From an uncultured Erysipelotrichaceae bacterium (GTDB lineage: Bacteria > Bacillota_I > Bacilli_A > RFN20 > CAG-826): DNA of 64,000 bases. The stretch lies in the NCBI GenBank assembly GCA_902768335.1, contig CACXKR010000001.1, positions 17,205 through 81,204 of the forward strand, in the 5' to 3' direction. A program made the position numbers and the translations under genes. The notes beneath the pieces were generated by a model. That model did no database searches. It was not told where the DNA came from and saw nothing but the letters and a program-made list of their open reading frames with translations. Positions 1 through 64,000 of the stretch are shown piece after piece; position 1 is the stretch's first letter; each line of letters opens with the position of its first letter.

Positions 1-1199
1 CCATAATAGATTCTTAAAACAGATAGGACGATTGCGATACCATTTCCTAACGCTAAAACAATCAAAACTGTAATTCGATTTATTGCGCCTTCGGTGATAT
101 CTTCCATTTGATGAGTTAAAACGTGAACAGCTGGTTCGGCAAAGACAGCTGCTATACCGAGGAATGCTGCGACAAGAACAAGTAACCATAATTCTCCAGT
201 CGCAAGCTCTAAACCAAGTTTTTGACCAATAGGCAAGAATCCGGCATTTACTGCAGTCATGAAGAAAACCAAGCCAAGATAGGCAACAACAACGCCTAAA
301 ACGATATTCAAAACCATCTTTCCGGATAGTTTAATAAAAATTAATTCATAAATAATAAAGCATAAAATGATTGGAGATAGCGAAATAGTAACTGATAGAA
401 TCGATCCATATTCAGAGCCGCGAGGAAGCATGGCGTAAACGAACGCATCCCAAATCCCGGTGTTAGGATCTTTAACTAGAAGAGTTTCTTCAAACGTGTA
501 TGATAAATTGTTTCTAAAAATTAACGCCAAAATAAGTACCATCAAGATTGGACCAATCGAAGAAAAAGCAACAAGACCAAATGAATCGTTATTGGATTTA
601 TTACCTGCACGAGATGTTGCGATACCTACACCAACAGCAAGGATAAATGGAACAGTGATTGGACCAGTGGTGACACCACCGCTATCTAAAGATAGAGGGA
701 TGTAAGATTTATCAATCAAAAGGCAAAGTCCGAACATTAAACCGTAAAATCCTAAAAGCCAAACCTTTAAGCTTTTTTGGAATAGAATTCTAAGAGCACC
801 AATGACAACAAAAACACCGACACCAATTCCAATCATCACAATGAGCAAGAATCTTGGAACGCTAGGAACTTGGCTAGCAAGAACGCTTAAGTCAGGTTCG
901 GCTAGAGTTATAAATAAGCCAAACAAAAATAAAATTACGATAAGAAGAACCATACTCTGGCGTTTAGTCAAAGATGAGCCAACTAATTCGCCCATCTTTT
1001 TCATTGAAACTTCGGCGCCTAAGTTAAATAGCCACATTCCGATAACAACTAAAGCAGCGCTAATAGAAAAAACAACAATTTGATTTATGCTTAATTCGAT
1101 TCCCATTCCGGGGATGAAGTATAACAAGAGAACTACTACAACAACTGGAAGAGTTGAGAGGAATGATTCTTTTAATTTAATTAACGACCGTAAAAACAT
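1..1199 (-). CDS. polytopic membrane protein, 5'-partial in window (3' end lies beyond position 1); internally duplicated, possibly DUF1538-like
   Basis: The ORF track shows only antisense plus-strand ORFs here. A manual minus-strand translation from ATG at 1199 (revcomp of cat 1197-1199) reads MFLRSLIKLKESF...GPITVPFILAVGVGIATSR...AFSSIGPILMVL... with no stop back to position 1. It is very hydrophobic. Confidence 0.5.
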   Translation of the reverse strand, partial: MFLRSLIKLKESFLSTLPVVVVVLLLYFIPGMGIELSINQIVVFSISAALVVIGMWLFNLGAEVSMKKMGELVGSSLTKRQSMVLLIVILFLFGLFITLAEPDLSVLASQVPSVPRFLLIVMIGIGVGVFVVIGALRILFQKSLKVWLLGFYGLMFGLCLLIDKSYIPLSLDSGGVTTGPITVPFILAVGVGIATSRAGNKSNNDSFGLVAFSSIGPILMVLILALIFRNNLSYTFEETLLVKDPNTGIWDAFVYAMLPRGSEYGSILSVTISLSPIILCFIIYELIFIKLSGKMVLNIVLGVVVAYLGLVFFMTAVNAGFLPIGQKLGLELATGELWLLVLVAAFLGIAAVFAEPAVHVLTHQMEDITEGAINRITVLIVLALGNGIAIVLSVLRIYY

Positions 1200-1270
1200 A
1201 CTGCAATATTATAGACAAAAATTAAAAGCGCATGCAAGAACACACGCACTTTTCAATCATGACCATAATT

Positions 1271-2191
1271 TTATCTATGAAACAATGTTTCGAATTCTTT
1301 AGGCATGGGAGCCTTAAATTCATAAAGCTTCTTACTTATTGGATGAGTGAAAGAAAGAACATAGGCATGTAATCCTAAACGTTTTATTGGATTAGAAGGT
1401 TCACCATATTTATCGTCACCGATGACATGATGATTTCTATGTCCTAGTTGGACTCTAATTTGGTTTTTTCTTCCGGAGTCAATTTCAACATCTAAAAGAG
1501 AATAATATTTATTAGAATTCATTACTTTGTAATGTGTAACACATCTCTTACCAGTTTTTCGATCGTTAGTCACATACATTAAATTTAGCGAATTCTCTTT
1601 TAAGTAATCAATAAATGTATCTTCTTGTTTTTCTAATTGACCTTCAACGATTGCATAGTATCCGCGCTTGATTACAATGTCGTTCCAATTCTTTTGAAGA
1701 ACATCTTTTGTTTTAGGGTTTTTGGCAAATACTAAAACGCCAGAAGTATCTTCATCTAATCTATGGACAACATAAATTCTATTGTGCTTGTCTTTTTGTT
1801 GAACATAATCATTAACCATGCGATAGGCAGTGCGACCTTTTTCTCGGTCAGACGCAATTGATAATAGACCGCTTGGTTTATTGATAACAATGAATTCATC
1901 GTTTTCAAAAATGATTGGAAGATTTGCTCTAACTTTTTTTGTTATTCTCGTTTTTGAAACAATGACCGTATCCTCTTTTGTGAGATGTAAATTATATTGA
2001 GAAACGGGCGCTCCATCCACACTGACTTGATGATTAGAAAGAAGCGATTTCACCGCATTTCTCGATAATTTTGGATATTTCGATAGCAAAAAATCAAGTA
2101 GTTCGCAGTCCTCGTGAACCTTGAATTCCTTGATAGAATTTGGATTTACTTTTCCAGTATGAAATTCTTTTTTACGATCGTTTTTATTCAT
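1271..2191 (-). CDS. rluD: RluA-family 23S rRNA pseudouridine synthase (RluD/RluC-like) with N-terminal S4 domain
   Basis: It has the HRLDEDTSGVLVFAKN catalytic motif and an N-terminal S4-like region. Its start overlaps the stop of the upstream gene. Confidence 0.85.
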   Translation of the reverse strand: MNKNDRKKEFHTGKVNPNSIKEFKVHEDCELLDFLLSKYPKLSRNAVKSLLSNHQVSVDGAPVSQYNLHLTKEDTVIVSKTRITKKVRANLPIIFENDEFIVINKPSGLLSIASDREKGRTAYRMVNDYVQQKDKHNRIYVVHRLDEDTSGVLVFAKNPKTKDVLQKNWNDIVIKRGYYAIVEGQLEKQEDTFIDYLKENSLNLMYVTNDRKTGKRCVTHYKVMNSNKYYSLLDVEIDSGRKNQIRVQLGHRNHHVIGDDKYGEPSNPIKRLGLHAYVLSFTHPISKKLYEFKAPMPKEFETLFHR

Positions 2192-3053
2192 CTATTTCTT
2201 TAGCGTATGAAACCAAATCTTTGTATGTTTCTGGGCGACGATCTCTAAACACTCCCCAGGCAACTCTTTCTTTATCTATTTCTTCAAAATCAAATTCATG
2301 GATTCTAAAACCTTCTTCGGTTCTATTCATCTCTTCGACTACTTCGCCATGCGAATCGGCAATGAAAGAATAACCTTGAAAGACCATACTAGATTTTCCA
2401 GCTTTTTCTTCACCGACTCTATTTGAAGCACAAACAGGAATAATGTTAGCAGCAGCATGACCACACATCGTATTTCTCCAATGTGGCATCGAATCTCTAA
2501 CTAAAACTGGTTCTGAACCAATTGCGGTTGGGTACAAAATAATTTGAGCGCCTTTAAGAGCGAGCACTCTTGCGGTTTCTGGAAACCATTGATCCCAGCA
2601 TATTCCAATACCGACTCTTCCATATTTTGTGTTAAACACCTTGAATCCTGTATCACCAGGAGAAAAATAGAATTTTTCTTCATAGCATTCTCCGGTAGGA
2701 ATATGGGTCTTACGATATAAACCTAAATCTTTTCCATCAGCGTCAATCATAACTAATGAATTGAAATAATTTGCTCCAGATTTTTCAAAGAAAGAAATAG
2801 GTAAAACGACTTTGTATTTTTTAGCAATCTCTTGGAAATGCTTGATGGTGACCGATTTAGATCTAACTTCTGCTAAGCTGAATTTTTCATAATCCTCAAC
2901 TTGGCAAAAATATAGATTCTCAAACAATTCTTGCAAAAGAATAATTTGTGCACCTGCTTCGGCACATTTTTTAACCATTTCATCTGCTTTTTTAATGTTT
3001 TCTTCGTAATTAGAAGAACAACTCATTTGGGTAATTGCAACTTTAGTTTTCAT
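2184..3053 (-). CDS. aguB: N-carbamoylputrescine amidase (carbon-nitrogen hydrolase family)
   Basis: Nitrilase-superfamily signature CWDQWFPE plus E/K/C triad context. The likely start is ATG 3053 (MKTKVAITQMSC) with SD AAGGAG upstream, whereas the track ORF starts 21 codons earlier. It overlaps the upstream gene by 11 nt. Confidence 0.8.
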   Translation of the reverse strand: MKTKVAITQMSCSSNYEENIKKADEMVKKCAEAGAQIILLQELFENLYFCQVEDYEKFSLAEVRSKSVTIKHFQEIAKKYKVVLPISFFEKSGANYFNSLVMIDADGKDLGLYRKTHIPTGECYEEKFYFSPGDTGFKVFNTKYGRVGIGICWDQWFPETARVLALKGAQIILYPTAIGSEPVLVRDSMPHWRNTMCGHAAANIIPVCASNRVGEEKAGKSSMVFQGYSFIADSHGEVVEEMNRTEEGFRIHEFDFEEIDKERVAWGVFRDRRPETYKDLVSYAKEIDE

Positions 3054-5670
3054 TTCTTTTTTTGAACTCCTTATTATATGGAATCTGCATTGTAATGCAG
3101 TGGATGTTTCCTCCACCTAGCAATACTTCTCTTGTGTTAATTTGAATAATATCCTTATTAGGATAAAGCTTTTTAAGTTGAGCTTTTGCAAGTTTGTCTT
3201 CGGGCACTCCAAAAGCAGGTAATATAACGAATTTTTCGCCTTGATAGAAATTGATATATGATGCAGCAAGTCGAGAACCTTCTGGTCTTGCCTTGGCATC
3301 ATATCTTCCAAGTTTGATGCCTTTAGCTTCGCTCTTTGTCATATAAAGAGGTTTAGGAAGTTTTACTTTTATAATTTTTATTTTTCTTCCTTTTGCATCT
3401 ACAGATGTAGATAAAACTTTATATGCAGATTGAGAGAACTTATATTGTGGATCATCTTTATCTTGTGGCCATGCTAAAGCGACAACTCCTGGTTCGATAA
3501 AACAAGCCATATTATCAACATGTTCATTTGTTTCATCTTCAAAGATGCCGTTTTCAAGCCAAATAACTTTGCTGACATTAAGATAAACTTTTAATGTTTC
3601 TTCAATTTCTAATTGATTAAGATTTGGATTTCTACCTTTTGAAAGCAAGCATGCTTTTGTGACTAAACAAGTGCCCTCTCCATCAACATGAATCGAGCCA
3701 CCTTCTAAAATAAAGTCATCAAGATAATATCTTTCGACACCAAAATGCTTAGAAAGTTTCTTTGTCAAAACATCGTCATCTTTGTAATTAGAATAAAGAC
3801 CATCGAAATCTCCACCCCAAGCGTTAAATCTAAAATCAACCATTCTCATTTGGTCACCATTTGTTACAAAGATTGGACAATTGTCTCTTGCCCAAGCGTC
3901 ATTATATTTAATCTTAAGAGGAATAACGTTTTTAAGATTTTCGTAATCGCTAATAACCTTTTTATAAATAGATGGATCGATTCCAACATAGACTGGTTCA
4001 TATTTAGCAATTGATGTAATGATTTTTCTAAAGCATTCGAGAGCTGGTTTAGCATTATTTCTCCATGTATCTTTTCGATATGGAAGCAAAATGATGGTGC
4101 CACTATGTTTATTTCCTTCAAATGGCATCGCAAAATCATCACCACGAGGTGTTGTTAATCTCTTTTCAATATAATCGGTTAATTTATTTTTATATGTTCC
4201 GAATCTAGTCCAACTTTGAGTATCAATGACATTAACTTGTTCGGCTCCATAGTCCGAAAGAATGGTGACTCCTAATTTGCGATATTCGCTAATGCGTTGG
4301 ATTAAGTCGTTTGTGAACACTTCACCTGGAACAATTAAAGGTATTCCTGGTGGATAAATCATAATCGATTCTTTTGAAATTTCGTTCACTGCTTGTTCAA
4401 GAGGAATTATCTTACTTGGAGCATGATATGCTGCTCTTGGACGAGTAATTTGGAACGGGAAATCCATCCCGAATGCGTGACGTGGATATTCGAGTTTTTT
4501 ATGGTAATGAGTTTTCGAAATATCCCGCAAAGCGCGGATAAACCTTGTCATTTGAGTCTTGTCAGAGCCAATTGCTAAAATGCCCATAATGACATAGGTT
4601 TCAGCGAGCTCAACTTGAATATTGTATTTTTCTTTTAATAGATGATAGAGTTCAAAACCATTGATATCAAGGTGGTCCAATTTGATGACTAATTTTGTTT
4701 CATCATAATCAAAGCAACCTCGTTCAATAAAGTGGTCTTTGTTACAAGGAATAAATCCATTGATCTTGGCGATTTGTTCACGAGCGTATTTACTAAGTTC
4801 GTGAACTCTGTCCATGTTTTGTTGGCCCTTAGTTGCAACGTATTGACGCGCTGCATCAAGTGATGCCATTAACAAGGTGGATGGAGAAGTCGTATTTAAA
4901 ATATTGATTGCTTTTTGTACTGAAGCTCTATCAATTAATTTCGATTTAAGAAGAAGTATGCTTGATTGAGTTAAGCTACCTCCGGTCTTATGAAACGAAA
5001 CAGATGAAATGTCTGCTCCTGCATCCATTGCGGACATAGGACCTTTTTTATCGAAATAGTAATGTGCACCATGAGCTTCATCGACAAGGACAGCCATGCC
5101 TCGTGAGTGAGCTTCTTCGACAATACGTTTCAAATCTCCGACAGCGCCAAAATAAGTTGGGTTGATAACAAATACTGCTTTAGCAGTTGGGTAACGGTGC
5201 ATGGCAGTTATATAAGCATCAACGGTCGGTTGATTAGCGATTTCAAGCTCAGTATCTAATTTAGGCATTATATAAACTGGCGAAGCACCAGAAAGAATTA
5301 ATGCTGAAACAATTGATTTATGAACATTTCTTGGAATGATGATTTTTTGATTAGCATGACAAACAGACATAATCATCGCTAAAATTCCGCTACTAGTGCC
5401 ATTAATCAAAAAGAACGAATGATCAGCATGACAAAAATCTGCCATTAATTGCTCAGCTTCTAAAAGAACTCCATGTGGATTGGCTAAATTATCCATTCCA
5501 ATCGGAGCATTGATATCACAGCGATAAACTTTATCGCCTATAAACGTTTTAAATTTATTAGCGACGTTGCCCATATGATGTCCTGGAACATCTAGTGGAA
5601 CAACATCTTCACTTACATACTTTTTCAAAGCGTCTAAGTATGGGGTTTTATTTTGATCTAACTTCTTCAT
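3043..5670 (-). CDS. bifunctional fusion of arginine decarboxylase (Orn/Lys/Arg decarboxylase fold, PLP) and agmatine deiminase, in one 875-aa reading frame
   Basis: The N-terminal roughly 480 aa are Bacillus SpeA-like and carry the PLP-lysine motif SFHKTGGSLTQSS. The C-terminal roughly 380 aa are agmatine deiminase (TPRGDDFAMPFE...WRNNAKPAL N-term, ...GGGNIHCITMQIPY catalytic Cys C-term). Confidence 0.8.
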   Translation of the reverse strand: MKKLDQNKTPYLDALKKYVSEDVVPLDVPGHHMGNVANKFKTFIGDKVYRCDINAPIGMDNLANPHGVLLEAEQLMADFCHADHSFFLINGTSSGILAMIMSVCHANQKIIIPRNVHKSIVSALILSGASPVYIMPKLDTELEIANQPTVDAYITAMHRYPTAKAVFVINPTYFGAVGDLKRIVEEAHSRGMAVLVDEAHGAHYYFDKKGPMSAMDAGADISSVSFHKTGGSLTQSSILLLKSKLIDRASVQKAINILNTTSPSTLLMASLDAARQYVATKGQQNMDRVHELSKYAREQIAKINGFIPCNKDHFIERGCFDYDETKLVIKLDHLDINGFELYHLLKEKYNIQVELAETYVIMGILAIGSDKTQMTRFIRALRDISKTHYHKKLEYPRHAFGMDFPFQITRPRAAYHAPSKIIPLEQAVNEISKESIMIYPPGIPLIVPGEVFTNDLIQRISEYRKLGVTILSDYGAEQVNVIDTQSWTRFGTYKNKLTDYIEKRLTTPRGDDFAMPFEGNKHSGTIILLPYRKDTWRNNAKPALECFRKIITSIAKYEPVYVGIDPSIYKKVISDYENLKNVIPLKIKYNDAWARDNCPIFVTNGDQMRMVDFRFNAWGGDFDGLYSNYKDDDVLTKKLSKHFGVERYYLDDFILEGGSIHVDGEGTCLVTKACLLSKGRNPNLNQLEIEETLKVYLNVSKVIWLENGIFEDETNEHVDNMACFIEPGVVALAWPQDKDDPQYKFSQSAYKVLSTSVDAKGRKIKIIKVKLPKPLYMTKSEAKGIKLGRYDAKARPEGSRLAASYINFYQGEKFVILPAFGVPEDKLAKAQLKKLYPNKDIIQINTREVLLGGGNIHCITMQIPYNKEFKKRNEN

Positions 5671-5696
5671 AATTGAAAATTTTATTATATAAAATC

Positions 5697-6632
5697 TTAT
5701 TTAGCAACTTTGGAATTATTTAAAAAGAATTCCACCATTCTGTTATTGCATTTTTTACCTTCTTCCATCTCGAAACAGAAATGGTTATAGACGTGACCAA
5801 TTTTCTTATTCGCGCTTGATTCGAATAGATAATCTAGAGGAATATCATATTTTTCACAATCTCTTCTAAGTCTCATGGTTTGACTATTAAAATAGTCATG
5901 ATATGAAGTTGACGCAAATAATGGGGATGGTTTAAAGCCATTTTTAAAATAATATCTCGGATTATTTTTCTTTATAAATTCATCATCGATGTATCGTTTT
6001 GATAGCATCCATTTCACACTTCGCTTTGTAAGTATTTGTAACGCCTGTTTTCTAACGTATTCAAAATCATACATTGGTGAGTTTAATGCAATGCCTTTAA
6101 TATTAATTTTTGGAAATGAGGCAATTTGGTAATATTCTTGAATTTCTTTATTTCTGGAAAGAAGATCAATCAATAAGCAAATATGTCCACCAGCAGAATC
6201 ACCAACTAAAAATAGATTTTTGGTATCAATGCCATAGTGATGCTTATTCTCTTCAACGAATTTTAAAGCATCTAGTGCATCTCTTACTTGTTCCATGATT
6301 GAAATTGATCCATCTTTTTCTCCAAGACGATAATTTATCGCGACTACATCGAAACCTTGATCCACAAACCAAGATGTAAAGACACGATGATGTTCTTTAT
6401 AACCATGAACATATCCGCCACCATGAATATAAAATAAAAGGATGCCGTTTCGTTTTTTTGGATTGGTCATAATATCAAGCATATGAGACTTCTCGCCATC
6501 ACTAAGGTAGTTCAAATCCTTTTTAACATTAAAATTACCAAAGGTACGATGAGTGTTATTAAACTTTTCATCGCCCCTTCTCATTGAGCTAACCAAAATT
6601 CCTAGAGGCACTTTTATAATAGACATACTCAT
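5697..6632 (-). CDS. alpha/beta-hydrolase fold esterase/lipase
   Basis: It has an HGGGY oxyanion motif and a GDSAGG nucleophile elbow. Confidence 0.7.
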   Translation of the reverse strand: MSMSIIKVPLGILVSSMRRGDEKFNNTHRTFGNFNVKKDLNYLSDGEKSHMLDIMTNPKKRNGILLFYIHGGGYVHGYKEHHRVFTSWFVDQGFDVVAINYRLGEKDGSISIMEQVRDALDALKFVEENKHHYGIDTKNLFLVGDSAGGHICLLIDLLSRNKEIQEYYQIASFPKINIKGIALNSPMYDFEYVRKQALQILTKRSVKWMLSKRYIDDEFIKKNNPRYYFKNGFKPSPLFASTSYHDYFNSQTMRLRRDCEKYDIPLDYLFESSANKKIGHVYNHFCFEMEEGKKCNNRMVEFFLNNSKVAK

Positions 6633-6733
6633 AGAATATCATATTAATCATCTTTTTCGTAAAACGAATTGGACGATTATAATAAATTCTTCTTATAAGT
6701 TAATCGGTTTTATTTCTTAAATTTTAAAAATGT

Positions 6734-7915
6734 TTGTATTATACAAATATGGAAATTAATAAAAGTTGGAAAGATTTTATTCTCTTTAAAGACAAATCAT
6801 TATTCCGAAAAGTTGTTGTTCTTTTATCACTTTTAATAATTCTTTTAATATTACTTTTACTCAGGAATTACCGTGATTTTTGCGATGGATACTCTAAAAC
6901 TGTTGTTCAATTTTACGAGCTTGTTTTTGGTCATATCGCCTCGTTTTTCCCTTTTTCATTTTTTGAATTATTTGTGATTGGAACAATCGTTTATGCGATA
7001 AGTTGGATTTTCTTTTTTATCCTTAAAACGAAGCGAACTGGAATCAAAAAATCCTATCATATGATTTTACGATTGCTTGTAATTGTGATGTCGATTATCA
7101 CCCTGTATCAGGCTACCGCTGGAATTGAATATTCTCGTTATCCAGTCGATATTCCACAGCATCATGAGCTTTTAGAAAACCATCAAGACTACAAAGAAAT
7201 CTACATGTCCTTTGTCGACGATTTTAATTATTGCGCCTCAAAATTAACGTTCAATGAAGAAGGTTCGGTCGTCAAACCATATTCAAATGAAGAATTAATC
7301 AAATATCTTGAACTGGAATATGAAAAATTGGATTCAGATTACTTCTATAAATATTCTCCTAAAGCTAAGCCGATGTATTTCACCGGTTGGTTTTATCGAG
7401 CTATGTCAATTTCTGGAGTTAGTTTTGCGCCTACAGCCGAACCAAACTACAACATTTTAAATCCAGATGCATATCAACCATTCACAATCGCTCACGAAAT
7501 GGCGCATTCAAAAGGTGCTATGCCAGAAGAAGATGCGAACTTAGTTGCAGCATATATATGTCTGAATTCTGAAGACCCTTATATAAGATATTCAGGTTAT
7601 GATGTTTGCTTTTGGTCATTAGAGTCCTTTGTGATGGCAACCAATAATAAACAAAACGTCGAGGAGTTCTATAATTCCATCGACGATAATATTTATCGTA
7701 ATAACAATTATGAATATGATTATTGGACAAACCATGCAACATTTGAAAAAATCGCTGACTGGGTCAACGATTTATATCTTAAGTTCAATAACGATGTCGG
7801 AACTATCTCTTACAACGATAACATTGATACCACGCAAACAGAAACTGAATTTATTATTAATTCTTATTCGAGATATCAAGCTTTATTTATGTGGTTGTAC
7901 TTCGACAAAAATTAA
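6734..7915 (+). CDS. membrane-anchored putative zincin metallopeptidase (DUF3810-like), HExxH motif TIAHEMAHSKG
   Basis: It has N-terminal transmembrane helices and the HEMAH motif followed by an E...AN segment. The biological start may be M6 (MEINK). Confidence 0.45.
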   Translation: MYYTNMEINKSWKDFILFKDKSLFRKVVVLLSLLIILLILLLLRNYRDFCDGYSKTVVQFYELVFGHIASFFPFSFFELFVIGTIVYAISWIFFFILKTKRTGIKKSYHMILRLLVIVMSIITLYQATAGIEYSRYPVDIPQHHELLENHQDYKEIYMSFVDDFNYCASKLTFNEEGSVVKPYSNEELIKYLELEYEKLDSDYFYKYSPKAKPMYFTGWFYRAMSISGVSFAPTAEPNYNILNPDAYQPFTIAHEMAHSKGAMPEEDANLVAAYICLNSEDPYIRYSGYDVCFWSLESFVMATNNKQNVEEFYNSIDDNIYRNNNYEYDYWTNHATFEKIADWVNDLYLKFNNDVGTISYNDNIDTTQTETEFIINSYSRYQALFMWLYFDKN

Positions 7916-9489
7916 TGAGATATCGATGCGATAAATTCGGTTTCGATTTTCACATCAAGACGTGGGAATAAAGGTTCACCACGAGTAACGATATTTCCTT
8001 CATAAATGCAGAAGTCATGAACGTGATCATATTTTTCTTGCTCTTTTGTTAAACCAAATAACGCAAAGACTTTTGGAGCCGTTTCGACTAATGCTGGGGA
8101 TAATAGTTTAGTGCAAGTAACAATAGAATTTACCAAAACCGCCATAACATTTCCAAGCTCTTCATTTCGTCCTTCTTTTGATAAAACCCAAGGCTTAGAT
8201 TCTTCAATATATTTGTTTGTGGCGTTGAGTAATTCAATGACTTCATTAAAGGCTTCTGTAGGCTGTAAATCATCCATCAGAATTTCATATTTTTTAACTG
8301 TTTTCTCCGTTAAATCACGGATATTTTTCTCATTTTCGCCTGGATTAGATAAAGCGGGAACTTTGCCTTCAAAATATTTATTTATCATCGCTGTGGTGCG
8401 GTTAACGAGGTTACCAAAATTGTTCGCTAAATCGACATTGATCCTATCGGCGAATAATTCAGGTGAAAAGCGTCCGTCACTACCGAAAGAAAATTCTTTT
8501 GCAAGGAACCAGCGAACTGTGTCGACACCATATCTTTCAATTAATGGAATAGGTGAAACAACATTGCCTTTTGATTTTGACATTTTTTCGCCGTTTAAAT
8601 CTAAAAGGCCATGAACAAACACTCTATCAGGAAGTCTAAGATTTAAGCCCTTTAAAAACATTGGCCAGTAGATAGTGTGGAAACGAGTAATATCCGCTCC
8701 AACAACATGGACAATTTCGCAATTCTCGTCAGCCCAAAACTTATTGAATAATTCTGGGTTCTTTGAATCATAACCTAGAGCGGTAATGTAATTGCATAAA
8801 GCATCTAACCAAACATACATGACATGTTTAGGATTTTCTTTAACTGGGATGCCCCAATCAAACGTCGTACGAGAGACGCACAAGTCTTCTAAACCATTTT
8901 TGATGAATGTGTTGAGCATTTCATTCTTTCGAGAAATCGGGGTTATGAATTTCGGATTCTCATCATAGTATTTTAAAAGATCAGGAAGATACTTTTGGGT
9001 TTTGAAAAAATAACATTCTTCACTGTCTTTGTGGACTGGTCTACCACAATCTGGACAAAGATGTTCTTCGCCAACTTGAGTGTCAGTCCAAAATGATTCG
9101 CAAGGGGTACAATACCAACCTTCATATTTACCTAAATAAATGTCTCCATTAGCGTATAATTTGCTAAAAATATCTTGGACAACAGAGATGTGCCTTTCTT
9201 CAGTTGTACGAATAAAATCATCATATGAAATGCGCATCTCCTTCCAAAGATGTTGGAATTTTGCCACGATTTCGTCGACATATTGTTGTGGGCTCACTCC
9301 TTTTTCAGCGGCCTTCTTTTGAATCTTTTCACCATGTTCATCGGTGCCGGTGAGGAAGTAAGTTTCCACTCCGCGCATTCTTTTATAACGCGCTAAAATG
9401 TCGCACATCGTTGTGCAGTATGCATGGCCAATATGAGCTTCAGCGCTTGGATAATAAATTGGTGTAGTGATATAGAACTTGTTTTTCAT
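7912..9489 (-). CDS. metG: methionyl-tRNA synthetase (short form without C-terminal tRNA-binding domain)
   Basis: It has the HIGHAY and KMSKS motifs and a CPDCG zinc knuckle. Confidence 0.9.
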   Translation of the reverse strand: MKNKFYITTPIYYPSAEAHIGHAYCTTMCDILARYKRMRGVETYFLTGTDEHGEKIQKKAAEKGVSPQQYVDEIVAKFQHLWKEMRISYDDFIRTTEERHISVVQDIFSKLYANGDIYLGKYEGWYCTPCESFWTDTQVGEEHLCPDCGRPVHKDSEECYFFKTQKYLPDLLKYYDENPKFITPISRKNEMLNTFIKNGLEDLCVSRTTFDWGIPVKENPKHVMYVWLDALCNYITALGYDSKNPELFNKFWADENCEIVHVVGADITRFHTIYWPMFLKGLNLRLPDRVFVHGLLDLNGEKMSKSKGNVVSPIPLIERYGVDTVRWFLAKEFSFGSDGRFSPELFADRINVDLANNFGNLVNRTTAMINKYFEGKVPALSNPGENEKNIRDLTEKTVKKYEILMDDLQPTEAFNEVIELLNATNKYIEESKPWVLSKEGRNEELGNVMAVLVNSIVTCTKLLSPALVETAPKVFALFGLTKEQEKYDHVHDFCIYEGNIVTRGEPLFPRLDVKIETEFIASISH

Positions 9490-9517
9490 ATGAGGTACTC
9501 CTTGTTCTTATTTCTAA

Positions 9518-10390
9518 CTACATTCCACAAATTTGTTTTGTGGTCGAGTTAGTGCCACCCCAAATGCGACAAGCATATTCGGGATGATCGATAAATGGGT
9601 TTCTATTCAAATTAAATTGGTGATCGTAGGAAGTGACAACTCCATTAAGGATGTTGTTTCTTAATTTTTCACGATCTTGAACTTGATAATTTAAGTTCCA
9701 TCTTAATAAATCGGATAATTTACCCATCGTATTGTTAGATGTGGCATCACTTTCTTCATCAATCAATGTAAGATGGTCTTTTTCTTGGACAGCACAGTAG
9801 AAGATTATTCTTGCGCAATCGCCACGATAATTTTCGGTCATACCATCGGCTTTTGGATCCCAACCATCGTGTTCGGTAGCTTTCCCTTCAACATAGAAGG
9901 AGTTGCCACGGGATGTATTATCTGAAACTAATGTAGGTCTTACCATGTGAGGATCACCTTCGATATAACTACCGCCTCGTGATTTTGGCCAAACGTGCTC
10001 TTTATTCATATCTGAACGTTTTCCAACTGTTCCTCTATAGAAAGCGGTGATGTCATCGGATGCTTTATGACCTTCCTTAGGAGAATATTCAGGATGAGTT
10101 ACATCGGAATATAAAAGATAGTTACTCCAAATCGCGTCATAATCTGATTTAGCTTTTGCAGGATGAATTATTTCGTATAGTTTATTCTTAAGAGTGTCAC
10201 CCATCATCGAATCATCGATAGCGGCATAATAGTCACCGGAAGGATCGTCTCCAGAAGTACTAGGTGAAAATGAAGAGTCGGAATCTCCGCCTCCAGAACT
10301 TCTATGTTTTTTGCCCCCTCCACTTGATGGAGTACAAGATGCTAATAAGAATCCAATGGATAAGATGGTGAGTGTTTTAACTAATTTCAT
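9518..10390 (-). CDS. secreted lipoprotein nuclease of the endonuclease I (EndA/NucM) family with Ser/Gly/Asp-rich linker
   Basis: The likely start is ATG 10390 (MKLVKTLTILSIGFLLASC, lipobox LASC) with SD GAGGG, whereas the track ORF begins 28 codons upstream. It has the EHVWPKSRGG and NRNPFIDHPE motifs. Confidence 0.65.
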   Translation of the reverse strand: MKLVKTLTILSIGFLLASCTPSSGGGKKHRSSGGGDSDSSFSPSTSGDDPSGDYYAAIDDSMMGDTLKNKLYEIIHPAKAKSDYDAIWSNYLLYSDVTHPEYSPKEGHKASDDITAFYRGTVGKRSDMNKEHVWPKSRGGSYIEGDPHMVRPTLVSDNTSRGNSFYVEGKATEHDGWDPKADGMTENYRGDCARIIFYCAVQEKDHLTLIDEESDATSNNTMGKLSDLLRWNLNYQVQDREKLRNNILNGVVTSYDHQFNLNRNPFIDHPEYACRIWGGTNSTTKQICGM

Positions 10391-10495
10391 ATCAATACCC
10401 TCAATGTTTAAATAATACCACTCTACCTTTATTAAATAAAGAGACAAGGGTATATTGAGCAAGAAAAAACCCACCTTTCAGTGGGTAATTCTTTA

Positions 10496-10699
10496 TTACT
10501 TAAGACCGTATTTTTTATTGAAGCGGTCGACGCGTCCATCGGATTGAACGAATCTTTGTTTACCAGTATAGAATGGGTGGCAATTTGAACATGTATCAAC
10601 GTGAATGTCTTTCTTGGTTGATGTTGTTTCAAATGTTGCACCGCAAGAGACACAAGTGACTGTGACCTTATGGGTTGCTGGATGAATACCTTTTTTCAT
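10496..10699 (-). CDS. rpmE: 50S ribosomal protein L31
   Basis: [12 protein letters not shown]...[12 protein letters not shown] with a zinc ribbon. Start ATG 10699 has SD AGGAG, whereas the track ORF starts 23 codons upstream. Confidence 0.9.
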
Positions 10700-10864
10700 T
10701 TTTATAACTCCTTCCGCCTTAGGCCACATTTGGGTCCTAAAGAAAGTTTGCAAGTGAAATCTTATCAATGATAAAGAAGAAAATCAAGGACATATATTAT
10801 TCGAATTGTAAGTTTTTTCTAAATAAATATTTAATTTATTTGCGAGTTTTGCAATAATATTTCC

Positions 10865-11830
10865 ATGAATAAAAAAATTGCAGTCCTTACATCTGGTGGT
10901 GACGCCCCAGGCATGAATGCTTGTATTCGTGCAGTTGTTCGTTCTGGTTTAAAGACTGGATGCGATATGTATGTTGTTTACGATGGTTATAAAGGTTTGG
11001 TCGAAGGAAAAATTGAACAAGTTGATCGAAACTTTGTTTCCGATATTATTAATCGTGGCGGAACAATCTTAAGAAGCGCCAGATTACCAGAGTTTAAAGA
11101 AGAAGCTATCCAAAAGATGGCGATTAAACAATTAAAAGATTTCGGAATCGATTCTTTGATTGTTATCGGCGGCGATGGCACCTACCGTGGAGCAAGAGAC
11201 TTATCTCACCGAGGAATTAATACAGTCGGTATTCCTGGTACGATTGATAACGATATCGCTTCGACCGAATATACGATTGGTTTTGATACTTGCTGCAACA
11301 CCATCTGCGAATGTGTCGATAAAATTAGAGACACCACAACCTCGCATCAAAGATGCACTTTCATTGAAGTTATGGGTAATAAGTGCGGCGATTTAGCCCT
11401 TTATTCCGGCGTTGCTGAAGGTGTTGAAATGATTATTACACCTGACGATCCGATTACAGATGAAAACGTCTTTAACAAATTAAAATCGCTAAAAGGCGGT
11501 AAAAAGAAACACTCTTTAGTTATTGTCAGTGAAAAGATTTATCCAAATATTTTTGAATTTGTGAAAAAAGTTACCCAAGAAACCGGCATTGAAACAAGAG
11601 CCGAAATCTTAGGTCACCTTCAAAGAGGTGGTTCACCTACAAGTAAAGATAGAATTGAAGCCACTAGATTTGGTATCGCTGCGGTAAAAGCGATCTTAGA
11701 TGGTGAAACAAATATTTGTCTTGGTTTAAGAAATGGTCAAATTGTGCGCATCGGAATCGACGAAGCGTTAGAGATGAAAAGACAAACTCATCCTGAACTT
11801 CTCGATGCAATCAAACTGGTCAATAGATAG
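10865..11830 (+). CDS. pfkA: 6-phosphofructokinase
   Basis: LTSGGDAPGMNA...IGGDGTYRGA motifs. Confidence 0.9.
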   Translation: MNKKIAVLTSGGDAPGMNACIRAVVRSGLKTGCDMYVVYDGYKGLVEGKIEQVDRNFVSDIINRGGTILRSARLPEFKEEAIQKMAIKQLKDFGIDSLIVIGGDGTYRGARDLSHRGINTVGIPGTIDNDIASTEYTIGFDTCCNTICECVDKIRDTTTSHQRCTFIEVMGNKCGDLALYSGVAEGVEMIITPDDPITDENVFNKLKSLKGGKKKHSLVIVSEKIYPNIFEFVKKVTQETGIETRAEILGHLQRGGSPTSKDRIEATRFGIAAVKAILDGETNICLGLRNGQIVRIGIDEALEMKRQTHPELLDAIKLVNR

Positions 11831-11842
11831 AAAGGAAACATT

Positions 11843-13240
11843 ATGATTTCTAAAAAAGTTGCAATTGATGTTTTAAACGCCGGTTTAGAAACTGGCGCAG
11901 ACTTTGCCGAAATCTATATCGAAGAGAAAATCTCAAACGTTATTCAAATTGATAATGGCAAAGTTGAAAATTCATCAATTATTAAAACCTATGGTGCAGG
12001 TATAAGACTTCTTAAGAAATTTCGTTCTGTTTATGGATACACGAACGATATCTCTAAAAATGGTTTACTTAAATTAGCTAAATCACTTTCAAATTCCTTT
12101 ACCGGAAATAGAGAAGTTACTGTAACAAGCATCAAAACCAAAAAGTTTAAAAATATTACTCCTGTTGAGATTCCATACGAATCAGTCGAAAAGGAAGAAT
12201 TTGTTAATTATCTTAAAAAAGGTGTAAAAGCCATGCAGGACTATGATAAGAGAATTATCAGAACTACTGCGATGATATCTTATAGTCACAAAGACTCAAC
12301 AATTTTCAATTCAAATGGCATTGCCATTAATGATTCGATTGAAAGAGGAAGAATCGCTCTTCAATGCGTCGCAAACGAAGGCGAAAAAATCGAAACCGGA
12401 TATGCTGCTCCAGGAGCTGCAGCAGGTTTTGAATTCTTTAAGAATAAAGTTGATATTGTTGAACTTGGTAAGAAGGCTGCTGCTCAAGCAATCTTGATGT
12501 TAAGCGCAAAAGAATGTCCAAGCGGTAAGATGCCAGTTGTTATCGGTAATGGCTTTGGTGGAGTTTTATTCCATGAAGCGTGTGGCCATCCATTAGAAGC
12601 ATCTGCTGTTAGTAAAAACTTATCGGTCTTCTCAGGAAAACTTGGTGAGCAAATTGCTTCACCGCTCGTGACCGCGATCGATGATGGCACTATCGAAAAT
12701 GGTTGGGGATCAAATAACGTTGATGATGAAGGCAATAAAACCGAAAGAACTGTTTTAATCAAGAACGGAATTTTAACCAATTACTTGATCGATGATTTCA
12801 ACGGCCGAAGAATGGAACGCAAAGGAAATGGCGCATGTCGTAGACAATCATATAGATACGAGCCGACTTCAAGAATGTCTAATACATATATTGATAACGG
12901 CACAACCCCTCCTGAAGAAATTATTAAGGCCACAAAACTTGGTTTATATGCAAAATCTTTAGGTGGTGGAAGCGTCAATCCAGCAACTGGGGAATTTAAC
13001 TTTGCCTGTAGCGAAGCTTACATTATTCGTGATGGAAAAGTTTGTGAACCTGTACGCGGAGCATCGTTAATTGGCCAAGGAAAAGACATCCTCACCAAAA
13101 TCGATATGGTTGGTAACGACTTAGAAAGATCACAAGGAATGTGTGGTGCTGCCAGCGGTCAGATTCCTGTCGATGTGGGTCAACCAACCTTACGTATAAG
13201 TGAAATTACCGTCGGTGGAAATGGAGGAGAACTAAAATGA
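11843..13240 (+). CDS. tldD: TldD-family metalloprotease
   Basis: It has the HEACGHPLE motif. Its stop overlaps the start of the following gene. Confidence 0.85.
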   Translation: MISKKVAIDVLNAGLETGADFAEIYIEEKISNVIQIDNGKVENSSIIKTYGAGIRLLKKFRSVYGYTNDISKNGLLKLAKSLSNSFTGNREVTVTSIKTKKFKNITPVEIPYESVEKEEFVNYLKKGVKAMQDYDKRIIRTTAMISYSHKDSTIFNSNGIAINDSIERGRIALQCVANEGEKIETGYAAPGAAAGFEFFKNKVDIVELGKKAAAQAILMLSAKECPSGKMPVVIGNGFGGVLFHEACGHPLEASAVSKNLSVFSGKLGEQIASPLVTAIDDGTIENGWGSNNVDDEGNKTERTVLIKNGILTNYLIDDFNGRRMERKGNGACRRQSYRYEPTSRMSNTYIDNGTTPPEEIIKATKLGLYAKSLGGGSVNPATGEFNFACSEAYIIRDGKVCEPVRGASLIGQGKDILTKIDMVGNDLERSQGMCGAASGQIPVDVGQPTLRISEITVGGNGGELK

Positions 13241-14568
13241 GACTAAACGAAAAGAAGTTTTTTGAACTTGCAAAAGCGAATGGTTTTGAAGCAGCTGATC
13301 TCTGCTATTCTCACTCAATATCAACCTCTGTTTCAATCTTCCATAGCGAGATAGATTCTTACACAGAACACGAAACAATTAGCCTTGATGCAAGAGGCAT
13401 TATTGACGGAAAATTCGGTTCTGCTTCAACCGAACAAATTGACAAAAATACTCCGCAATTCCTGGTTGATTCAATAAAAAAGACTGCCAAAATAATCGAA
13501 AAGGAAGAGCAAGGAATTATCTTTAAAGGCAGTAAAAAATATCATAAGAAAAATCTTTATAATAAAGCGGTCGCCGAGATGAAAGCTTCTGACGCAATCA
13601 ATACCTGTTTAGAAATTGAAAAGAAGCTCTATTCCTACGACAAGAGGATTAATGAAGTTGTTACTGTTGGTTATGAAAATGAAGCAAGTGATTCATTCTT
13701 ATCTAACACCTATGGATTAAAGTTAAAATCAAAAGAAATCGCATATACCTTCTACGCTGAAGTTACCGCTAAAGTTGGTGATGAAATTAGAACAGGATTT
13801 AAAGTTTTTGTTTCGCAAGATCCAAATGAATTCAAAGTCGATGAATTTGTTAAGGAAGTTGCCGAAGACGCTTTAAAGAAACTTGGTTCAGTTCAATGCA
13901 AATCAAAGAAATATCCAGTTGTCTTTAACCCGGAAACTTCATCGATTCTTCTTAAATTCTTTTTAGGACCTATCGATTACGAGGAAGTGAAAAAACAATC
14001 TTCATATTTTATTGGTAAACTAAATACTCAAGTAGCTTCTAAGAAGCTTACTGTTATTGAAAACGGATTAGCAAAAAATATATTCTTTAAGTATTTCGAC
14101 GATGAAGGCGTTGCCATCGAAAAGAAAAATATTCTTAAAAAGGGTGTTTTAGAAACATATCTTTACACTTTAGAAAACGCGAAAGAAGCAGGGGTTGAAC
14201 CAACAGGAAACTCTGAAGTTGCGGGTGGTAAATCACACGCTAAACTAAATCAATTGTTTGTTAAACCTGGCCGTAAAAGTGAAGAGGAAATATTCTCCAA
14301 AATCAAAGAAGGTGTTTATATTACCGATCTACAAGGTTTACATGCTGGTATGAACCAAAGAAGTGGAAATTTCTCTCTTCAATCAGCTGGTTTTATGATT
14401 AGAGATGGAAAACTCGCCGAGCCTCTCGCTTTAATTACTGTTGCTGATAACTTGTTGAATTTATTCAATAACATAAAAGAAGTAGCAAATAATTCAAAAT
14501 TAATTATTCAAACCGCTACAACGTGCCCATCAATCTATTTCAAAAAGATTTCCGTCACTGGGAAATAA
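13237..14568 (+). CDS. pmbA: PmbA/TldE-family protein (TldD partner)
   Basis: TldD/PmbA fold and length. It is translationally coupled to tldD. Confidence 0.75.
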   Translation: MRLNEKKFFELAKANGFEAADLCYSHSISTSVSIFHSEIDSYTEHETISLDARGIIDGKFGSASTEQIDKNTPQFLVDSIKKTAKIIEKEEQGIIFKGSKKYHKKNLYNKAVAEMKASDAINTCLEIEKKLYSYDKRINEVVTVGYENEASDSFLSNTYGLKLKSKEIAYTFYAEVTAKVGDEIRTGFKVFVSQDPNEFKVDEFVKEVAEDALKKLGSVQCKSKKYPVVFNPETSSILLKFFLGPIDYEEVKKQSSYFIGKLNTQVASKKLTVIENGLAKNIFFKYFDDEGVAIEKKNILKKGVLETYLYTLENAKEAGVEPTGNSEVAGGKSHAKLNQLFVKPGRKSEEEIFSKIKEGVYITDLQGLHAGMNQRSGNFSLQSAGFMIRDGKLAEPLALITVADNLLNLFNNIKEVANNSKLIIQTATTCPSIYFKKISVTGK

Positions 14569-14585
14569 ATCGCTTGGGTTAAAAG

Positions 14586-14606
14586 AAAAGGCCATAGGCC
14601 TTTTTT
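14586..14606. terminator. bidirectional rho-independent terminator between pmbA (+) and degV (-)
   Basis: Hairpin aaaaGGCC-ata-GGCCtttttt flanked by A-run and T-run. Confidence 0.6.
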
Positions 14607-15456
14607 AATCTTTGATGAATAACAATCCAATTGTTCCGAATCCACAATGGGAAGCTACAACGCATCCCGCTGGTGTTGTACGAATTATTTTTGGATCAAC
14701 TAATTTTGATACTTCTTTTACAAAGTAATCCCTGATTTCGTCTTTGACACCAGAATCGGTAATCATAATATTGTCCATTTGAACATTTGGAAGTGCTTTT
14801 TTAAGTTCTTCGATTTGACCATCGATAGCAACTTTCATCGTTCCACGTGGTTTTTTATAAACAATAAGTTTTCCGTCTTTAACAAGAATGTGTGGATGAA
14901 TGTGGAGAAGATGTCCCAAAACTTTCGCGGTTCCAGAACAACGTCCACCTTTGTGTAAATAATCAAGTGTTTCAACACTGAATTGAGCGACAGTATTTGG
15001 AACGTCCTTTTCAAGGATTTTACAAATTTCTTTTGGTGTCTTTCCTTCTTTGGCTAGTTTTGCAGCTTTCATTGCAAGTAAGCCAGAGGCGCTAGATAAG
15101 TTCTTAGTGTCAACCAAATAAATATGTTCACTTTCAATCATATTCTTTGCAATATTTGCGCTTTGGAAAGCTGTTGATAAAGTGGAACCAATCCCCAGAT
15201 AAATAACATCGTAGCCTTTATCTAACCATTTTCTAAAAACTTCTTCGAACACTTGTGGGCCAGGTGCTGAAGTAGCAGGTAAACTTTTGTATTTGACTAC
15301 ATCAGCATAGAGTTGATCTCTGGTAATTGTCACACCGTCTTTAAATGTTTCTTGTCCAAAAGTTACGTTTAGAGGAACAACTTCGAAATCGTATTTCTCA
15401 TAAAGTTCTTTTGAAAGGTCTACAGTTGAATCTACAACAATTTTGATTTTGTTCAT
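14605..15456 (-). CDS. DegV-family fatty-acid-binding protein (FakB-like)
   Basis: DegV fold features (IKIVVDSTVDL, GTIGLL). Confidence 0.85.
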   Translation of the reverse strand: MNKIKIVVDSTVDLSKELYEKYDFEVVPLNVTFGQETFKDGVTITRDQLYADVVKYKSLPATSAPGPQVFEEVFRKWLDKGYDVIYLGIGSTLSTAFQSANIAKNMIESEHIYLVDTKNLSSASGLLAMKAAKLAKEGKTPKEICKILEKDVPNTVAQFSVETLDYLHKGGRCSGTAKVLGHLLHIHPHILVKDGKLIVYKKPRGTMKVAIDGQIEELKKALPNVQMDNIMITDSGVKDEIRDYFVKEVSKLVDPKIIRTTPAGCVVASHCGFGTIGLLFIKD

Positions 15457-15555
15457 AACAAATCTCCAATCGTTTTCATTATATACAAAATCTATTCTTA
15501 GTTTAATTTATTTTCAATTTGATTTATAATCACTCTCGGAGGTTATTTATTAAAA

Positions 15556-16212
15556 ATGGCAAAAGAAAAGAAATTGAAAAAAGGTAAAAAATTCTTCCAA
15601 GAGTTTAAAGAATTCATCAACCGTGGAAACGCCTTCATGTTAGCTGTTGGTGTCGTTATCGGTGGTGCCTTCTCTGCGATCGTTAATGCTTTCGTTAGTA
15701 TGCTCATGAATGTCGCAACATGGCCAGTTCCAGGAGGCCTTAAAGGCTTAGTTACTGTTTTATATCCAGTTACCGATGCCCAAAAAGGTTTAGAAGGTGT
15801 TGGACAAACATTCGCCAAAGGCGATTATGACTCAGTTGCATTAGCACTTGGCCAAGCCGCTGGTATCGAAGATCCAGGACAAGCTTTGCTTTATGGTAGC
15901 CAAAAGTTAACAGCTAACTATACTGCTCATGGTGGATTATTCGTTTTTAATGGCGCAGCAGTCATTGACTGGGGCACATTAATTACCGCGTTCATTAGCT
16001 TCCTTATTGTTGCTGTTGTCTTATTCATCATCGTTAAGATTGCTAACACACTTCAAGCCAAAAAAGAAGCTGCTGAAGCAAAAGCGCGCGAAGAATACTA
16101 TAAGAGACACCCAGAAGAAAGACCTGCACCAGTCGAACCAGGCGTTCCTGCTCCTACAACCGAAGAATTGCTAACACAAATTCGCGATTTACTTGCAGAA
16201 AAGAAAAAATAA
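15556..16212 (+). CDS. mscL: large-conductance mechanosensitive channel MscL with long loop insertion
   Basis: N-term FKEFINRGNAFMLAVGVVIGGAF matches the MscL TM1 consensus. C-term ...PAPTTEELLTQIRDLL matches the MscL C-terminal helix. It is 218 aa, against about 130-150 aa for typical MscL. Confidence 0.85.
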   Translation: MAKEKKLKKGKKFFQEFKEFINRGNAFMLAVGVVIGGAFSAIVNAFVSMLMNVATWPVPGGLKGLVTVLYPVTDAQKGLEGVGQTFAKGDYDSVALALGQAAGIEDPGQALLYGSQKLTANYTAHGGLFVFNGAAVIDWGTLITAFISFLIVAVVLFIIVKIANTLQAKKEAAEAKAREEYYKRHPEERPAPVEPGVPAPTTEELLTQIRDLLAEKKK

Positions 16213-16219
16213 ATAGTTT

Positions 16220-16543
16220 ATGACCGTTCTTGAAAAATTAGAATTTTTAGCGAAATCCTTTGGATTAACCGAGCACAAATTCCTTCAAAAATATCATGCT
16301 CATTATGGGCTTATGAAGAGAATTCGTTTAGGTTATAAAACAGAGCCAAGAGATGTGAAGAAATTATGCAGAATCCTTGATTTTGATGTCGATGATTTCT
16401 TAGATGATGCTTCAAGCGTCTCTACTGAACTTAAAGAAGGTGAGCACTTTGTAAAAAAGGCAACACCTCAGGTTCAACCCGCTCACGAGATATTCGAAGA
16501 TTTCCCACCTGAAGATAATTCAAGATACGAAGAAAAAGACTAG
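16220..16543 (+). CDS. small XRE/Cro-like HTH protein with acidic C-terminal tail
   Basis: LAKSFGLTEHKFLQKYHAHYGLMKRIRLGYKTEPRDVKKLCRILDFDVDDFL fits the HTH_3 pattern. Confidence 0.45.
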   Translation: MTVLEKLEFLAKSFGLTEHKFLQKYHAHYGLMKRIRLGYKTEPRDVKKLCRILDFDVDDFLDDASSVSTELKEGEHFVKKATPQVQPAHEIFEDFPPEDNSRYEEKD

Positions 16544-16547
16544 TAAG

Positions 16548-16590
16548 AAAAAACATCACCAATCGTCATGAGCGGTGATGTTTTCTTTTA
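16548..16590. terminator. bidirectional terminator hairpin between convergent genes
   Basis: aacatcacc...ggtgatgtt stem followed by ttttctttt. Confidence 0.55.
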
Positions 16591-16591
16591 C

Positions 16592-17722
16592 TTATTTAAC
16601 TTCATTCTTCCAATCAGGGTGGGATGAATAAACTTTTTCAAGTGCTTCGTTAAATAATTGCTCTTCAATCTTAACTCTAGAAGCGAGGGTTCTCTTTAAT
16701 GCTTTGTGGAGTCTTGATTTAGCGAATTCAACTTCTCCGTTTGAATCATCAAGAAGTCCAGCAATTAAAATGTATGCTCTTAGGGACTCCATCGATAAAT
16801 CATTCGCAATGAATTTACGAGCGTTATCATTGATACTTTCGTCGTAATATTTGCGAACTTCTTCCAAAGGAAGTGTCATTATTTTTATATAGAGCTTTTG
16901 AGCAAGTAACCTGTTATAAGTTAAAGCAGATACTTTTGCTGGATCAACAACGATCATATCAATAAGTTCTTCTGCTTTAGCAAAATTGCCTTTGTGGAGC
17001 TCTTCATAAACAGAGATTAAGTTGATGCTTGCAGTAAACTCGGTTATTTGAGAGAAAACTTTAATTTCGCCAACGTCTTCATTATTCATCTGAGCGGCTT
17101 CAATTCTCATTAATTCATTATAAGCTTCAATATTTTCTTTTTTCGAAAGAAGAATTAAACGATAACCATCGTTCATCGAGTCTAATTTAAATGGTGCGAG
17201 ATTATATAACGCAATCATTGATGAAATGATGATGAGGAAAATTGCAGCGACCGCCATCCAATGAAGCGGACTTGTGTAAACAAGGTTTTTGTCAGATGCC
17301 ATAGTGTAAACAACAATGCATCCAACAAGTTCTAATGCATAGAAAAGAACTGGAAACCAAATGTATGGAGTAAGTTTTGATTTTTCATTTTTTGGCGCCA
17401 CTTTTGTTTCACCGGTTAAGCCGTCAAAATCTTTAAATTGGAATTTCCATTTACCGGCTTTCTTTTGCCAGCAAAATCCAAGCACGTTAAACGATAATAT
17501 GGCATATTTGCCGAGTTTTGCACCGATAACGTGGCCAACTTCTAGCATAATAACATTGAGTAGCAGACCGCCTAAAATAACAACAATTGCAAAAACGTAC
17601 GGCGATAAATTCAGATTGTAATGGGTTGTAAAAGCATCTCTAACAACGGTTAGACCAACAATAATAGCAACCGCTATCATAACCATGTAAATCATCAAGC
17701 TAAGGATATCTTCTTTTTTCAT
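16592..17722 (-). CDS. membrane protein resembling site-2 protease (M50) core with degenerate HExxH (LEVGH) plus cytoplasmic helical/TPR-like domain
   Basis: It has 4+ transmembrane helices, LEVGHVIG in place of HExxH, and NLAPFKLDSMNDGYRL resembling the S2P NLLPIxPLDGG motif. Confidence 0.5.
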   Translation of the reverse strand: MKKEDILSLMIYMVMIAVAIIVGLTVVRDAFTTHYNLNLSPYVFAIVVILGGLLLNVIMLEVGHVIGAKLGKYAILSFNVLGFCWQKKAGKWKFQFKDFDGLTGETKVAPKNEKSKLTPYIWFPVLFYALELVGCIVVYTMASDKNLVYTSPLHWMAVAAIFLIIISSMIALYNLAPFKLDSMNDGYRLILLSKKENIEAYNELMRIEAAQMNNEDVGEIKVFSQITEFTASINLISVYEELHKGNFAKAEELIDMIVVDPAKVSALTYNRLLAQKLYIKIMTLPLEEVRKYYDESINDNARKFIANDLSMESLRAYILIAGLLDDSNGEVEFAKSRLHKALKRTLASRVKIEEQLFNEALEKVYSSHPDWKNEVK

Positions 17723-17731
17723 ACTAGCCTC

Positions 17732-18904
17732 CTAAAGACTCGATTCCATTAATTTAAGAATCTCATCTTTTTTAAGTGGATTGATCGAGGAAGGACCAAT
17801 CGTAAGTGCGCCACAATCCGTCATAAGATCCACTATTTTGGAAACATCATTTTGAGATATTTCTACTTCGCTCAATCTAATAGGCATTCCTATCGACCTA
17901 AAATATTCTCGCAATAATTGTATTCCTTTTAAAGAACATTTTTCTTTATCTTCGTCTTTAATATCGAAAACATATTTTCCGAAACGAGCAAATTTTTCGA
18001 CGTCTTTCTTATAAGACGCTTCCATCCAAAGCGGAATTAAAATAGACAATCCCGCACCATGGGCAATGCGAATATCGTATGCACTAAGAGCGTGCTCCAT
18101 TTTATGGATAGGCATTTGTTTATTCTTTCCTAAAGAAGTCAAACCATTATGGGAATATGCTCCAAGTAGCATTAAGGCCGCTCTTGCATCGTAGTTATTT
18201 GGTTCCTTAATAGCGACTTTTCCTGCTTCAATCGTGTCTTTAATAATTGATAAAGCAAGAGAATCCGCTATTTCGAACTTTTCACTAGGAGAAAAATATC
18301 TTTCTAATGAATGAGAAATAATATCGACGATTCCACATCCAGTTTGATATTTGTTAACACTAAAGGTATATTCAGGATTCATAATCGCAAATAGGGGTCT
18401 AACGATATCGGAATTAAAACCCTGCTTTATCAAAGTTTTATCATCCATTACAACACACGAATCAGACAGCTCAGATCCTGAGGCTGAAATTGTTAGAACT
18501 ACACCTAACGGCAAGGCATTTGTTGGTTGAACTTTGTGAAGATTTAAATCAAATGGTTCGCCATCGTAATAGAATGATGCGGCAATTGATTTTGCAGTAT
18601 CTATTACAGAACCTCCGCCAACAGCTAAAATCAAATCTATTCCATTTTCACGAATAATTTTAAGTCCTTCTTTTACCTTAGAAATTTCAGGGTTAGGACG
18701 AATCTCCGAAAGTTCAAAATATTGGACTTTTGCGGATTTTAATTGCTTAATCACTTCATCATAAACACCGTTTTTCTTGATCGATGAAAAGCCATAAACC
18801 AACAAAACTTTTGAGTACTTATTCTCAATTTCTTTTGAAAGATTTTGGATAGCATTCCTTCCAAAATGTATTCTTGTTGGCGAAACAAAAGTGAAGTCTT
18901 TCAT
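17732..18904 (-). CDS. iron-containing alcohol dehydrogenase
   Basis: It has GGGSVIDTAK and His-rich metal motifs. Confidence 0.85.
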   Translation of the reverse strand: MKDFTFVSPTRIHFGRNAIQNLSKEIENKYSKVLLVYGFSSIKKNGVYDEVIKQLKSAKVQYFELSEIRPNPEISKVKEGLKIIRENGIDLILAVGGGSVIDTAKSIAASFYYDGEPFDLNLHKVQPTNALPLGVVLTISASGSELSDSCVVMDDKTLIKQGFNSDIVRPLFAIMNPEYTFSVNKYQTGCGIVDIISHSLERYFSPSEKFEIADSLALSIIKDTIEAGKVAIKEPNNYDARAALMLLGAYSHNGLTSLGKNKQMPIHKMEHALSAYDIRIAHGAGLSILIPLWMEASYKKDVEKFARFGKYVFDIKDEDKEKCSLKGIQLLREYFRSIGMPIRLSEVEISQNDVSKIVDLMTDCGALTIGPSSINPLKKDEILKLMESSL

Positions 18905-19431
18905 TAAAATCTATTCCTTCTCAAATCACTTTGATATTGATTAACAAAATAAATGAAAATGGTGTTAAGTCTGCTTATTAATGCCGGAGCTTTTTCTTTG
19001 CGCTTTGTTCCAACCCAATAAACCAGTTCGTGAGACGATAATGTCGACATATAACGCGTAATTTCTATTCCATCCACTCCATGATTTTTTAATAGCATTC
19101 CAATTCTTGAATAAAAATAGGAAAACATAAATGAATAGAGTTTTTCTTGAGAATAGCTTTTGTTAATCGCGGATACGAAGTTATAATTCGCATTTATATA
19201 ATTGATCATTTCTTTAAGAATAGGTTCATAATCAAGAAGTTTTTTGGCGTAGCCAACCTTGGCTTTCAAGAAAATAGATTCGACAACATCAGAGATGTCG
19301 CGAAAATGATAATAAAATGTTTGCCTGTTTGAGTTACACTTATCGCAAAGCATAACGACGTTTATTTCGTCTAAAGGCTTTTCTTTAATTAGTTTTTTAA
19401 GGGCTTCTTGATAGACCGCTTCTATTTTCAT
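18904..19431 (-). CDS. TetR/AcrR-family transcriptional regulator
   Basis: N-terminal HTH (NVVMLCDKCNSNRQTFYYHF). Its start and stop overlap the neighbouring genes. Confidence 0.7.
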   Translation of the reverse strand: MKIEAVYQEALKKLIKEKPLDEINVVMLCDKCNSNRQTFYYHFRDISDVVESIFLKAKVGYAKKLLDYEPILKEMINYINANYNFVSAINKSYSQEKLYSFMFSYFYSRIGMLLKNHGVDGIEITRYMSTLSSHELVYWVGTKRKEKAPALISRLNTIFIYFVNQYQSDLRRNRF

Positions 19432-20327
19432 AATTTAACTAATTCTTTTGCTATCTCGGATCCAAGAGCAGCGTTATTTAAAACTAAACGAATATTTGAT
19501 TCTAAAGAATCACCTCCAGTAAGTTCAACAATGGTCTTGAGTAAGAATGGTGTAATTTCTTTTCCTTTAACACCAGCATCATCCGCCATCTTAAGAGCTT
19601 TATCTATTGCGGTGTTGATGACTACCGGATCCATCGCGTATTCTTCTGGGATTGGATTTGCAACTAGTATGCCGCCATCCAATTTATTTATTCTCTTTGC
19701 TTTAATAATTTCAGCGACTTCTTTAGGAGAATTTACTACGTTCTCCATTTTGATACCTGAATGTCTTGTATAAAAATCGGCAAATTCATCAGTTCCATAA
19801 CTTAATACCGGAACTCCTTTTGTCTCCAAAATTTCTAATGTTAAATTCAAATCAAGTATTGCTTTAACACCGGCTGAAACAACTGTGACATTGGTTTTAC
19901 CAAGCTCTTCAAGATCGGCGGAAATATCAAAATTATTTTGTGCGCCTCGATGAGCACCTCCAACACCACCGGTTACAAATACTTCAATACCGGCTTGAGC
20001 AGCAAGAATCATCGTAGCAGCAACAGTTGTTGCGCCCCACATCTTTTTTGCATAGATAATTGGTAAATCTCTACGAGACGCTTTTGCGACTCCTTTTCTT
20101 TTACCGAATTGTTCGATTTCTTCTGGGGACATACCGATAACAGGTTCACCATCAATAATACCAATCGTGGCAGGAACTGCTCCATGGTCACGAATAACTT
20201 TTTCAACCCTTAGAGCGGTTTCAACGTTCTTTGGATAAGGCATTCCGTGCGAGATGATTGTTGATTCAAGAGCAACAACCGCTTTTTTGTTTTTTAATGC
20301 TTCTTGTACTTCTTTTGAAATTTTCAT
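19428..20327 (-). CDS. psuG: pseudouridine-5'-phosphate glycosidase
   Basis: LESTIISHGMPYP motif of the PsuG/IndA family. Confidence 0.85.
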   Translation of the reverse strand: MKISKEVQEALKNKKAVVALESTIISHGMPYPKNVETALRVEKVIRDHGAVPATIGIIDGEPVIGMSPEEIEQFGKRKGVAKASRRDLPIIYAKKMWGATTVAATMILAAQAGIEVFVTGGVGGAHRGAQNNFDISADLEELGKTNVTVVSAGVKAILDLNLTLEILETKGVPVLSYGTDEFADFYTRHSGIKMENVVNSPKEVAEIIKAKRINKLDGGILVANPIPEEYAMDPVVINTAIDKALKMADDAGVKGKEITPFLLKTIVELTGGDSLESNIRLVLNNAALGSEIAKELVKL

Positions 20328-22837
20328 TTTTGAGCCATCCTTTTTTCATGATTTTCTTTAATTCTTTTATCGTAGAATCTAACGAATAAAGTTTCTATTC
20401 CCATATAAAGTGGGATTGTAACTGCAATAACAATAACCGTAATCCACCAGTTGTTCGCAGTGATTAACGAATAATCAACGTTAAAGAATCCGGTATGGTC
20501 TGGTAGATGAGGATAGATAGAAAATCTATCTATTACAAAGAATATCACACCGATGATAAGAACCGCTCCAAATAAAGCGACACGATAAATATCAAACGGC
20601 ATACAAATTCTAAATAAAATAACATAGCTAGCAACACTGAAGGTTATAACCGCCATAACTCGAGCGACTTCCATGACCGCTCTCGGATCAGAGGAAGGAG
20701 AAAGAGCGCTATCTCCGCCGCAGAGAGCAATAATGTAATAAACCGAGCAAGCCACAACAATACTTAATGCAGCAGGGACAGATCTAGTCATAACGTTTGC
20801 TAAGAAGCCGACTTTAATCTTTTCATTATTAGGTTGTAGCGATAAGAATAAAGACCCAATACCTATGGTAACGAGTTCCCAAACATACATGTTTTGTGGA
20901 TTGAATGGATATATACGTCCTACGCCTCCGTTGCTCCAAAAGTAAATTAATGAAATAAGTGTAAACAAAACCGCAAACATAGTTTTAACTAAGAATAGCG
21001 AACACGTTCTTTGAAGGTTATTAACGACTCTGCGACCTTCAGAAACAACTTCTGGAAGAGTGGAAAAATTCGAATTCATCGAAACCAAATGAGCAACGTT
21101 TTTAGCGGCGTCGGAACCTGAGCCCATAGCAATAGAACAGTCAGCGACCTTAAGGGCTAAAATATCGTTAACACCATCACCGGTCATAGCAACAACGTGT
21201 TTATTCTCTTTAAGAGATTCGACAATCGCTTGTTTTTGTTCAGGAGAAACACGACCGAAAACGACACAGTCGTTAGCAATCTTTTTTACATCCTCAATGC
21301 TCATTCCTTCAAGAGAGATGAACTTTTCTGAATTCTTCACGCCAACATTCGCAGCGATGGCGCTGACAGAAATTGGTGAATCGCCTGAAATAATACAAAT
21401 CTTTACTCCGTTATCTTGGAACCATTTGATGTTAGCAATAGCGTCATCGCGGATATGATCTTCTAAAACTAAGATTCCGATTATTTTACATTCTTCAAGT
21501 GGATGCTCTGGGGTAACGACTCTAGGATATGTGCCAATAATAAGAACACGCAATCCTTTGGATTCAAGCTCTTCACATTTTTTATCAATCTTAGTGTCTT
21601 TGTGAGGAACGAATTCTCTAGCACCTAAAACAATTGAACGCCCATCTTTGAGCATTACGGCCGATATTTTTCTTTCAGAATTAAATGGGAGTGCAGAATA
21701 ATATGGAACTTCTTCTTTGTCTTCATATGCAGTTTTAATTGCACTAGCGGTAACATTAGAATCACCAGTTGCCACCACTAATGTGTGTAGAATTGATTTT
21801 AATTTTTCTGGATCTTCACCAAAGGTGATTAAATCGTTAACCCTCATTGATCCATCGGTAATTGTTCCGGTTTTATCTAAACAAAGAACATCTGCTCTTG
21901 CCAACGATTCGATGCAATAAAGTTCTTGAACGAGCATTCCTCTATTTGCTAAACGAACGGCCCCAACAGCAAGAGTTAAAGAAGTTAAAAGATACATCCC
22001 TGTCGGAATCATCGAGATTAAAGAGCCAGCGATATTACCAACAGCAGTAGTAAATTCAATATTGTTTTTAGGATCAAGGTTTCCTCTTGCGATAGCCGTT
22101 ATTACTAAAGCGCTAGCAAAGAAGACAACAACGCCACCAATAATTTTAAATATAAAATTAAGAGTCCTTAAAATTTCTGATTTTGGTTTCTTAAAGTATC
22201 GAGCGGACGCTTGTAATTTTTCAGCATAATTTGCTTTACCTAAATGATCAATTCGATATTTAGCTTTTCCTGAAGTTATATATGTTCCAGATAAAACTTG
22301 GCTACCTAATGTTTTCTTAACGCTTGCAGATTCTCCGGTCAAAATCGATTCATTGACTTCGACCATCCCATCCATAATTGTTCCGTCTGCAACGATTTGG
22401 TCGCCTAAAGATAAAATAACAATATCGGATAAAACTAGTTCGTTAGCAGGGATCTTTTTCTCGTCTCCACCCCGAAGAACAGTGACCATCGGGTAGGAAA
22501 CGACTCTTAATTTATCAGTTAAGCGTCTCGCTTTAATATCTTGGAACAAACCAATTGTAATATTGATAAATAAAATGACTAAAAATGCATAACTCGTAAT
22601 ATTTACGTTAGCCACAATCATTAATGCGGCAATCGCGAATAAAAATAAGTTAAAGAAATTAACGATATTATCGTAAAAGATTTTCCAATAAGATTTAGAG
22701 ACGTGCTTAGGGATTCGATTAACTAAGCCAGCATCTAGTCTTTCACGAACTTGTTCTTCGGATAAACCTATATTTAAATCAACTCGAAAATGTTCTACGT
22801 TTTCGATTTTTTTCTCAATTAAACTACTTTTTGCCAT
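20324..22837 (-). CDS. P-type cation-transporting ATPase (P2-like) with atypical TM4 motif PTGM
   Basis: It has DKTGTIT, MTGDGVNDILALK and TGES motifs and no N-terminal metal-binding domain. Confidence 0.85.
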   Translation of the reverse strand: MAKSSLIEKKIENVEHFRVDLNIGLSEEQVRERLDAGLVNRIPKHVSKSYWKIFYDNIVNFFNLFLFAIAALMIVANVNITSYAFLVILFINITIGLFQDIKARRLTDKLRVVSYPMVTVLRGGDEKKIPANELVLSDIVILSLGDQIVADGTIMDGMVEVNESILTGESASVKKTLGSQVLSGTYITSGKAKYRIDHLGKANYAEKLQASARYFKKPKSEILRTLNFIFKIIGGVVVFFASALVITAIARGNLDPKNNIEFTTAVGNIAGSLISMIPTGMYLLTSLTLAVGAVRLANRGMLVQELYCIESLARADVLCLDKTGTITDGSMRVNDLITFGEDPEKLKSILHTLVVATGDSNVTASAIKTAYEDKEEVPYYSALPFNSERKISAVMLKDGRSIVLGAREFVPHKDTKIDKKCEELESKGLRVLIIGTYPRVVTPEHPLEECKIIGILVLEDHIRDDAIANIKWFQDNGVKICIISGDSPISVSAIAANVGVKNSEKFISLEGMSIEDVKKIANDCVVFGRVSPEQKQAIVESLKENKHVVAMTGDGVNDILALKVADCSIAMGSGSDAAKNVAHLVSMNSNFSTLPEVVSEGRRVVNNLQRTCSLFLVKTMFAVLFTLISLIYFWSNGGVGRIYPFNPQNMYVWELVTIGIGSLFLSLQPNNEKIKVGFLANVMTRSVPAALSIVVACSVYYIIALCGGDSALSPSSDPRAVMEVARVMAVITFSVASYVILFRICMPFDIYRVALFGAVLIIGVIFFVIDRFSIYPHLPDHTGFFNVDYSLITANNWWITVIVIAVTIPLYMGIETLFVRFYDKRIKENHEKRMAQK

Positions 22838-22901
22838 ATACTCTAGTCTAAAAGTAAACTTTTCATATAAAGTATAGCAAAATTAATACAGTGTAAAGAT
22901 T

Positions 22902-23363
22902 TTATTTATTACGTTTACTTTTAAAGTAAGACGAAATTAGTTGAGAACATTCTTCTTTGAGGACGCCACCCAATATTTCTGGATGATGATTTATATTTTT
23001 AGCATTGAACAGTTCTAGCGAACTTTCGATTGCGCCACCTTTAGGATCCAATGCTCCATAAACAATTCGACCGATTCGACATTGAAGAAGAGTTCCGGCA
23101 CACATTGAACAAGGTTCGATTGTCACGTAAATTGTTGCGCCTTCAAGTCGCCACGAATTTAATTTCTTGCATGCTTTTCGAATTGCATTGATTTCGGCGT
23201 GGCTTGTTGGGTCGTTACTCTTCTCTCTTAAATTGTGTCCTTTTGAAAGAATTTTGCCGTCTTTTACAATGACCGCACCAACAGGAACTTCATCTAAAAT
23301 AACCGCGTTTTGCGCTTCTTTTAGAGCGATTCGCATATATTTTTCATCAATATTACTTTTCAT
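22902..23363 (-). CDS. tadA: tRNA-specific adenosine deaminase
   Basis: HAEINAI and PCSMCAG zinc motifs. Confidence 0.9.
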   Translation of the reverse strand: MKSNIDEKYMRIALKEAQNAVILDEVPVGAVIVKDGKILSKGHNLREKSNDPTSHAEINAIRKACKKLNSWRLEGATIYVTIEPCSMCAGTLLQCRIGRIVYGALDPKGGAIESSLELFNAKNINHHPEILGGVLKEECSQLISSYFKSKRNK

Positions 23364-23367
23364 AAAT

Positions 23368-23452
23368 TAAACCATCGCACATAACTTAGATTACTTAAGG
23401 CTGCTATATTCCTATCCTGACCTGGTTCGTAGTAAATTATCGCGATGGCGTA
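23368..23452 (-). ncRNA. ffs: small signal-recognition-particle RNA (4.5S-type, ffs)
   Basis: The minus strand reads ...AACCAGGUCAGGAUAGGAAUAUAGCAGCC..., matching conserved SRP RNA domain IV ACCAGGUCAGG-UCC[GGAA]GGA-AGCAGCC. The closing stem of the GGAA tetraloop changes compensatorily from UCC/GGA to AUA/UAU. Flanking sequences gccaucgcg and ugcgauggu pair into a long hairpin. An extended -10 TGtTATAAT sits immediately upstream on the minus strand (plus coordinates 23457-23465). Confidence 0.65.
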
Positions 23453-23470
23453 ATCATTATAACAAAAATA

Positions 23471-23496
23471 AACAAAAAAGCGACATCGCTGTCGCC
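23471..23496 (-). terminator. rho-independent terminator of serS
   Basis: Minus strand GGCGACA-gcga-TGTCGC followed by UUUUUUG. Confidence 0.6.
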
Positions 23497-23516
23497 TTAA
23501 TGTTTTGAAGTAAATT

Positions 23517-24797
23517 TTATTTCTTAGGTTTAATGTATTCTAATCCACCCATCCAAGGTCTAAGAACTTCTGGGATCTTAACCGATCCATCGGCTTGTTG
23601 ATATTGTTCAATGATGGCAGGAAAGACACGTGATGTTGCTAAACCTGAACCATTGAGCGTATGAACGAATTTAGTTTTGCCAGTAGCTTTATCACGATAT
23701 CTTATCATTCCGCGACGGGCTTGATAATCGTGAGCGGTACTAACAGAGCTAACTTCTTTATAGATGCCAACGCTTGGTAAGTAAACTTCGATATCATAAG
23801 TTCTAGCCATCGATGCAGAAATATCTTCAGCAGCAAGTTTAGAAACGTGGAATGTAAGTCCGAGTTTTTGCATTAAAGAAATTGCTTTATTAACCAGTTC
23901 CTCAAAAGCTGCTTGATCACCTTCTTCAGTGGTGTATTGGAACATTTCAACTTTATTGAATTGATAACCGCGGATCATACCTCTTTCTTCGGTACGATAA
24001 GCACCTGCTTCCTTGCGATAGCAAGGAGTATAAGCAAAATATTTCTTAGGAAGTTCATCTTCACTTAGAATTTCATTTCTATGGAAGTTAACTAACGCTG
24101 TTTCGGCGGTTGGAAGAATGAATTTCTTTGGTTCGACGTCTTTAAGTGAGAAAACGTCATCAATAAATTTAGGGAATTGTCCCGCTACAAATCCTGATTC
24201 GTAATTAAGGATATGTGGTGGAAGCATGAATTGATAGCCATCTTTTAAGTGTTCGGAAATGAAGAAGTTTAATAAAGCCCACTCAAGTTGAGCACCTAAG
24301 CCAGTATAAACCCAAGTGCCGTGTCCGCTCATCTTGGCGCCTCTTGTGTAATCAATTAAGCCCAAAGATTCGCAAAGTGTAACGTGATCTTTTAAAGGAA
24401 AATCAAATTGTTGAGGTTTTCCAAATTCATGGATAACTTTATTATTTTCTTTTCCTCCCGCAAGTAAATCATCGTCCGGAAGGTTTGGAAGAGGAAGAAG
24501 GAACGCTTTTATTTCTTCTTCAACTTTTTCTAATTCCTTTTCATCGGCTTCTGATTTAGCGGAAATTTCTTTAACTTTAGCAAAGATAGCTGAGACATCT
24601 CCTCCAGCTTTTTTCACTTGTGGAACGCTGGCAGAAAGTTTGTTTCTTTCACTTTTTGCATTTTCAACACTCACTAATAATTCTTTTCGCCGATCGCTCA
24701 ATTTAAGTAATGGAGCAAAATCTACGACGCAACCTTTTTTAGCGAGTTTATCTGAAATTAATTTAGGATTTTCGATGATTTGTTTTATATCGAGCAT
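23517..24797 (-). CDS. serS: seryl-tRNA synthetase
   Basis: Class II aaRS motifs and a coiled-coil N-terminal arm. Confidence 0.95.
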   Translation of the reverse strand: MLDIKQIIENPKLISDKLAKKGCVVDFAPLLKLSDRRKELLVSVENAKSERNKLSASVPQVKKAGGDVSAIFAKVKEISAKSEADEKELEKVEEEIKAFLLPLPNLPDDDLLAGGKENNKVIHEFGKPQQFDFPLKDHVTLCESLGLIDYTRGAKMSGHGTWVYTGLGAQLEWALLNFFISEHLKDGYQFMLPPHILNYESGFVAGQFPKFIDDVFSLKDVEPKKFILPTAETALVNFHRNEILSEDELPKKYFAYTPCYRKEAGAYRTEERGMIRGYQFNKVEMFQYTTEEGDQAAFEELVNKAISLMQKLGLTFHVSKLAAEDISASMARTYDIEVYLPSVGIYKEVSSVSTAHDYQARRGMIRYRDKATGKTKFVHTLNGSGLATSRVFPAIIEQYQQADGSVKIPEVLRPWMGGLEYIKPKK

Positions 24798-24867
24798 AAA
24801 TAATCCTCTTTTCTTTATTATATACGCGCGCGATGGAATTTAAATATCTTCGCAAATCACGGATAAA

Positions 24868-27450
24868 TTATTCTTCACTCTTTTCTTGAACTTCTTCAGT
24901 GGCAGGAGCTTCTTCTTCACCTTCAACCTCGTCTTCGTGTGGGACGACAGTGATGGAGGAAACTCTTTGTTTTTCGTCTTCTAAACGGATAACTCTAACG
25001 CCTTGAGTGTTGCGGTCGGAAACTTTGACTTGTTCAAGTGGAATTCTAATGACTGTTCCGCCATTAGTAACCATCATTAAGTCTTCATCTCCATTGACTG
25101 CTCTCATAGCGACAAGTTTGCCATTTTTTGGAGTTGCATTAAGAGTGGTGACACCTTTTGCGCCACGTTTGGTTTGACGATATCTTTCGATCTCTGACAT
25201 CTTACCATAACCTTTGGAGGTGATGACTAAAATGTATTTACCTTCGAGGGAGGTTGTCATGCCGACAACATAGTTACCAAATTCGTCGCCTAAATCGATA
25301 CCGATAACACCACTGGCGGTTCTACCGAGTGGACGAGCTTCGGTTTCAACAAATCTAACGAGTTTACCTTTGCTAGAAGCTAAGCAAATCTCGGTATCAC
25401 CTTCGGTGTATTTAACATCGAGCAAGGAATCGCCTTCACGAAGTGAGATAGCGATTTTACCGTTTCTTCTAATTGATTCGTATTCTTTGACATCAGTACG
25501 TTTAACGATACCGTTTCTAGTTGCAAAGAATAAGTAGTGGCCTTCACTATAATCATAAATTGGAATGATAGAGACAACTTTTTCGCCTTTTTCAAGGTTG
25601 AGCAAGTTTTGGATTGGAATGCCTTTAGAGATTCTGCTTCCTTCAGGAATCATATAGCCTCTTAAACGATAAACTCGGCCAAACGAGGAGAAGAACATGA
25701 CGTCGATATGAGTTTTGGTGTGTAACATAATTGCGACATCATCATCTTCGTTAGTTGCCATACCTCTAACTCCACGACCACCTCTATTTTGAGTACGGAA
25801 TGTTGATGCTTCCATTCTCTTAACATAGTTGTTCTTGGTTAAGGTGATGACGATTTCTTTTTCTGGGATTAAAGCTTCATCTTCGATGGTTGCAGCTTCA
25901 TCAGAAATATCGGTCTTACGTTCATCGCTATATTTTTCTTTGATTTCAAGGAGCTCTTCAACAACGACGTCGGTGATGTGTTCTCTTGATTCAAGAATAT
26001 ATTTGTATTTAGCGATGTTTTCTTCGAGTTGTTTACGTTCTTCTTCGAGTTTTCCTGATTCTAGACCAGTTAATCTACGGAGAGTCATCGCTAAAATGGC
26101 GGCTGTTTGTTCTTCACTAAATCCGAATTTCGCCATTAAGGCTTTGCTTGCATCATCCGGCGTAGCGGCGGCTTTGATAGTTTCAACGATTTCATCGATG
26201 TTACCAATAGCTTTTAGTAAACCGACAACAATGTGATCGCGAGCTTCGTCTTTAGCGAGCAAGAATTTGGTTCTTCTTTCAACGACTTCAACTTGGAAAT
26301 CTAAATAATGCTTAAGGATTTCGGTGATTGGAAGAATCTTTGGTGCGCCATCGACAAGGCAGAGCATAATGATGCCCATACTAGTTTGAAGTTGGGTCAT
26401 CTTATAAAGTTGATTGAGAATAACTTCTGGAATGGAATCGTGACGAACATCAATAACGATGCGGACGTTTCCTTTAGAAGATTCATCACGGATATCGGTG
26501 ATGCCTTCAATAACTTTATCTCTCACTAAGTGAGCGATCGATTCAATCATGTTAGCCTTATTGACTTGATAAGGAATTTCATGAACGATGATTTGTTTTC
26601 TACCTGTACGTTCATTTTCTTTAATTTCACATTTTGAACGAATGGTGATTGAACCAGTACCAGTTTCAAAATAATCTTTGATACCAGTTCTTCCTAAAAT
26701 TGTGGCACCTGTTGAAAAATCTGGACCATATAAATAGTTGGCCATAATTTCAAGTGGAGTAATTTCAGGATTTCTTGCCACTGCGACAACTGCGTCGATA
26801 GTTTCACCTAAGTTGTGGGTTGGAATATAAGTTGCCATACCGACAGCGATACCGTTACTACCGTTGACAAGTAAGTTCGGGAATCTAGCAGGTAAAACAG
26901 ATGGTTCTTGTTCGGTACCATCATAGTTATCGATCATATCGACTGTATTGCAGTTTAAATCGCGGACCATTTCGGTCGCTAATTTGGTCATTCTGGCTTC
27001 GGTATAACGCATAGCCGCTGGTTCATCACCATCGACAGAACCGAAGTTACCATGACCATCAACAAGGGTGTATCTCATAGCCCATGGTTGAGCTAAACGA
27101 GCAAGGGTGCTATAAATCGCTTGGTCGCCGTGTGGGTGAAATTTACCCATGACATCACCAACGATACGAGCGGATTTCTTGTAAGGAGTGCCCGGAACCA
27201 TTCCGGATATGTGCATACCATAGATAACTCTACGGTGAACTGGTTTACAACCATCGCGGACATCAGGAATAGCACGAGCAACGATGACGGACATCGCATA
27301 ATCAAGGAATGAGTTCTTAACTTCGCTAGCGAGGTCGGTGTCTCTTAATCCTGGAACGATACCTTCTTCGATTTCGCTTAATTTGGCTTCATCGACTTCT
27401 TCTTCTTTAGCTTCGTCGACAATTTCTTCTTTTTTGATTTCGTCTGCCAT
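24868..27450 (-). CDS. gyrA: DNA gyrase subunit A
   Basis: AAMRYTEARM active-site Tyr region and GyrA box. Confidence 0.97.
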   Translation of the reverse strand: MADEIKKEEIVDEAKEEEVDEAKLSEIEEGIVPGLRDTDLASEVKNSFLDYAMSVIVARAIPDVRDGCKPVHRRVIYGMHISGMVPGTPYKKSARIVGDVMGKFHPHGDQAIYSTLARLAQPWAMRYTLVDGHGNFGSVDGDEPAAMRYTEARMTKLATEMVRDLNCNTVDMIDNYDGTEQEPSVLPARFPNLLVNGSNGIAVGMATYIPTHNLGETIDAVVAVARNPEITPLEIMANYLYGPDFSTGATILGRTGIKDYFETGTGSITIRSKCEIKENERTGRKQIIVHEIPYQVNKANMIESIAHLVRDKVIEGITDIRDESSKGNVRIVIDVRHDSIPEVILNQLYKMTQLQTSMGIIMLCLVDGAPKILPITEILKHYLDFQVEVVERRTKFLLAKDEARDHIVVGLLKAIGNIDEIVETIKAAATPDDASKALMAKFGFSEEQTAAILAMTLRRLTGLESGKLEEERKQLEENIAKYKYILESREHITDVVVEELLEIKEKYSDERKTDISDEAATIEDEALIPEKEIVITLTKNNYVKRMEASTFRTQNRGGRGVRGMATNEDDDVAIMLHTKTHIDVMFFSSFGRVYRLRGYMIPEGSRISKGIPIQNLLNLEKGEKVVSIIPIYDYSEGHYLFFATRNGIVKRTDVKEYESIRRNGKIAISLREGDSLLDVKYTEGDTEICLASSKGKLVRFVETEARPLGRTASGVIGIDLGDEFGNYVVGMTTSLEGKYILVITSKGYGKMSEIERYRQTKRGAKGVTTLNATPKNGKLVAMRAVNGDEDLMMVTNGGTVIRIPLEQVKVSDRNTQGVRVIRLEDEKQRVSSITVVPHEDEVEGEEEAPATEEVQEKSEE

Positions 27451-27469
27451 AATTATTATCTCCTTTCCA

Positions 27470-30548
<3,079 letters not shown>

Positions 30549-30552
<4 letters not shown>

Positions 30553-30767
30553 TTGATCAAATAACTTTTTCCTTCAATTTCAATCGCATCGTTCGGGCGT
30601 AGTTTACGACCACGTCTATTATCGTCTTCTCCGTTAATAACAACTTTGTGCGACGCTAGAAATTGTTTTGCTTCACCACCAGATTGAATGATGTCTGCAA
30701 ATTTGAGAAATTGACCCAATGTTATGAATTCGGAATCGATTTTGATTTCGGTAGTTTTTTTATTCAT
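30549..30767 (-). CDS. yaaA: S4-domain RNA-binding protein YaaA
   Basis: ITLGQFLKFADIIQSGGEAKQFL...DNRRGRKL is near-identical in pattern to B. subtilis YaaA. Start ATG 30767 (MNKKTTEIKI) rather than the longer track ORF. It overlaps recF by 4 nt. Confidence 0.7.
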
Positions 30768-30876
30768 AAAAAGTTCAATTCTTACTCTTGTGATACATTT
30801 TATCATATATAAAATAAAAAGGGAATAATAAATTCCCTTATAAATCAATATGTTCTAAAATGTCAAAATTTGGGGT

Positions 30877-31995
30877 TTATGAACGCAATGGCGTGACCAA
30901 CATATCGATGGTGTCATCTTTGCTATTCTTGACAACAAATGGCTTCATTTCGCCTATAAACGCAATAGTGACATCTTCGCTCTTGCAAGCCTTAATAGCG
31001 TCTGCAACAAAAGACGAACGGAAGCTGATTTCCAAGCGTTCTCCAGAGAATTGGAAAACATTTAATTTTTCGTTTGCCGATCCCACTAACGATGAACGCG
31101 AAATAATTTCAACTTCGTCTTCGGTCATGATGACTTTAACAACTCCGTCATGTTCAGCAGAAAGCAAGGAAACACGTTCCATCGCTTTCAAAAATTCGGC
31201 GGAATTGACTTCTAAGAAATAATTAAAATTCTTTGGAACAATATTCTTTGTATTTGGATATTCGCCATTTGTTAAACGGGTTGAAATAACAGTGTTATCG
31301 GAAGAGAAAATTGCTTTCTTATCGCTTATAGCGATTTGAACCATTTCAGCCTCTTCAAAACTGCGAACGATATCAACCATTTTCTTTGCGGAAATATTCG
31401 CAACAAATCTAACATCGCTTTCGATATCAACCGATTTTCTAGCAAGTCTAGCAGTGTCGGTGGCTGTAGCGGTTAGCAAATTGTCGTGAGCTTCAAGATT
31501 GATAGCAGTGAGAATAGGCCTTGTTTCCTTTGTAGAGGCCGCGAAAACAGTCGAATCGACAAGGGTCATTAAATCCTTCGTCTTGATCTCTAATGTGGCT
31601 CCAGATGGGTTTAAATCGATTTGAGGATATTCTTCAGCTTTTATCGAATTCAATTTGAAGTTTGATTTACTATCTTCGATGCTAAGAACTGAACTATCGA
31701 TTAATTCAAAGGTGATATATTCTTCTTCGATATGTCTAACAACTTCGATAAGAATTTTGGCAGCGATCAAAGTTTCGCCATTTTGGCTATTCCTAATAAT
31801 TTCTTTTTCTCCAATCATATAAGGAATAGTTGTTTTGATAGTGATACTGTTATCACTTCCTAAAATTTCTAATCCTTTTTCAGTTAAAGAAAGTTTGATA
31901 TTTTGGAAAATTGGTAATTCGGCTTTTGGAGGAACTGCTTTTGATACTAAAGTTAATCCTTTAAGTAGCAACTCTCTATCGATAGTAAATCTCAT
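30877..31995 (-). CDS. dnaN: DNA polymerase III beta sliding clamp
   Basis: Length and N-term MRFTIDRELLLKGL... Confidence 0.95.
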   Translation of the reverse strand: MRFTIDRELLLKGLTLVSKAVPPKAELPIFQNIKLSLTEKGLEILGSDNSITIKTTIPYMIGEKEIIRNSQNGETLIAAKILIEVVRHIEEEYITFELIDSSVLSIEDSKSNFKLNSIKAEEYPQIDLNPSGATLEIKTKDLMTLVDSTVFAASTKETRPILTAINLEAHDNLLTATATDTARLARKSVDIESDVRFVANISAKKMVDIVRSFEEAEMVQIAISDKKAIFSSDNTVISTRLTNGEYPNTKNIVPKNFNYFLEVNSAEFLKAMERVSLLSAEHDGVVKVIMTEDEVEIISRSSLVGSANEKLNVFQFSGERLEISFRSSFVADAIKACKSEDVTIAFIGEMKPFVVKNSKDDTIDMLVTPLRS

Positions 31996-32034
31996 ATATT
32001 TATTTCTCCTTAAATAATTAATAGTAATAATGTC

Positions 32035-32053
32035 TGTGGATACTGTGGAAAAC
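32035..32053. promoter_or_regulatory. DnaA boxes in dnaA-dnaN intergenic region (second origin module / DUE side)
   Basis: TGTGGATAC (32035-43) and TGTGGAAAA (32045-53), each 1 mismatch from TGTGGATAA, next to an AT-rich stretch. Confidence 0.5.
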
Positions 32054-32127
32054 CTGTCTTTTGTATATTTTAGATAAAATCATTTTAACATAAGATTTTT
32101 CACGCGCACACATAATTTTTTATAAAA

Positions 32128-33480
32128 TTACGATTTGAGTCTTGATCTAATGTCAGAAACAGCGGTTTGGAGGTTCGTATTAGTTTTCAACGATTTCTCC
32201 ACTTTGTTTACACCGGACATAACGGTCGAATGATCCTTGCCTCCGAACGTGTAACCTATTTTTGTGAATGGCACATCAAGCATTGTTCTAATAAGATACA
32301 TCGCTATATGTCTTGCGAGAGTGTAATTACTTTCTCTTGATGGTCCTGTTATTTGCGATGGGGTCAAATGATAATAATCTGCAACGACATCAATAATCTT
32401 TTGCTCAGACAATTTTTGGTTAGCGTCTTTAACGTTAATTAAGTTTTGGAGAGCTTCCATTGCGATGGTCATATCGATATATTTGGTTGGTCTGAAATTT
32501 GTGACGTACCAGATAATACGATTGAGTGCGGAGTCAATTTCCCTGACATTTTTCGAGAATTTTGATCCAATGAAGTCCAAAACAGCTGGATCAAATGAAT
32601 TAATATCCAACGGACTATTTTCAATTTTTGATTTCAAGATAGCGACACATGTAGGAACTTCTGGTTGGGCGATAACAACCATTAATCCAGAAGCGAATCT
32701 CGTTTTTAATCTGTCTTCGAATCCTTTTAATTCCGAAGGAGCTTTATCACAAGTGATAACGATTTGCTTTCCTGACGCCATCAATCTGTTGAATATATCA
32801 AAGAAGAAAACTAACGTTTGGTCTTTGTTTGCTAGTAGTTGAATATCGTCAACAAGAAGAGCATCATACGAGCAAATATATTTTTTAAGAGCCTCGATTT
32901 GCTTTGCTCCAGAAGCCATCTCAATAAACTCTTGTAAAAGATCGCCAGATTCGCAATATAATGCCTTTTTGCCGGGCATTTTTTCACGAATGAAGTTTAA
33001 AATACCTTGCAAAAGATGGGTTTTTCCTAGACCAGGATTTGAATAAATAAATAAAGGATTGAAGTTCGCACCAGGATTAGATGCGATATACATAGCAGCT
33101 TGTTTTGCTTCCAAGTTGCTAGGTCCTGTAACAAAGTTGTCAAAGGTCAAATTTGGGTTAACAACTGAATTTTTAAAATACAATGGTTTATCTTCGGTTG
33201 GAGCGGTCGATTTCAAATTTTCTGCAACGTCAAATTTTAGTTTGACTGAAGTGCCAACTATTGATTTAACCGCATCTTGTAAAGCTCCAAGATATTTGGT
33301 GGAGAGAATCGTAGCGGCTAATTTAGAGTTAACACAAACAACCATTTGATTCCCTTCGTAGGAATGAATGTAGGATTCAGATAAGAAAACATCGAAAAAG
33401 CGCACATCTTCAATGCTATCTCTTAATTTTGCGGTGATCCCAGACCACAAGTTTTTGAGTTCAGTAATTGTCTCAGGCAT
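32128..33480 (-). CDS. dnaA: chromosomal replication initiator DnaA
   Basis: AAA+ Walker A GLGKTHLL and C-terminal DNA-binding domain. Confidence 0.97.
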   Translation of the reverse strand: MPETITELKNLWSGITAKLRDSIEDVRFFDVFLSESYIHSYEGNQMVVCVNSKLAATILSTKYLGALQDAVKSIVGTSVKLKFDVAENLKSTAPTEDKPLYFKNSVVNPNLTFDNFVTGPSNLEAKQAAMYIASNPGANFNPLFIYSNPGLGKTHLLQGILNFIREKMPGKKALYCESGDLLQEFIEMASGAKQIEALKKYICSYDALLVDDIQLLANKDQTLVFFFDIFNRLMASGKQIVITCDKAPSELKGFEDRLKTRFASGLMVVIAQPEVPTCVAILKSKIENSPLDINSFDPAVLDFIGSKFSKNVREIDSALNRIIWYVTNFRPTKYIDMTIAMEALQNLINVKDANQKLSEQKIIDVVADYYHLTPSQITGPSRESNYTLARHIAMYLIRTMLDVPFTKIGYTFGGKDHSTVMSGVNKVEKSLKTNTNLQTAVSDIRSRLKS

Positions 33481-33558
33481 AAATTCACCTTCCTTCGGTT
33501 GTTTACAAGTATACTATTAATGAAATTAATATCAAACACAATTTTTAAAGATTTAATT

Positions 33559-33858
33559 TTTTCCACAGAAATAGCAATAAATTAGTATCGAATTCATCGA
33601 AACTTTCAGAGTTTTCCACAATTTTTGCATTGTTTTGAAATTGTGATGTGGATTCTGTGGATTACTTTAAAAAATAGTTTTCAACAATTCGAACGTTATT
33701 CACATTTAAAAATTCTCAAAAAACTTCGACCCAATCGAAACTAAACTGATTTATTAACAATTCACAAACGCTTGTTATCAACACCATGTGGAATCCACAA
33801 CTTTTTATAATGTAAACGCTTACAAATTGACAACTATTATTGGCAAAATTGTGGATAA
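33559..33858. promoter_or_regulatory. oriC DnaA-box cluster upstream of dnaA
   Basis: Boxes are TTTTCCACA at 33559-67 and at 33612-20, TGTGGATTC at 33647-55 and TGTGGATTA at 33656-64. TGTGGAATCCACA at 33787-99 is an inverted pair. TGTGGATAA at 33850-58 is a perfect match. Confidence 0.7.
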
Positions 33859-33925
33859 AATCTATTCTCACCACTTGTTAGTATATTAAAGAAATCGCAT
33901 ACCCGCACACCTGCATAATTTATCT

Positions 33926-33954
33926 TTGACTTATCACACACACGCTTATATAAT
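33926..33954 (+). promoter_or_regulatory. sigma-70-type promoter for rpmH-rnpA operon
   Basis: -35 TTGACT, 17-nt spacer, -10 TATAAT. Confidence 0.6.
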
Positions 33955-33990
33955 TTTCTCGCGTGTTAAAAACACAAGGAGATTTACCTT

Positions 33991-34125
33991 ATGAAAAGAA
34001 CTTATCAACCAAGCAAGAAACACAGACGTAATGTTCATGGTTTCCGTAACAGAATGTCCACAGCAAGTGGCCGTAAAGTTTTAGCTGCAAGACGTAGAAA
34101 AGGAAGAGCAACTTTAACAGCTTAA
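33991..34125 (+). CDS. rpmH: 50S ribosomal protein L34
   Basis: [44 protein letters not shown] (44 aa). It is too short for the ORF track. SD AGGAG 8 nt upstream. Confidence 0.9.
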
Positions 34126-34131
34126 TTTTTC

Positions 34132-34455
34132 ATGAAAGTTTTAAATCGCATTAAAAAGAATGTTGAATTTAACAAAGTGATCGATGAAGGCCAAATCATT
34201 AAGGCGGATTCGGTCACAATATACTTTCAAGAAAACGCATTAGGTTATACTCGAATTGGAATTTCAATTCCAAAAAAGAGTGGAACAGCGGTCGTTCGTA
34301 ACAAGATGAAACGACAAATAAGAGCAATCATTGCTAGCGACATATCTTTAGATAAAAGTGTCGACGCCGTGATCATCGCTCGCAAGAATTACGATATTTC
34401 CAATTTTTTAAAAACAAAGGAAGATATCAAAGAATTATTTAAAAAAGTAGGATAA
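34132..34455 (+). CDS. rnpA: RNase P protein component
   Basis: It sits 6 nt after rpmH and is a basic protein of 107 aa. Confidence 0.9.
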   Translation: MKVLNRIKKNVEFNKVIDEGQIIKADSVTIYFQENALGYTRIGISIPKKSGTAVVRNKMKRQIRAIIASDISLDKSVDAVIIARKNYDISNFLKTKEDIKELFKKVG

Positions 34456-34459
34456 ACGC

Positions 34460-36022
34460 GTGAAAAGAGTACACAAAATTGGATTAATTTCTGCCGGTTT
34501 ATTGGCAATTACTTTTGTGGCATCTGCTTGTACAGCAAGTTTTTGTACTACAAAAGATAAAAGTAGAATACTTTTCGCAGTTGAACCAGGGGTCTCGACC
34601 TATTACAACACAGAAGCTGATGCTGATGCAGCGTTAGCGACATTAGATAGTCGTTCGTTCAAACAACAAGTTGAAGGATCGAATGTCTGGCGTGTTGTTG
34701 GAAAAGATTCCGAGAATAACTTTGCCATGTACGATTACAAACAAGCGCAATTTGTTAAACTCACCCAACTCGAAGGTATCATAAAAAATGCTGCAAACAA
34801 CGGTGCATATCGTCCATCAGATAGATATTTTGCTGCTATGGACCAAAAAGTTTTGGTAAAAGCTTTTGAAACCGCCGGAAAATCTTTAACAGAAACAAAT
34901 GTTGAAGAAGTCAGATCGATATTATCTGATTACGGTTATGTTAAGTATTATGGTGAAAACAATCTTTGGGAAAACTATGATGCTTTAAATAACCAATTAG
35001 CTCAAGAATTACCTCTTGGCTATGATGAATGTGCATCCGCAGGTTTTATTAGTGTTTACAAGAGCAACATGGATTCTGTTGTGAATGCAAATAGATCCTG
35101 TATTACAGTAATCGAAGGTAGCTATGGTAACTACGGACAATTCCATGAAACTGTCCATCTCGAAAAAGTTACATGGGGTGATGCTTGGCACAAAGGCGGC
35201 GCAGTCATTGAAGGTTTGATTGTCTATCCAGTTGCATGGATGGTTGACCAATTCGCATATATGATTGCAGGTGGAGCATCTGCCGGAGCAGACGCAATTA
35301 ATAGCGCATATCAAAGCGGTATTCCACAATTACTATCATTATTGATAGTAACAGTTATTGTTAGATTGTTTATTTTTTTGGTTTCGTTCAGATCAACATT
35401 GTCGCAACAAAAGATGCAACAACTTCAACCTGAATTGGCTAAGATTCAACAAAAATATCCAAACGCGAATACCAATGCTGCCCAAAAGCAAAGACTCGCT
35501 GAGGAACAAATGAAACTTTATAAGAAGTATCATATTAATCCGTTCTCTCAATTACTCGTGCTTATTGTTCAATTCCCAGTCTTTATTGGTGTTTGGGGCG
35601 CTATGACTGGATCTGCTGTATTATCAACAGGTTCCGTTTTAAACCTCAATCTCTCCGCTTCTATTTGGAATACGCTCACATATACTGATGGTTTACCATC
35701 TAATATGCATGGTTGGTGGACAGCTCTTACATTAATTATATTAATGTCTGTTGCCCAATTCCTCGCTATGAAGATTCCACAATGGCTTGCTAAGAGAAGA
35801 ACAAAGAAGATTGCTCGTTTAAGCAAGAATCCTGCTCAAACACAACAAACTCGTACTGCTAACATTATTAGCTATGTAATGCTAATCATGATTGTTGTCA
35901 TGGGCTTTACTCTACCAGCAGCTATGGGTGTTTATTGGTTGATTGGTGCTCTCGTTTCATTAGCACAATCTTTGATTATCCAATTTATCTTTGCTAAAAA
36001 AGGTAACAAAATCAAAAAATAA
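34460..36022 (+). CDS. yidC: membrane insertase YidC, lipoprotein form with large N-terminal extracytoplasmic domain
   Basis: GTG start, lipobox VASAC, and a conserved insertase core from about residue 290. It is 520 aa. Confidence 0.85.
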   Translation: MKRVHKIGLISAGLLAITFVASACTASFCTTKDKSRILFAVEPGVSTYYNTEADADAALATLDSRSFKQQVEGSNVWRVVGKDSENNFAMYDYKQAQFVKLTQLEGIIKNAANNGAYRPSDRYFAAMDQKVLVKAFETAGKSLTETNVEEVRSILSDYGYVKYYGENNLWENYDALNNQLAQELPLGYDECASAGFISVYKSNMDSVVNANRSCITVIEGSYGNYGQFHETVHLEKVTWGDAWHKGGAVIEGLIVYPVAWMVDQFAYMIAGGASAGADAINSAYQSGIPQLLSLLIVTVIVRLFIFLVSFRSTLSQQKMQQLQPELAKIQQKYPNANTNAAQKQRLAEEQMKLYKKYHINPFSQLLVLIVQFPVFIGVWGAMTGSAVLSTGSVLNLNLSASIWNTLTYTDGLPSNMHGWWTALTLIILMSVAQFLAMKIPQWLAKRRTKKIARLSKNPAQTQQTRTANIISYVMLIMIVVMGFTLPAAMGVYWLIGALVSLAQSLIIQFIFAKKGNKIKK

Positions 36023-36034
36023 TAGGAGCATAAA

Positions 36035-36640
36035 ATGAAATCATATACTGCAAAAACAATTGAAGAAGCAGTTAAATTAGCATCTGAAGAACTTGGTATC
36101 CCTGAAGACGACTTAGTTTTCAAGGTAACCGAAGAGAAGAAAGGTCTTCTTTCTAAAAAAGCAGTTATCGAAGTGTTCGAATTAACAGATGTTATTGAAT
36201 TTGCTGAATCATACATCAAAGATGTAATCGAATCATTAGGAGTTTCTGGTGTCACAACCAAAGCATCCTTAGAAGACGATATTATTCATATCGAAATTGA
36301 TTCCGATCACAACCCAATATTAATTGGTAAAAACGGCGTAACCTTACAAGCCCTCAACGAAATAGTTCGTTTAGCGGTCTCTGGTAAGTTCCGTCGTAGA
36401 TTCCGTGTGTTACTAGACATCGGTGATTACAAGAACGCTAAGTATTCTAGAGTTGCTTCAATTGCTAGAAGAACAGCAAAAGAAGTTCAAAAGACTAAAG
36501 TTGATGTTACTCTTGATCCGATGCCATCGGATGAGAGAAGAATTGTTCACAACGTCTTAACCAACTTCTCTAACATCAAAACCGAATCTTCTGGCGAAGG
36601 ACATAGAAGAGCGGTCACAATTAAATATGTTGAAGAATAG
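36035..36640 (+). CDS. khpB: KhpB/Jag RNA-binding protein (Jag_N, KH, R3H)
   Basis: Conserved position after yidC and an R3H motif region. Confidence 0.8.
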   Translation: MKSYTAKTIEEAVKLASEELGIPEDDLVFKVTEEKKGLLSKKAVIEVFELTDVIEFAESYIKDVIESLGVSGVTTKASLEDDIIHIEIDSDHNPILIGKNGVTLQALNEIVRLAVSGKFRRRFRVLLDIGDYKNAKYSRVASIARRTAKEVQKTKVDVTLDPMPSDERRIVHNVLTNFSNIKTESSGEGHRRAVTIKYVEE

Positions 36641-36670
36641 AGAGTTTACTCTCTATTTTCATTAATAAAT

Positions 36671-37984
36671 ATGTTTGAGACAATCGTTGCATTAGCTACA
36701 CCTCCCTTAAAATCAGCCTTAGCGATTATTCGCTTATCGGGCGATGATTGTTTTAAGATTGTTTCAAAAGTTTTTTCTAAAGAGATAAAACCAAAACAAA
36801 ACAAAGAAATTCATTATGGTTTTATTCACGACGAAAATAAACAAATCGATCAAGTTGTTGCTTTATCTTATGTTAATCCTCATTCGTTTACTGGTGAGGA
36901 CAGCGTTGAAATAATTTGTCACGGATCTACTTTAATCGCGAACGAGATAGTATCGCTTTTAATCAAAAATGGAGCAAGAATGGCGACAAATGGAGAATTC
37001 TCCTCGAGAGCCTATTTGAACGGAAAAATTGATTTAGTTCAAGCTGAAGCGATAAACGACATCATAAATGCTACAACAATTGAAAGTAGAGATTTATCGA
37101 TGCTATCTTTGAAAGGCGAAACCTCGAATTTATTTAGGCCTATCAAAGAAAAAATAGCTGAAATTTTAAGTCAAATAGAAGTTAATATCGATTATCCAGA
37201 ATATGAAGATATTGAGGTTGTCACAAAAAGCAAGATAATCGATGTTTGCGGAGATATTTGCAAAAAAATCGATAATTTAATAGATGAAGGTGAGCACGCT
37301 AGAATTTATCGTGAAGGATTGAAAATTGCTATCGTTGGAAAACCAAATGTTGGTAAATCATCTATTCTCAATCGACTTATCAAAAGCGATAAAGCAATCG
37401 TTACTGATATAGCGGGCACAACAAGAGATATAGTTGAAGGTGATTTCAACTTAAACGGTGTCCCTTGTCATCTTTTCGATACAGCTGGATTAAGAGATTC
37501 GGATGATGTTATTGAACGAATTGGTATCGATAAATCTAAAGACGCGATTGAACAATCTGACCTAGTGATTTTTGTTATTGATGAGACAGGCTTAGATAAT
37601 GAGTTATACGATCTAGTGAAGAATAAAAAACATATCGTTGTCACAAACAAAGCCGATCTTGTTAAAGACAAAAACAACAAGAACATTTATATTTCAGCCA
37701 AAGAAAACGATGTTGAACCATTAATCAACGAAATCAAAAAAGTCATGGATATTGGCGAACTTAGCGTTAAACCATCATTTAATAACACTAGACAATTAGG
37801 GCTATTAAAGAATATTTCTTCTTCGTTAAAAACCGCAATTGAAGATGCAAAAAACGACCAACCTATTGATTTAGTTTCGGTTTCGATCATGGTCGCATAT
37901 AATGCTGCTCTTGATTTGATTGGCGAGAACAACAAAAACGATTTAACTGATGAAATTTTTTCAAGATTTTGTGTAGGAAAATAA
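36671..37984 (+). CDS. mnmE: tRNA modification GTPase MnmE
   Basis: G-domain GKPNVGKSS, DTAGLR, NKAD, and C-terminal CVGK. Confidence 0.95.
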   Translation: MFETIVALATPPLKSALAIIRLSGDDCFKIVSKVFSKEIKPKQNKEIHYGFIHDENKQIDQVVALSYVNPHSFTGEDSVEIICHGSTLIANEIVSLLIKNGARMATNGEFSSRAYLNGKIDLVQAEAINDIINATTIESRDLSMLSLKGETSNLFRPIKEKIAEILSQIEVNIDYPEYEDIEVVTKSKIIDVCGDICKKIDNLIDEGEHARIYREGLKIAIVGKPNVGKSSILNRLIKSDKAIVTDIAGTTRDIVEGDFNLNGVPCHLFDTAGLRDSDDVIERIGIDKSKDAIEQSDLVIFVIDETGLDNELYDLVKNKKHIVVTNKADLVKDKNNKNIYISAKENDVEPLINEIKKVMDIGELSVKPSFNNTRQLGLLKNISSSLKTAIEDAKNDQPIDLVSVSIMVAYNAALDLIGENNKNDLTDEIFSRFCVGK

Positions 37985-37985
37985 T

Positions 37986-38753
37986 ATGATTGATTCACAT
38001 TGTCACATTAATGATAAAGCCTTCGTATCTAAAGAATCGCAATACGTCAAAGACGCTATTGATAGTGGTGTTAATACACTTTTAGTAGTAGGTTGTGACT
38101 TTTTGAGTTCTCTTAAAGCCGCCGAAATAGCCTTTGTTTACAAAGAATGCTATGCTGCAGTTGGCATTCATCCGACAGATTCTAAATATGCAGATGAAAA
38201 AGATTTAGAACGCATTGAATTTTTGTTACAAAAAGAACATAAAGTCATCGCGGTAGGTGAAATCGGCTTAGATTATTATTGGGAAAAAGAAGAATCAATC
38301 AAAGAACACCAAAAAGAAATATTTATTAAACAAATAGATTTGGCCAATAAATACAATCTTCCAATCTCTATTCATTGTAGAGACGCTTATGAAGACTGTT
38401 TAAATATACTAAAAAAACACCCTGTTAAAAGAGGTGGCGTTATGCACTGCTATGGCGGTTCCAAAGAAATGATGACCGAATTCATTAAACTTGGATTCTA
38501 TATTGGTATAGGCGGAACTGTCACTTTTAAAAACGCAGTTAAGATTAAAGAAGTTGCTCAAGTCGTTCCTTCTGATAGATATTTATTAGAAACAGACGCT
38601 CCTTATTTAGCACCAACTCCTCATAGAGGAGAAGAGAACCATTCTAAATACCTGTTCTTAATTCGGGACCAGATTGCGCTTTTAAGAAATACAAGTCCTG
38701 AACAAGTAGACGAAGAAACGACAAAAAACTTTAAAACATTATTTAGCCTATGA
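37986..38753 (+). CDS. tatD: TatD-family metal-dependent DNase
   Basis: HCHINDKAF...GEIGLDYYW. Confidence 0.85.
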   Translation: MIDSHCHINDKAFVSKESQYVKDAIDSGVNTLLVVGCDFLSSLKAAEIAFVYKECYAAVGIHPTDSKYADEKDLERIEFLLQKEHKVIAVGEIGLDYYWEKEESIKEHQKEIFIKQIDLANKYNLPISIHCRDAYEDCLNILKKHPVKRGGVMHCYGGSKEMMTEFIKLGFYIGIGGTVTFKNAVKIKEVAQVVPSDRYLLETDAPYLAPTPHRGEENHSKYLFLIRDQIALLRNTSPEQVDEETTKNFKTLFSL

Positions 38754-39274
38754 AAATAGATGGTTTGATTGTGGTGGAAGGCAAAAGCGATGTAGCGTTT
38801 CTTTCCAGTTTCATCGATGCTGAATTTGTGATAACAAACGGCTCTGAAATATCTAAAGATACAATAAGTTATATAAAGAAAGCAGCTGAAACTAAACCTG
38901 TCTACGTATTGACTGATCCAGATTATCCAGGAGAAAGAATACGTAAAATCCTAGACGAGAATGTTAAAAATCTAAACCATTGCTTTATTAAAAAAGAAAA
39001 TTCAATCAAACACGGAAAGGTTGGAGTGGCAGAATCGACTAGAGAGGAAATCGAAACAGCATTAAAAAGCGCGATAAGAACAAGCAAAAACCAAGTTGGC
39101 AATTTAACAATTAACGATCTACTCGAATTGGGCTTAGTCGGTGAAGAAAATTCAGGTGATAAAAGAGACCAAGTTTGTAACGCGCTTCACCTAGGCCACT
39201 GTACCGCTAAAACTTTTCTAAAAAGACTAAATTACTGCAATATTAAAATTGAAGATTTAAAGAAGATATTATGA
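38750..39274 (+). CDS. rnmV: ribonuclease M5 (Toprim)
   Basis: IVVEGKSDVAFL...LTDPDYPGERIR. Confidence 0.8.
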   Translation: MKIDGLIVVEGKSDVAFLSSFIDAEFVITNGSEISKDTISYIKKAAETKPVYVLTDPDYPGERIRKILDENVKNLNHCFIKKENSIKHGKVGVAESTREEIETALKSAIRTSKNQVGNLTINDLLELGLVGEENSGDKRDQVCNALHLGHCTAKTFLKRLNYCNIKIEDLKKIL

Positions 39275-40086
39275 ATCAAGAAAACTATTTTGAAAAAATC
39301 AAATCCTATAAATATTTAGCTAACAAATCACTAGGGCAAAATTTCCTAATTAATCCGGAAACTGCGGGGAAAATAGTTGAAAATTTACAGCTTAATGAAG
39401 GTGAAGCAGTTCTCGAAATTGGTGCAGGACTTGGCTCATTATCTTTCTTTTTGGTCGATTCAAAATGCAGCATTGATCTTATTGATATTGATGAAAGAAT
39501 GCTGTCGTTTTTAAATGATAGTTTTGGTGGCCGAAATAACGTCACAATTAGGAGACAAAATATCTTAAAACAGGATCTTTCAAATTATGACAAAATCATC
39601 GGAAATCTTCCTTACTACATTACCTCTGGAATAATTGAACATATTTTAATAAGCGCAAAAAATGCAAAAAGAATTGTTTTGATGACTCAAAAAGAAGTTT
39701 ATCCAAAGCTTTTAAAAGATTTTAAGAGTCCGCTTTCGCTTTTATTAAACTATGTTTGTGAAATTTCTTCGCCTTTAAGTGTTTCTCGAAATAATTTTAC
39801 TCCCGTTCCACACGTTGACTCGGTCGTGTTCACTTTAGCCCCAAACAAGAATATTAAAAAGGATGAAAACAAAGAATTACTGAAGCTAATGAAACAATTG
39901 TTTCTTCACAGAAGAAAAACTATCCTTAATTGTTTACAAAATATTACAAAAGACAAAGTCGTTGCAGAAAAAATATTAAAAGAAATGAATGTTAATCCAC
40001 TTCTTAGACCTGAACAACTCGACATCGATTTTTATATTTCCTTATTAAAAGTGTTGAAGTCGATTGACTTCAATAATAGAATTTAA
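39271..40086 (+). CDS. rsmA: 16S rRNA (adenine1518/1519-N6)-dimethyltransferase
   Basis: LGQNFLINPE and SAM-binding LEIGAGLGSLS. Confidence 0.9.
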   Translation: MNQENYFEKIKSYKYLANKSLGQNFLINPETAGKIVENLQLNEGEAVLEIGAGLGSLSFFLVDSKCSIDLIDIDERMLSFLNDSFGGRNNVTIRRQNILKQDLSNYDKIIGNLPYYITSGIIEHILISAKNAKRIVLMTQKEVYPKLLKDFKSPLSLLLNYVCEISSPLSVSRNNFTPVPHVDSVVFTLAPNKNIKKDENKELLKLMKQLFLHRRKTILNCLQNITKDKVVAEKILKEMNVNPLLRPEQLDIDFYISLLKVLKSIDFNNRI

Positions 40087-40939
40087 TCGAGATATGTTTG
40101 TAAAAGCTTATGCAAAAATAAATCTATTCCTAGATGTTTTAGGAAAAAGAGAAGACGGGTATCACGATTTAAATATGGTCATGATTCCATTGGAACTTCA
40201 TGATTCAATTGAGATCGAGACATCTCACGTTCTTTCTGATTCTTTTATTACAACTGACCATATCGATTTACAAGTCACTAAATATAATCTGATTAACTCT
40301 ACTTTAAGAGAAATGAAAAAACGTTATGGTTTGAAGCAAAACTTCATTATTAACGTTCATAAAGAAATACCTATTTCCGCCGGTCTTGGCGGTGGTTCGT
40401 CTAACGCAGCAGCAGTTATTAAAGCTGTTAAACATTTAACAAAGTTAAAACTTGATAAAGAAGAGGAGATTAATTTAGGTGCTTCTTTAGGTGCGGACGT
40501 TCCATTTTGTTTAGCAAACACTCCAGCACATGTCGAAGGTATTGGTGAAAAAGTGACTCCTATCAAAATGAAAAAGAAATACGATGTCATTTTAATCAAA
40601 CCCGCTGAAGGCTTATCAACAAAACGCGTCTTCGAATTAGGCGATACATTGATTCTTGATCATGGCGATATTTCCGGTGTCATTAAAGGCCTAGAAACAG
40701 GCGATGAGGATTTACTTGAGAAATATATGTTCAACGCCTTAGAAAAACCATCTATTTCTCTTGTTCCTGAGATTCAAAAAATCAAAGACGAATTAAAGGA
40801 AGCCGGCTTCAAATTGGTAATGATGTCTGGCTCTGGTAGCTGCGTATTCGCTTTAACCACAAATCATAAATTTGCTTTGGCAAAATATCACGAATTCGAG
40901 AAAAAAGGTTACGAAATATATCTAACTAGGACTTTATAA
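40064..40939 (+). CDS. ispE: 4-diphosphocytidyl-2-C-methyl-D-erythritol kinase (GHMP kinase)
   Basis: ISAGLGGGSSNAAAV and AKINLFLDV. The start could instead be ATG 40094 (MFVKAYAKINLF), just after the rsmA stop. Confidence 0.85.
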   Translation: MTSIIEFNRDMFVKAYAKINLFLDVLGKREDGYHDLNMVMIPLELHDSIEIETSHVLSDSFITTDHIDLQVTKYNLINSTLREMKKRYGLKQNFIINVHKEIPISAGLGGGSSNAAAVIKAVKHLTKLKLDKEEEINLGASLGADVPFCLANTPAHVEGIGEKVTPIKMKKKYDVILIKPAEGLSTKRVFELGDTLILDHGDISGVIKGLETGDEDLLEKYMFNALEKPSISLVPEIQKIKDELKEAGFKLVMMSGSGSCVFALTTNHKFALAKYHEFEKKGYEIYLTRTL

Positions 40940-40940
40940 G

Positions 40941-41204
40941 ATGCTATTTATCGAATGTTTTGGTAAAAACGTTTATATCGATGACGAATTGGTGGGTTAT
41001 ATTTCTCCAGACGGAGACATGTTTGCAAATGGTCATAAATTTGGAACTTTGACACAAGACGGCGATATTTATATTCAAGGCGAATATTTAGGCTATATCG
41101 AAGACAATTATGACATTTATATTAGAGAAGAATTGGCGGGCTATGTAACGCCATCTCACGATTTAAAATTCGATAGCAAAGCCTTGATGAATGCAAAATA
41201 TTAA
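40941..41204 (+). CDS. small hypothetical protein with three degenerate ~20-aa repeats (x-Y-I-x-x-E-L/Y-x-G-Y-I/V)
   Basis: 87 aa with ATGA-style coupling to ispE (stop and start 1 nt apart). The repeats are NVYIDDELVGYISPDGD, DIYIQGEYLGYIEDNYD and IYIREELAGYVTPSHD. Confidence 0.4.
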   Translation: MLFIECFGKNVYIDDELVGYISPDGDMFANGHKFGTLTQDGDIYIQGEYLGYIEDNYDIYIREELAGYVTPSHDLKFDSKALMNAKY

Positions 41205-41212
41205 TTAAAGAT

Positions 41213-41250
41213 AAAAAAATCTCGCGCATTACACGCGAGATTTTATTTTG
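41213..41250. terminator. bidirectional rho-independent terminator (ispE operon / ppdK)
   Basis: aaaaaaATCTCGCG-cattaca-CGCGAGATtttatttt. Confidence 0.7.
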
Positions 41251-41261
41251 CTTAAAACCGA

Positions 41262-43898
41262 TTATTTCTTGTTGCGGATAGCGGCTTGTGCAGCAGCTAA
41301 TCTTGCAACTGGAACACGGAATGGTGAACATGAAACATAATCAAGTCCTGCTCTATGGTAGAAGTCGATTGAGTTTGGTTCGCCACCAGTTTCACCACAA
41401 ACACCGATGTGGAGATCTTTTCTAGTTGAACGGCCAAGTTTGACTGACATTTCAACAAGTTTTCCAACACCTTTTTGATCTAAGGTCTTGAATGGATCTT
41501 CTTCTAAGATCTTTGTGGAATAGTAATCTTTTAAGAATTTAGAAGCATCATCACGGCTGAAACCGAATGTCATTTGAGTTAAGTCATTTGTACCAAATGA
41601 GAAGAATTCGGCTTCTTCAGCAATTTCATCGGAGAGTAAAGCGGCTCTCGGGATTTCAATCATTGTGCCAACATGATACTTCATGTTAACGCCGGCTTTC
41701 TTAATGATTTCGTCAGCAACTTTGGTAATGATTCCTTTAACGAACTTGAGTTCTTTGACTTCAAGTACGAGTGGTACCATGATTTCTGGTTCAATCTTAA
41801 TACCAAGTTCCTTAGAAACATTAATAGCAGCTTTGATGATAGCAGATGTTTGCATTTCACAGATTTCTGGATATGAAACTGCTAAACGGCAACCACGGTG
41901 ACCCATCATTGGGTTAAATTCGTGGAGGTCATCGATACGTTTATGGATGAAGTCGACAGAGTGACCGGTTGCTTTAGCAAGTTCGGCAATCTTGTCTTCT
42001 TCTTGTGGAAGGAATTCGTGTAGAGGTGGATCAAGTAAACGAATATTAACATTGAGTTCGCCCATTTCTTCGAACAATCCTTCAAAGTCTTTTTGTTGTA
42101 ATGGTTCGATTTCTGCTAAAGCAGCAACTCTTTCTTCTTTAGTTTCAGCAAGAATCATCTTTCTGAAGGAGAAGATTTTGTCTTTATCAAAGAACATGTG
42201 TTCTGTACGGCATAAGCCAATACCTTGTGCTCCGAAGACTTTGGCTTGGTGAGCATCTCTTGGAGTATCGGCATTAGCGCGGACTTTAAGAGTTCTAGCT
42301 TCATCAACCCATTTCATTAATCTACCGAAGTTACCACTTGATAGATCTGGTGCAACTTTCTTAATATCGCCTTCATAGACGGAACCTGTGGAACCATCAA
42401 GGGAGATAACATCGTTTGGACCATAAACTTTACCATTAATGGTAAGAGTTTGTTTTTCTTCATCGATTAAGGCAGCAGCACAACCGGTGACGCAGCATTT
42501 ACCCATACCACGAGCAACGACAGCTGCGTGTGAGGTCATACCACCACGGTTAGTGAGAATACCTTCTGAAGCGATCATACCGATTAAATCTTCTGGTGAA
42601 GTTTCGGCACGGACTAAGATAACTTTTTCGCCTGCTTGATGACGGGCTTCAGCTTCTTCAGCAGTGAATGCTAATTTACCAGTTCCTGCACCTGGACCAG
42701 CTGGGTTACCAGTTGCAACTTTGCGGGAAGCAGCTTTTTCAAGTTCATCTTTATCGAAGTTTGGAAGAAGTAGTTTATCGAATGATACTGGATCAATTCT
42801 TAAGACAGCTTCTTCTTCAGTGATTAAACCTTCATCAACCATGTCGCAAGCCATCTTTAAGGCAGCGGCTGGAGTACGTTTACCACTTCTGGTTTGTAAG
42901 AAGTATAATTTTCCTTCTTCAACAGTGAATTCCATATCTTGCATATCGCGATAATGGAGTTCCATTTTCTTAATAGTTTCTTCAAATTGACGATAGACGT
43001 CAGGCATACGTCTCTTGAGTTCATCAATGTGAAGCGGGGTACGAATACCAGCAACAACGTCTTCACCTTGAGCATTTGGTAAATATTCAGCAGAAATTAC
43101 TTTTTCACCAGTAGCAGCGTTTCTTGAGAATGCGACGCCTGTACCGGAAGTTTCGCCTTTATTACCGAAGGCCATGGATTGAACGTTGACAGCGGTACCC
43201 CATGAATATGGGATGGAGTATTGCATACGATAAACGTTAGCACGTGGGTTATCCCATGAACGGAAGACTGCGGTGACAGCTTCAATCAATTGAACTTTTG
43301 GATCAGATGGGAATTCTTCACCAAAGGTTTTCTTATAATATTCTTTGTATTTGCTGACCAACTCTTTGAGTTCGGAAGCAGTGACTTCTGTATCGAGCTT
43401 GTAGCCTCTTGATTTCTTTAGATCATCAAGCATTTTGTCCATATCGGTACGTGGATGACCTTTAGCGATGTTTGTGAACATCAAAATGAAACGACGATAG
43501 CTATCCCAAGCAAATCTTTCATTATTGGTTTCTTTGATCATCGCTGCGACAGTTGTGTCATTTAAACCAAGGTTTAAGATGGTGTCCATCATACCTGGCA
43601 TAGAAACACGAGCGCCACTACGAACAGATACGAGAAGAGGTTTGACTGAACCGCCAAAGTTTTTGCCTGTTTCTTTTTCAACTCTTGCGATACCAGCATA
43701 GATTTGTTCGACTAGATAGTCTGGAAGCTTCTTTCCACTTTCATAGTAAAGTGTACAGGCTTCCGTAGAGATGGTGAATCCTTCAGGAATTGGGACTCCA
43801 ATATGAGTCATTTCTGCAAGACCAGCACCTTTTCCTCCAAGGAGTTCTTTGCCTAATCCATAGGCGTCCTTGAAGTTATATACGTATTGTTTCGCCAT
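41262..43898 (-). CDS. ppdK: pyruvate, phosphate dikinase
   Basis: 878 aa with a PEP-utilizing His domain (GGMTSHAAVVAR) and a TIM-barrel C-terminus with Cys (GTNDLTQ...CGE). Confidence 0.95.
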   Translation of the reverse strand: MAKQYVYNFKDAYGLGKELLGGKGAGLAEMTHIGVPIPEGFTISTEACTLYYESGKKLPDYLVEQIYAGIARVEKETGKNFGGSVKPLLVSVRSGARVSMPGMMDTILNLGLNDTTVAAMIKETNNERFAWDSYRRFILMFTNIAKGHPRTDMDKMLDDLKKSRGYKLDTEVTASELKELVSKYKEYYKKTFGEEFPSDPKVQLIEAVTAVFRSWDNPRANVYRMQYSIPYSWGTAVNVQSMAFGNKGETSGTGVAFSRNAATGEKVISAEYLPNAQGEDVVAGIRTPLHIDELKRRMPDVYRQFEETIKKMELHYRDMQDMEFTVEEGKLYFLQTRSGKRTPAAALKMACDMVDEGLITEEEAVLRIDPVSFDKLLLPNFDKDELEKAASRKVATGNPAGPGAGTGKLAFTAEEAEARHQAGEKVILVRAETSPEDLIGMIASEGILTNRGGMTSHAAVVARGMGKCCVTGCAAALIDEEKQTLTINGKVYGPNDVISLDGSTGSVYEGDIKKVAPDLSSGNFGRLMKWVDEARTLKVRANADTPRDAHQAKVFGAQGIGLCRTEHMFFDKDKIFSFRKMILAETKEERVAALAEIEPLQQKDFEGLFEEMGELNVNIRLLDPPLHEFLPQEEDKIAELAKATGHSVDFIHKRIDDLHEFNPMMGHRGCRLAVSYPEICEMQTSAIIKAAINVSKELGIKIEPEIMVPLVLEVKELKFVKGIITKVADEIIKKAGVNMKYHVGTMIEIPRAALLSDEIAEEAEFFSFGTNDLTQMTFGFSRDDASKFLKDYYSTKILEEDPFKTLDQKGVGKLVEMSVKLGRSTRKDLHIGVCGETGGEPNSIDFYHRAGLDYVSCSPFRVPVARLAAAQAAIRNKK

Positions 43899-44073
43899 AT
43901 TTTCCTCCTGTGAGACAATAAAAATATTGAATGCTAAAACACTCGCTTAAAATATAGCAAAAAAGTAATATTAATCGCAATAAGAATAATTAAATTTTAT
44001 AATTTAACCGCTTACATTGTTGTTATGATAATCAAAAACAAAGTGTGGTATCATTTAAAAGTGGAGGTTTCAT

Positions 44074-45630
44074 ATGAAAGAACCATTGATTCTTACTATT
44101 GATTTTGGAACGCAATCAGTCCGTGCAGGATTATTTAATAAAAAAGGTGAAACAGTTGCTTTAGTTAAAGAAAAATACAACCCACCATACTTTTCTCCTA
44201 AGAAAGGATATGCCGAACAAGATCCTGAATATTACTTCGAATCGCTTTGTAAAGTAACAAAGAAATTAGTCGAAGAAAATAAGGATAAAATGGATGATGT
44301 TTTAGGCATTGTTATGTCCTTTTTTAGAGACTCGGTTGTCTGTCTCGATAAAGACAATAAAGTGCTCCGTCCTGCTATTTTGTGGCTCGATGAAAGAAGA
44401 GCCGAAGGCAAGCAAAAACTCCCGGTTTTGCATAGATTTTTGTTTAAATTGATCGGAATGAAGCCAACTATTGAACTCAATTTAAAGCGTTCTATGGCAC
44501 AGTGGATTAAAGAGAATGAACCAGAGATTTGGCAGAAGACTGATAAGTTCATGATGATCTCAACTTTTATCACTATGAAATTAGTTGGCGATTATGTTGA
44601 TTCACCATGTTCACAAGCTGGGCATCTCCCTATTAATTTTAAGAAAGGTGTTTGGTACAAAAATCCTGATAAGCATATTAAAGGCCAAATATTTGGAGTG
44701 GATGCAAAACGCCTCTGCAAACTTGTTCCTGTAGGTGAAGTTCTTGGTGAAATAACCGAAGAAGCAAGTCGTTTAACAGGATTACCGGTTGGAATGAAGA
44801 TGTTCTCAGGTGGTTCAGACAAATCTGCCGAAACATTAGGCTTAGGCGTTGTTGATGATAGAACTGCCGCGATTAGTTATGGAACAGCCTCTACGATTGA
44901 AATCCCTATTAATAAATATAAAGATGCAGAACCATTTTTACCTTCATATCCTGCAATTGTAAAAGGTTATTATAACCTTGATGTTCAAGTATATCGTGGA
45001 TATTGGATGTTAAATTGGTTCGCTAAACAATTTGGAACACAAGAAGTCGAAAAACTTCTCGACGAAAAAGACGAAATCGAAAAATTAAACAAAGCAATGC
45101 TAGATATTCCACCTGGAAGCGATGGCTTGGTGCTTCAACCTTATTGGGGGCCAGGTCTAAGAAGACCTCTCGCTAAAGGTGCTATCATTGGTTTTAGCGA
45201 TACGCACACAAAGATGCATGTATACCGCGCAATTATAGAAGGTATCGCCTATTGTTTAAAAGAAGGTCTCGAACTCTTCGAAAAGAAAAGACTCCATCAC
45301 AAAATTGATAAAATTAGAATATCTGGCGGTGGTTCCCAATCTGACGCAATCTGTCAGATTACCGCCGATATATTTGGTTTACCTGTTTCTAGAATTCAAA
45401 CATTTGAATGCTCATCTTTAGGATGTGCAATTGCTGGATTTGTTGCGGCCGGAGAATTTAATTGTGTCCATTGTGCTGTTAAAGAAATGGTTCATCAAAC
45501 TGATGAATTCTTACCGAATCCAGAGAACACTAAAAGATATAAATATCTTTTCGAGAATGTATACATGCCTATGTATCCAAGCTTAAAGAATATTTACGCT
45601 AAAGTTAAAAAATATAACGACGAATTTTAA
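44074..45630 (+). CDS. FGGY-family carbohydrate kinase (xylulokinase/glycerol-kinase-like)
   Basis: IDFGTQSVRAGLF N-term and C-terminal GGGSQSD. Confidence 0.8.
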   Translation: MKEPLILTIDFGTQSVRAGLFNKKGETVALVKEKYNPPYFSPKKGYAEQDPEYYFESLCKVTKKLVEENKDKMDDVLGIVMSFFRDSVVCLDKDNKVLRPAILWLDERRAEGKQKLPVLHRFLFKLIGMKPTIELNLKRSMAQWIKENEPEIWQKTDKFMMISTFITMKLVGDYVDSPCSQAGHLPINFKKGVWYKNPDKHIKGQIFGVDAKRLCKLVPVGEVLGEITEEASRLTGLPVGMKMFSGGSDKSAETLGLGVVDDRTAAISYGTASTIEIPINKYKDAEPFLPSYPAIVKGYYNLDVQVYRGYWMLNWFAKQFGTQEVEKLLDEKDEIEKLNKAMLDIPPGSDGLVLQPYWGPGLRRPLAKGAIIGFSDTHTKMHVYRAIIEGIAYCLKEGLELFEKKRLHHKIDKIRISGGGSQSDAICQITADIFGLPVSRIQTFECSSLGCAIAGFVAAGEFNCVHCAVKEMVHQTDEFLPNPENTKRYKYLFENVYMPMYPSLKNIYAKVKKYNDEF

Positions 45631-46187
45631 CGTTTAAAAATCTTAATTATATTGTCGATTGAAGGCACCTTAATAGTAGGGTACTTTTCATTTAATTTTG
45701 TTAGGTACAAACCTTTAAAGAATAGTAACAATGTCGAGGTTATATCACTTGGAGACCCACCGGTGATCGTTCCTTCGTTTTGGCCTTGTGAGATTAATTT
45801 TATGATTTTGGAACGAAGAGACAATTTTCCGTCGTTTGCCAAGATGATTAAAGCGAACGAAATAGTTGTTTTTGATTCATTTGCTAAATCTACGAATTTT
45901 CTAACCAACTCAACAAGTTGAGAATATGCTTCTTTTGTAAAATCAAATACATCAAGTTTTGAGAATAGATTTTTATATGTATTTGATGATAATAGCTCCA
46001 AATAAATTTGTTCACTATTTTTAAAATAATGATAAGCGAGCCCGTGTGAGCATTTCGCCTTTTGACAAATCATATCAATCGAAACGCCGTCTTTGCCATT
46101 GGTCGCAAAAAGAGGAAGAGCACTTTCTAAAATAGAGAGTTTTCTCTCATCTTTCATTTGTTGAAATTGAAGAGGGGTTCTAGGCAT
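45627..46187 (-). CDS. TetR-family transcriptional regulator
   Basis: N-terminal HTH (SIDMICQKAKCSHGLAYHYF). It converges on the kinase gene. Confidence 0.75.
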   Translation of the reverse strand: MPRTPLQFQQMKDERKLSILESALPLFATNGKDGVSIDMICQKAKCSHGLAYHYFKNSEQIYLELLSSNTYKNLFSKLDVFDFTKEAYSQLVELVRKFVDLANESKTTISFALIILANDGKLSLRSKIIKLISQGQNEGTITGGSPSDITSTLLLFFKGLYLTKLNEKYPTIKVPSIDNIIKIFKR

Positions 46188-47100
46188 TTTCTTCTTTTAC
46201 TTCCGGATGCTTTCTCATATATAGATAAATTGCAATGGAAGCAGCAAGACCGATAACAGCAAAAATAGGTGATAAAATCACATCTAATAATGTAACGCCA
46301 GTCTCAGCGAAATAATTAAACATATTACTATTAATGAAAATAGCAACGATTGATCCAACTAGAAATCCTAAGACAACACAATTGGTGGTTTCTTCATGTT
46401 TTTCAAACATGTATTTCATTAATTTTGAGAAGAAGACAAAACCAATCGCCACTCCGACCGCGAATACTGCGAGTCTAAGAATAGACAAACCAGGCTGTTC
46501 AGGAACTTGTAGAACTAAAGCAAGAATTTTGTCGTAAAAGCCAAGCACCATCAATAACATTGATCCAGAAAATCCTGGAACAATTAAACCCATGGACGAG
46601 ATCATTCCGATACCAAAGATGATCGGATATAAATAAATAGGATTATCAGCAAACATGCCTTGCACTTGTTTATCAAGATTGATACCAATTGATAAAACAC
46701 CAAAACCAACCACGACAAGCAAACCAACAATCAAACCAATGATATTTGCCGCATTAAGTTTCTTACCTTTTATTGATGCATCATAAAGACTTGGTAGTGA
46801 GCCAAGCATAAATGCTGCGAACAAAATTGTTAAAGCTAACATGCAGTTTTCAAAAGCCAGTTTGATTGGGAATAGTAAGCCTGCAACTGCGAGAATAGCT
46901 CCAATACCAAATGGTAAAAGAATCAAAAGGTTCTTCCAGAAACGTTTTGTAAATAAATCATCAACAGCATTAACAATTTCTTTAAACGCTCCAGTAATAA
47001 GGGCAATTGTACCTCCTGATATCCCTGGAATAATTATTGCGGTTCCGATGCCCATACCGACCGCGCCATCTCGTAAAACTGTTTTTGCTTTTTTGTTCAT
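46180..47100 (-). CDS. DUF368-family integral membrane protein
   Basis: Polytopic, with GISRSG-like GISGGT motifs in duplicated halves. Confidence 0.65.
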   Translation of the reverse strand: MNKKAKTVLRDGAVGMGIGTAIIIPGISGGTIALITGAFKEIVNAVDDLFTKRFWKNLLILLPFGIGAILAVAGLLFPIKLAFENCMLALTILFAAFMLGSLPSLYDASIKGKKLNAANIIGLIVGLLVVVGFGVLSIGINLDKQVQGMFADNPIYLYPIIFGIGMISSMGLIVPGFSGSMLLMVLGFYDKILALVLQVPEQPGLSILRLAVFAVGVAIGFVFFSKLMKYMFEKHEETTNCVVLGFLVGSIVAIFINSNMFNYFAETGVTLLDVILSPIFAVIGLAASIAIYLYMRKHPEVKEENA

Positions 47101-47200
47101 AATCGGTATTTTAGCATAATTAGAGATAAAACAAAGTTTGGAAATAATTATTTTTTTATTTTTATAGTAAAGACATTTTGGTTAATTTATAATTAACGAC

Positions 47201-47767
47201 ATGAGACTTATTGTTGGGCTTGGAAATCCAGGAAAAGAATACGAGAATACTCGTCACAATTGCGGTTTTAAAGTAATCGATTCTTTTGCCGATGAAATCG
47301 GAGTCGAATTTAACAAAAATGATTTCGATGGAACTTACGCAAAGTTCAAACTTGATGATGAGGATATCATCTTATTTAAACCACTCACCTACATGAATCT
47401 TTCTGGAACAGCGGTTCAAAAGATCGTTCACTTCTTCAAAATTGATTTAGAAAACATTGTTGTTATTTATGACGATATGGCAATCAAACCTGGTGAAATC
47501 AGATTAAGACTTGAAGGTTCAAGCGGTGGACAAAAAGGAATTCAAAACATTATTGAATGTCTAGGTTCGCAAAAAATCAAAAGAATCAGAATTGGAATTG
47601 GCGAGCCCGAATATAATGCGATTGACTATGTTCTCGGAAAACCAACTAAGGAAGAAAAACTAAAAATCGATTCCGCAATTGAAAAAGCAGCCAAAGCTCT
47701 AAAAGAATATCTCAATCATGATTTCCAAAACGCAATGAGCAAATATAATGGTGGTGATAATGTCTGA
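47201..47767 (+). CDS. pth: peptidyl-tRNA hydrolase
   Basis: LIVGLGNPG...HNCGF. Confidence 0.95.
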   Translation: MRLIVGLGNPGKEYENTRHNCGFKVIDSFADEIGVEFNKNDFDGTYAKFKLDDEDIILFKPLTYMNLSGTAVQKIVHFFKIDLENIVVIYDDMAIKPGEIRLRLEGSSGGQKGIQNIIECLGSQKIKRIRIGIGEPEYNAIDYVLGKPTKEEKLKIDSAIEKAAKALKEYLNHDFQNAMSKYNGGDNV

Positions 47768-50700
47768 AAGATGAATTATTAAATCTAATCGCAAATAGTG
47801 AAGCCGCCACCTCCCTCCTTCGTAAAAGAGGGCATTTTGTCGTTGACGATACAATTGGAATATCTTTGCTTTTTGCGGGGATTTTTCACAAAAAACCAGA
47901 TAAATATTTGCTTGTAGCGAACAATCTTTATGGTGCTCAAAAAATCGCTGATTTCATCGCTTCGCTCATTGGAGAAGAAAACGTTTTGTTCTTTCCAGTT
48001 GATGACTTATTGCGTAACGATTTACTAACCGCTTCAAAAGAATTATTGGCTCAGCGCCTTTATGTTCTTAATCGATGTTTGTATTTAAAAAAAGGAATTG
48101 TTGTCACTCATACAAGCGCACTACTAACCGCCTTGCCTGATCCATATGAATTTAAAAAATCAACATTTGAAATCCATGTTGGCGACACAATTCATCTTGG
48201 TGAATTTAAAACCCAATTAGTTAAAGCGGGTTATTCACAAGTTAATAAAATTGACCAAACGCTTCAATTCGCATCTAGAGGCGATATTTTAGATGTCTAT
48301 CCAGTTTCAAGCGACAAACCAATTAGAATCGAATTTTTTGGTGATAGTGTTGAATCAATTGCAACCTTTGATGTAGCTACTCAAAAAAGCATTCATCAAA
48401 TCGATGAGATTGTTTTTCCTCCTGCAAACGATTGTCTATTCACTGATGAAGAAATCGATGATTTTAAAATTAATTTAGGCGCTCAAGTCCATCGTGACTC
48501 AGAACACCTGGATGAAGATAAGCAAATTCTTTTAAAACAGAATAGCGAACTAGATTTTGAAACGATTCAATCACGCGCCTTTACGCCAAAACAATATAAA
48601 TATTTTAGATTCATTAAAAAAGAAACGGCTTCAATCGTCGATTATTTTTGTCCTAATATCACCTTTATTTGTAATAGAAAACAATTCAATGCGACGGTTG
48701 AATTTAATAACAAAGAAGCTCAAAAATACTTATTTGAGCAATCAGAAAACGGAAGAATTATCACACACTTGGAACTATATTCTAAAGTTGATAAATCCAT
48801 CAAACAATCAAGCTGCGTTTTATATGGTAATCAATTTAAAGAAAGTGATGATGATATTTCATTTAAAACTGCGCCAGTGGTTTTTTCAAAAGCTAATGTC
48901 TCAAATTTGAAATTGGTAATTGATAGCTACTTGCCGCATTACGATAAAGTCATCCTTGCTTTAGCAAATAAACAACAATTCGATTTAGTTAGCAATCTTC
49001 TTAAAGAAGAAAAACAAGATTTTGAAATTTTAGACAATTTAAACATTCCATCTAAAAAAATAGGAATTGTGATGTATTCGTTAGAAGATGGTTTTGAACT
49101 CACTAACGAAAAGATTGTTTTCATTTCGTCAAAAGAGCTTTTCGGCTTTCAAAATAGATCATCTCGTTTTTTAAATCGATTCAAAGAAGGAACAATTATT
49201 AAAAGCTACGAAGATCTTCAACCCGGAGACTATGTTGTTCACGAATATTATGGAATTGGAAAATTTATCAATATCGAAACGACCGAAACAGGTGGCGTTC
49301 ATACTGATTTTATTCATATTCAGTACGCGGGAACTTCAACCCTTTATGTTCCATTAACACAATTTAGACTAATTAGAAAATATTGTGGTAGAGAAGGGGC
49401 TGAGCCTAAGTTATCTAGCCTTAATTCCAAAGAGTGGGAAAAACGAAAAGCTAAAATCAAAGAAAGAGTTAATGATTTAGCAGATCGTTTATATCAACTT
49501 TATTCTGAAAGGGCTCAGATTAAAGGCTTTGCCTTCCAAAAAGATGACGAGATTCAGGAAGCTTTTGAAAGCGAATTTGCTTATGAATTAACCGAAGACC
49601 AAAAAACAGCGCTTGATGACATCAAAAAAGATATGGAATCTGATCGAGTTATGGATAGATTGCTTTGCGGTGATGTCGGCTTTGGCAAAACTGAAGTTGC
49701 TTTCAGAGCAATATTTAAAGCAATCTTATCTCACAAACAGGCCGCGATACTTTGTCCAACAACTTTGTTAGCTAGACAACATTATGAACTTGCTCTAGAA
49801 CGCTTTCAAAACTATGGAGTTAATATCGCTATCATCTCTCGCTTAGTAAGTGAAAAGAAGCAAAAAGAATATATTAAGGATATTAAATCTGGGAAGATTC
49901 ATCTTGTTATTGGAACGCACCGTTTATTATCGAAAGATTATGTTTTTAATGATTTAGGATTGCTTGTTGTTGATGAAGAACAAAGATTCGGAGTTGAACA
50001 AAAAGAGAAGATAAAAGAACTTAGAACTGACGTCGATGTTTTATCACTTTCAGCGACGCCTATTCCAAGGACTCTGCAACTATCTTTAATCGGTGTTAGA
50101 CCTGTATCACAAATTACTACTCCACCTACAAATAAATCCGCAATTCAGACATATGTTGCTCCTTTTTCAAAAGAAGTCGCTCGTGAATTAATCGAAAGAG
50201 AACTATCTAGAAAAGGACAAGTTTTTTACATTCACAATGTCGTTGATTCAATCGATCATGTAGCGCGAGATATTCAGCGAATGGTGCCTTCTGCTTCTGT
50301 TGGCGTTGTCCATGGAAAGCTCGATAAAGAAGAAACTGAAGATGTAATGATGAGATTTTATGCTGGAGAGATAGACATTCTTGTAGCAACATCCATTGTT
50401 GAGAATGGCATTGATATTCCTAACGCTAATTTAATTATTGTTGAAGATGCTGACAGATTTGGATTATCTCAACTCTACCAAATTAAAGGTAGGGTTGGCA
50501 GAGGTGGAAGAATTGCATATGCATATTTGTTCTACCGTCCACAAAAGAACATGAATAAGAACGCTGTAAAAAGATTACAAGCGATTCAAGATTTTGCTGA
50601 ACTCGGTAGCGGATATAAAATTGCTCAGCGCGATTTAATGATTCGTGGAGCAGGAGATATATTGGGGCCAGAACAAGCAGGCTTTATTGATTCGATTGGT

Positions 50701-51231
50701 CTTGAACTTTATCTCAAATTGTTAAATGAAGTCATCGAAGAAAAGAAGACGGGCGTTAAAATCGAACCTCCTAAACCAGTTAAAATGTTCAATATTGAAG
50801 CTTATGTTCCTGAAAGTTACGTTAGAAGCCAGGATAAAATTGAAATATATCAAGATATAGAAAACGCGAAGAACGAAAAGGAACTTAAAGCGGTTCGCGC
50901 AAAAATTAGAGATATTTATGGTCGAATTCCTGAAGAAGTTAGCACGCTTATTAATAAGCGAAGAATCGATATTCTTATCGGACATGATGAATTTTCAGAC
51001 ATCAAGGAATATCCAGAAGTTATTGAAATTATTCTTTCTAAGAAATTTACCGATTTAAACGGAATAGGTCAGCAGCTTTTTGAGGTGCTTGCTCCATATT
51101 TAGATAAAATCCAAGTAAGTTATCTTAAGAAAGTATTAAAAATTAGATTAAAGAAAATTGATAATTGGATGAAAGATTTAGAAACAATTATCGAATGTAT
51201 TGATGTTTTATATAATAAAAGAGCCAGATAA
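47761..51231 (+). CDS. mfd: transcription-repair coupling factor Mfd (5' end unresolved)
   Basis: The track ORF starts at TTG 47866. The same frame is open back to 47761, and the extra 35 codons (..DELLNLIANSEAATSLLRKRGHFVVDDTIGIS) align with the Mfd N-terminal domain. It has helicase motifs and a TRCF domain. Confidence 0.9.
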   Translation, partial: CLKDELLNLIANSEAATSLLRKRGHFVVDDTIGISLLFAGIFHKKPDKYLLVANNLYGAQKIADFIASLIGEENVLFFPVDDLLRNDLLTASKELLAQRLYVLNRCLYLKKGIVVTHTSALLTALPDPYEFKKSTFEIHVGDTIHLGEFKTQLVKAGYSQVNKIDQTLQFASRGDILDVYPVSSDKPIRIEFFGDSVESIATFDVATQKSIHQIDEIVFPPANDCLFTDEEIDDFKINLGAQVHRDSEHLDEDKQILLKQNSELDFETIQSRAFTPKQYKYFRFIKKETASIVDYFCPNITFICNRKQFNATVEFNNKEAQKYLFEQSENGRIITHLELYSKVDKSIKQSSCVLYGNQFKESDDDISFKTAPVVFSKANVSNLKLVIDSYLPHYDKVILALANKQQFDLVSNLLKEEKQDFEILDNLNIPSKKIGIVMYSLEDGFELTNEKIVFISSKELFGFQNRSSRFLNRFKEGTIIKSYEDLQPGDYVVHEYYGIGKFINIETTETGGVHTDFIHIQYAGTSTLYVPLTQFRLIRKYCGREGAEPKLSSLNSKEWEKRKAKIKERVNDLADRLYQLYSERAQIKGFAFQKDDEIQEAFESEFAYELTEDQKTALDDIKKDMESDRVMDRLLCGDVGFGKTEVAFRAIFKAILSHKQAAILCPTTLLARQHYELALERFQNYGVNIAIISRLVSEKKQKEYIKDIKSGKIHLVIGTHRLLSKDYVFNDLGLLVVDEEQRFGVEQKEKIKELRTDVDVLSLSATPIPRTLQLSLIGVRPVSQITTPPTNKSAIQTYVAPFSKEVARELIERELSRKGQVFYIHNVVDSIDHVARDIQRMVPSASVGVVHGKLDKEETEDVMMRFYAGEIDILVATSIVENGIDIPNANLIIVEDADRFGLSQLYQIKGRVGRGGRIAYAYLFYRPQKNMNKNAVKRLQAIQDFAELGSGYKIAQRDLMIRGAGDILGPEQAGFIDSIGLELYLKLLNEVIEEKKTGVKIEPPKPVKMFNIEAYVPESYVRSQDKIEIYQDIENAKNEKELKAVRAKIRDIYGRIPEEVSTLINKRRIDILIGHDEFSDIKEYPEVIEIILSKKFTDLNGIGQQLFEVLAPYLDKIQVSYLKKVLKIRLKKIDNWMKDLETIIECIDVLYNKRAR

Positions 51232-51233
51232 AA

Positions 51234-51467
51234 ATGAGATTAGATAAATATTTAAAAGTCAGTCGAATTATTAAAAGAAGAACCCTTGCCAAAGAACAAA
51301 TCGAAAAAGGAAATGTTTTACTTAATGGAAAAGTCGCCAAAGCATCAAGTGAAGTGAGCGTTAACGATTTAATCACTTTGTCTAAAATCAATAAAAGCTA
51401 TAAAGTGCTTTTGATTCTTCCAAATGCAACAGAAGAAAAAGCTAAAAGTATGTACGAGGAAATATAA
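51234..51467 (+). CDS. rqcP: S4-domain ribosome-quality-control protein RqcP (YabO/Hsp15-like)
   Basis: MRLDKYLKVSRIIKRRTLAKE... is near-identical in pattern to B. subtilis YabO. Confidence 0.85.
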   Translation: MRLDKYLKVSRIIKRRTLAKEQIEKGNVLLNGKVAKASSEVSVNDLITLSKINKSYKVLLILPNATEEKAKSMYEEI

Positions 51468-52675
51468 TGATCGCGCTAGATAAAAACAAAAGATATGTTG
51501 TTGCCTGTTCTTATGGTCCTGACTCCATGGCGCTTTTAGATATGCTTTTGAAAGAGCATTACGATGTGGTTGTCGCACATGTTAATTATCACAAGAGAGA
51601 CGTTTCTAATTTTGAAGAGCAATCATTAAGAAATTATTGCCAAGAACATAGTGTAAAAATAGAAGTTTTAGACACAAAAGAATTAAAGTGCACAGGCAAT
51701 TTCCAAAATTGGGCTAGAGAGATTAGATATTCGTTCTTTAAAGACGTATGCAAAAAGCATGATTGTGTTGCAGTTTTAGTGGCCCATCAACAAGACGATT
51801 TAATAGAAACATATTTGATGCAAAAGCAACGTGGTGGATATGTAAAAAAACCGGGAATTGCGGGTAAAACACGTATTTTTGATGTTGATATTATCCGTCC
51901 TCTATTAGGCTATTCTAAAGCCGATTTGTTAGCTTATGATAAAGAGAATAACGTTCCATTTTCAATTGATATTTCTAACTTATCTAATGTTTACGCTCGT
52001 AACAAAATAAGACATGAAATTGTTGAAAAAATGAGCAGAGAAGAACGACAAAAAATCATTGATGAGATTAGCGTTTTTGAAACTTCTGAAATTGATACCA
52101 GTAACGTGTATTCGCTCAAAGATTTCCTTATAAAAAGCAACAAAGAACTTGTATCGATTATCTCAGAATATATCCATAGTTTTGGTTACCATTTAAATTT
52201 GTCAGAATCTTTTATTAACGAAATTAGAAAAGCATTACTTTCGAAAAAATCATATATTGAAATTATGTTATGCAACGATCTTGTTTTAACTCGTGATCAA
52301 GACCTTGTTATTTTGTTGAACAAAAATCGCATTTTAAATTATTCAATAAAGATTGAAAACAAAGATAATGTTGTTGATAACGATTTGTTTTTAATTGATT
52401 TTTCGTTAGGTGCAGATGATAGGAATATCAATGAATCTGATTACCCATTAATAGTTAGACCTGTTGATAAAAATGATAAGTACTTAATCAAAGATTATTT
52501 TAAGGAAGTTCGTCGGTTGTTTATCGATTGGAAACTTCCCCATTATTTACGTCAGTCATGGCCAGGCATTTATAACAAAGAAGGTAAATTAATTTACATT
52601 CCTAGATATAGAGTAAAATTTGTCGATAATCATAAATCAAAGTTTGTCATTAAATTTGCAAATCCAAAATTGTGA
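51467..52675 (+). CDS. tilS: tRNA(Ile)-lysidine synthetase
   Basis: PP-loop SYGPDSMAL (SGGxDS variant). Confidence 0.85.
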   Translation: MIALDKNKRYVVACSYGPDSMALLDMLLKEHYDVVVAHVNYHKRDVSNFEEQSLRNYCQEHSVKIEVLDTKELKCTGNFQNWAREIRYSFFKDVCKKHDCVAVLVAHQQDDLIETYLMQKQRGGYVKKPGIAGKTRIFDVDIIRPLLGYSKADLLAYDKENNVPFSIDISNLSNVYARNKIRHEIVEKMSREERQKIIDEISVFETSEIDTSNVYSLKDFLIKSNKELVSIISEYIHSFGYHLNLSESFINEIRKALLSKKSYIEIMLCNDLVLTRDQDLVILLNKNRILNYSIKIENKDNVVDNDLFLIDFSLGADDRNINESDYPLIVRPVDKNDKYLIKDYFKEVRRLFIDWKLPHYLRQSWPGIYNKEGKLIYIPRYRVKFVDNHKSKFVIKFANPKL

Positions 52676-52768
52676 AACATAATGTTTTACAAAAGATTTA
52701 GTTTTGATATTATTTTAACAACACTATAATTTTGACTTAGTCATCATTTATAAGAAAAGAGGCCCTTT

Positions 52769-54784
52769 ATGAACGAAAACGAAAGACCAAGAAGGAGTAT
52801 ATTGAGTTTAATTCTTCCATATATTCTTTTAGCTGCAATTATTGCAGGCTTTGCTATTTTAATAACAAATATAAACTCTAAAAGAGTTACTAAAATTTAT
52901 GAAAACGAGATTCAGTTAAAACTCGCCGATACAAACGTTAGCACTGTCGAAGTTTACGATAAGGAAGTTGTAGTTGAAGTTAAATTTGCAGGTACAAAAG
53001 TGGATACTCAAGCAAACGTTGCTTATTCTGTTTCACTTTCTCCAAATATTTTCTATCACACTTTTACTGATGTGGATGGCAATGTCCATGAAGGTGGTTA
53101 TGAAGTTATTTTCCGTGACGAAATTAAAAATGATGGCCTCGCTGGTGCTCACCTTGAATATCACTATGCCTTTGAAGTGTCTTGGTGGGATGCTTGGGGA
53201 CCAACAATTATTACAGTTGGTGTCACTATCTTAATTGCTATCTTCTTATTCTCTCGTCTTTCTTCGTCCGTTAATGGCGCAAATAATAGAGCGCTTGATT
53301 TCAATAATTCACGTGCTAGAAGAGTTGATTCTAGCAAAGTTCGCTTTAGCGATGTCGCAGGTTGCGATGAAGAAAAAGCCGAGATGCAAGAAATCGTTCA
53401 ATATTTAAAAGAACCTCAAAAATTCTCTAAATACGGTGCTAAATTACCAAAAGGTATTCTTCTTGTTGGTAATCCAGGTACTGGTAAAACCTTATTAGCA
53501 AAAGCAGTTGCCGGAGAAGCAGGAGTTCCATTCTTCTCAATTTCCGGTTCTGATTTCGTTGAAATGTTCGTTGGTGTTGGTGCGGGTCGTGTCCGTGACA
53601 TGTTTAGGAAAGCTAAACAGGCTGCCCCATGTTTGATCTTTATCGATGAAATCGATGCTGTAGGTCGTCAAAGAGGCGCTGGCTTGGGCGGTGGAAACGA
53701 TGAACGTGAACAAACACTCAACCAATTACTTGTTGAAATGGATGGTTTCGAAGATAACTCCGGAATTATCGTCATTGCTGCAACTAACCGCGATGACGTT
53801 CTTGACCCAGCTTTACTTCGTGCCGGACGTTTTGATAGAACCATCACAGTTAACTTACCAGACAAAAAAGGCCGTGAAGCAATTTTCAAAGTACACGCTC
53901 GTGGAAAACTAATTGATCCAAAAGTTAGTTTTGAAAACCTTGCTAAACGCACCGTTGGTTTCTCTGGTGCAGATATTGAAAATATCTTAAACGAAGCCGC
54001 TATTCTTGCGGTTCGTAGAAATAAACCAATGATCACTATCGAAGATATTGATGAAGCTATCGATAGAAGAATTGCCGGACCTGCTAAATCTAGTAAAGGC
54101 TTGAACGCAAATGAACGCAAACAAATCGCATATCACGAAGCTGGACACGCTATCATTGGTCTTAAGCTTAAGAACTCTGATAAAGTTCAAAAGATTACAA
54201 TTATTCCGAGAGGCCGTACTGGTGGTCACGTTTTAATGACTCCAGAAGATGATAGATTCTTGCTTTCAAAATCTGAACTTGAAGCACGCATTGTTGGCTA
54301 CCTTGGTGGTCGCTCATCTGAAGAAATTTTCTTCAAGGATGTTTCTACAGGTGCATCTAACGATATTGAAGTCGCGACTAGAATCGCTAGATCTATGGTT
54401 ACCGAGTATGGTATGTCTTCACTTGGACCTATCCAATATGAAAGAGATACAGGTTCGGTCTTCCTTGGAAGAGATTACACTTCAACCCAAAAGAACTTCT
54501 CAACTCAAATAGCTTTTGAAATTGATACTGAAGTTCGTAAGATTATCGACGAAGCACATAAGACCGCTATTAAGATAATCACCGAAAATAAAGATGATGT
54601 AATTTTAATTGCGGAAACATTGCTTGAAAAAGAAACTATTACTGCAGAAGAAATCGATACTCTTTTAAAGAATAGAACTCTTAAACCTGCGGAAGTTTCT
54701 AAAGAAAAGGTAAAAGAAGTTAAAAAAGAAGATAAACCAGCTCCAAAGAAAGCTCCTGCTAGAAAAGCAGTTAAAAAAGAATAG
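52769..54784 (+). CDS. ftsH: ATP-dependent zinc metalloprotease FtsH
   Basis: AAA+ GPPGTGKT, SRH, and HEAGHA. Confidence 0.97.
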
Positions 54785-54796
54785 TTAAATAGGGGA

Positions 54797-55786
54797 GTGA
54801 TGTCTCCCCTTTCATTTATGTTTAAGATTGGAAATATTGAAATTGAAGGAAAAGTGATTCTTGCGCCAATGGCAGGAGTCACTTCTTTAGCGTATCGAGA
54901 TTTCATGAAACCGTTTGGTGTTGCTTTAACTGTCACCGAAATGGTCTCTGATTGTGGGCTAATCTATGAAAACAAAAAGACTCTTGATTACATTAAAACT
55001 AGCAACATCGAAAGACCTGTTGCAATCCAACTTTTTGGTAATGATGCGGAAACGATAATTAAGGCAATGAAAATAGTTGAAAAAGAGAATCAAAATTTCG
55101 ATATTTTTGATATAAATTTAGGCTGTCCAGTCCCAAAAGTTACAAAAGCTGGCTCTGGTTCTGTTTTATTAAAAAATCCCGCAAAACTTCAGGATATGTT
55201 TACTAAAATATGCACTTCAACTAGCAAACCTGTAACTGCAAAAATCCGTCTTGGATGGTCTGATGAAACCATCAATTTTTTAGACAATATCAAAGCATTA
55301 GAAAATGCTGGTGTTAAAGCCATAGGAATACATGCTAGAACTACCGCTCAACTATATTCCGGAAAACCTCGTTATGAGTTATTAAATGATTTAAGAAAAA
55401 AGATGTCTATTCCATTATTTGTCAGTGGAGATATCTATTCTCTTGATGATGCAATTAATGCCTTAAACATCACTGGAGCAGACGCTGTTATGGTCGCTCG
55501 TGGTGGTGTTGGTAATCCTACACTCGTAAAACAAATTGATCATTTCTATAAAACTGGAGAAAGATTACCTAACGCTTCACTTGTTGAAAATATCGAATAT
55601 CTAAAACAATTTACCGATATGCTCATCAATGAAAAAGGTGAATATCGAGCGATGAGCTTGTTAAGAGGCATATCCCCAAAATTTCTTGATGGATTTCCTG
55701 GAATGAAACCATACAAAAATATGCTTGCTCAGTCACTTACGACCAAGGAATCTTTGCATAGAATTTTAGATCAAATCAACAAATAA
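54797..55786 (+). CDS. dusB: tRNA-dihydrouridine synthase
   Basis: LAPMAGVT...NLGCP. The start is uncertain between GTG 54797, ATG 54800 and ATG 54818. Confidence 0.85.
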   Translation: MMSPLSFMFKIGNIEIEGKVILAPMAGVTSLAYRDFMKPFGVALTVTEMVSDCGLIYENKKTLDYIKTSNIERPVAIQLFGNDAETIIKAMKIVEKENQNFDIFDINLGCPVPKVTKAGSGSVLLKNPAKLQDMFTKICTSTSKPVTAKIRLGWSDETINFLDNIKALENAGVKAIGIHARTTAQLYSGKPRYELLNDLRKKMSIPLFVSGDIYSLDDAINALNITGADAVMVARGGVGNPTLVKQIDHFYKTGERLPNASLVENIEYLKQFTDMLINEKGEYRAMSLLRGISPKFLDGFPGMKPYKNMLAQSLTTKESLHRILDQINK

Positions 55787-55906
55787 TTTTGCTCTCAATA
55801 TTAAATATTGATCACTTCATACGATAATTTATATAGATTGATTCATAAACAACGCATTATTGTATAATGGTCTTTTTTATAGTAAACTCTAACCGAGGTT
55901 TTTAAT

Positions 55907-57397
55907 ATGGAACAAAAGTTAACAGATCAAGAGAGGGCAAGAAGAGATAAACTCCCTCGATATGAAGAATTAGGAATTGATCCCTATGGACATAAATTTG
56001 AACGTAGTGATTTAATCCAAGATGTTCGCAAAAAATGCGAAGGAAAAACTAATGAAGAATTAGAAGCAAAACCAGTCTATGTAACCGTTGCTGGAAGAAT
56101 CATGGCGTTACGTAAGATGGGTAAAGCTTCGTTCATGAATATCAAAGATGTTTCTGGACGTATCCAATGTTATGTCGGTATCGATGTCGTTGGCGAAGAA
56201 GCATATAACGTTTTTAAATTAGCAGATATTGGTGATATCGTCGGTGTTTATGGCCGAGTTATGCTCACTAGAACAGGCGAACTAACAATTCGAGTTGAGA
56301 AATATACTCATTTAACAAAATCGCTTAGACCACTTCCTGAAAAATTCCATGGTTTAACTGATGTTGAAGAAAGATATCGTCATCGTTATGTGGATTTAAT
56401 CATGAATGATGAATCGATGAAGATTGCACAGGCAAGACCAAAGGTCATTCGTGCCATTCAACATTATTGTGATAGTTTAGGGTTCACCGAAGTTGAGACT
56501 TCTATTCTCTCACCAATCCTTGGTGGAGCATCCGCTCGTCCTTTCATTACCCATCATAACGCTCTTAATAAAGATTTTTATTTAAGAATTGCAACTGAAA
56601 TTAATTTAAAGAAGTGCATCGTTGGTGGAATGGAAAAGGTTTATGAAATCGGTCGTCTTTTCCGTAATGAAGGAATGGACACTAAACATAATCCGGAATT
56701 CACTACAATTGAGTTATATCAAGCATACGGTGATCTCCAAGACATGAGACACTTCTGCGAAAATCTCTTTAGAGAAGTTGCATTAAAAGTTGTTGGTTCA
56801 ACCACAATTCCATATGGAGATAAAACTTTAGATTTAGGAAAACCTTTTGGATGGAAATCGATGGTAGAAGTTGTTAAAGAAGCAACTGGTGTTGATTTCT
56901 CTAAGGATGTTTCCTTCGAAGAAGCCGTTAAACTCGCTAAAGAGCATGGAGTCAAACTTGAAAAACATTACACTTCTGTTGGCCATATCATCAATGCGTT
57001 CTTTGATGAGAAGTGCGACCCATATTTACAAGAACCAACATTTGTCTATCGTTATCCAATCGAAGTTTCTCCATTAACGAAGAAATATAAAGATGATCCA
57101 AGATTCACCGAAAGATTTGAATTATTTATCGGTGGAGTTGAATATGGTAACGCTTATACCGAACTTAACGATCCAATCGATCAAAAAGAAAGATTTGAAA
57201 AACAACTCGAAGCTAAAAAACTTGGTGATGAAGAAGCTTCGGAAATGGACGAAGATTTCCTTGAAGCTCTCGAATACGGTATGCCACCTTGTGGTGGAAT
57301 CGGTATCGGCATCGACCGCTTAGTGATGCTTATGACAAATCAACAATCGGTTAGAGAAGTTATTCTCTTCCCTTGTATGAGAGATCAAAACAAATAA
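55907..57397 (+). CDS. lysS: lysyl-tRNA synthetase (class II)
   Basis: OB-fold N-term and class II motifs. An extended -10 TGTATAAT lies upstream. Confidence 0.97.
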   Translation: MEQKLTDQERARRDKLPRYEELGIDPYGHKFERSDLIQDVRKKCEGKTNEELEAKPVYVTVAGRIMALRKMGKASFMNIKDVSGRIQCYVGIDVVGEEAYNVFKLADIGDIVGVYGRVMLTRTGELTIRVEKYTHLTKSLRPLPEKFHGLTDVEERYRHRYVDLIMNDESMKIAQARPKVIRAIQHYCDSLGFTEVETSILSPILGGASARPFITHHNALNKDFYLRIATEINLKKCIVGGMEKVYEIGRLFRNEGMDTKHNPEFTTIELYQAYGDLQDMRHFCENLFREVALKVVGSTTIPYGDKTLDLGKPFGWKSMVEVVKEATGVDFSKDVSFEEAVKLAKEHGVKLEKHYTSVGHIINAFFDEKCDPYLQEPTFVYRYPIEVSPLTKKYKDDPRFTERFELFIGGVEYGNAYTELNDPIDQKERFEKQLEAKKLGDEEASEMDEDFLEALEYGMPPCGGIGIGIDRLVMLMTNQQSVREVILFPCMRDQNK

Positions 57398-57412
57398 CAA
57401 TTTGAGAAAGTT

Positions 57413-57925
57413 ATGGATGGCGAATTTAATAATTTAAATATTAATAATGCAAACATAACTTTTTCAGTTGCGACCAACAATATTGCCACAAGTGATGAAT
57501 TAAATGTAGACCCAATCTATCAAAGACAGATGGGAACCAATTATTCAAAAGGTAAAAAAGTTGGTCGAGCAATAACAATCGTTGGTATTTCCCTTGCATT
57601 CACGGCAACCGCAATCGCTGGTGGAAGTGTGCTCAGCAATATTTTTGTGCCAAATCCCCCGACTGTGAGCAATGCGCTAATTAATGTTGAGGGTGAAACA
57701 CTAACATATTCATTCACTTTAAAAAATGTTCAGAAATATAAAACAGTTTTCAACCTGGACATCAATGGTGAAAACGTAATCAAAGAAGAGATTGTTGAAA
57801 GTAATGATTATAAAGGAGAATATTCTCCTGTCGTCAGTGGAGATAGATGCAAAGCTTATATCGTATTCACTAACTCGTTAGATTATTACAAGACAATTTA
57901 CACGAACGAATTTATTGCAAAATAA
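57413..57925 (+). CDS. hypothetical single-pass membrane protein
   Basis: One transmembrane helix (AITIVGISLAFTATAIAGGSV). Its stop is 13 nt before the mscS start. No recognisable domain. Confidence 0.4.
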   Translation: MDGEFNNLNINNANITFSVATNNIATSDELNVDPIYQRQMGTNYSKGKKVGRAITIVGISLAFTATAIAGGSVLSNIFVPNPPTVSNALINVEGETLTYSFTLKNVQKYKTVFNLDINGENVIKEEIVESNDYKGEYSPVVSGDRCKAYIVFTNSLDYYKTIYTNEFIAK

Positions 57926-57938
57926 AGGAGAATTAACT

Positions 57939-59069
57939 ATGGAAGAAAAGAGAAAAAACTGGTGGACTAGAAAATCATTTTCTGGCAAGGTTGGCTTCAT
58001 TATCGCCGCAATTCTCGCAGTTTTATCCATTTTTGCATTTGTTGTAGCAATGGATTTAAGAACCTATTTACCAAAAGAAATTTGTGACTTAGTTTATGGT
58101 GAAAATGTTCCTAATGGTTGGGTTAGAATGGGCATCGCAATGGCTAATAATGTCAGCGCATGGATCTTAACCGCGATCATCATTTTCTTAACCTTCTTAG
58201 TCATTTTTGTTTCTGGCTTTATTACTCACTTATTTGATAACGGTTCTAGAAAAGCAAAAACTATTTCTTCTTTAGTTCGCTCTTTGGTCAAATATATCGC
58301 TATCATTGCTGCTATCGCTTTTGTTTTAGTGGCGTGGGGCGTCGATGTTGCCGGTATTGTCGCTGGCGTTGGTGTCATCACTTTAATTGTTGGTTTAGGA
58401 TGTCAATCACTTATCCAAGACGTTGTTTCAGGTTTATTTATTGTCTTTGATGATTATTTTGCCTCTGGCGATATGGTTATTATCGACGGTTTTAGAGGAA
58501 AGGTTGTTGAGGTCGGTTTAAAGACAACTAAATTAGAAGATTTTGGCGGGAACATTAAATCAATTACGAATAGTTCGATTACAACAGTTGTTAATATGTC
58601 TAGGCTTCGTAGTGTTTGCCCAATTACTTTATCTATTTCATATAATGAAGATGTCGAAAGGGTTGAAGCACTTATTGTTAAAGAATGCGAAAAACTTCCC
58701 GCAAAGATTCCTAACATTGTTGATGGTCCTTATTACAAAGGCATTGATAGTATCGGACAAAGCTCAATTAATTTATTAGTTCTTGCGTTCGCCTCTGAAG
58801 ATAACAGATTCCAAGTCACACGTGATTTAAACCGTGAATTCTATTTATTGTTTAAGCGACACGATGTACAAATTCCATATCAACAAATTACAATCAATCC
58901 ACAAGACGAAAAAGAACGCAAAAAAGCTTCTGAAGAACAAAGCGAAGTCTCTAAGAAAACACAAAATCTCTTACGTGGTATAGAGGGCAAACAACCTCGT
59001 AAAAAACGTTCGGTCTCATCCATGGTTAGAGAGTCACTTGACAAGACAAGGCGCGACATGGAAGATTAA
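57939..59069 (+). CDS. MscS-family small-conductance mechanosensitive channel
   Basis: MscS TM3 and beta domain (GLGCQSLIQDVVSGLFIVFDDYFASGDMVIIDGFRGKVVEVGLKTTKL). Start ATG 57939 with SD AGGAG, whereas the track ORF starts 8 codons earlier. Confidence 0.8.
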   Translation: MEEKRKNWWTRKSFSGKVGFIIAAILAVLSIFAFVVAMDLRTYLPKEICDLVYGENVPNGWVRMGIAMANNVSAWILTAIIIFLTFLVIFVSGFITHLFDNGSRKAKTISSLVRSLVKYIAIIAAIAFVLVAWGVDVAGIVAGVGVITLIVGLGCQSLIQDVVSGLFIVFDDYFASGDMVIIDGFRGKVVEVGLKTTKLEDFGGNIKSITNSSITTVVNMSRLRSVCPITLSISYNEDVERVEALIVKECEKLPAKIPNIVDGPYYKGIDSIGQSSINLLVLAFASEDNRFQVTRDLNREFYLLFKRHDVQIPYQQITINPQDEKERKKASEEQSEVSKKTQNLLRGIEGKQPRKKRSVSSMVRESLDKTRRDMED

Positions 59070-59082
59070 TTCAAATTTACAT

Positions 59083-59106
59083 GGCACCTATGGTGCCTTT
59101 TATTTT
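59083..59106 (+). terminator. rho-independent terminator after mscS
   Basis: GGCACC-tat-GGTGCC followed by ttttatttt. Confidence 0.6.
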
Positions 59107-59154
59107 CCTCTCAAAAATATCGTGCATGTAAATAAAAGTTAACATCATTTTTTG

Positions 59155-59183
59155 TTGACATATGCAGGTTCTTTATTTATATT
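59155..59183 (+). promoter_or_regulatory. sigma-70-type promoter of the HTH-glmM gene
   Basis: -35 TTGACA, 17-nt spacer, -10 TATATT, then SD AGGAG. Confidence 0.5.
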
Positions 59184-59211
59184 TGTTGCTACCTAAAAAA
59201 GGAGACTAATT

Positions 59212-60849
59212 ATGACTATTGGTGAGAAAATCACACATTTAAGAATAGCCAATGGTGTTTCGCAAGAAAAGCTTGCCACTATGCTTAATGTGTCACGTCA
59301 GTCTATTTCAAAATGGGAAAGTGATGAATCGCTTCCTCAAATTGATAAGATTGTTGAATTTTGTAGTTTGTTTAAAATTTCCACAGATGAGTTACTTCAC
59401 GACAGCGTCGTTATTCATCGTGGAAAGAATTTGGTGCCTAGCATTGGAGAAGATGTTAAAACCAAATATTTTGGTACAGATGGTTTTAGGGGAGAAGTTA
59501 ATAAGACTTTAACCGCTGATCACGCTTATAAGATTGGTAGATTCCTTGGTTGGTTCTTTTCTAATCCAAAATATTCTCTTCAAAAACCAGGTTATAGACC
59601 AAAAGTTGTTGTTGGTAAAGACACCAGAAGATCAAGTTACATGCTTGAATACGCTGTTGCAGCTGGATTAGCAGCAAGCGGTGCTGATGTTTATTTGCTT
59701 CACGTTACAACTACTCCAAGCGTCTCATATATCACAAGAATGGATGCTTTTGATTGCGGAATTATGATTACCGCATCACATAACCCTTTCTATGATAATG
59801 GAATTAAAGTTATTAATTATAATGGTGAAAAACTCGAAGATTCTGTTGCTGTTTTAATCGAAGCTTATATCGATGGTGATTTAAAGAAACTTGGTGTTGA
59901 AGGAGATGATTTACCATTTGCTTCTAGAGATAACATCGGCGTTGTTGTTGATTATTCCAGTGGAAGAAATAGATACATCGCTTATCTAATTTCATTAGTT
60001 CAACACTCATTAAAAGATTTCAAGATCGGTTTAGACTGCGCGAATGGTGCATCATGGATGATTGCAAAATCAGTGTTTGACGCTTTAGGTGCACAAACAT
60101 ATGTTGTAAATAACACTCCAAATGGCCTAAATATAAATTTAGATGCTGGATCAACTCACATTGAGAAGTTCTGCAAATATGTTAAAGACAATAAACTTGA
60201 TTTCGGTTTTGCTTTCGATGGCGATACCGACCGTTGCATTGCTGTTGATGAAAACGGCAAAGAAGTGGATGGCGACAAAATCATGTATATGCTCGCTAAT
60301 AAATTAAAATCAGAAAATTCACTTGAAGGAAATACAGTTGTTGCAACCATCATGTCTAATTCTGGTTTAGAAAAAGCTCTAAAAGGAATTGGCTGCAATC
60401 TCGTTAGAACAAAAGTTGGTGATAGATTCGTTTACGAAAGAATGCAAAAGGATAATTTCTCTTTAGGTGGTGAGCAATCCGGTCACATCATCATTAAGAA
60501 ATATGCGACAACAGGAGATGGCATTTTAACTGCTTTAATGGTGACTGAAGAAGTTGTCGCACGTAAGACAACTCTTTCTAAACTTGTTGCACCAGTTAAG
60601 CTATTACCACAAAAGACTGTCAATGTCCGCGTTACAAATAAAGCCGATACTTTAGACGATGCTCAAGTTCGCGCTAAATACGATGAATGCAACAAAGAGA
60701 TTGGTGATAATGGCAGAGTCCTATTAAGACAATCCGGTACCGAACCTGTCGTTCGTATTATGGCGGAATGTGCGACATTAGAAGAATGCGATAAATACAT
60801 CAAAAAGATTTATGATGTCATCAAGAAAAGAGGATACGTTTGTGAATAA
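59212..60849 (+). CDS. glmM: phosphoglucosamine mutase with N-terminal Cro/C1 (XRE) HTH domain fused in frame
   Basis: Residues 1-65 (MTIGEKITHLRIANGVSQEKLATMLNVSRQSISKWESDESLPQIDKIVEFCSLFKISTDELL) are a canonical HTH_3. From about residue 84 it is GlmM (YFGTDGFRG, TASHNPFYDNGIKV, FDGDTDR, GEQSGH). Confidence 0.85.
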   Translation: MTIGEKITHLRIANGVSQEKLATMLNVSRQSISKWESDESLPQIDKIVEFCSLFKISTDELLHDSVVIHRGKNLVPSIGEDVKTKYFGTDGFRGEVNKTLTADHAYKIGRFLGWFFSNPKYSLQKPGYRPKVVVGKDTRRSSYMLEYAVAAGLAASGADVYLLHVTTTPSVSYITRMDAFDCGIMITASHNPFYDNGIKVINYNGEKLEDSVAVLIEAYIDGDLKKLGVEGDDLPFASRDNIGVVVDYSSGRNRYIAYLISLVQHSLKDFKIGLDCANGASWMIAKSVFDALGAQTYVVNNTPNGLNINLDAGSTHIEKFCKYVKDNKLDFGFAFDGDTDRCIAVDENGKEVDGDKIMYMLANKLKSENSLEGNTVVATIMSNSGLEKALKGIGCNLVRTKVGDRFVYERMQKDNFSLGGEQSGHIIIKKYATTGDGILTALMVTEEVVARKTTLSKLVAPVKLLPQKTVNVRVTNKADTLDDAQVRAKYDECNKEIGDNGRVLLRQSGTEPVVRIMAECATLEECDKYIKKIYDVIKKRGYVCE

Positions 60850-61507
60850 GCTCAACATCAAAACGAAAGAATTATTTGAAAACGTTCCCAGCTACTTAAA
60901 GCCATATTTTGACGAAGCACAATATCCTTGGGAAATTTTGCCAAAAATCAAAGAAATCACCGCAAAACTCCTACAGACAGGTCTTGAAGGTTATACTCTT
61001 TTGGAAGAAGGAGTGCTTGTTGGTAAAGATGTTAAAATCGCTAAAACAGCGACAATTATTCCACCAGCAATCATCGGTAACGGAACTGAGATTAGACCAG
61101 GGGCGTTTATCCGTGGAAATGTTATTGTTGGCGATAATTGCGTCCTCGGCAATTCATCCGAATTCAAAAATTGTGTTTTACTCGAAAAGGTTCAATGCCC
61201 ACATTATAACTACATTGGGGATTCAATCTTAGGTTATCATGCTCATACTGGTGCGGGAACTGTGTGCTCAAACCTTAAGAGCGATGGCAAAAACATTGTT
61301 ATCCACGGCGACAAAGAATATGAAACTGGTTTAAGAAAAATCGGAGCATTTGTTGGTGATTATGGTGACTGCGGTTGTAACGCAGTGCTTAACCCAGGAA
61401 CGATCATTGGAAAGCACACTCAAGTTTATCCTTTAACTAGAGCGAGAGGCGTTTATCCTGAAAATAGTATTGTCAAAGACACGAAAGTCTTTGTTGATAA
61501 ATATTAA
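60842..61507 (+). CDS. hexapeptide-repeat (left-handed beta-helix) acyltransferase resembling the GlmU C-terminal acetyltransferase domain
   Basis: NYIGDSILGYHAHTGAGTVCSNLKSDGKNIV resembles the GlmU acetyltransferase domain. The likely start is GTG 60842 with SD AGAGGA 7 nt upstream. The track ORF starts at ATG 60812, inside the glmM 3' end. Confidence 0.55.
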   Translation: MNKLNIKTKELFENVPSYLKPYFDEAQYPWEILPKIKEITAKLLQTGLEGYTLLEEGVLVGKDVKIAKTATIIPPAIIGNGTEIRPGAFIRGNVIVGDNCVLGNSSEFKNCVLLEKVQCPHYNYIGDSILGYHAHTGAGTVCSNLKSDGKNIVIHGDKEYETGLRKIGAFVGDYGDCGCNAVLNPGTIIGKHTQVYPLTRARGVYPENSIVKDTKVFVDKY

Positions 61508-61521
61508 AAAATACCAAAAGG

Positions 61522-61556
61522 AAGAGATGGTCTTGTTACCATCTTTTTCTTTTTTG
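61522..61556 (+). terminator. rho-independent terminator
   Basis: AAGAGATGGT-cttgtt-ACCATCTTTT followed by a T-run. Confidence 0.6.
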
Positions 61557-61559
61557 TCT

Positions 61560-61588
61560 TTGCGTCACGCATTACCTAATGTATAATA
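61560..61588 (+). promoter_or_regulatory. promoter of rpsF-ssb-rpsR operon
   Basis: -35 TTGCGT, 17-nt spacer, extended -10 TGTTATAAT. Confidence 0.55.
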
Positions 61589-61661
61589 CATACACGCATT
61601 AAATTGCGTTTCTCTCTGCTAATAGAGAATATTAGCCAGAAGACCAAAGGGAGGTGCCTAT

Positions 61662-61949
61662 ATGAAAAAGTACGAAATCATGTACATCGTGAAGGACGGA
61701 CTCGAAGAAGAAGCCCGCAAGGCCGAAATCGAAAAACTTCACGCCATTCTTACTAAAGACGGTGCGAAAGTCACTGATGTCAAAGAATGGGGCTTACGTA
61801 ACTTTGCTTATCCAATCAATAAGATGACCAAAGGTTACTATGTTGTTATTAAGGTAACAGCAGACGAAGCTGCTCTTAAAGAGTTCAGCCGTAAAGCCAA
61901 AATTGATGCAAATGTTGTACGCCATTTAATTACTGCCGATAAAGACTAA
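61662..61949 (+). CDS. rpsF: 30S ribosomal protein S6
   Basis: MKKYEIMYIV... Confidence 0.95.
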   Translation: MKKYEIMYIVKDGLEEEARKAEIEKLHAILTKDGAKVTDVKEWGLRNFAYPINKMTKGYYVVIKVTADEAALKEFSRKAKIDANVVRHLITADKD

Positions 61950-61968
61950 TATTGGAGGAATTTAAATT

Positions 61969-62400
61969 ATGTTAAATCGTATCGTTCTTACTGGTCGCTT
62001 AACAAAAGACACAGAATTAAGAAGAACACTTAATGATACCGCTGTTGCATCCTTTACTTTAGCTGTCAATGATGGCTTTAAGGATACAGAAGGCAATCCA
62101 ACTACAACATTTATCGATGTTACTGTCTTTGATAAACAAGCTGATAATGTCGCAAAATACTGCCGTAAAGGTAGTTTAGTCGGCGTTGACGGAAGAATTC
62201 ATCAACGCAGATTCGAAAGAAAAGATGGAACCAAAGGTAGCGTCATTGAAGTCATTGCTAGCCAAGTTACATTCCTTGAACCAAAAGAAAAGGATGAAAG
62301 CGCTGCTAGCCAAGGTTATGTTACTGATATTCAACCACCAGTTGAAGAAAGCAAGAATCTTGATGCAATCGATGTCACCGATGATGACCTTCCATTCTAG
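61969..62400 (+). CDS. ssb: single-stranded DNA-binding protein
   Basis: OB fold and C-terminal DDDLPF tip. Confidence 0.95.
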   Translation: MLNRIVLTGRLTKDTELRRTLNDTAVASFTLAVNDGFKDTEGNPTTTFIDVTVFDKQADNVAKYCRKGSLVGVDGRIHQRRFERKDGTKGSVIEVIASQVTFLEPKEKDESAASQGYVTDIQPPVEESKNLDAIDVTDDDLPF

Positions 62401-62413
62401 TTAAGAAAGGAAA

Positions 62414-62647
62414 TTGATTATGGGATTCAAAAAAGTTAGACCTCATAAGAAATCATGCTATTTTACCAAAAATAAAATCGCATATATTGATTATAAGGAT
62501 GTTGAACTACTTCAAAAGTTCATTACTCCAAATGGAAAAATTGCTTCCCGTCATTCGACAGGAACATGTGCTAAATATCAACGCGAACTCGCTAAAGCGA
62601 TCAAAAACGCTAGATATATGGCCTTACTTCCATTTGTCCAAGACTAA
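62414..62647 (+). CDS. rpsR: 30S ribosomal protein S18
   Basis: [19 protein letters not shown]. Confidence 0.95.
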
Positions 62648-62748
62648 GTTAACGCTCTTGTTGTTGGACAACAATAATTATCTAACAACCGAGCATTAGT
62701 CGAAGCATATGAAAAGTCCTAAGTCTAGGGCTAAAATCAATGCAAATT

Positions 62749-62777
62749 AAGTCGTCCAAATGGGCGACTTTTTCTTT
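62749..62777 (+). terminator. rho-independent terminator after rpsR
   Basis: AAGTCGTCC-aaat-GGGCGACTT followed by tttcttt. Confidence 0.6.
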
Positions 62778-62827
62778 GTGGCACTTTTGTGACACGTAAC
62801 GCATATAATGTGTGTGAGGTAAATAAT

Positions 62828-64000
62828 ATGAAAAAGAAAGCTTTACTCACTCTAATTATTTCTACAGTTACTATATCAATGTGCGCCGGTATTATCGCTT
62901 TTGCGGGATCAAATGAACTTATTGTTCCATCTCGTGCAGATGATGATTACACATTAACTATCGACGCATCAAATAAATCTAATTTTGTGCAAGATGGAGA
63001 TGTGTATAGAGGTACGTTTAAAACTGGTCTTGGTAATGATATCGTTTTTAAAACGAAATCAGCTCCTTCTACTAAAGAGGGTGTTGCTTTAGAAATGACA
63101 AGCATTGATGATTATTTAATCAACGAAACCCCACTTAGAGGTGTTACAAGAATGGAGGTCACTGGCCATTATTTGCGTGGCACAGGTTTAAGGGCTGACT
63201 ATGCATTATATATTTATTATCTTGCCGATCTTGATATGGCTAATTTAGATAAGGACTCTCTTACAAATTCCACAAATAAAATTTATTCTGTAAAAGAATA
63301 TGATTACACTTATGTTGTAGACACAGGTAATGGCATTGGTAGAGAAGGTAGTGCTTATTATTATATTGGTAACAAAGACTATTTCTATAGTAGTAGTACA
63401 TGGGTAATCGATTCTGTTAAATATTATTTTAGTTGCGAAAGTACGAAAACCTATGTCAGTGTAACGAGTTCTGATTCTTCTTTAGGTAAAGTTAGTATCA
63501 ATAGCGAGACTTTTGTCTCCTCAAGATACACAGTTATTGCTAATGGCACTTCGGTAACCATTCACGCTCTAAGATTAGATGATATTGCCGAAGAAAAATT
63601 TGTTAGTTTCAAGGGCTGGCGATTAAATGGTAGCGAAGGATATATTAGCACTAGCTTAGACTACACATTCGCCACTGTTCAAGATGGTTCTTATAAATTT
63701 GTCGCTGAATTTGTTGAAGCGGAAACTGAATTATTTAGTCATGGTGATCATATTGCTGACGATGATGATCACACATTTGTTTATAGCAAAAAGGCGAAAA
63801 AATATTATTCGATAATTGGAGCAACAGATGGTGGAGGAATATATTCTCACACCCCACAACCAGGCACAAGAAAAGACAATGAGTTGTTTGTTGAAAGACA
63901 TCAATTTGTGCAATATCAATCTTCTTGGATGAGCTACTTTAAACTCAATGCATATAGTCCAACACATGGATATTACGATGTAAAATGGCTTGAAGATGAC
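62828..64000 (+). CDS. secreted/surface protein, 3'-partial, with probable Listeria-Bacteroides (InlB B-type) repeat
   Basis: ATG 62828 with SD TGAGGT. An N-terminal signal/TM (LLTLIISTVTISMCAGIIAFA). The frame is open to the window end (390 codons). An F-x-F-K-G-W motif lies in the segment KFVSFKGWRLNGSEGY. It is missing from the ORF track because no stop falls within the window. Confidence 0.6.
   Translation, partial: MKKKALLTLIISTVTISMCAGIIAFAGSNELIVPSRADDDYTLTIDASNKSNFVQDGDVYRGTFKTGLGNDIVFKTKSAPSTKEGVALEMTSIDDYLINETPLRGVTRMEVTGHYLRGTGLRADYALYIYYLADLDMANLDKDSLTNSTNKIYSVKEYDYTYVVDTGNGIGREGSAYYYIGNKDYFYSSSTWVIDSVKYYFSCESTKTYVSVTSSDSSLGKVSINSETFVSSRYTVIANGTSVTIHALRLDDIAEEKFVSFKGWRLNGSEGYISTSLDYTFATVQDGSYKFVAEFVEAETELFSHGDHIADDDDHTFVYSKKAKKYYSIIGATDGGGIYSHTPQPGTRKDNELFVERHQFVQYQSSWMSYFKLNAYSPTHGYYDVKWLEDD

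Follow-up and report, generated by a model that had tools for sequence, protein, structure and literature searches.

The gene at positions 59212-60849 (forward strand) of the window, as we call the whole 64-kb stretch of DNA analyzed, encodes an XRE-type helix-turn-helix (HTH) domain fused in frame to phosphoglucosamine mutase, GlmM. Judging from sequence comparisons, the fusion is probably (at roughly 70%) a 'trigger enzyme' with two functions, which autoregulates its operon of two genes, glmM and one for a stand-alone GlmU-type acetyltransferase. The fused enzyme is likely to control its own production, because a matching palindrome is found before the gene almost only where the HTH domain is present. 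In the mechanism that we propose, the mutase half would convert GlcN-6-P to GlcN-1-P, while the XRE-type HTH, tethered by a linker, would bind palindromic operators before its own gene. GlmM enzymes form dimers, and the enzyme body would supply the dimerization that small XRE domains need, with the two HTHs reading the two half-sites (TGYAA ... TTRCA). Such binding would autoregulate the glmM-acetyltransferase operon, which would make GlcN-1-P and presumably acetylate it to GlcNAc-1-P, towards UDP-GlcNAc, and the outcome would be self-limiting enzyme levels.

Architecture of the fused protein and its operon

The open reading frame begins with ATG and encodes 545 residues followed by a stop codon. 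A preliminary description of this DNA had read it as an XRE-family domain joined in frame to a complete GlmM, and this reading holds in each of its parts, as a single frame contains an HTH_3 domain followed by PGM_PMM domains I to IV. The N-terminal domain (59212-59400, residues 1-63) is a genuine HTH of the XRE/Cro-C1 type, with a Pfam HTH_3 (PF01381) match at residues 10-61 (E-value 2.1e-12; 47.3 bits, well over the gathering cut-off of 23) and with HTH_19 and HTH_31 likewise above their cut-offs. In the AF2 model of the fusion, a five-helix HTH is joined by a disordered linker to a GlmM fold. The helices of the HTH span residues 3-13, 18-25, 29-36, 44-53 and 58-62 (pLDDT 75-92), and its recognition helix reads VSRQSISKWE (residues 27-36). 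The closest solved sequence relative of this domain is the HTH of ImmR (7t8i). Residues S17, Q18, R29, Q30, K34, W35 and E36 are invariant in 66 fused sequences, and the DNA-reading residues are kept in both of the classes concerned, Bacilli-like and Clostridia. The flexible linker that follows (59401-59463, residues 64-84, about 21 residues) has a pLDDT of about 58, which falls below 50 at residues 69-72. It varies in length and sequence among the homologues, and that of the Clostridial homologues is wholly different.

The mutase proper (59464-60846, residues 85-545) comprises four domains. PGM_PMM_I to IV (PF02878, PF02879, PF02880 and PF00408) occur in order over residues 85-535, all above their gathering scores, and the NCBIfam equivalog for glmM, TIGR01455, matches residues 87-538 with 511 bits as against a cut-off of 447.55. 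Foldseek gave target-normalized TM scores of 0.94-0.96 to the GlmM structures 3pdk, 7ojr and 6gyz. All of the loops quoted in the preliminary description were located: the phosphoserine loop with S189 (59770-59787), whose motif TASHNPFYDNGIKV covers residues 187-200 and contains TASHNP; the Mg loop, FDGDTDR (60214-60234, residues 335-341); and the sugar loop, GEQSGH (60469-60486, residues 420-425). The phosphate loop is found at 60727-60747. S189, the Mg-loop aspartates D336, D338 and D340, GEQSGH and the RxSGTEP loop are invariant in the 66 fused sequences. The GlmM part is therefore complete, with its catalytic residues intact, and is predicted to be catalytically competent.

Overlapping glmM by 38 nt and on the same strand lies a gene for a stand-alone left-handed beta-helix acetyltransferase of 231 residues (60812-61507), which matches positions 182-389 of TIGR03992 and resembles the C-terminal half of ST0452 from Sulfolobus tokodaii (residues 177-385; E-value 1.7e-25). 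This gene is directly downstream of the fused gene in 59 of 66 fused loci and is thus a conserved operon partner. That it would catalyze the next step of the pathway counts in favor of the trigger-enzyme reading. A terminator with a 16-pair stem and a T-run (61516-61553) closes the two-gene operon. On the other side, the upstream genes are lysS, one for a 170-residue protein of unknown function and one for an MscS-like channel, and the last of these ends in an intrinsic terminator (59083-59097, GGCACC-TAT-GGTGCC and then a T-run), which delimits the glmM transcription unit on its 5' side. With these neighbors, a terminator before the gene and a promoter of its own, the gene is indeed outside the usual cdaA-cdaR-glmM context, as had been noted. 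It is chromosomal, near oriC and outside any mobile element.

Distribution and origin of the fusion

The possibility, raised earlier, that the fusion is unique to one genome can be set aside, as the HTH-GlmM architecture was found in more than 230 protein clusters at 90% identity. Each of the 120 clusters listed around the window protein has the fusion, and so do 119 of those listed around a Clostridial homologue, again 120 in number. Of the 80 best species loci in GTDB, 56 are fused, and the fusion is thus widely conserved. Its range covers Bacilli-like rumen MAGs and many Clostridia, amounting to hundreds of gut and rumen bacteria. A scan of metagenome contigs gave 4 fused loci out of 80, the other 76 of which served as unfused controls. 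When clusters at 50% identity were considered, all of the top representatives were unfused GlmMs, the fused proteins evidently being grouped under them, and that search is therefore uninformative as to the spread of the fusion.

A tree built from the catalytic domains places all 66 fused sequences in one clade. Nested in this clade are three lineages that carry no HTH (loci L053, L054 and L057) and that represent secondary loss, with L057 still keeping an 'MTTGEK' vestige. Sequence comparison hence shows both a single origin of the fusion and its wide conservation. A search with an HMM of the HTH for a possible pre-fusion state, namely a separate xre gene adjoining an unfused glmM, found none that was adjacent.

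Candidate operators, promoters and the direction of regulation

A palindrome family, G-Y-A-A-M-N5/6-K-T-T-R-C, is enriched about 100-fold in the 320 bp that precede the fused genes. This degenerate motif presents 76 matches in 21 kb of such upstream sequence (3.6 per kb), as compared to 0.04 per kb elsewhere in the fused loci. The 93 unfused glmM loci, among them the three lineages of HTH loss, are at background with 0.03 per kb. Shuffles of the fused upstream regions gave 0.85 +/- 0.95 matches, with a maximum of 4. Among 56 fused loci, 43 carry the exact form, GCAAC-N5-GTTGC, a single time each, and in every case it precedes the fused gene. No other copy was found in about 476 kb, and the 24 unfused loci have none. 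As the three lineages that lost the HTH are also without the palindrome, they can be regarded as a natural experiment. In these comparisons the operator motifs thus track the HTH, and the direct autoregulation suggested in the preliminary description gains strong comparative support, with DNA binding itself being predicted. When referring to these numbers, it should be considered that 13 of the 66 fused loci, including that of the window, hold no exact match to the degenerate motif; among these 13, the window and loci L081, L161, L165 and L006 present a site that is one mismatch away. Neither the locus flanks nor the 64-kb window yielded additional operator copies above background that could hint at a regulon.

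The half-sites of the palindrome do not vary in sequence, and compensatory changes are absent, which argues for recognition by a protein rather than for RNA pairing. A 5'-UTR hairpin or riboswitch was rejected on the same ground, and also since no Rfam match was found near the gene and since the main palindrome in Clostridia is upstream of the inferred promoter. The catabolite-control operator cre has the form TGTAA-N4-TTACA. A CcpA cre or LacI-type operator was set aside on spacing only, the palindrome here being TGTAA-N8-TTACA.

In the window, the candidate operator is the 18-bp near-palindrome TGTAAATAAAAGTTAACA at 59127-59144, identified by comparison and by position weight matrix (PWM). 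It follows the variant of its clade, TGTAAA-N6-TTWACA, with the spacer TAAAAG, and is imperfect in that TTAACA takes the place of TTTACA. It is the only match with at most one mismatch within the 64 kb and the top PWM match (20.1 bits; the next, at 13.0, is intragenic), and 16 of 20 relatives of this clade have the same palindrome in the corresponding position, amid flanking sequence that diverges. The exact GCAAC-N5-GTTGC form is absent from the window, even when one mismatch is allowed. The proposed promoter, TTGACA-17-TATATT, was located on the forward strand at 59155-59183, where it is predicted to be of the sigma-70 type, with 11 of 12 consensus positions matched. It is the best promoter site in the region and should be considered a single strong site rather than background, as the region has fewer promoter-like sites than its shuffles. 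A ribosome-binding site, AGGAG (59200-59204), lies 7 nt before the ATG. A gap of 10 nt separates the candidate operator from the -35 hexamer downstream of it, and the center of the operator is at about -54.5 as counted from the inferred transcription start; in relatives the gap is 9-10 or 19-20 nt, that is, one helical turn apart.

As to the direction of regulation, we lean modestly towards negative autoregulation, since the near-consensus promoter of the window needs no activator, since the second Clostridial site abuts the -35 hexamer and since an additional site is located, in several relatives, past the -10 hexamer but before the ribosome-binding site. Auto-activation at the same sites is unlikely, as is an arrangement similar to that of lambda CI, in which upstream sites activate and a site near the transcription start, present in some genomes, represses only at high concentration. 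Such readings draw on the Clostridial sites, which are centered at about -64 (O1) and about -41 (O2) relative to inferred promoters, positions that are typical of activators, and which are 23 bp apart from center to center. Adjacent lambda operators have a like spacing. The phasing of the sites in the clade of the window by one helical turn also fits activation. Indeed, as the window site is upstream of the -35 hexamer and leaves the core promoter uncovered, it fits an activator or UP-element interference as well as classical repression. Nonetheless, neither the near-consensus TTGACA of the window and its closest relatives nor the TG-extended -10 elements of many Clostridial promoters would need activation, and it is difficult to see why an essential housekeeping enzyme should be under positive feedback alone. 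An isolated GTTGC half-site just past the -10 hexamer of the window (59185-59189), approximately at the transcription start, might, speculatively, be a remnant of the GCAAC-N5-GTTGC operator that relatives carry near the start, full or near-full palindromes being present at that position in loci L001-L004, L162 and L083.

Substrate-responsive DNA binding, which the preliminary description also suggested, is purely conjectural. We tentatively suggest, as a possible refinement, that HTH-GlmM may act as a flux sensor, in which occupancy or phosphorylation of the active site (by GlcN-6-P, GlcN-1-P or GlcN-1,6-bisP) would alter the contacts of the HTHs with a set of two or three phased operators (spacings of 23 bp and about 73 bp), possibly with looping between dimers. 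The glmS ribozyme and GlmM-CdaA routes are known from model Firmicutes. A flux sensor, if true, would work beside or instead of these and would give many gut and rumen Firmicutes a direct transcriptional read-out of the amino-sugar supply for cell-wall synthesis.

Other explanations and relation to known systems

The preliminary description had also proposed two products, namely the full fusion and a free GlmM begun at in-frame TTG and GTG codons (59431-59436) within the linker. The codons are present, and in a different sub-clade (L001-L007 and L082) an ATG follows one codon later. Codon-level comparison, however, led us to reject the internal start, which we regard as quite improbable: the closest relatives (L081, L161 and L164, 90-93% identical) have CTT, CTC or CTA and GTT at these codons, no Shine-Dalgarno sequence precedes them, and the linkers of the Clostridial homologues contain no start codon at all.

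The HTH could instead be a module for protein-protein contacts or localization, with the palindromes serving another regulator. XRE-like folds do occasionally make protein contacts, as in RodZ, the HTH of which binds MreB. In addition, the c-di-AMP cyclase is a known target of GlmM, which binds and inhibits it (PMC6368335). This explanation is very doubtful, as the palindromes follow the HTH across two classes and vanish in the three lineages that lost it, as the canonical DNA-reading positions S17, Q18, R29, Q30 and K34 are invariant and as no separate XRE gene adjoins unfused glmM. Enzyme-derived sensor domains are common in regulators, and the fusion might thus be a dedicated regulator (compare MocR/GabR and ROK), in which an inactive GlmM-like domain senses sugar phosphates and a second gene provides GlmM activity. 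We consider this more doubtful still: the catalytic residues, which are lost in such pseudo-enzyme regulators, are invariant here, the equivalog score exceeds its cut-off, the operon is shared with the next enzyme of the pathway and, among the 80 best GTDB loci, no second locus from any fused genome was found (the contig prefixes are all unique). An assembly chimera at about 59400-59460, or a missed frameshift between two adjacent genes, is excluded for practical purposes, because the identical 545-residue protein is on record from 8 contigs of independent sources (NCBI, ENA and Logan assemblies) and hundreds of homologues share the architecture and junction.

The reading of HTH-GlmM as a trigger enzyme relates it to a concept that Commichau and Stuelke reportedly described in Mol Microbiol in 2008. 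Similarly to BirA (biotin ligase and repressor), PutA (proline dehydrogenase and repressor) and NadR, the fusion carries, in one polypeptide, a DNA-binding domain and an enzyme that is predicted to be active, and its predicted target is the promoter of its own pathway genes. It differs in that the enzyme is an alpha-D-phosphohexomutase and the DNA-binding fold an XRE five-helix HTH, rather than the winged helix of BirA or the ribbon-helix-helix of PutA. The step catalyzed by GlmM is essential for the synthesis of UDP-GlcNAc and peptidoglycan. A DNA-reading GlmM, if true, would join the short list of trigger enzymes. It would also mean that the supply of cell-wall precursors is governed by a self-contained circuit that had gone unrecognized and that is widespread among uncultured Clostridia of the rumen and gut, as well as in a Bacilli-like lineage. 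Such a circuit would have been hidden by annotation, as public databases label the fusion plainly as 'phosphoglucosamine mutase', and our literature searches found no published description of an HTH-GlmM fusion. With the predicted operator, a single protein and a short piece of DNA would suffice for a direct test of autoregulation.

Canonical GlmMs from B. subtilis, S. aureus and B. anthracis (7ojr, 6gyz and 3pdk) are 42-46% identical to the fusion and share all of its catalytic loops. HTH-GlmM has 84 additional N-terminal residues (HTH and linker) and, in place of the cdaA-cdaR-glmM operon, the acetyltransferase partner. GlmM already moonlights in regulation tied to cell-wall precursor supply, as it regulates the cyclase CdaA/DacA by protein-protein contact (PMC6368335); that regulation, however, needs no DNA-binding domain, and the HTH-GlmM locus has no adjacent cdaA. 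The HTH fold is common to the lambda CI and 434 repressors and to ImmR of ICEBs1 (7t8i), and, in the manner of Cro/C1 repressor sites, the candidate operators here are palindromes of 15-18 bp with 5-bp half-sites, in several copies spaced by 23 bp and about 73 bp. Unlike these phage-type repressors, with their small C-terminal dimerization or peptidase domain, HTH-GlmM carries a 460-residue enzyme and is encoded by a chromosomal housekeeping gene not borne on a mobile element. As for the 231-residue partner, its closest known relative is the archaeal-type GlmU, ST0452 of S. tokodaii (2ggo and 5z09), the nucleotidyltransferase half of which is missing in the partner, whose acetyltransferase role is predicted.

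Architecture and distribution of the fusion

The 545-aa ORF at 59212-60849 (plus strand) was described preliminarily as an in-frame fusion of an XRE-type HTH to a complete GlmM, and the profile searches bear this out. In Pfam, HTH_3 matches aa 10-61 (E 2e-12; 47 bits against a cut-off of 23) and all four phosphohexomutase domains lie within aa 85-535, and the NCBIfam GlmM equivalog TIGR01455 scores 511 bits (cut-off 447.55). The motifs named earlier are all present, namely TASHNPFYDNGIKV (aa 187-200), FDGDTDR (aa 335-341) and GEQSGH (aa 420-425), as is RQSGTEP, the domain-4 phosphate loop (aa 506-512). An AlphaFold2 model built with 66 homologues as input (mean pLDDT 87) has a five-helix bundle at aa 3-62, a disordered linker at aa 63-86 (pLDDT about 58, below 50 at aa 69-72) and, C-terminal to it, a four-domain body, whose top structural matches are GlmM of B. 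anthracis, B. subtilis and S. aureus (TM 0.94-0.96, identity 42-46%). The nearest solved relative of the HTH is ImmR, the XRE-type repressor of ICEBs1.

Both bacterial classes share the HTH consensus MTIGEKI..LR....ISQE.LA..L.VSRQS(V/I)SKWE.....PQIDK...LC.LF..S.DELL. Residues S17, Q18, R29, Q30, K34, W35 and E36 do not vary among 66 sequences and, judging from Cro/C1 domains generally, we take them to lie at the start of helix 2 and in the recognition helix. It is unlikely that the GlmM-like domain is a pseudo-enzyme that senses and does not catalyse, as all catalytic residues are invariant in the same 66 sequences. Neither the length nor the sequence of the linker is constant among fused proteins. 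One stretch of this otherwise variable segment, (I/V)-x-I-(H/N)-R at aa 64-71 of the window protein, is conserved ('VVIHRG' in the window's clade, 'KIxINR' in many Clostridia), has low AlphaFold confidence and may serve in docking or in contacts to the DNA backbone.

The preliminary description left room for a chimeric join, or for a fusion unique to this genome. An assembly chimera is excluded, since the identical 545-aa sequence occurs on 8 contigs (NCBI, ENA, Logan) and the architecture recurs widely: the 120 top-ranking clusters (90% identity) for the window protein all carry the HTH and are 545-564 aa long, 119 of 120 further clusters among the matches listed for a Clostridial query are fused, and so are 56 of the best 80 loci in GTDB (one genome per species). 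These 56 loci come from two groups: Bacilli-like rumen MAGs that bear the labels Erysipelotrichaceae, Bacillales or Bacilli (67-79% identity) and many Clostridia (56-65%), among them Acutalibacteraceae, Oscillospiraceae, Christensenellaceae and some Lachnospiraceae MAGs. Public annotation does not flag the fusion; NCBI labels such proteins plainly 'phosphoglucosamine mutase' (e.g., MCR4911049.1, MBE6768213.1).

When only the catalytic domains are used, a neighbour-joining tree places all 66 fused sequences in a single clade, with five apparently unfused sequences nested inside it. Two of these (L037, L055) appear unfused due to a contig end; the other three (L053, L054, L057) are true secondary losses of the HTH. 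The fusion thus had a single origin, followed by spread and occasional loss. The unfused GlmM of L057 (start at about 3930-4010) begins 'MTTGEKTSALHQPTGAAKYFGTDG', a vestige of the 'MTIGEKI...' N-terminus in which the first six HTH residues are joined to the mutase, as though the DNA-binding domain had been deleted in frame. Upstream of this gene, only the operator fragment GTAAATGCGGTTGC is seen. No separate xre gene lies beside glmM in any unfused locus examined.

Transcription unit and candidate operators

As had been proposed, the gene has its own promoter and lies outside a cdaA-cdaR-glmM operon, with other genes as neighbours: the terminator of the upstream MscS-like gene (59083-59097) is followed by a near-consensus TTGACA-17-TATATT promoter (59155-59183; 11 of 12 positions match) and the ribosome-binding site AGGAG (59200-59204). 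A 231-aa left-handed beta-helix acetyltransferase gene (60812-61507) overlaps the fusion gene by 38 nt and is followed by a strong terminator (61516-61553); such a gene is immediately 3' of glmM in 59 of 66 fused loci. Compared with archaeal-type bifunctional GlmU, the acetyltransferase matches the C-terminal acetyltransferase half only (TIGR03992 positions 182-389; S. tokodaii ST0452 residues 177-385, E 1.7e-25), which implies that GlmU would be split in organisms with the stand-alone protein. Because of this match, it is plausible that the products of the two genes catalyse successive reactions, GlcN-6-P to GlcN-1-P and GlcN-1-P to GlcNAc-1-P, and we would assign the latter to the acetyltransferase. 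In some Faecousia loci that lack the fusion (L065, L066), the acetyltransferase gene is directly upstream of glmM.

Alignment of the regions upstream of fused genes revealed a perfect palindrome, GCAAC-N5-GTTGC, which occurs exactly once in 43 of the 56 fused GTDB loci, always upstream of the fused gene and with no other copy in about 476 kb of fused loci, and in none of the 24 unfused loci. At the equivalent place, 16 of 20 loci of the window's clade carry TGTAAA-N6-TT(T/A)ACA (at most one mismatch) with unconserved flanks. The two forms intergrade (e.g., GCAAACTAAAGTTTGC, TGCAAACAAAAGTTTACA, GCAACCGATGTTTGC), and each is found in both clades. When generalised to G-Y-A-A-M-N5/6-K-T-T-R-C, the motif has 76 matches in the 320 bp preceding each of 66 fused genes (21 kb in total; 3.6 per kb) and 24 in the rest of these loci (0.04 per kb), as against one upstream of glmM in 93 unfused loci (0.034 per kb), 17 in the rest of those (0.031 per kb) and 0.85 +/- 0.95 (maximum 4) in shuffled fused upstream regions. 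It is missing from all three HTH-loss lineages. The half-sites keep a constant sequence and show no covariation, which points to a palindrome that is probably read by protein rather than forming an RNA hairpin.

Relative to the promoters inferred in Clostridia, many of which have a TG-extended -10 element, the perfect palindrome (O1) is centred at about -64. An imperfect O2 (YCAAn-N5-GTTGs), present in about half to two-thirds of the 39 Clostridial loci analysed, lies 23 bp downstream, centre to centre, at about -41, where it abuts the -35 hexamer, and a distal O3 (16 of 39 loci) lies at about -137, 71.5-74.5 bp or some seven helical turns upstream of O1. In the window's clade, the palindrome ends 9-10 or 19-20 nt before the -35 hexamer, spacings one helical turn apart. 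The window itself contains no GCAAC-N5-GTTGC, even with one mismatch; its candidate operator is TGTAAATAAAAGTTAACA (59127-59144), the sole match with at most one mismatch in the 64 kb and the top score of the operator weight matrix (20.1 bits; the next, 13.0, is intragenic). With 0.69 chance matches expected in the window, this site is not significant by itself, and its weight comes from position and conservation.

In several relatives (L001-L004, L005, L162, L083), an additional palindrome (GCAAC-N5-GTTGC, or TGTAAC-N6-TTTACA in L005) lies 20-22 nt ahead of the ATG. This location, downstream of the -10 hexamer but ahead of the ribosome-binding site, is a classical repressor position. At this TSS-proximal place, the window and its relative L164 keep only TTGTTGCTAC, with a lone GTTGC half-site directly 3' of the -10 hexamer (59185-59189 in the window). 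Judged from this pattern, the operator set is apparently being gained and lost within the clade.

Proposed mode of regulation

The simplest account is that HTH-GlmM would be a trigger enzyme: through its tethered HTH, the active GlmM would bind the candidate operators at its own promoter and autoregulate the glmM-acetyltransferase operon. Solved Firmicute structures show GlmM enzymes to be dimers, and a dimeric body would bring two HTHs to the palindrome. Near-consensus promoters, O2 abutting the -35 hexamer and the TSS-proximal sites of some genomes would favour negative autoregulation over activation. However, activation, or a mixed mode like that of lambda CI, fits the upstream, helically phased sites almost as well, and we therefore put the odds for negative autoregulation at only about 60:40. 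Any link between DNA binding and substrate or phosphoserine state, though attractive, would be entirely conjectural.

The suggestion that an internal TTG/GTG start (59431-59436) could also yield free GlmM gained no support: relatives of 90-93% identity carry CTT/CTC/CTA and GTT there, no Shine-Dalgarno sequence precedes the codons, and Clostridial linkers have no start codon at this position. Fusions of enzyme and regulator are already known in BirA, PutA and NadR. GlmM has been reported to regulate the c-di-AMP cyclase through protein contact (PMC6368335). Our literature search found no paper on the HTH-GlmM fusion or its operator. The arrangement is of importance because of its wide distribution and the essential cell-wall step involved, and it can be tested at once.

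Chromosomal surroundings

The fusion gene belongs to the core chromosome and is separated from dnaA and the origin region by about 26 kb, with mfd, tilS, ftsH, dus and lysS upstream and rpsF-ssb-rpsR downstream; the neighbourhood is no mobile element. Between lysS and the MscS-like gene, a 170-aa ORF without a Pfam match (57413-57925) is conserved at the same place in relatives (L161 and L162, 169-173 aa, likewise without Pfam matches). The origin region (24868-36022) carries gyrA, gyrB, recF, dnaN and dnaA (32128-33480) on the minus strand, about 1 kb free of long ORFs beyond dnaA (33481-34459), and yidC, jag, mnmE and further genes on the plus strand; in the 520-aa YidC-like protein, the 60KD_IMP domain covers residues 292-508 only. 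Rfam finds no glmS ribozyme in the 64-kb window, its sole match being the bacterial small SRP RNA (RF00169, 65 bits) at 23361-23456 on the minus strand. Another cell-envelope-related gene pair is formed by an undecaprenyl-phosphate translocase-like protein (PF04018; 46180-47100, minus strand) and the adjoining TetR-family regulator (45627-46187, minus strand).
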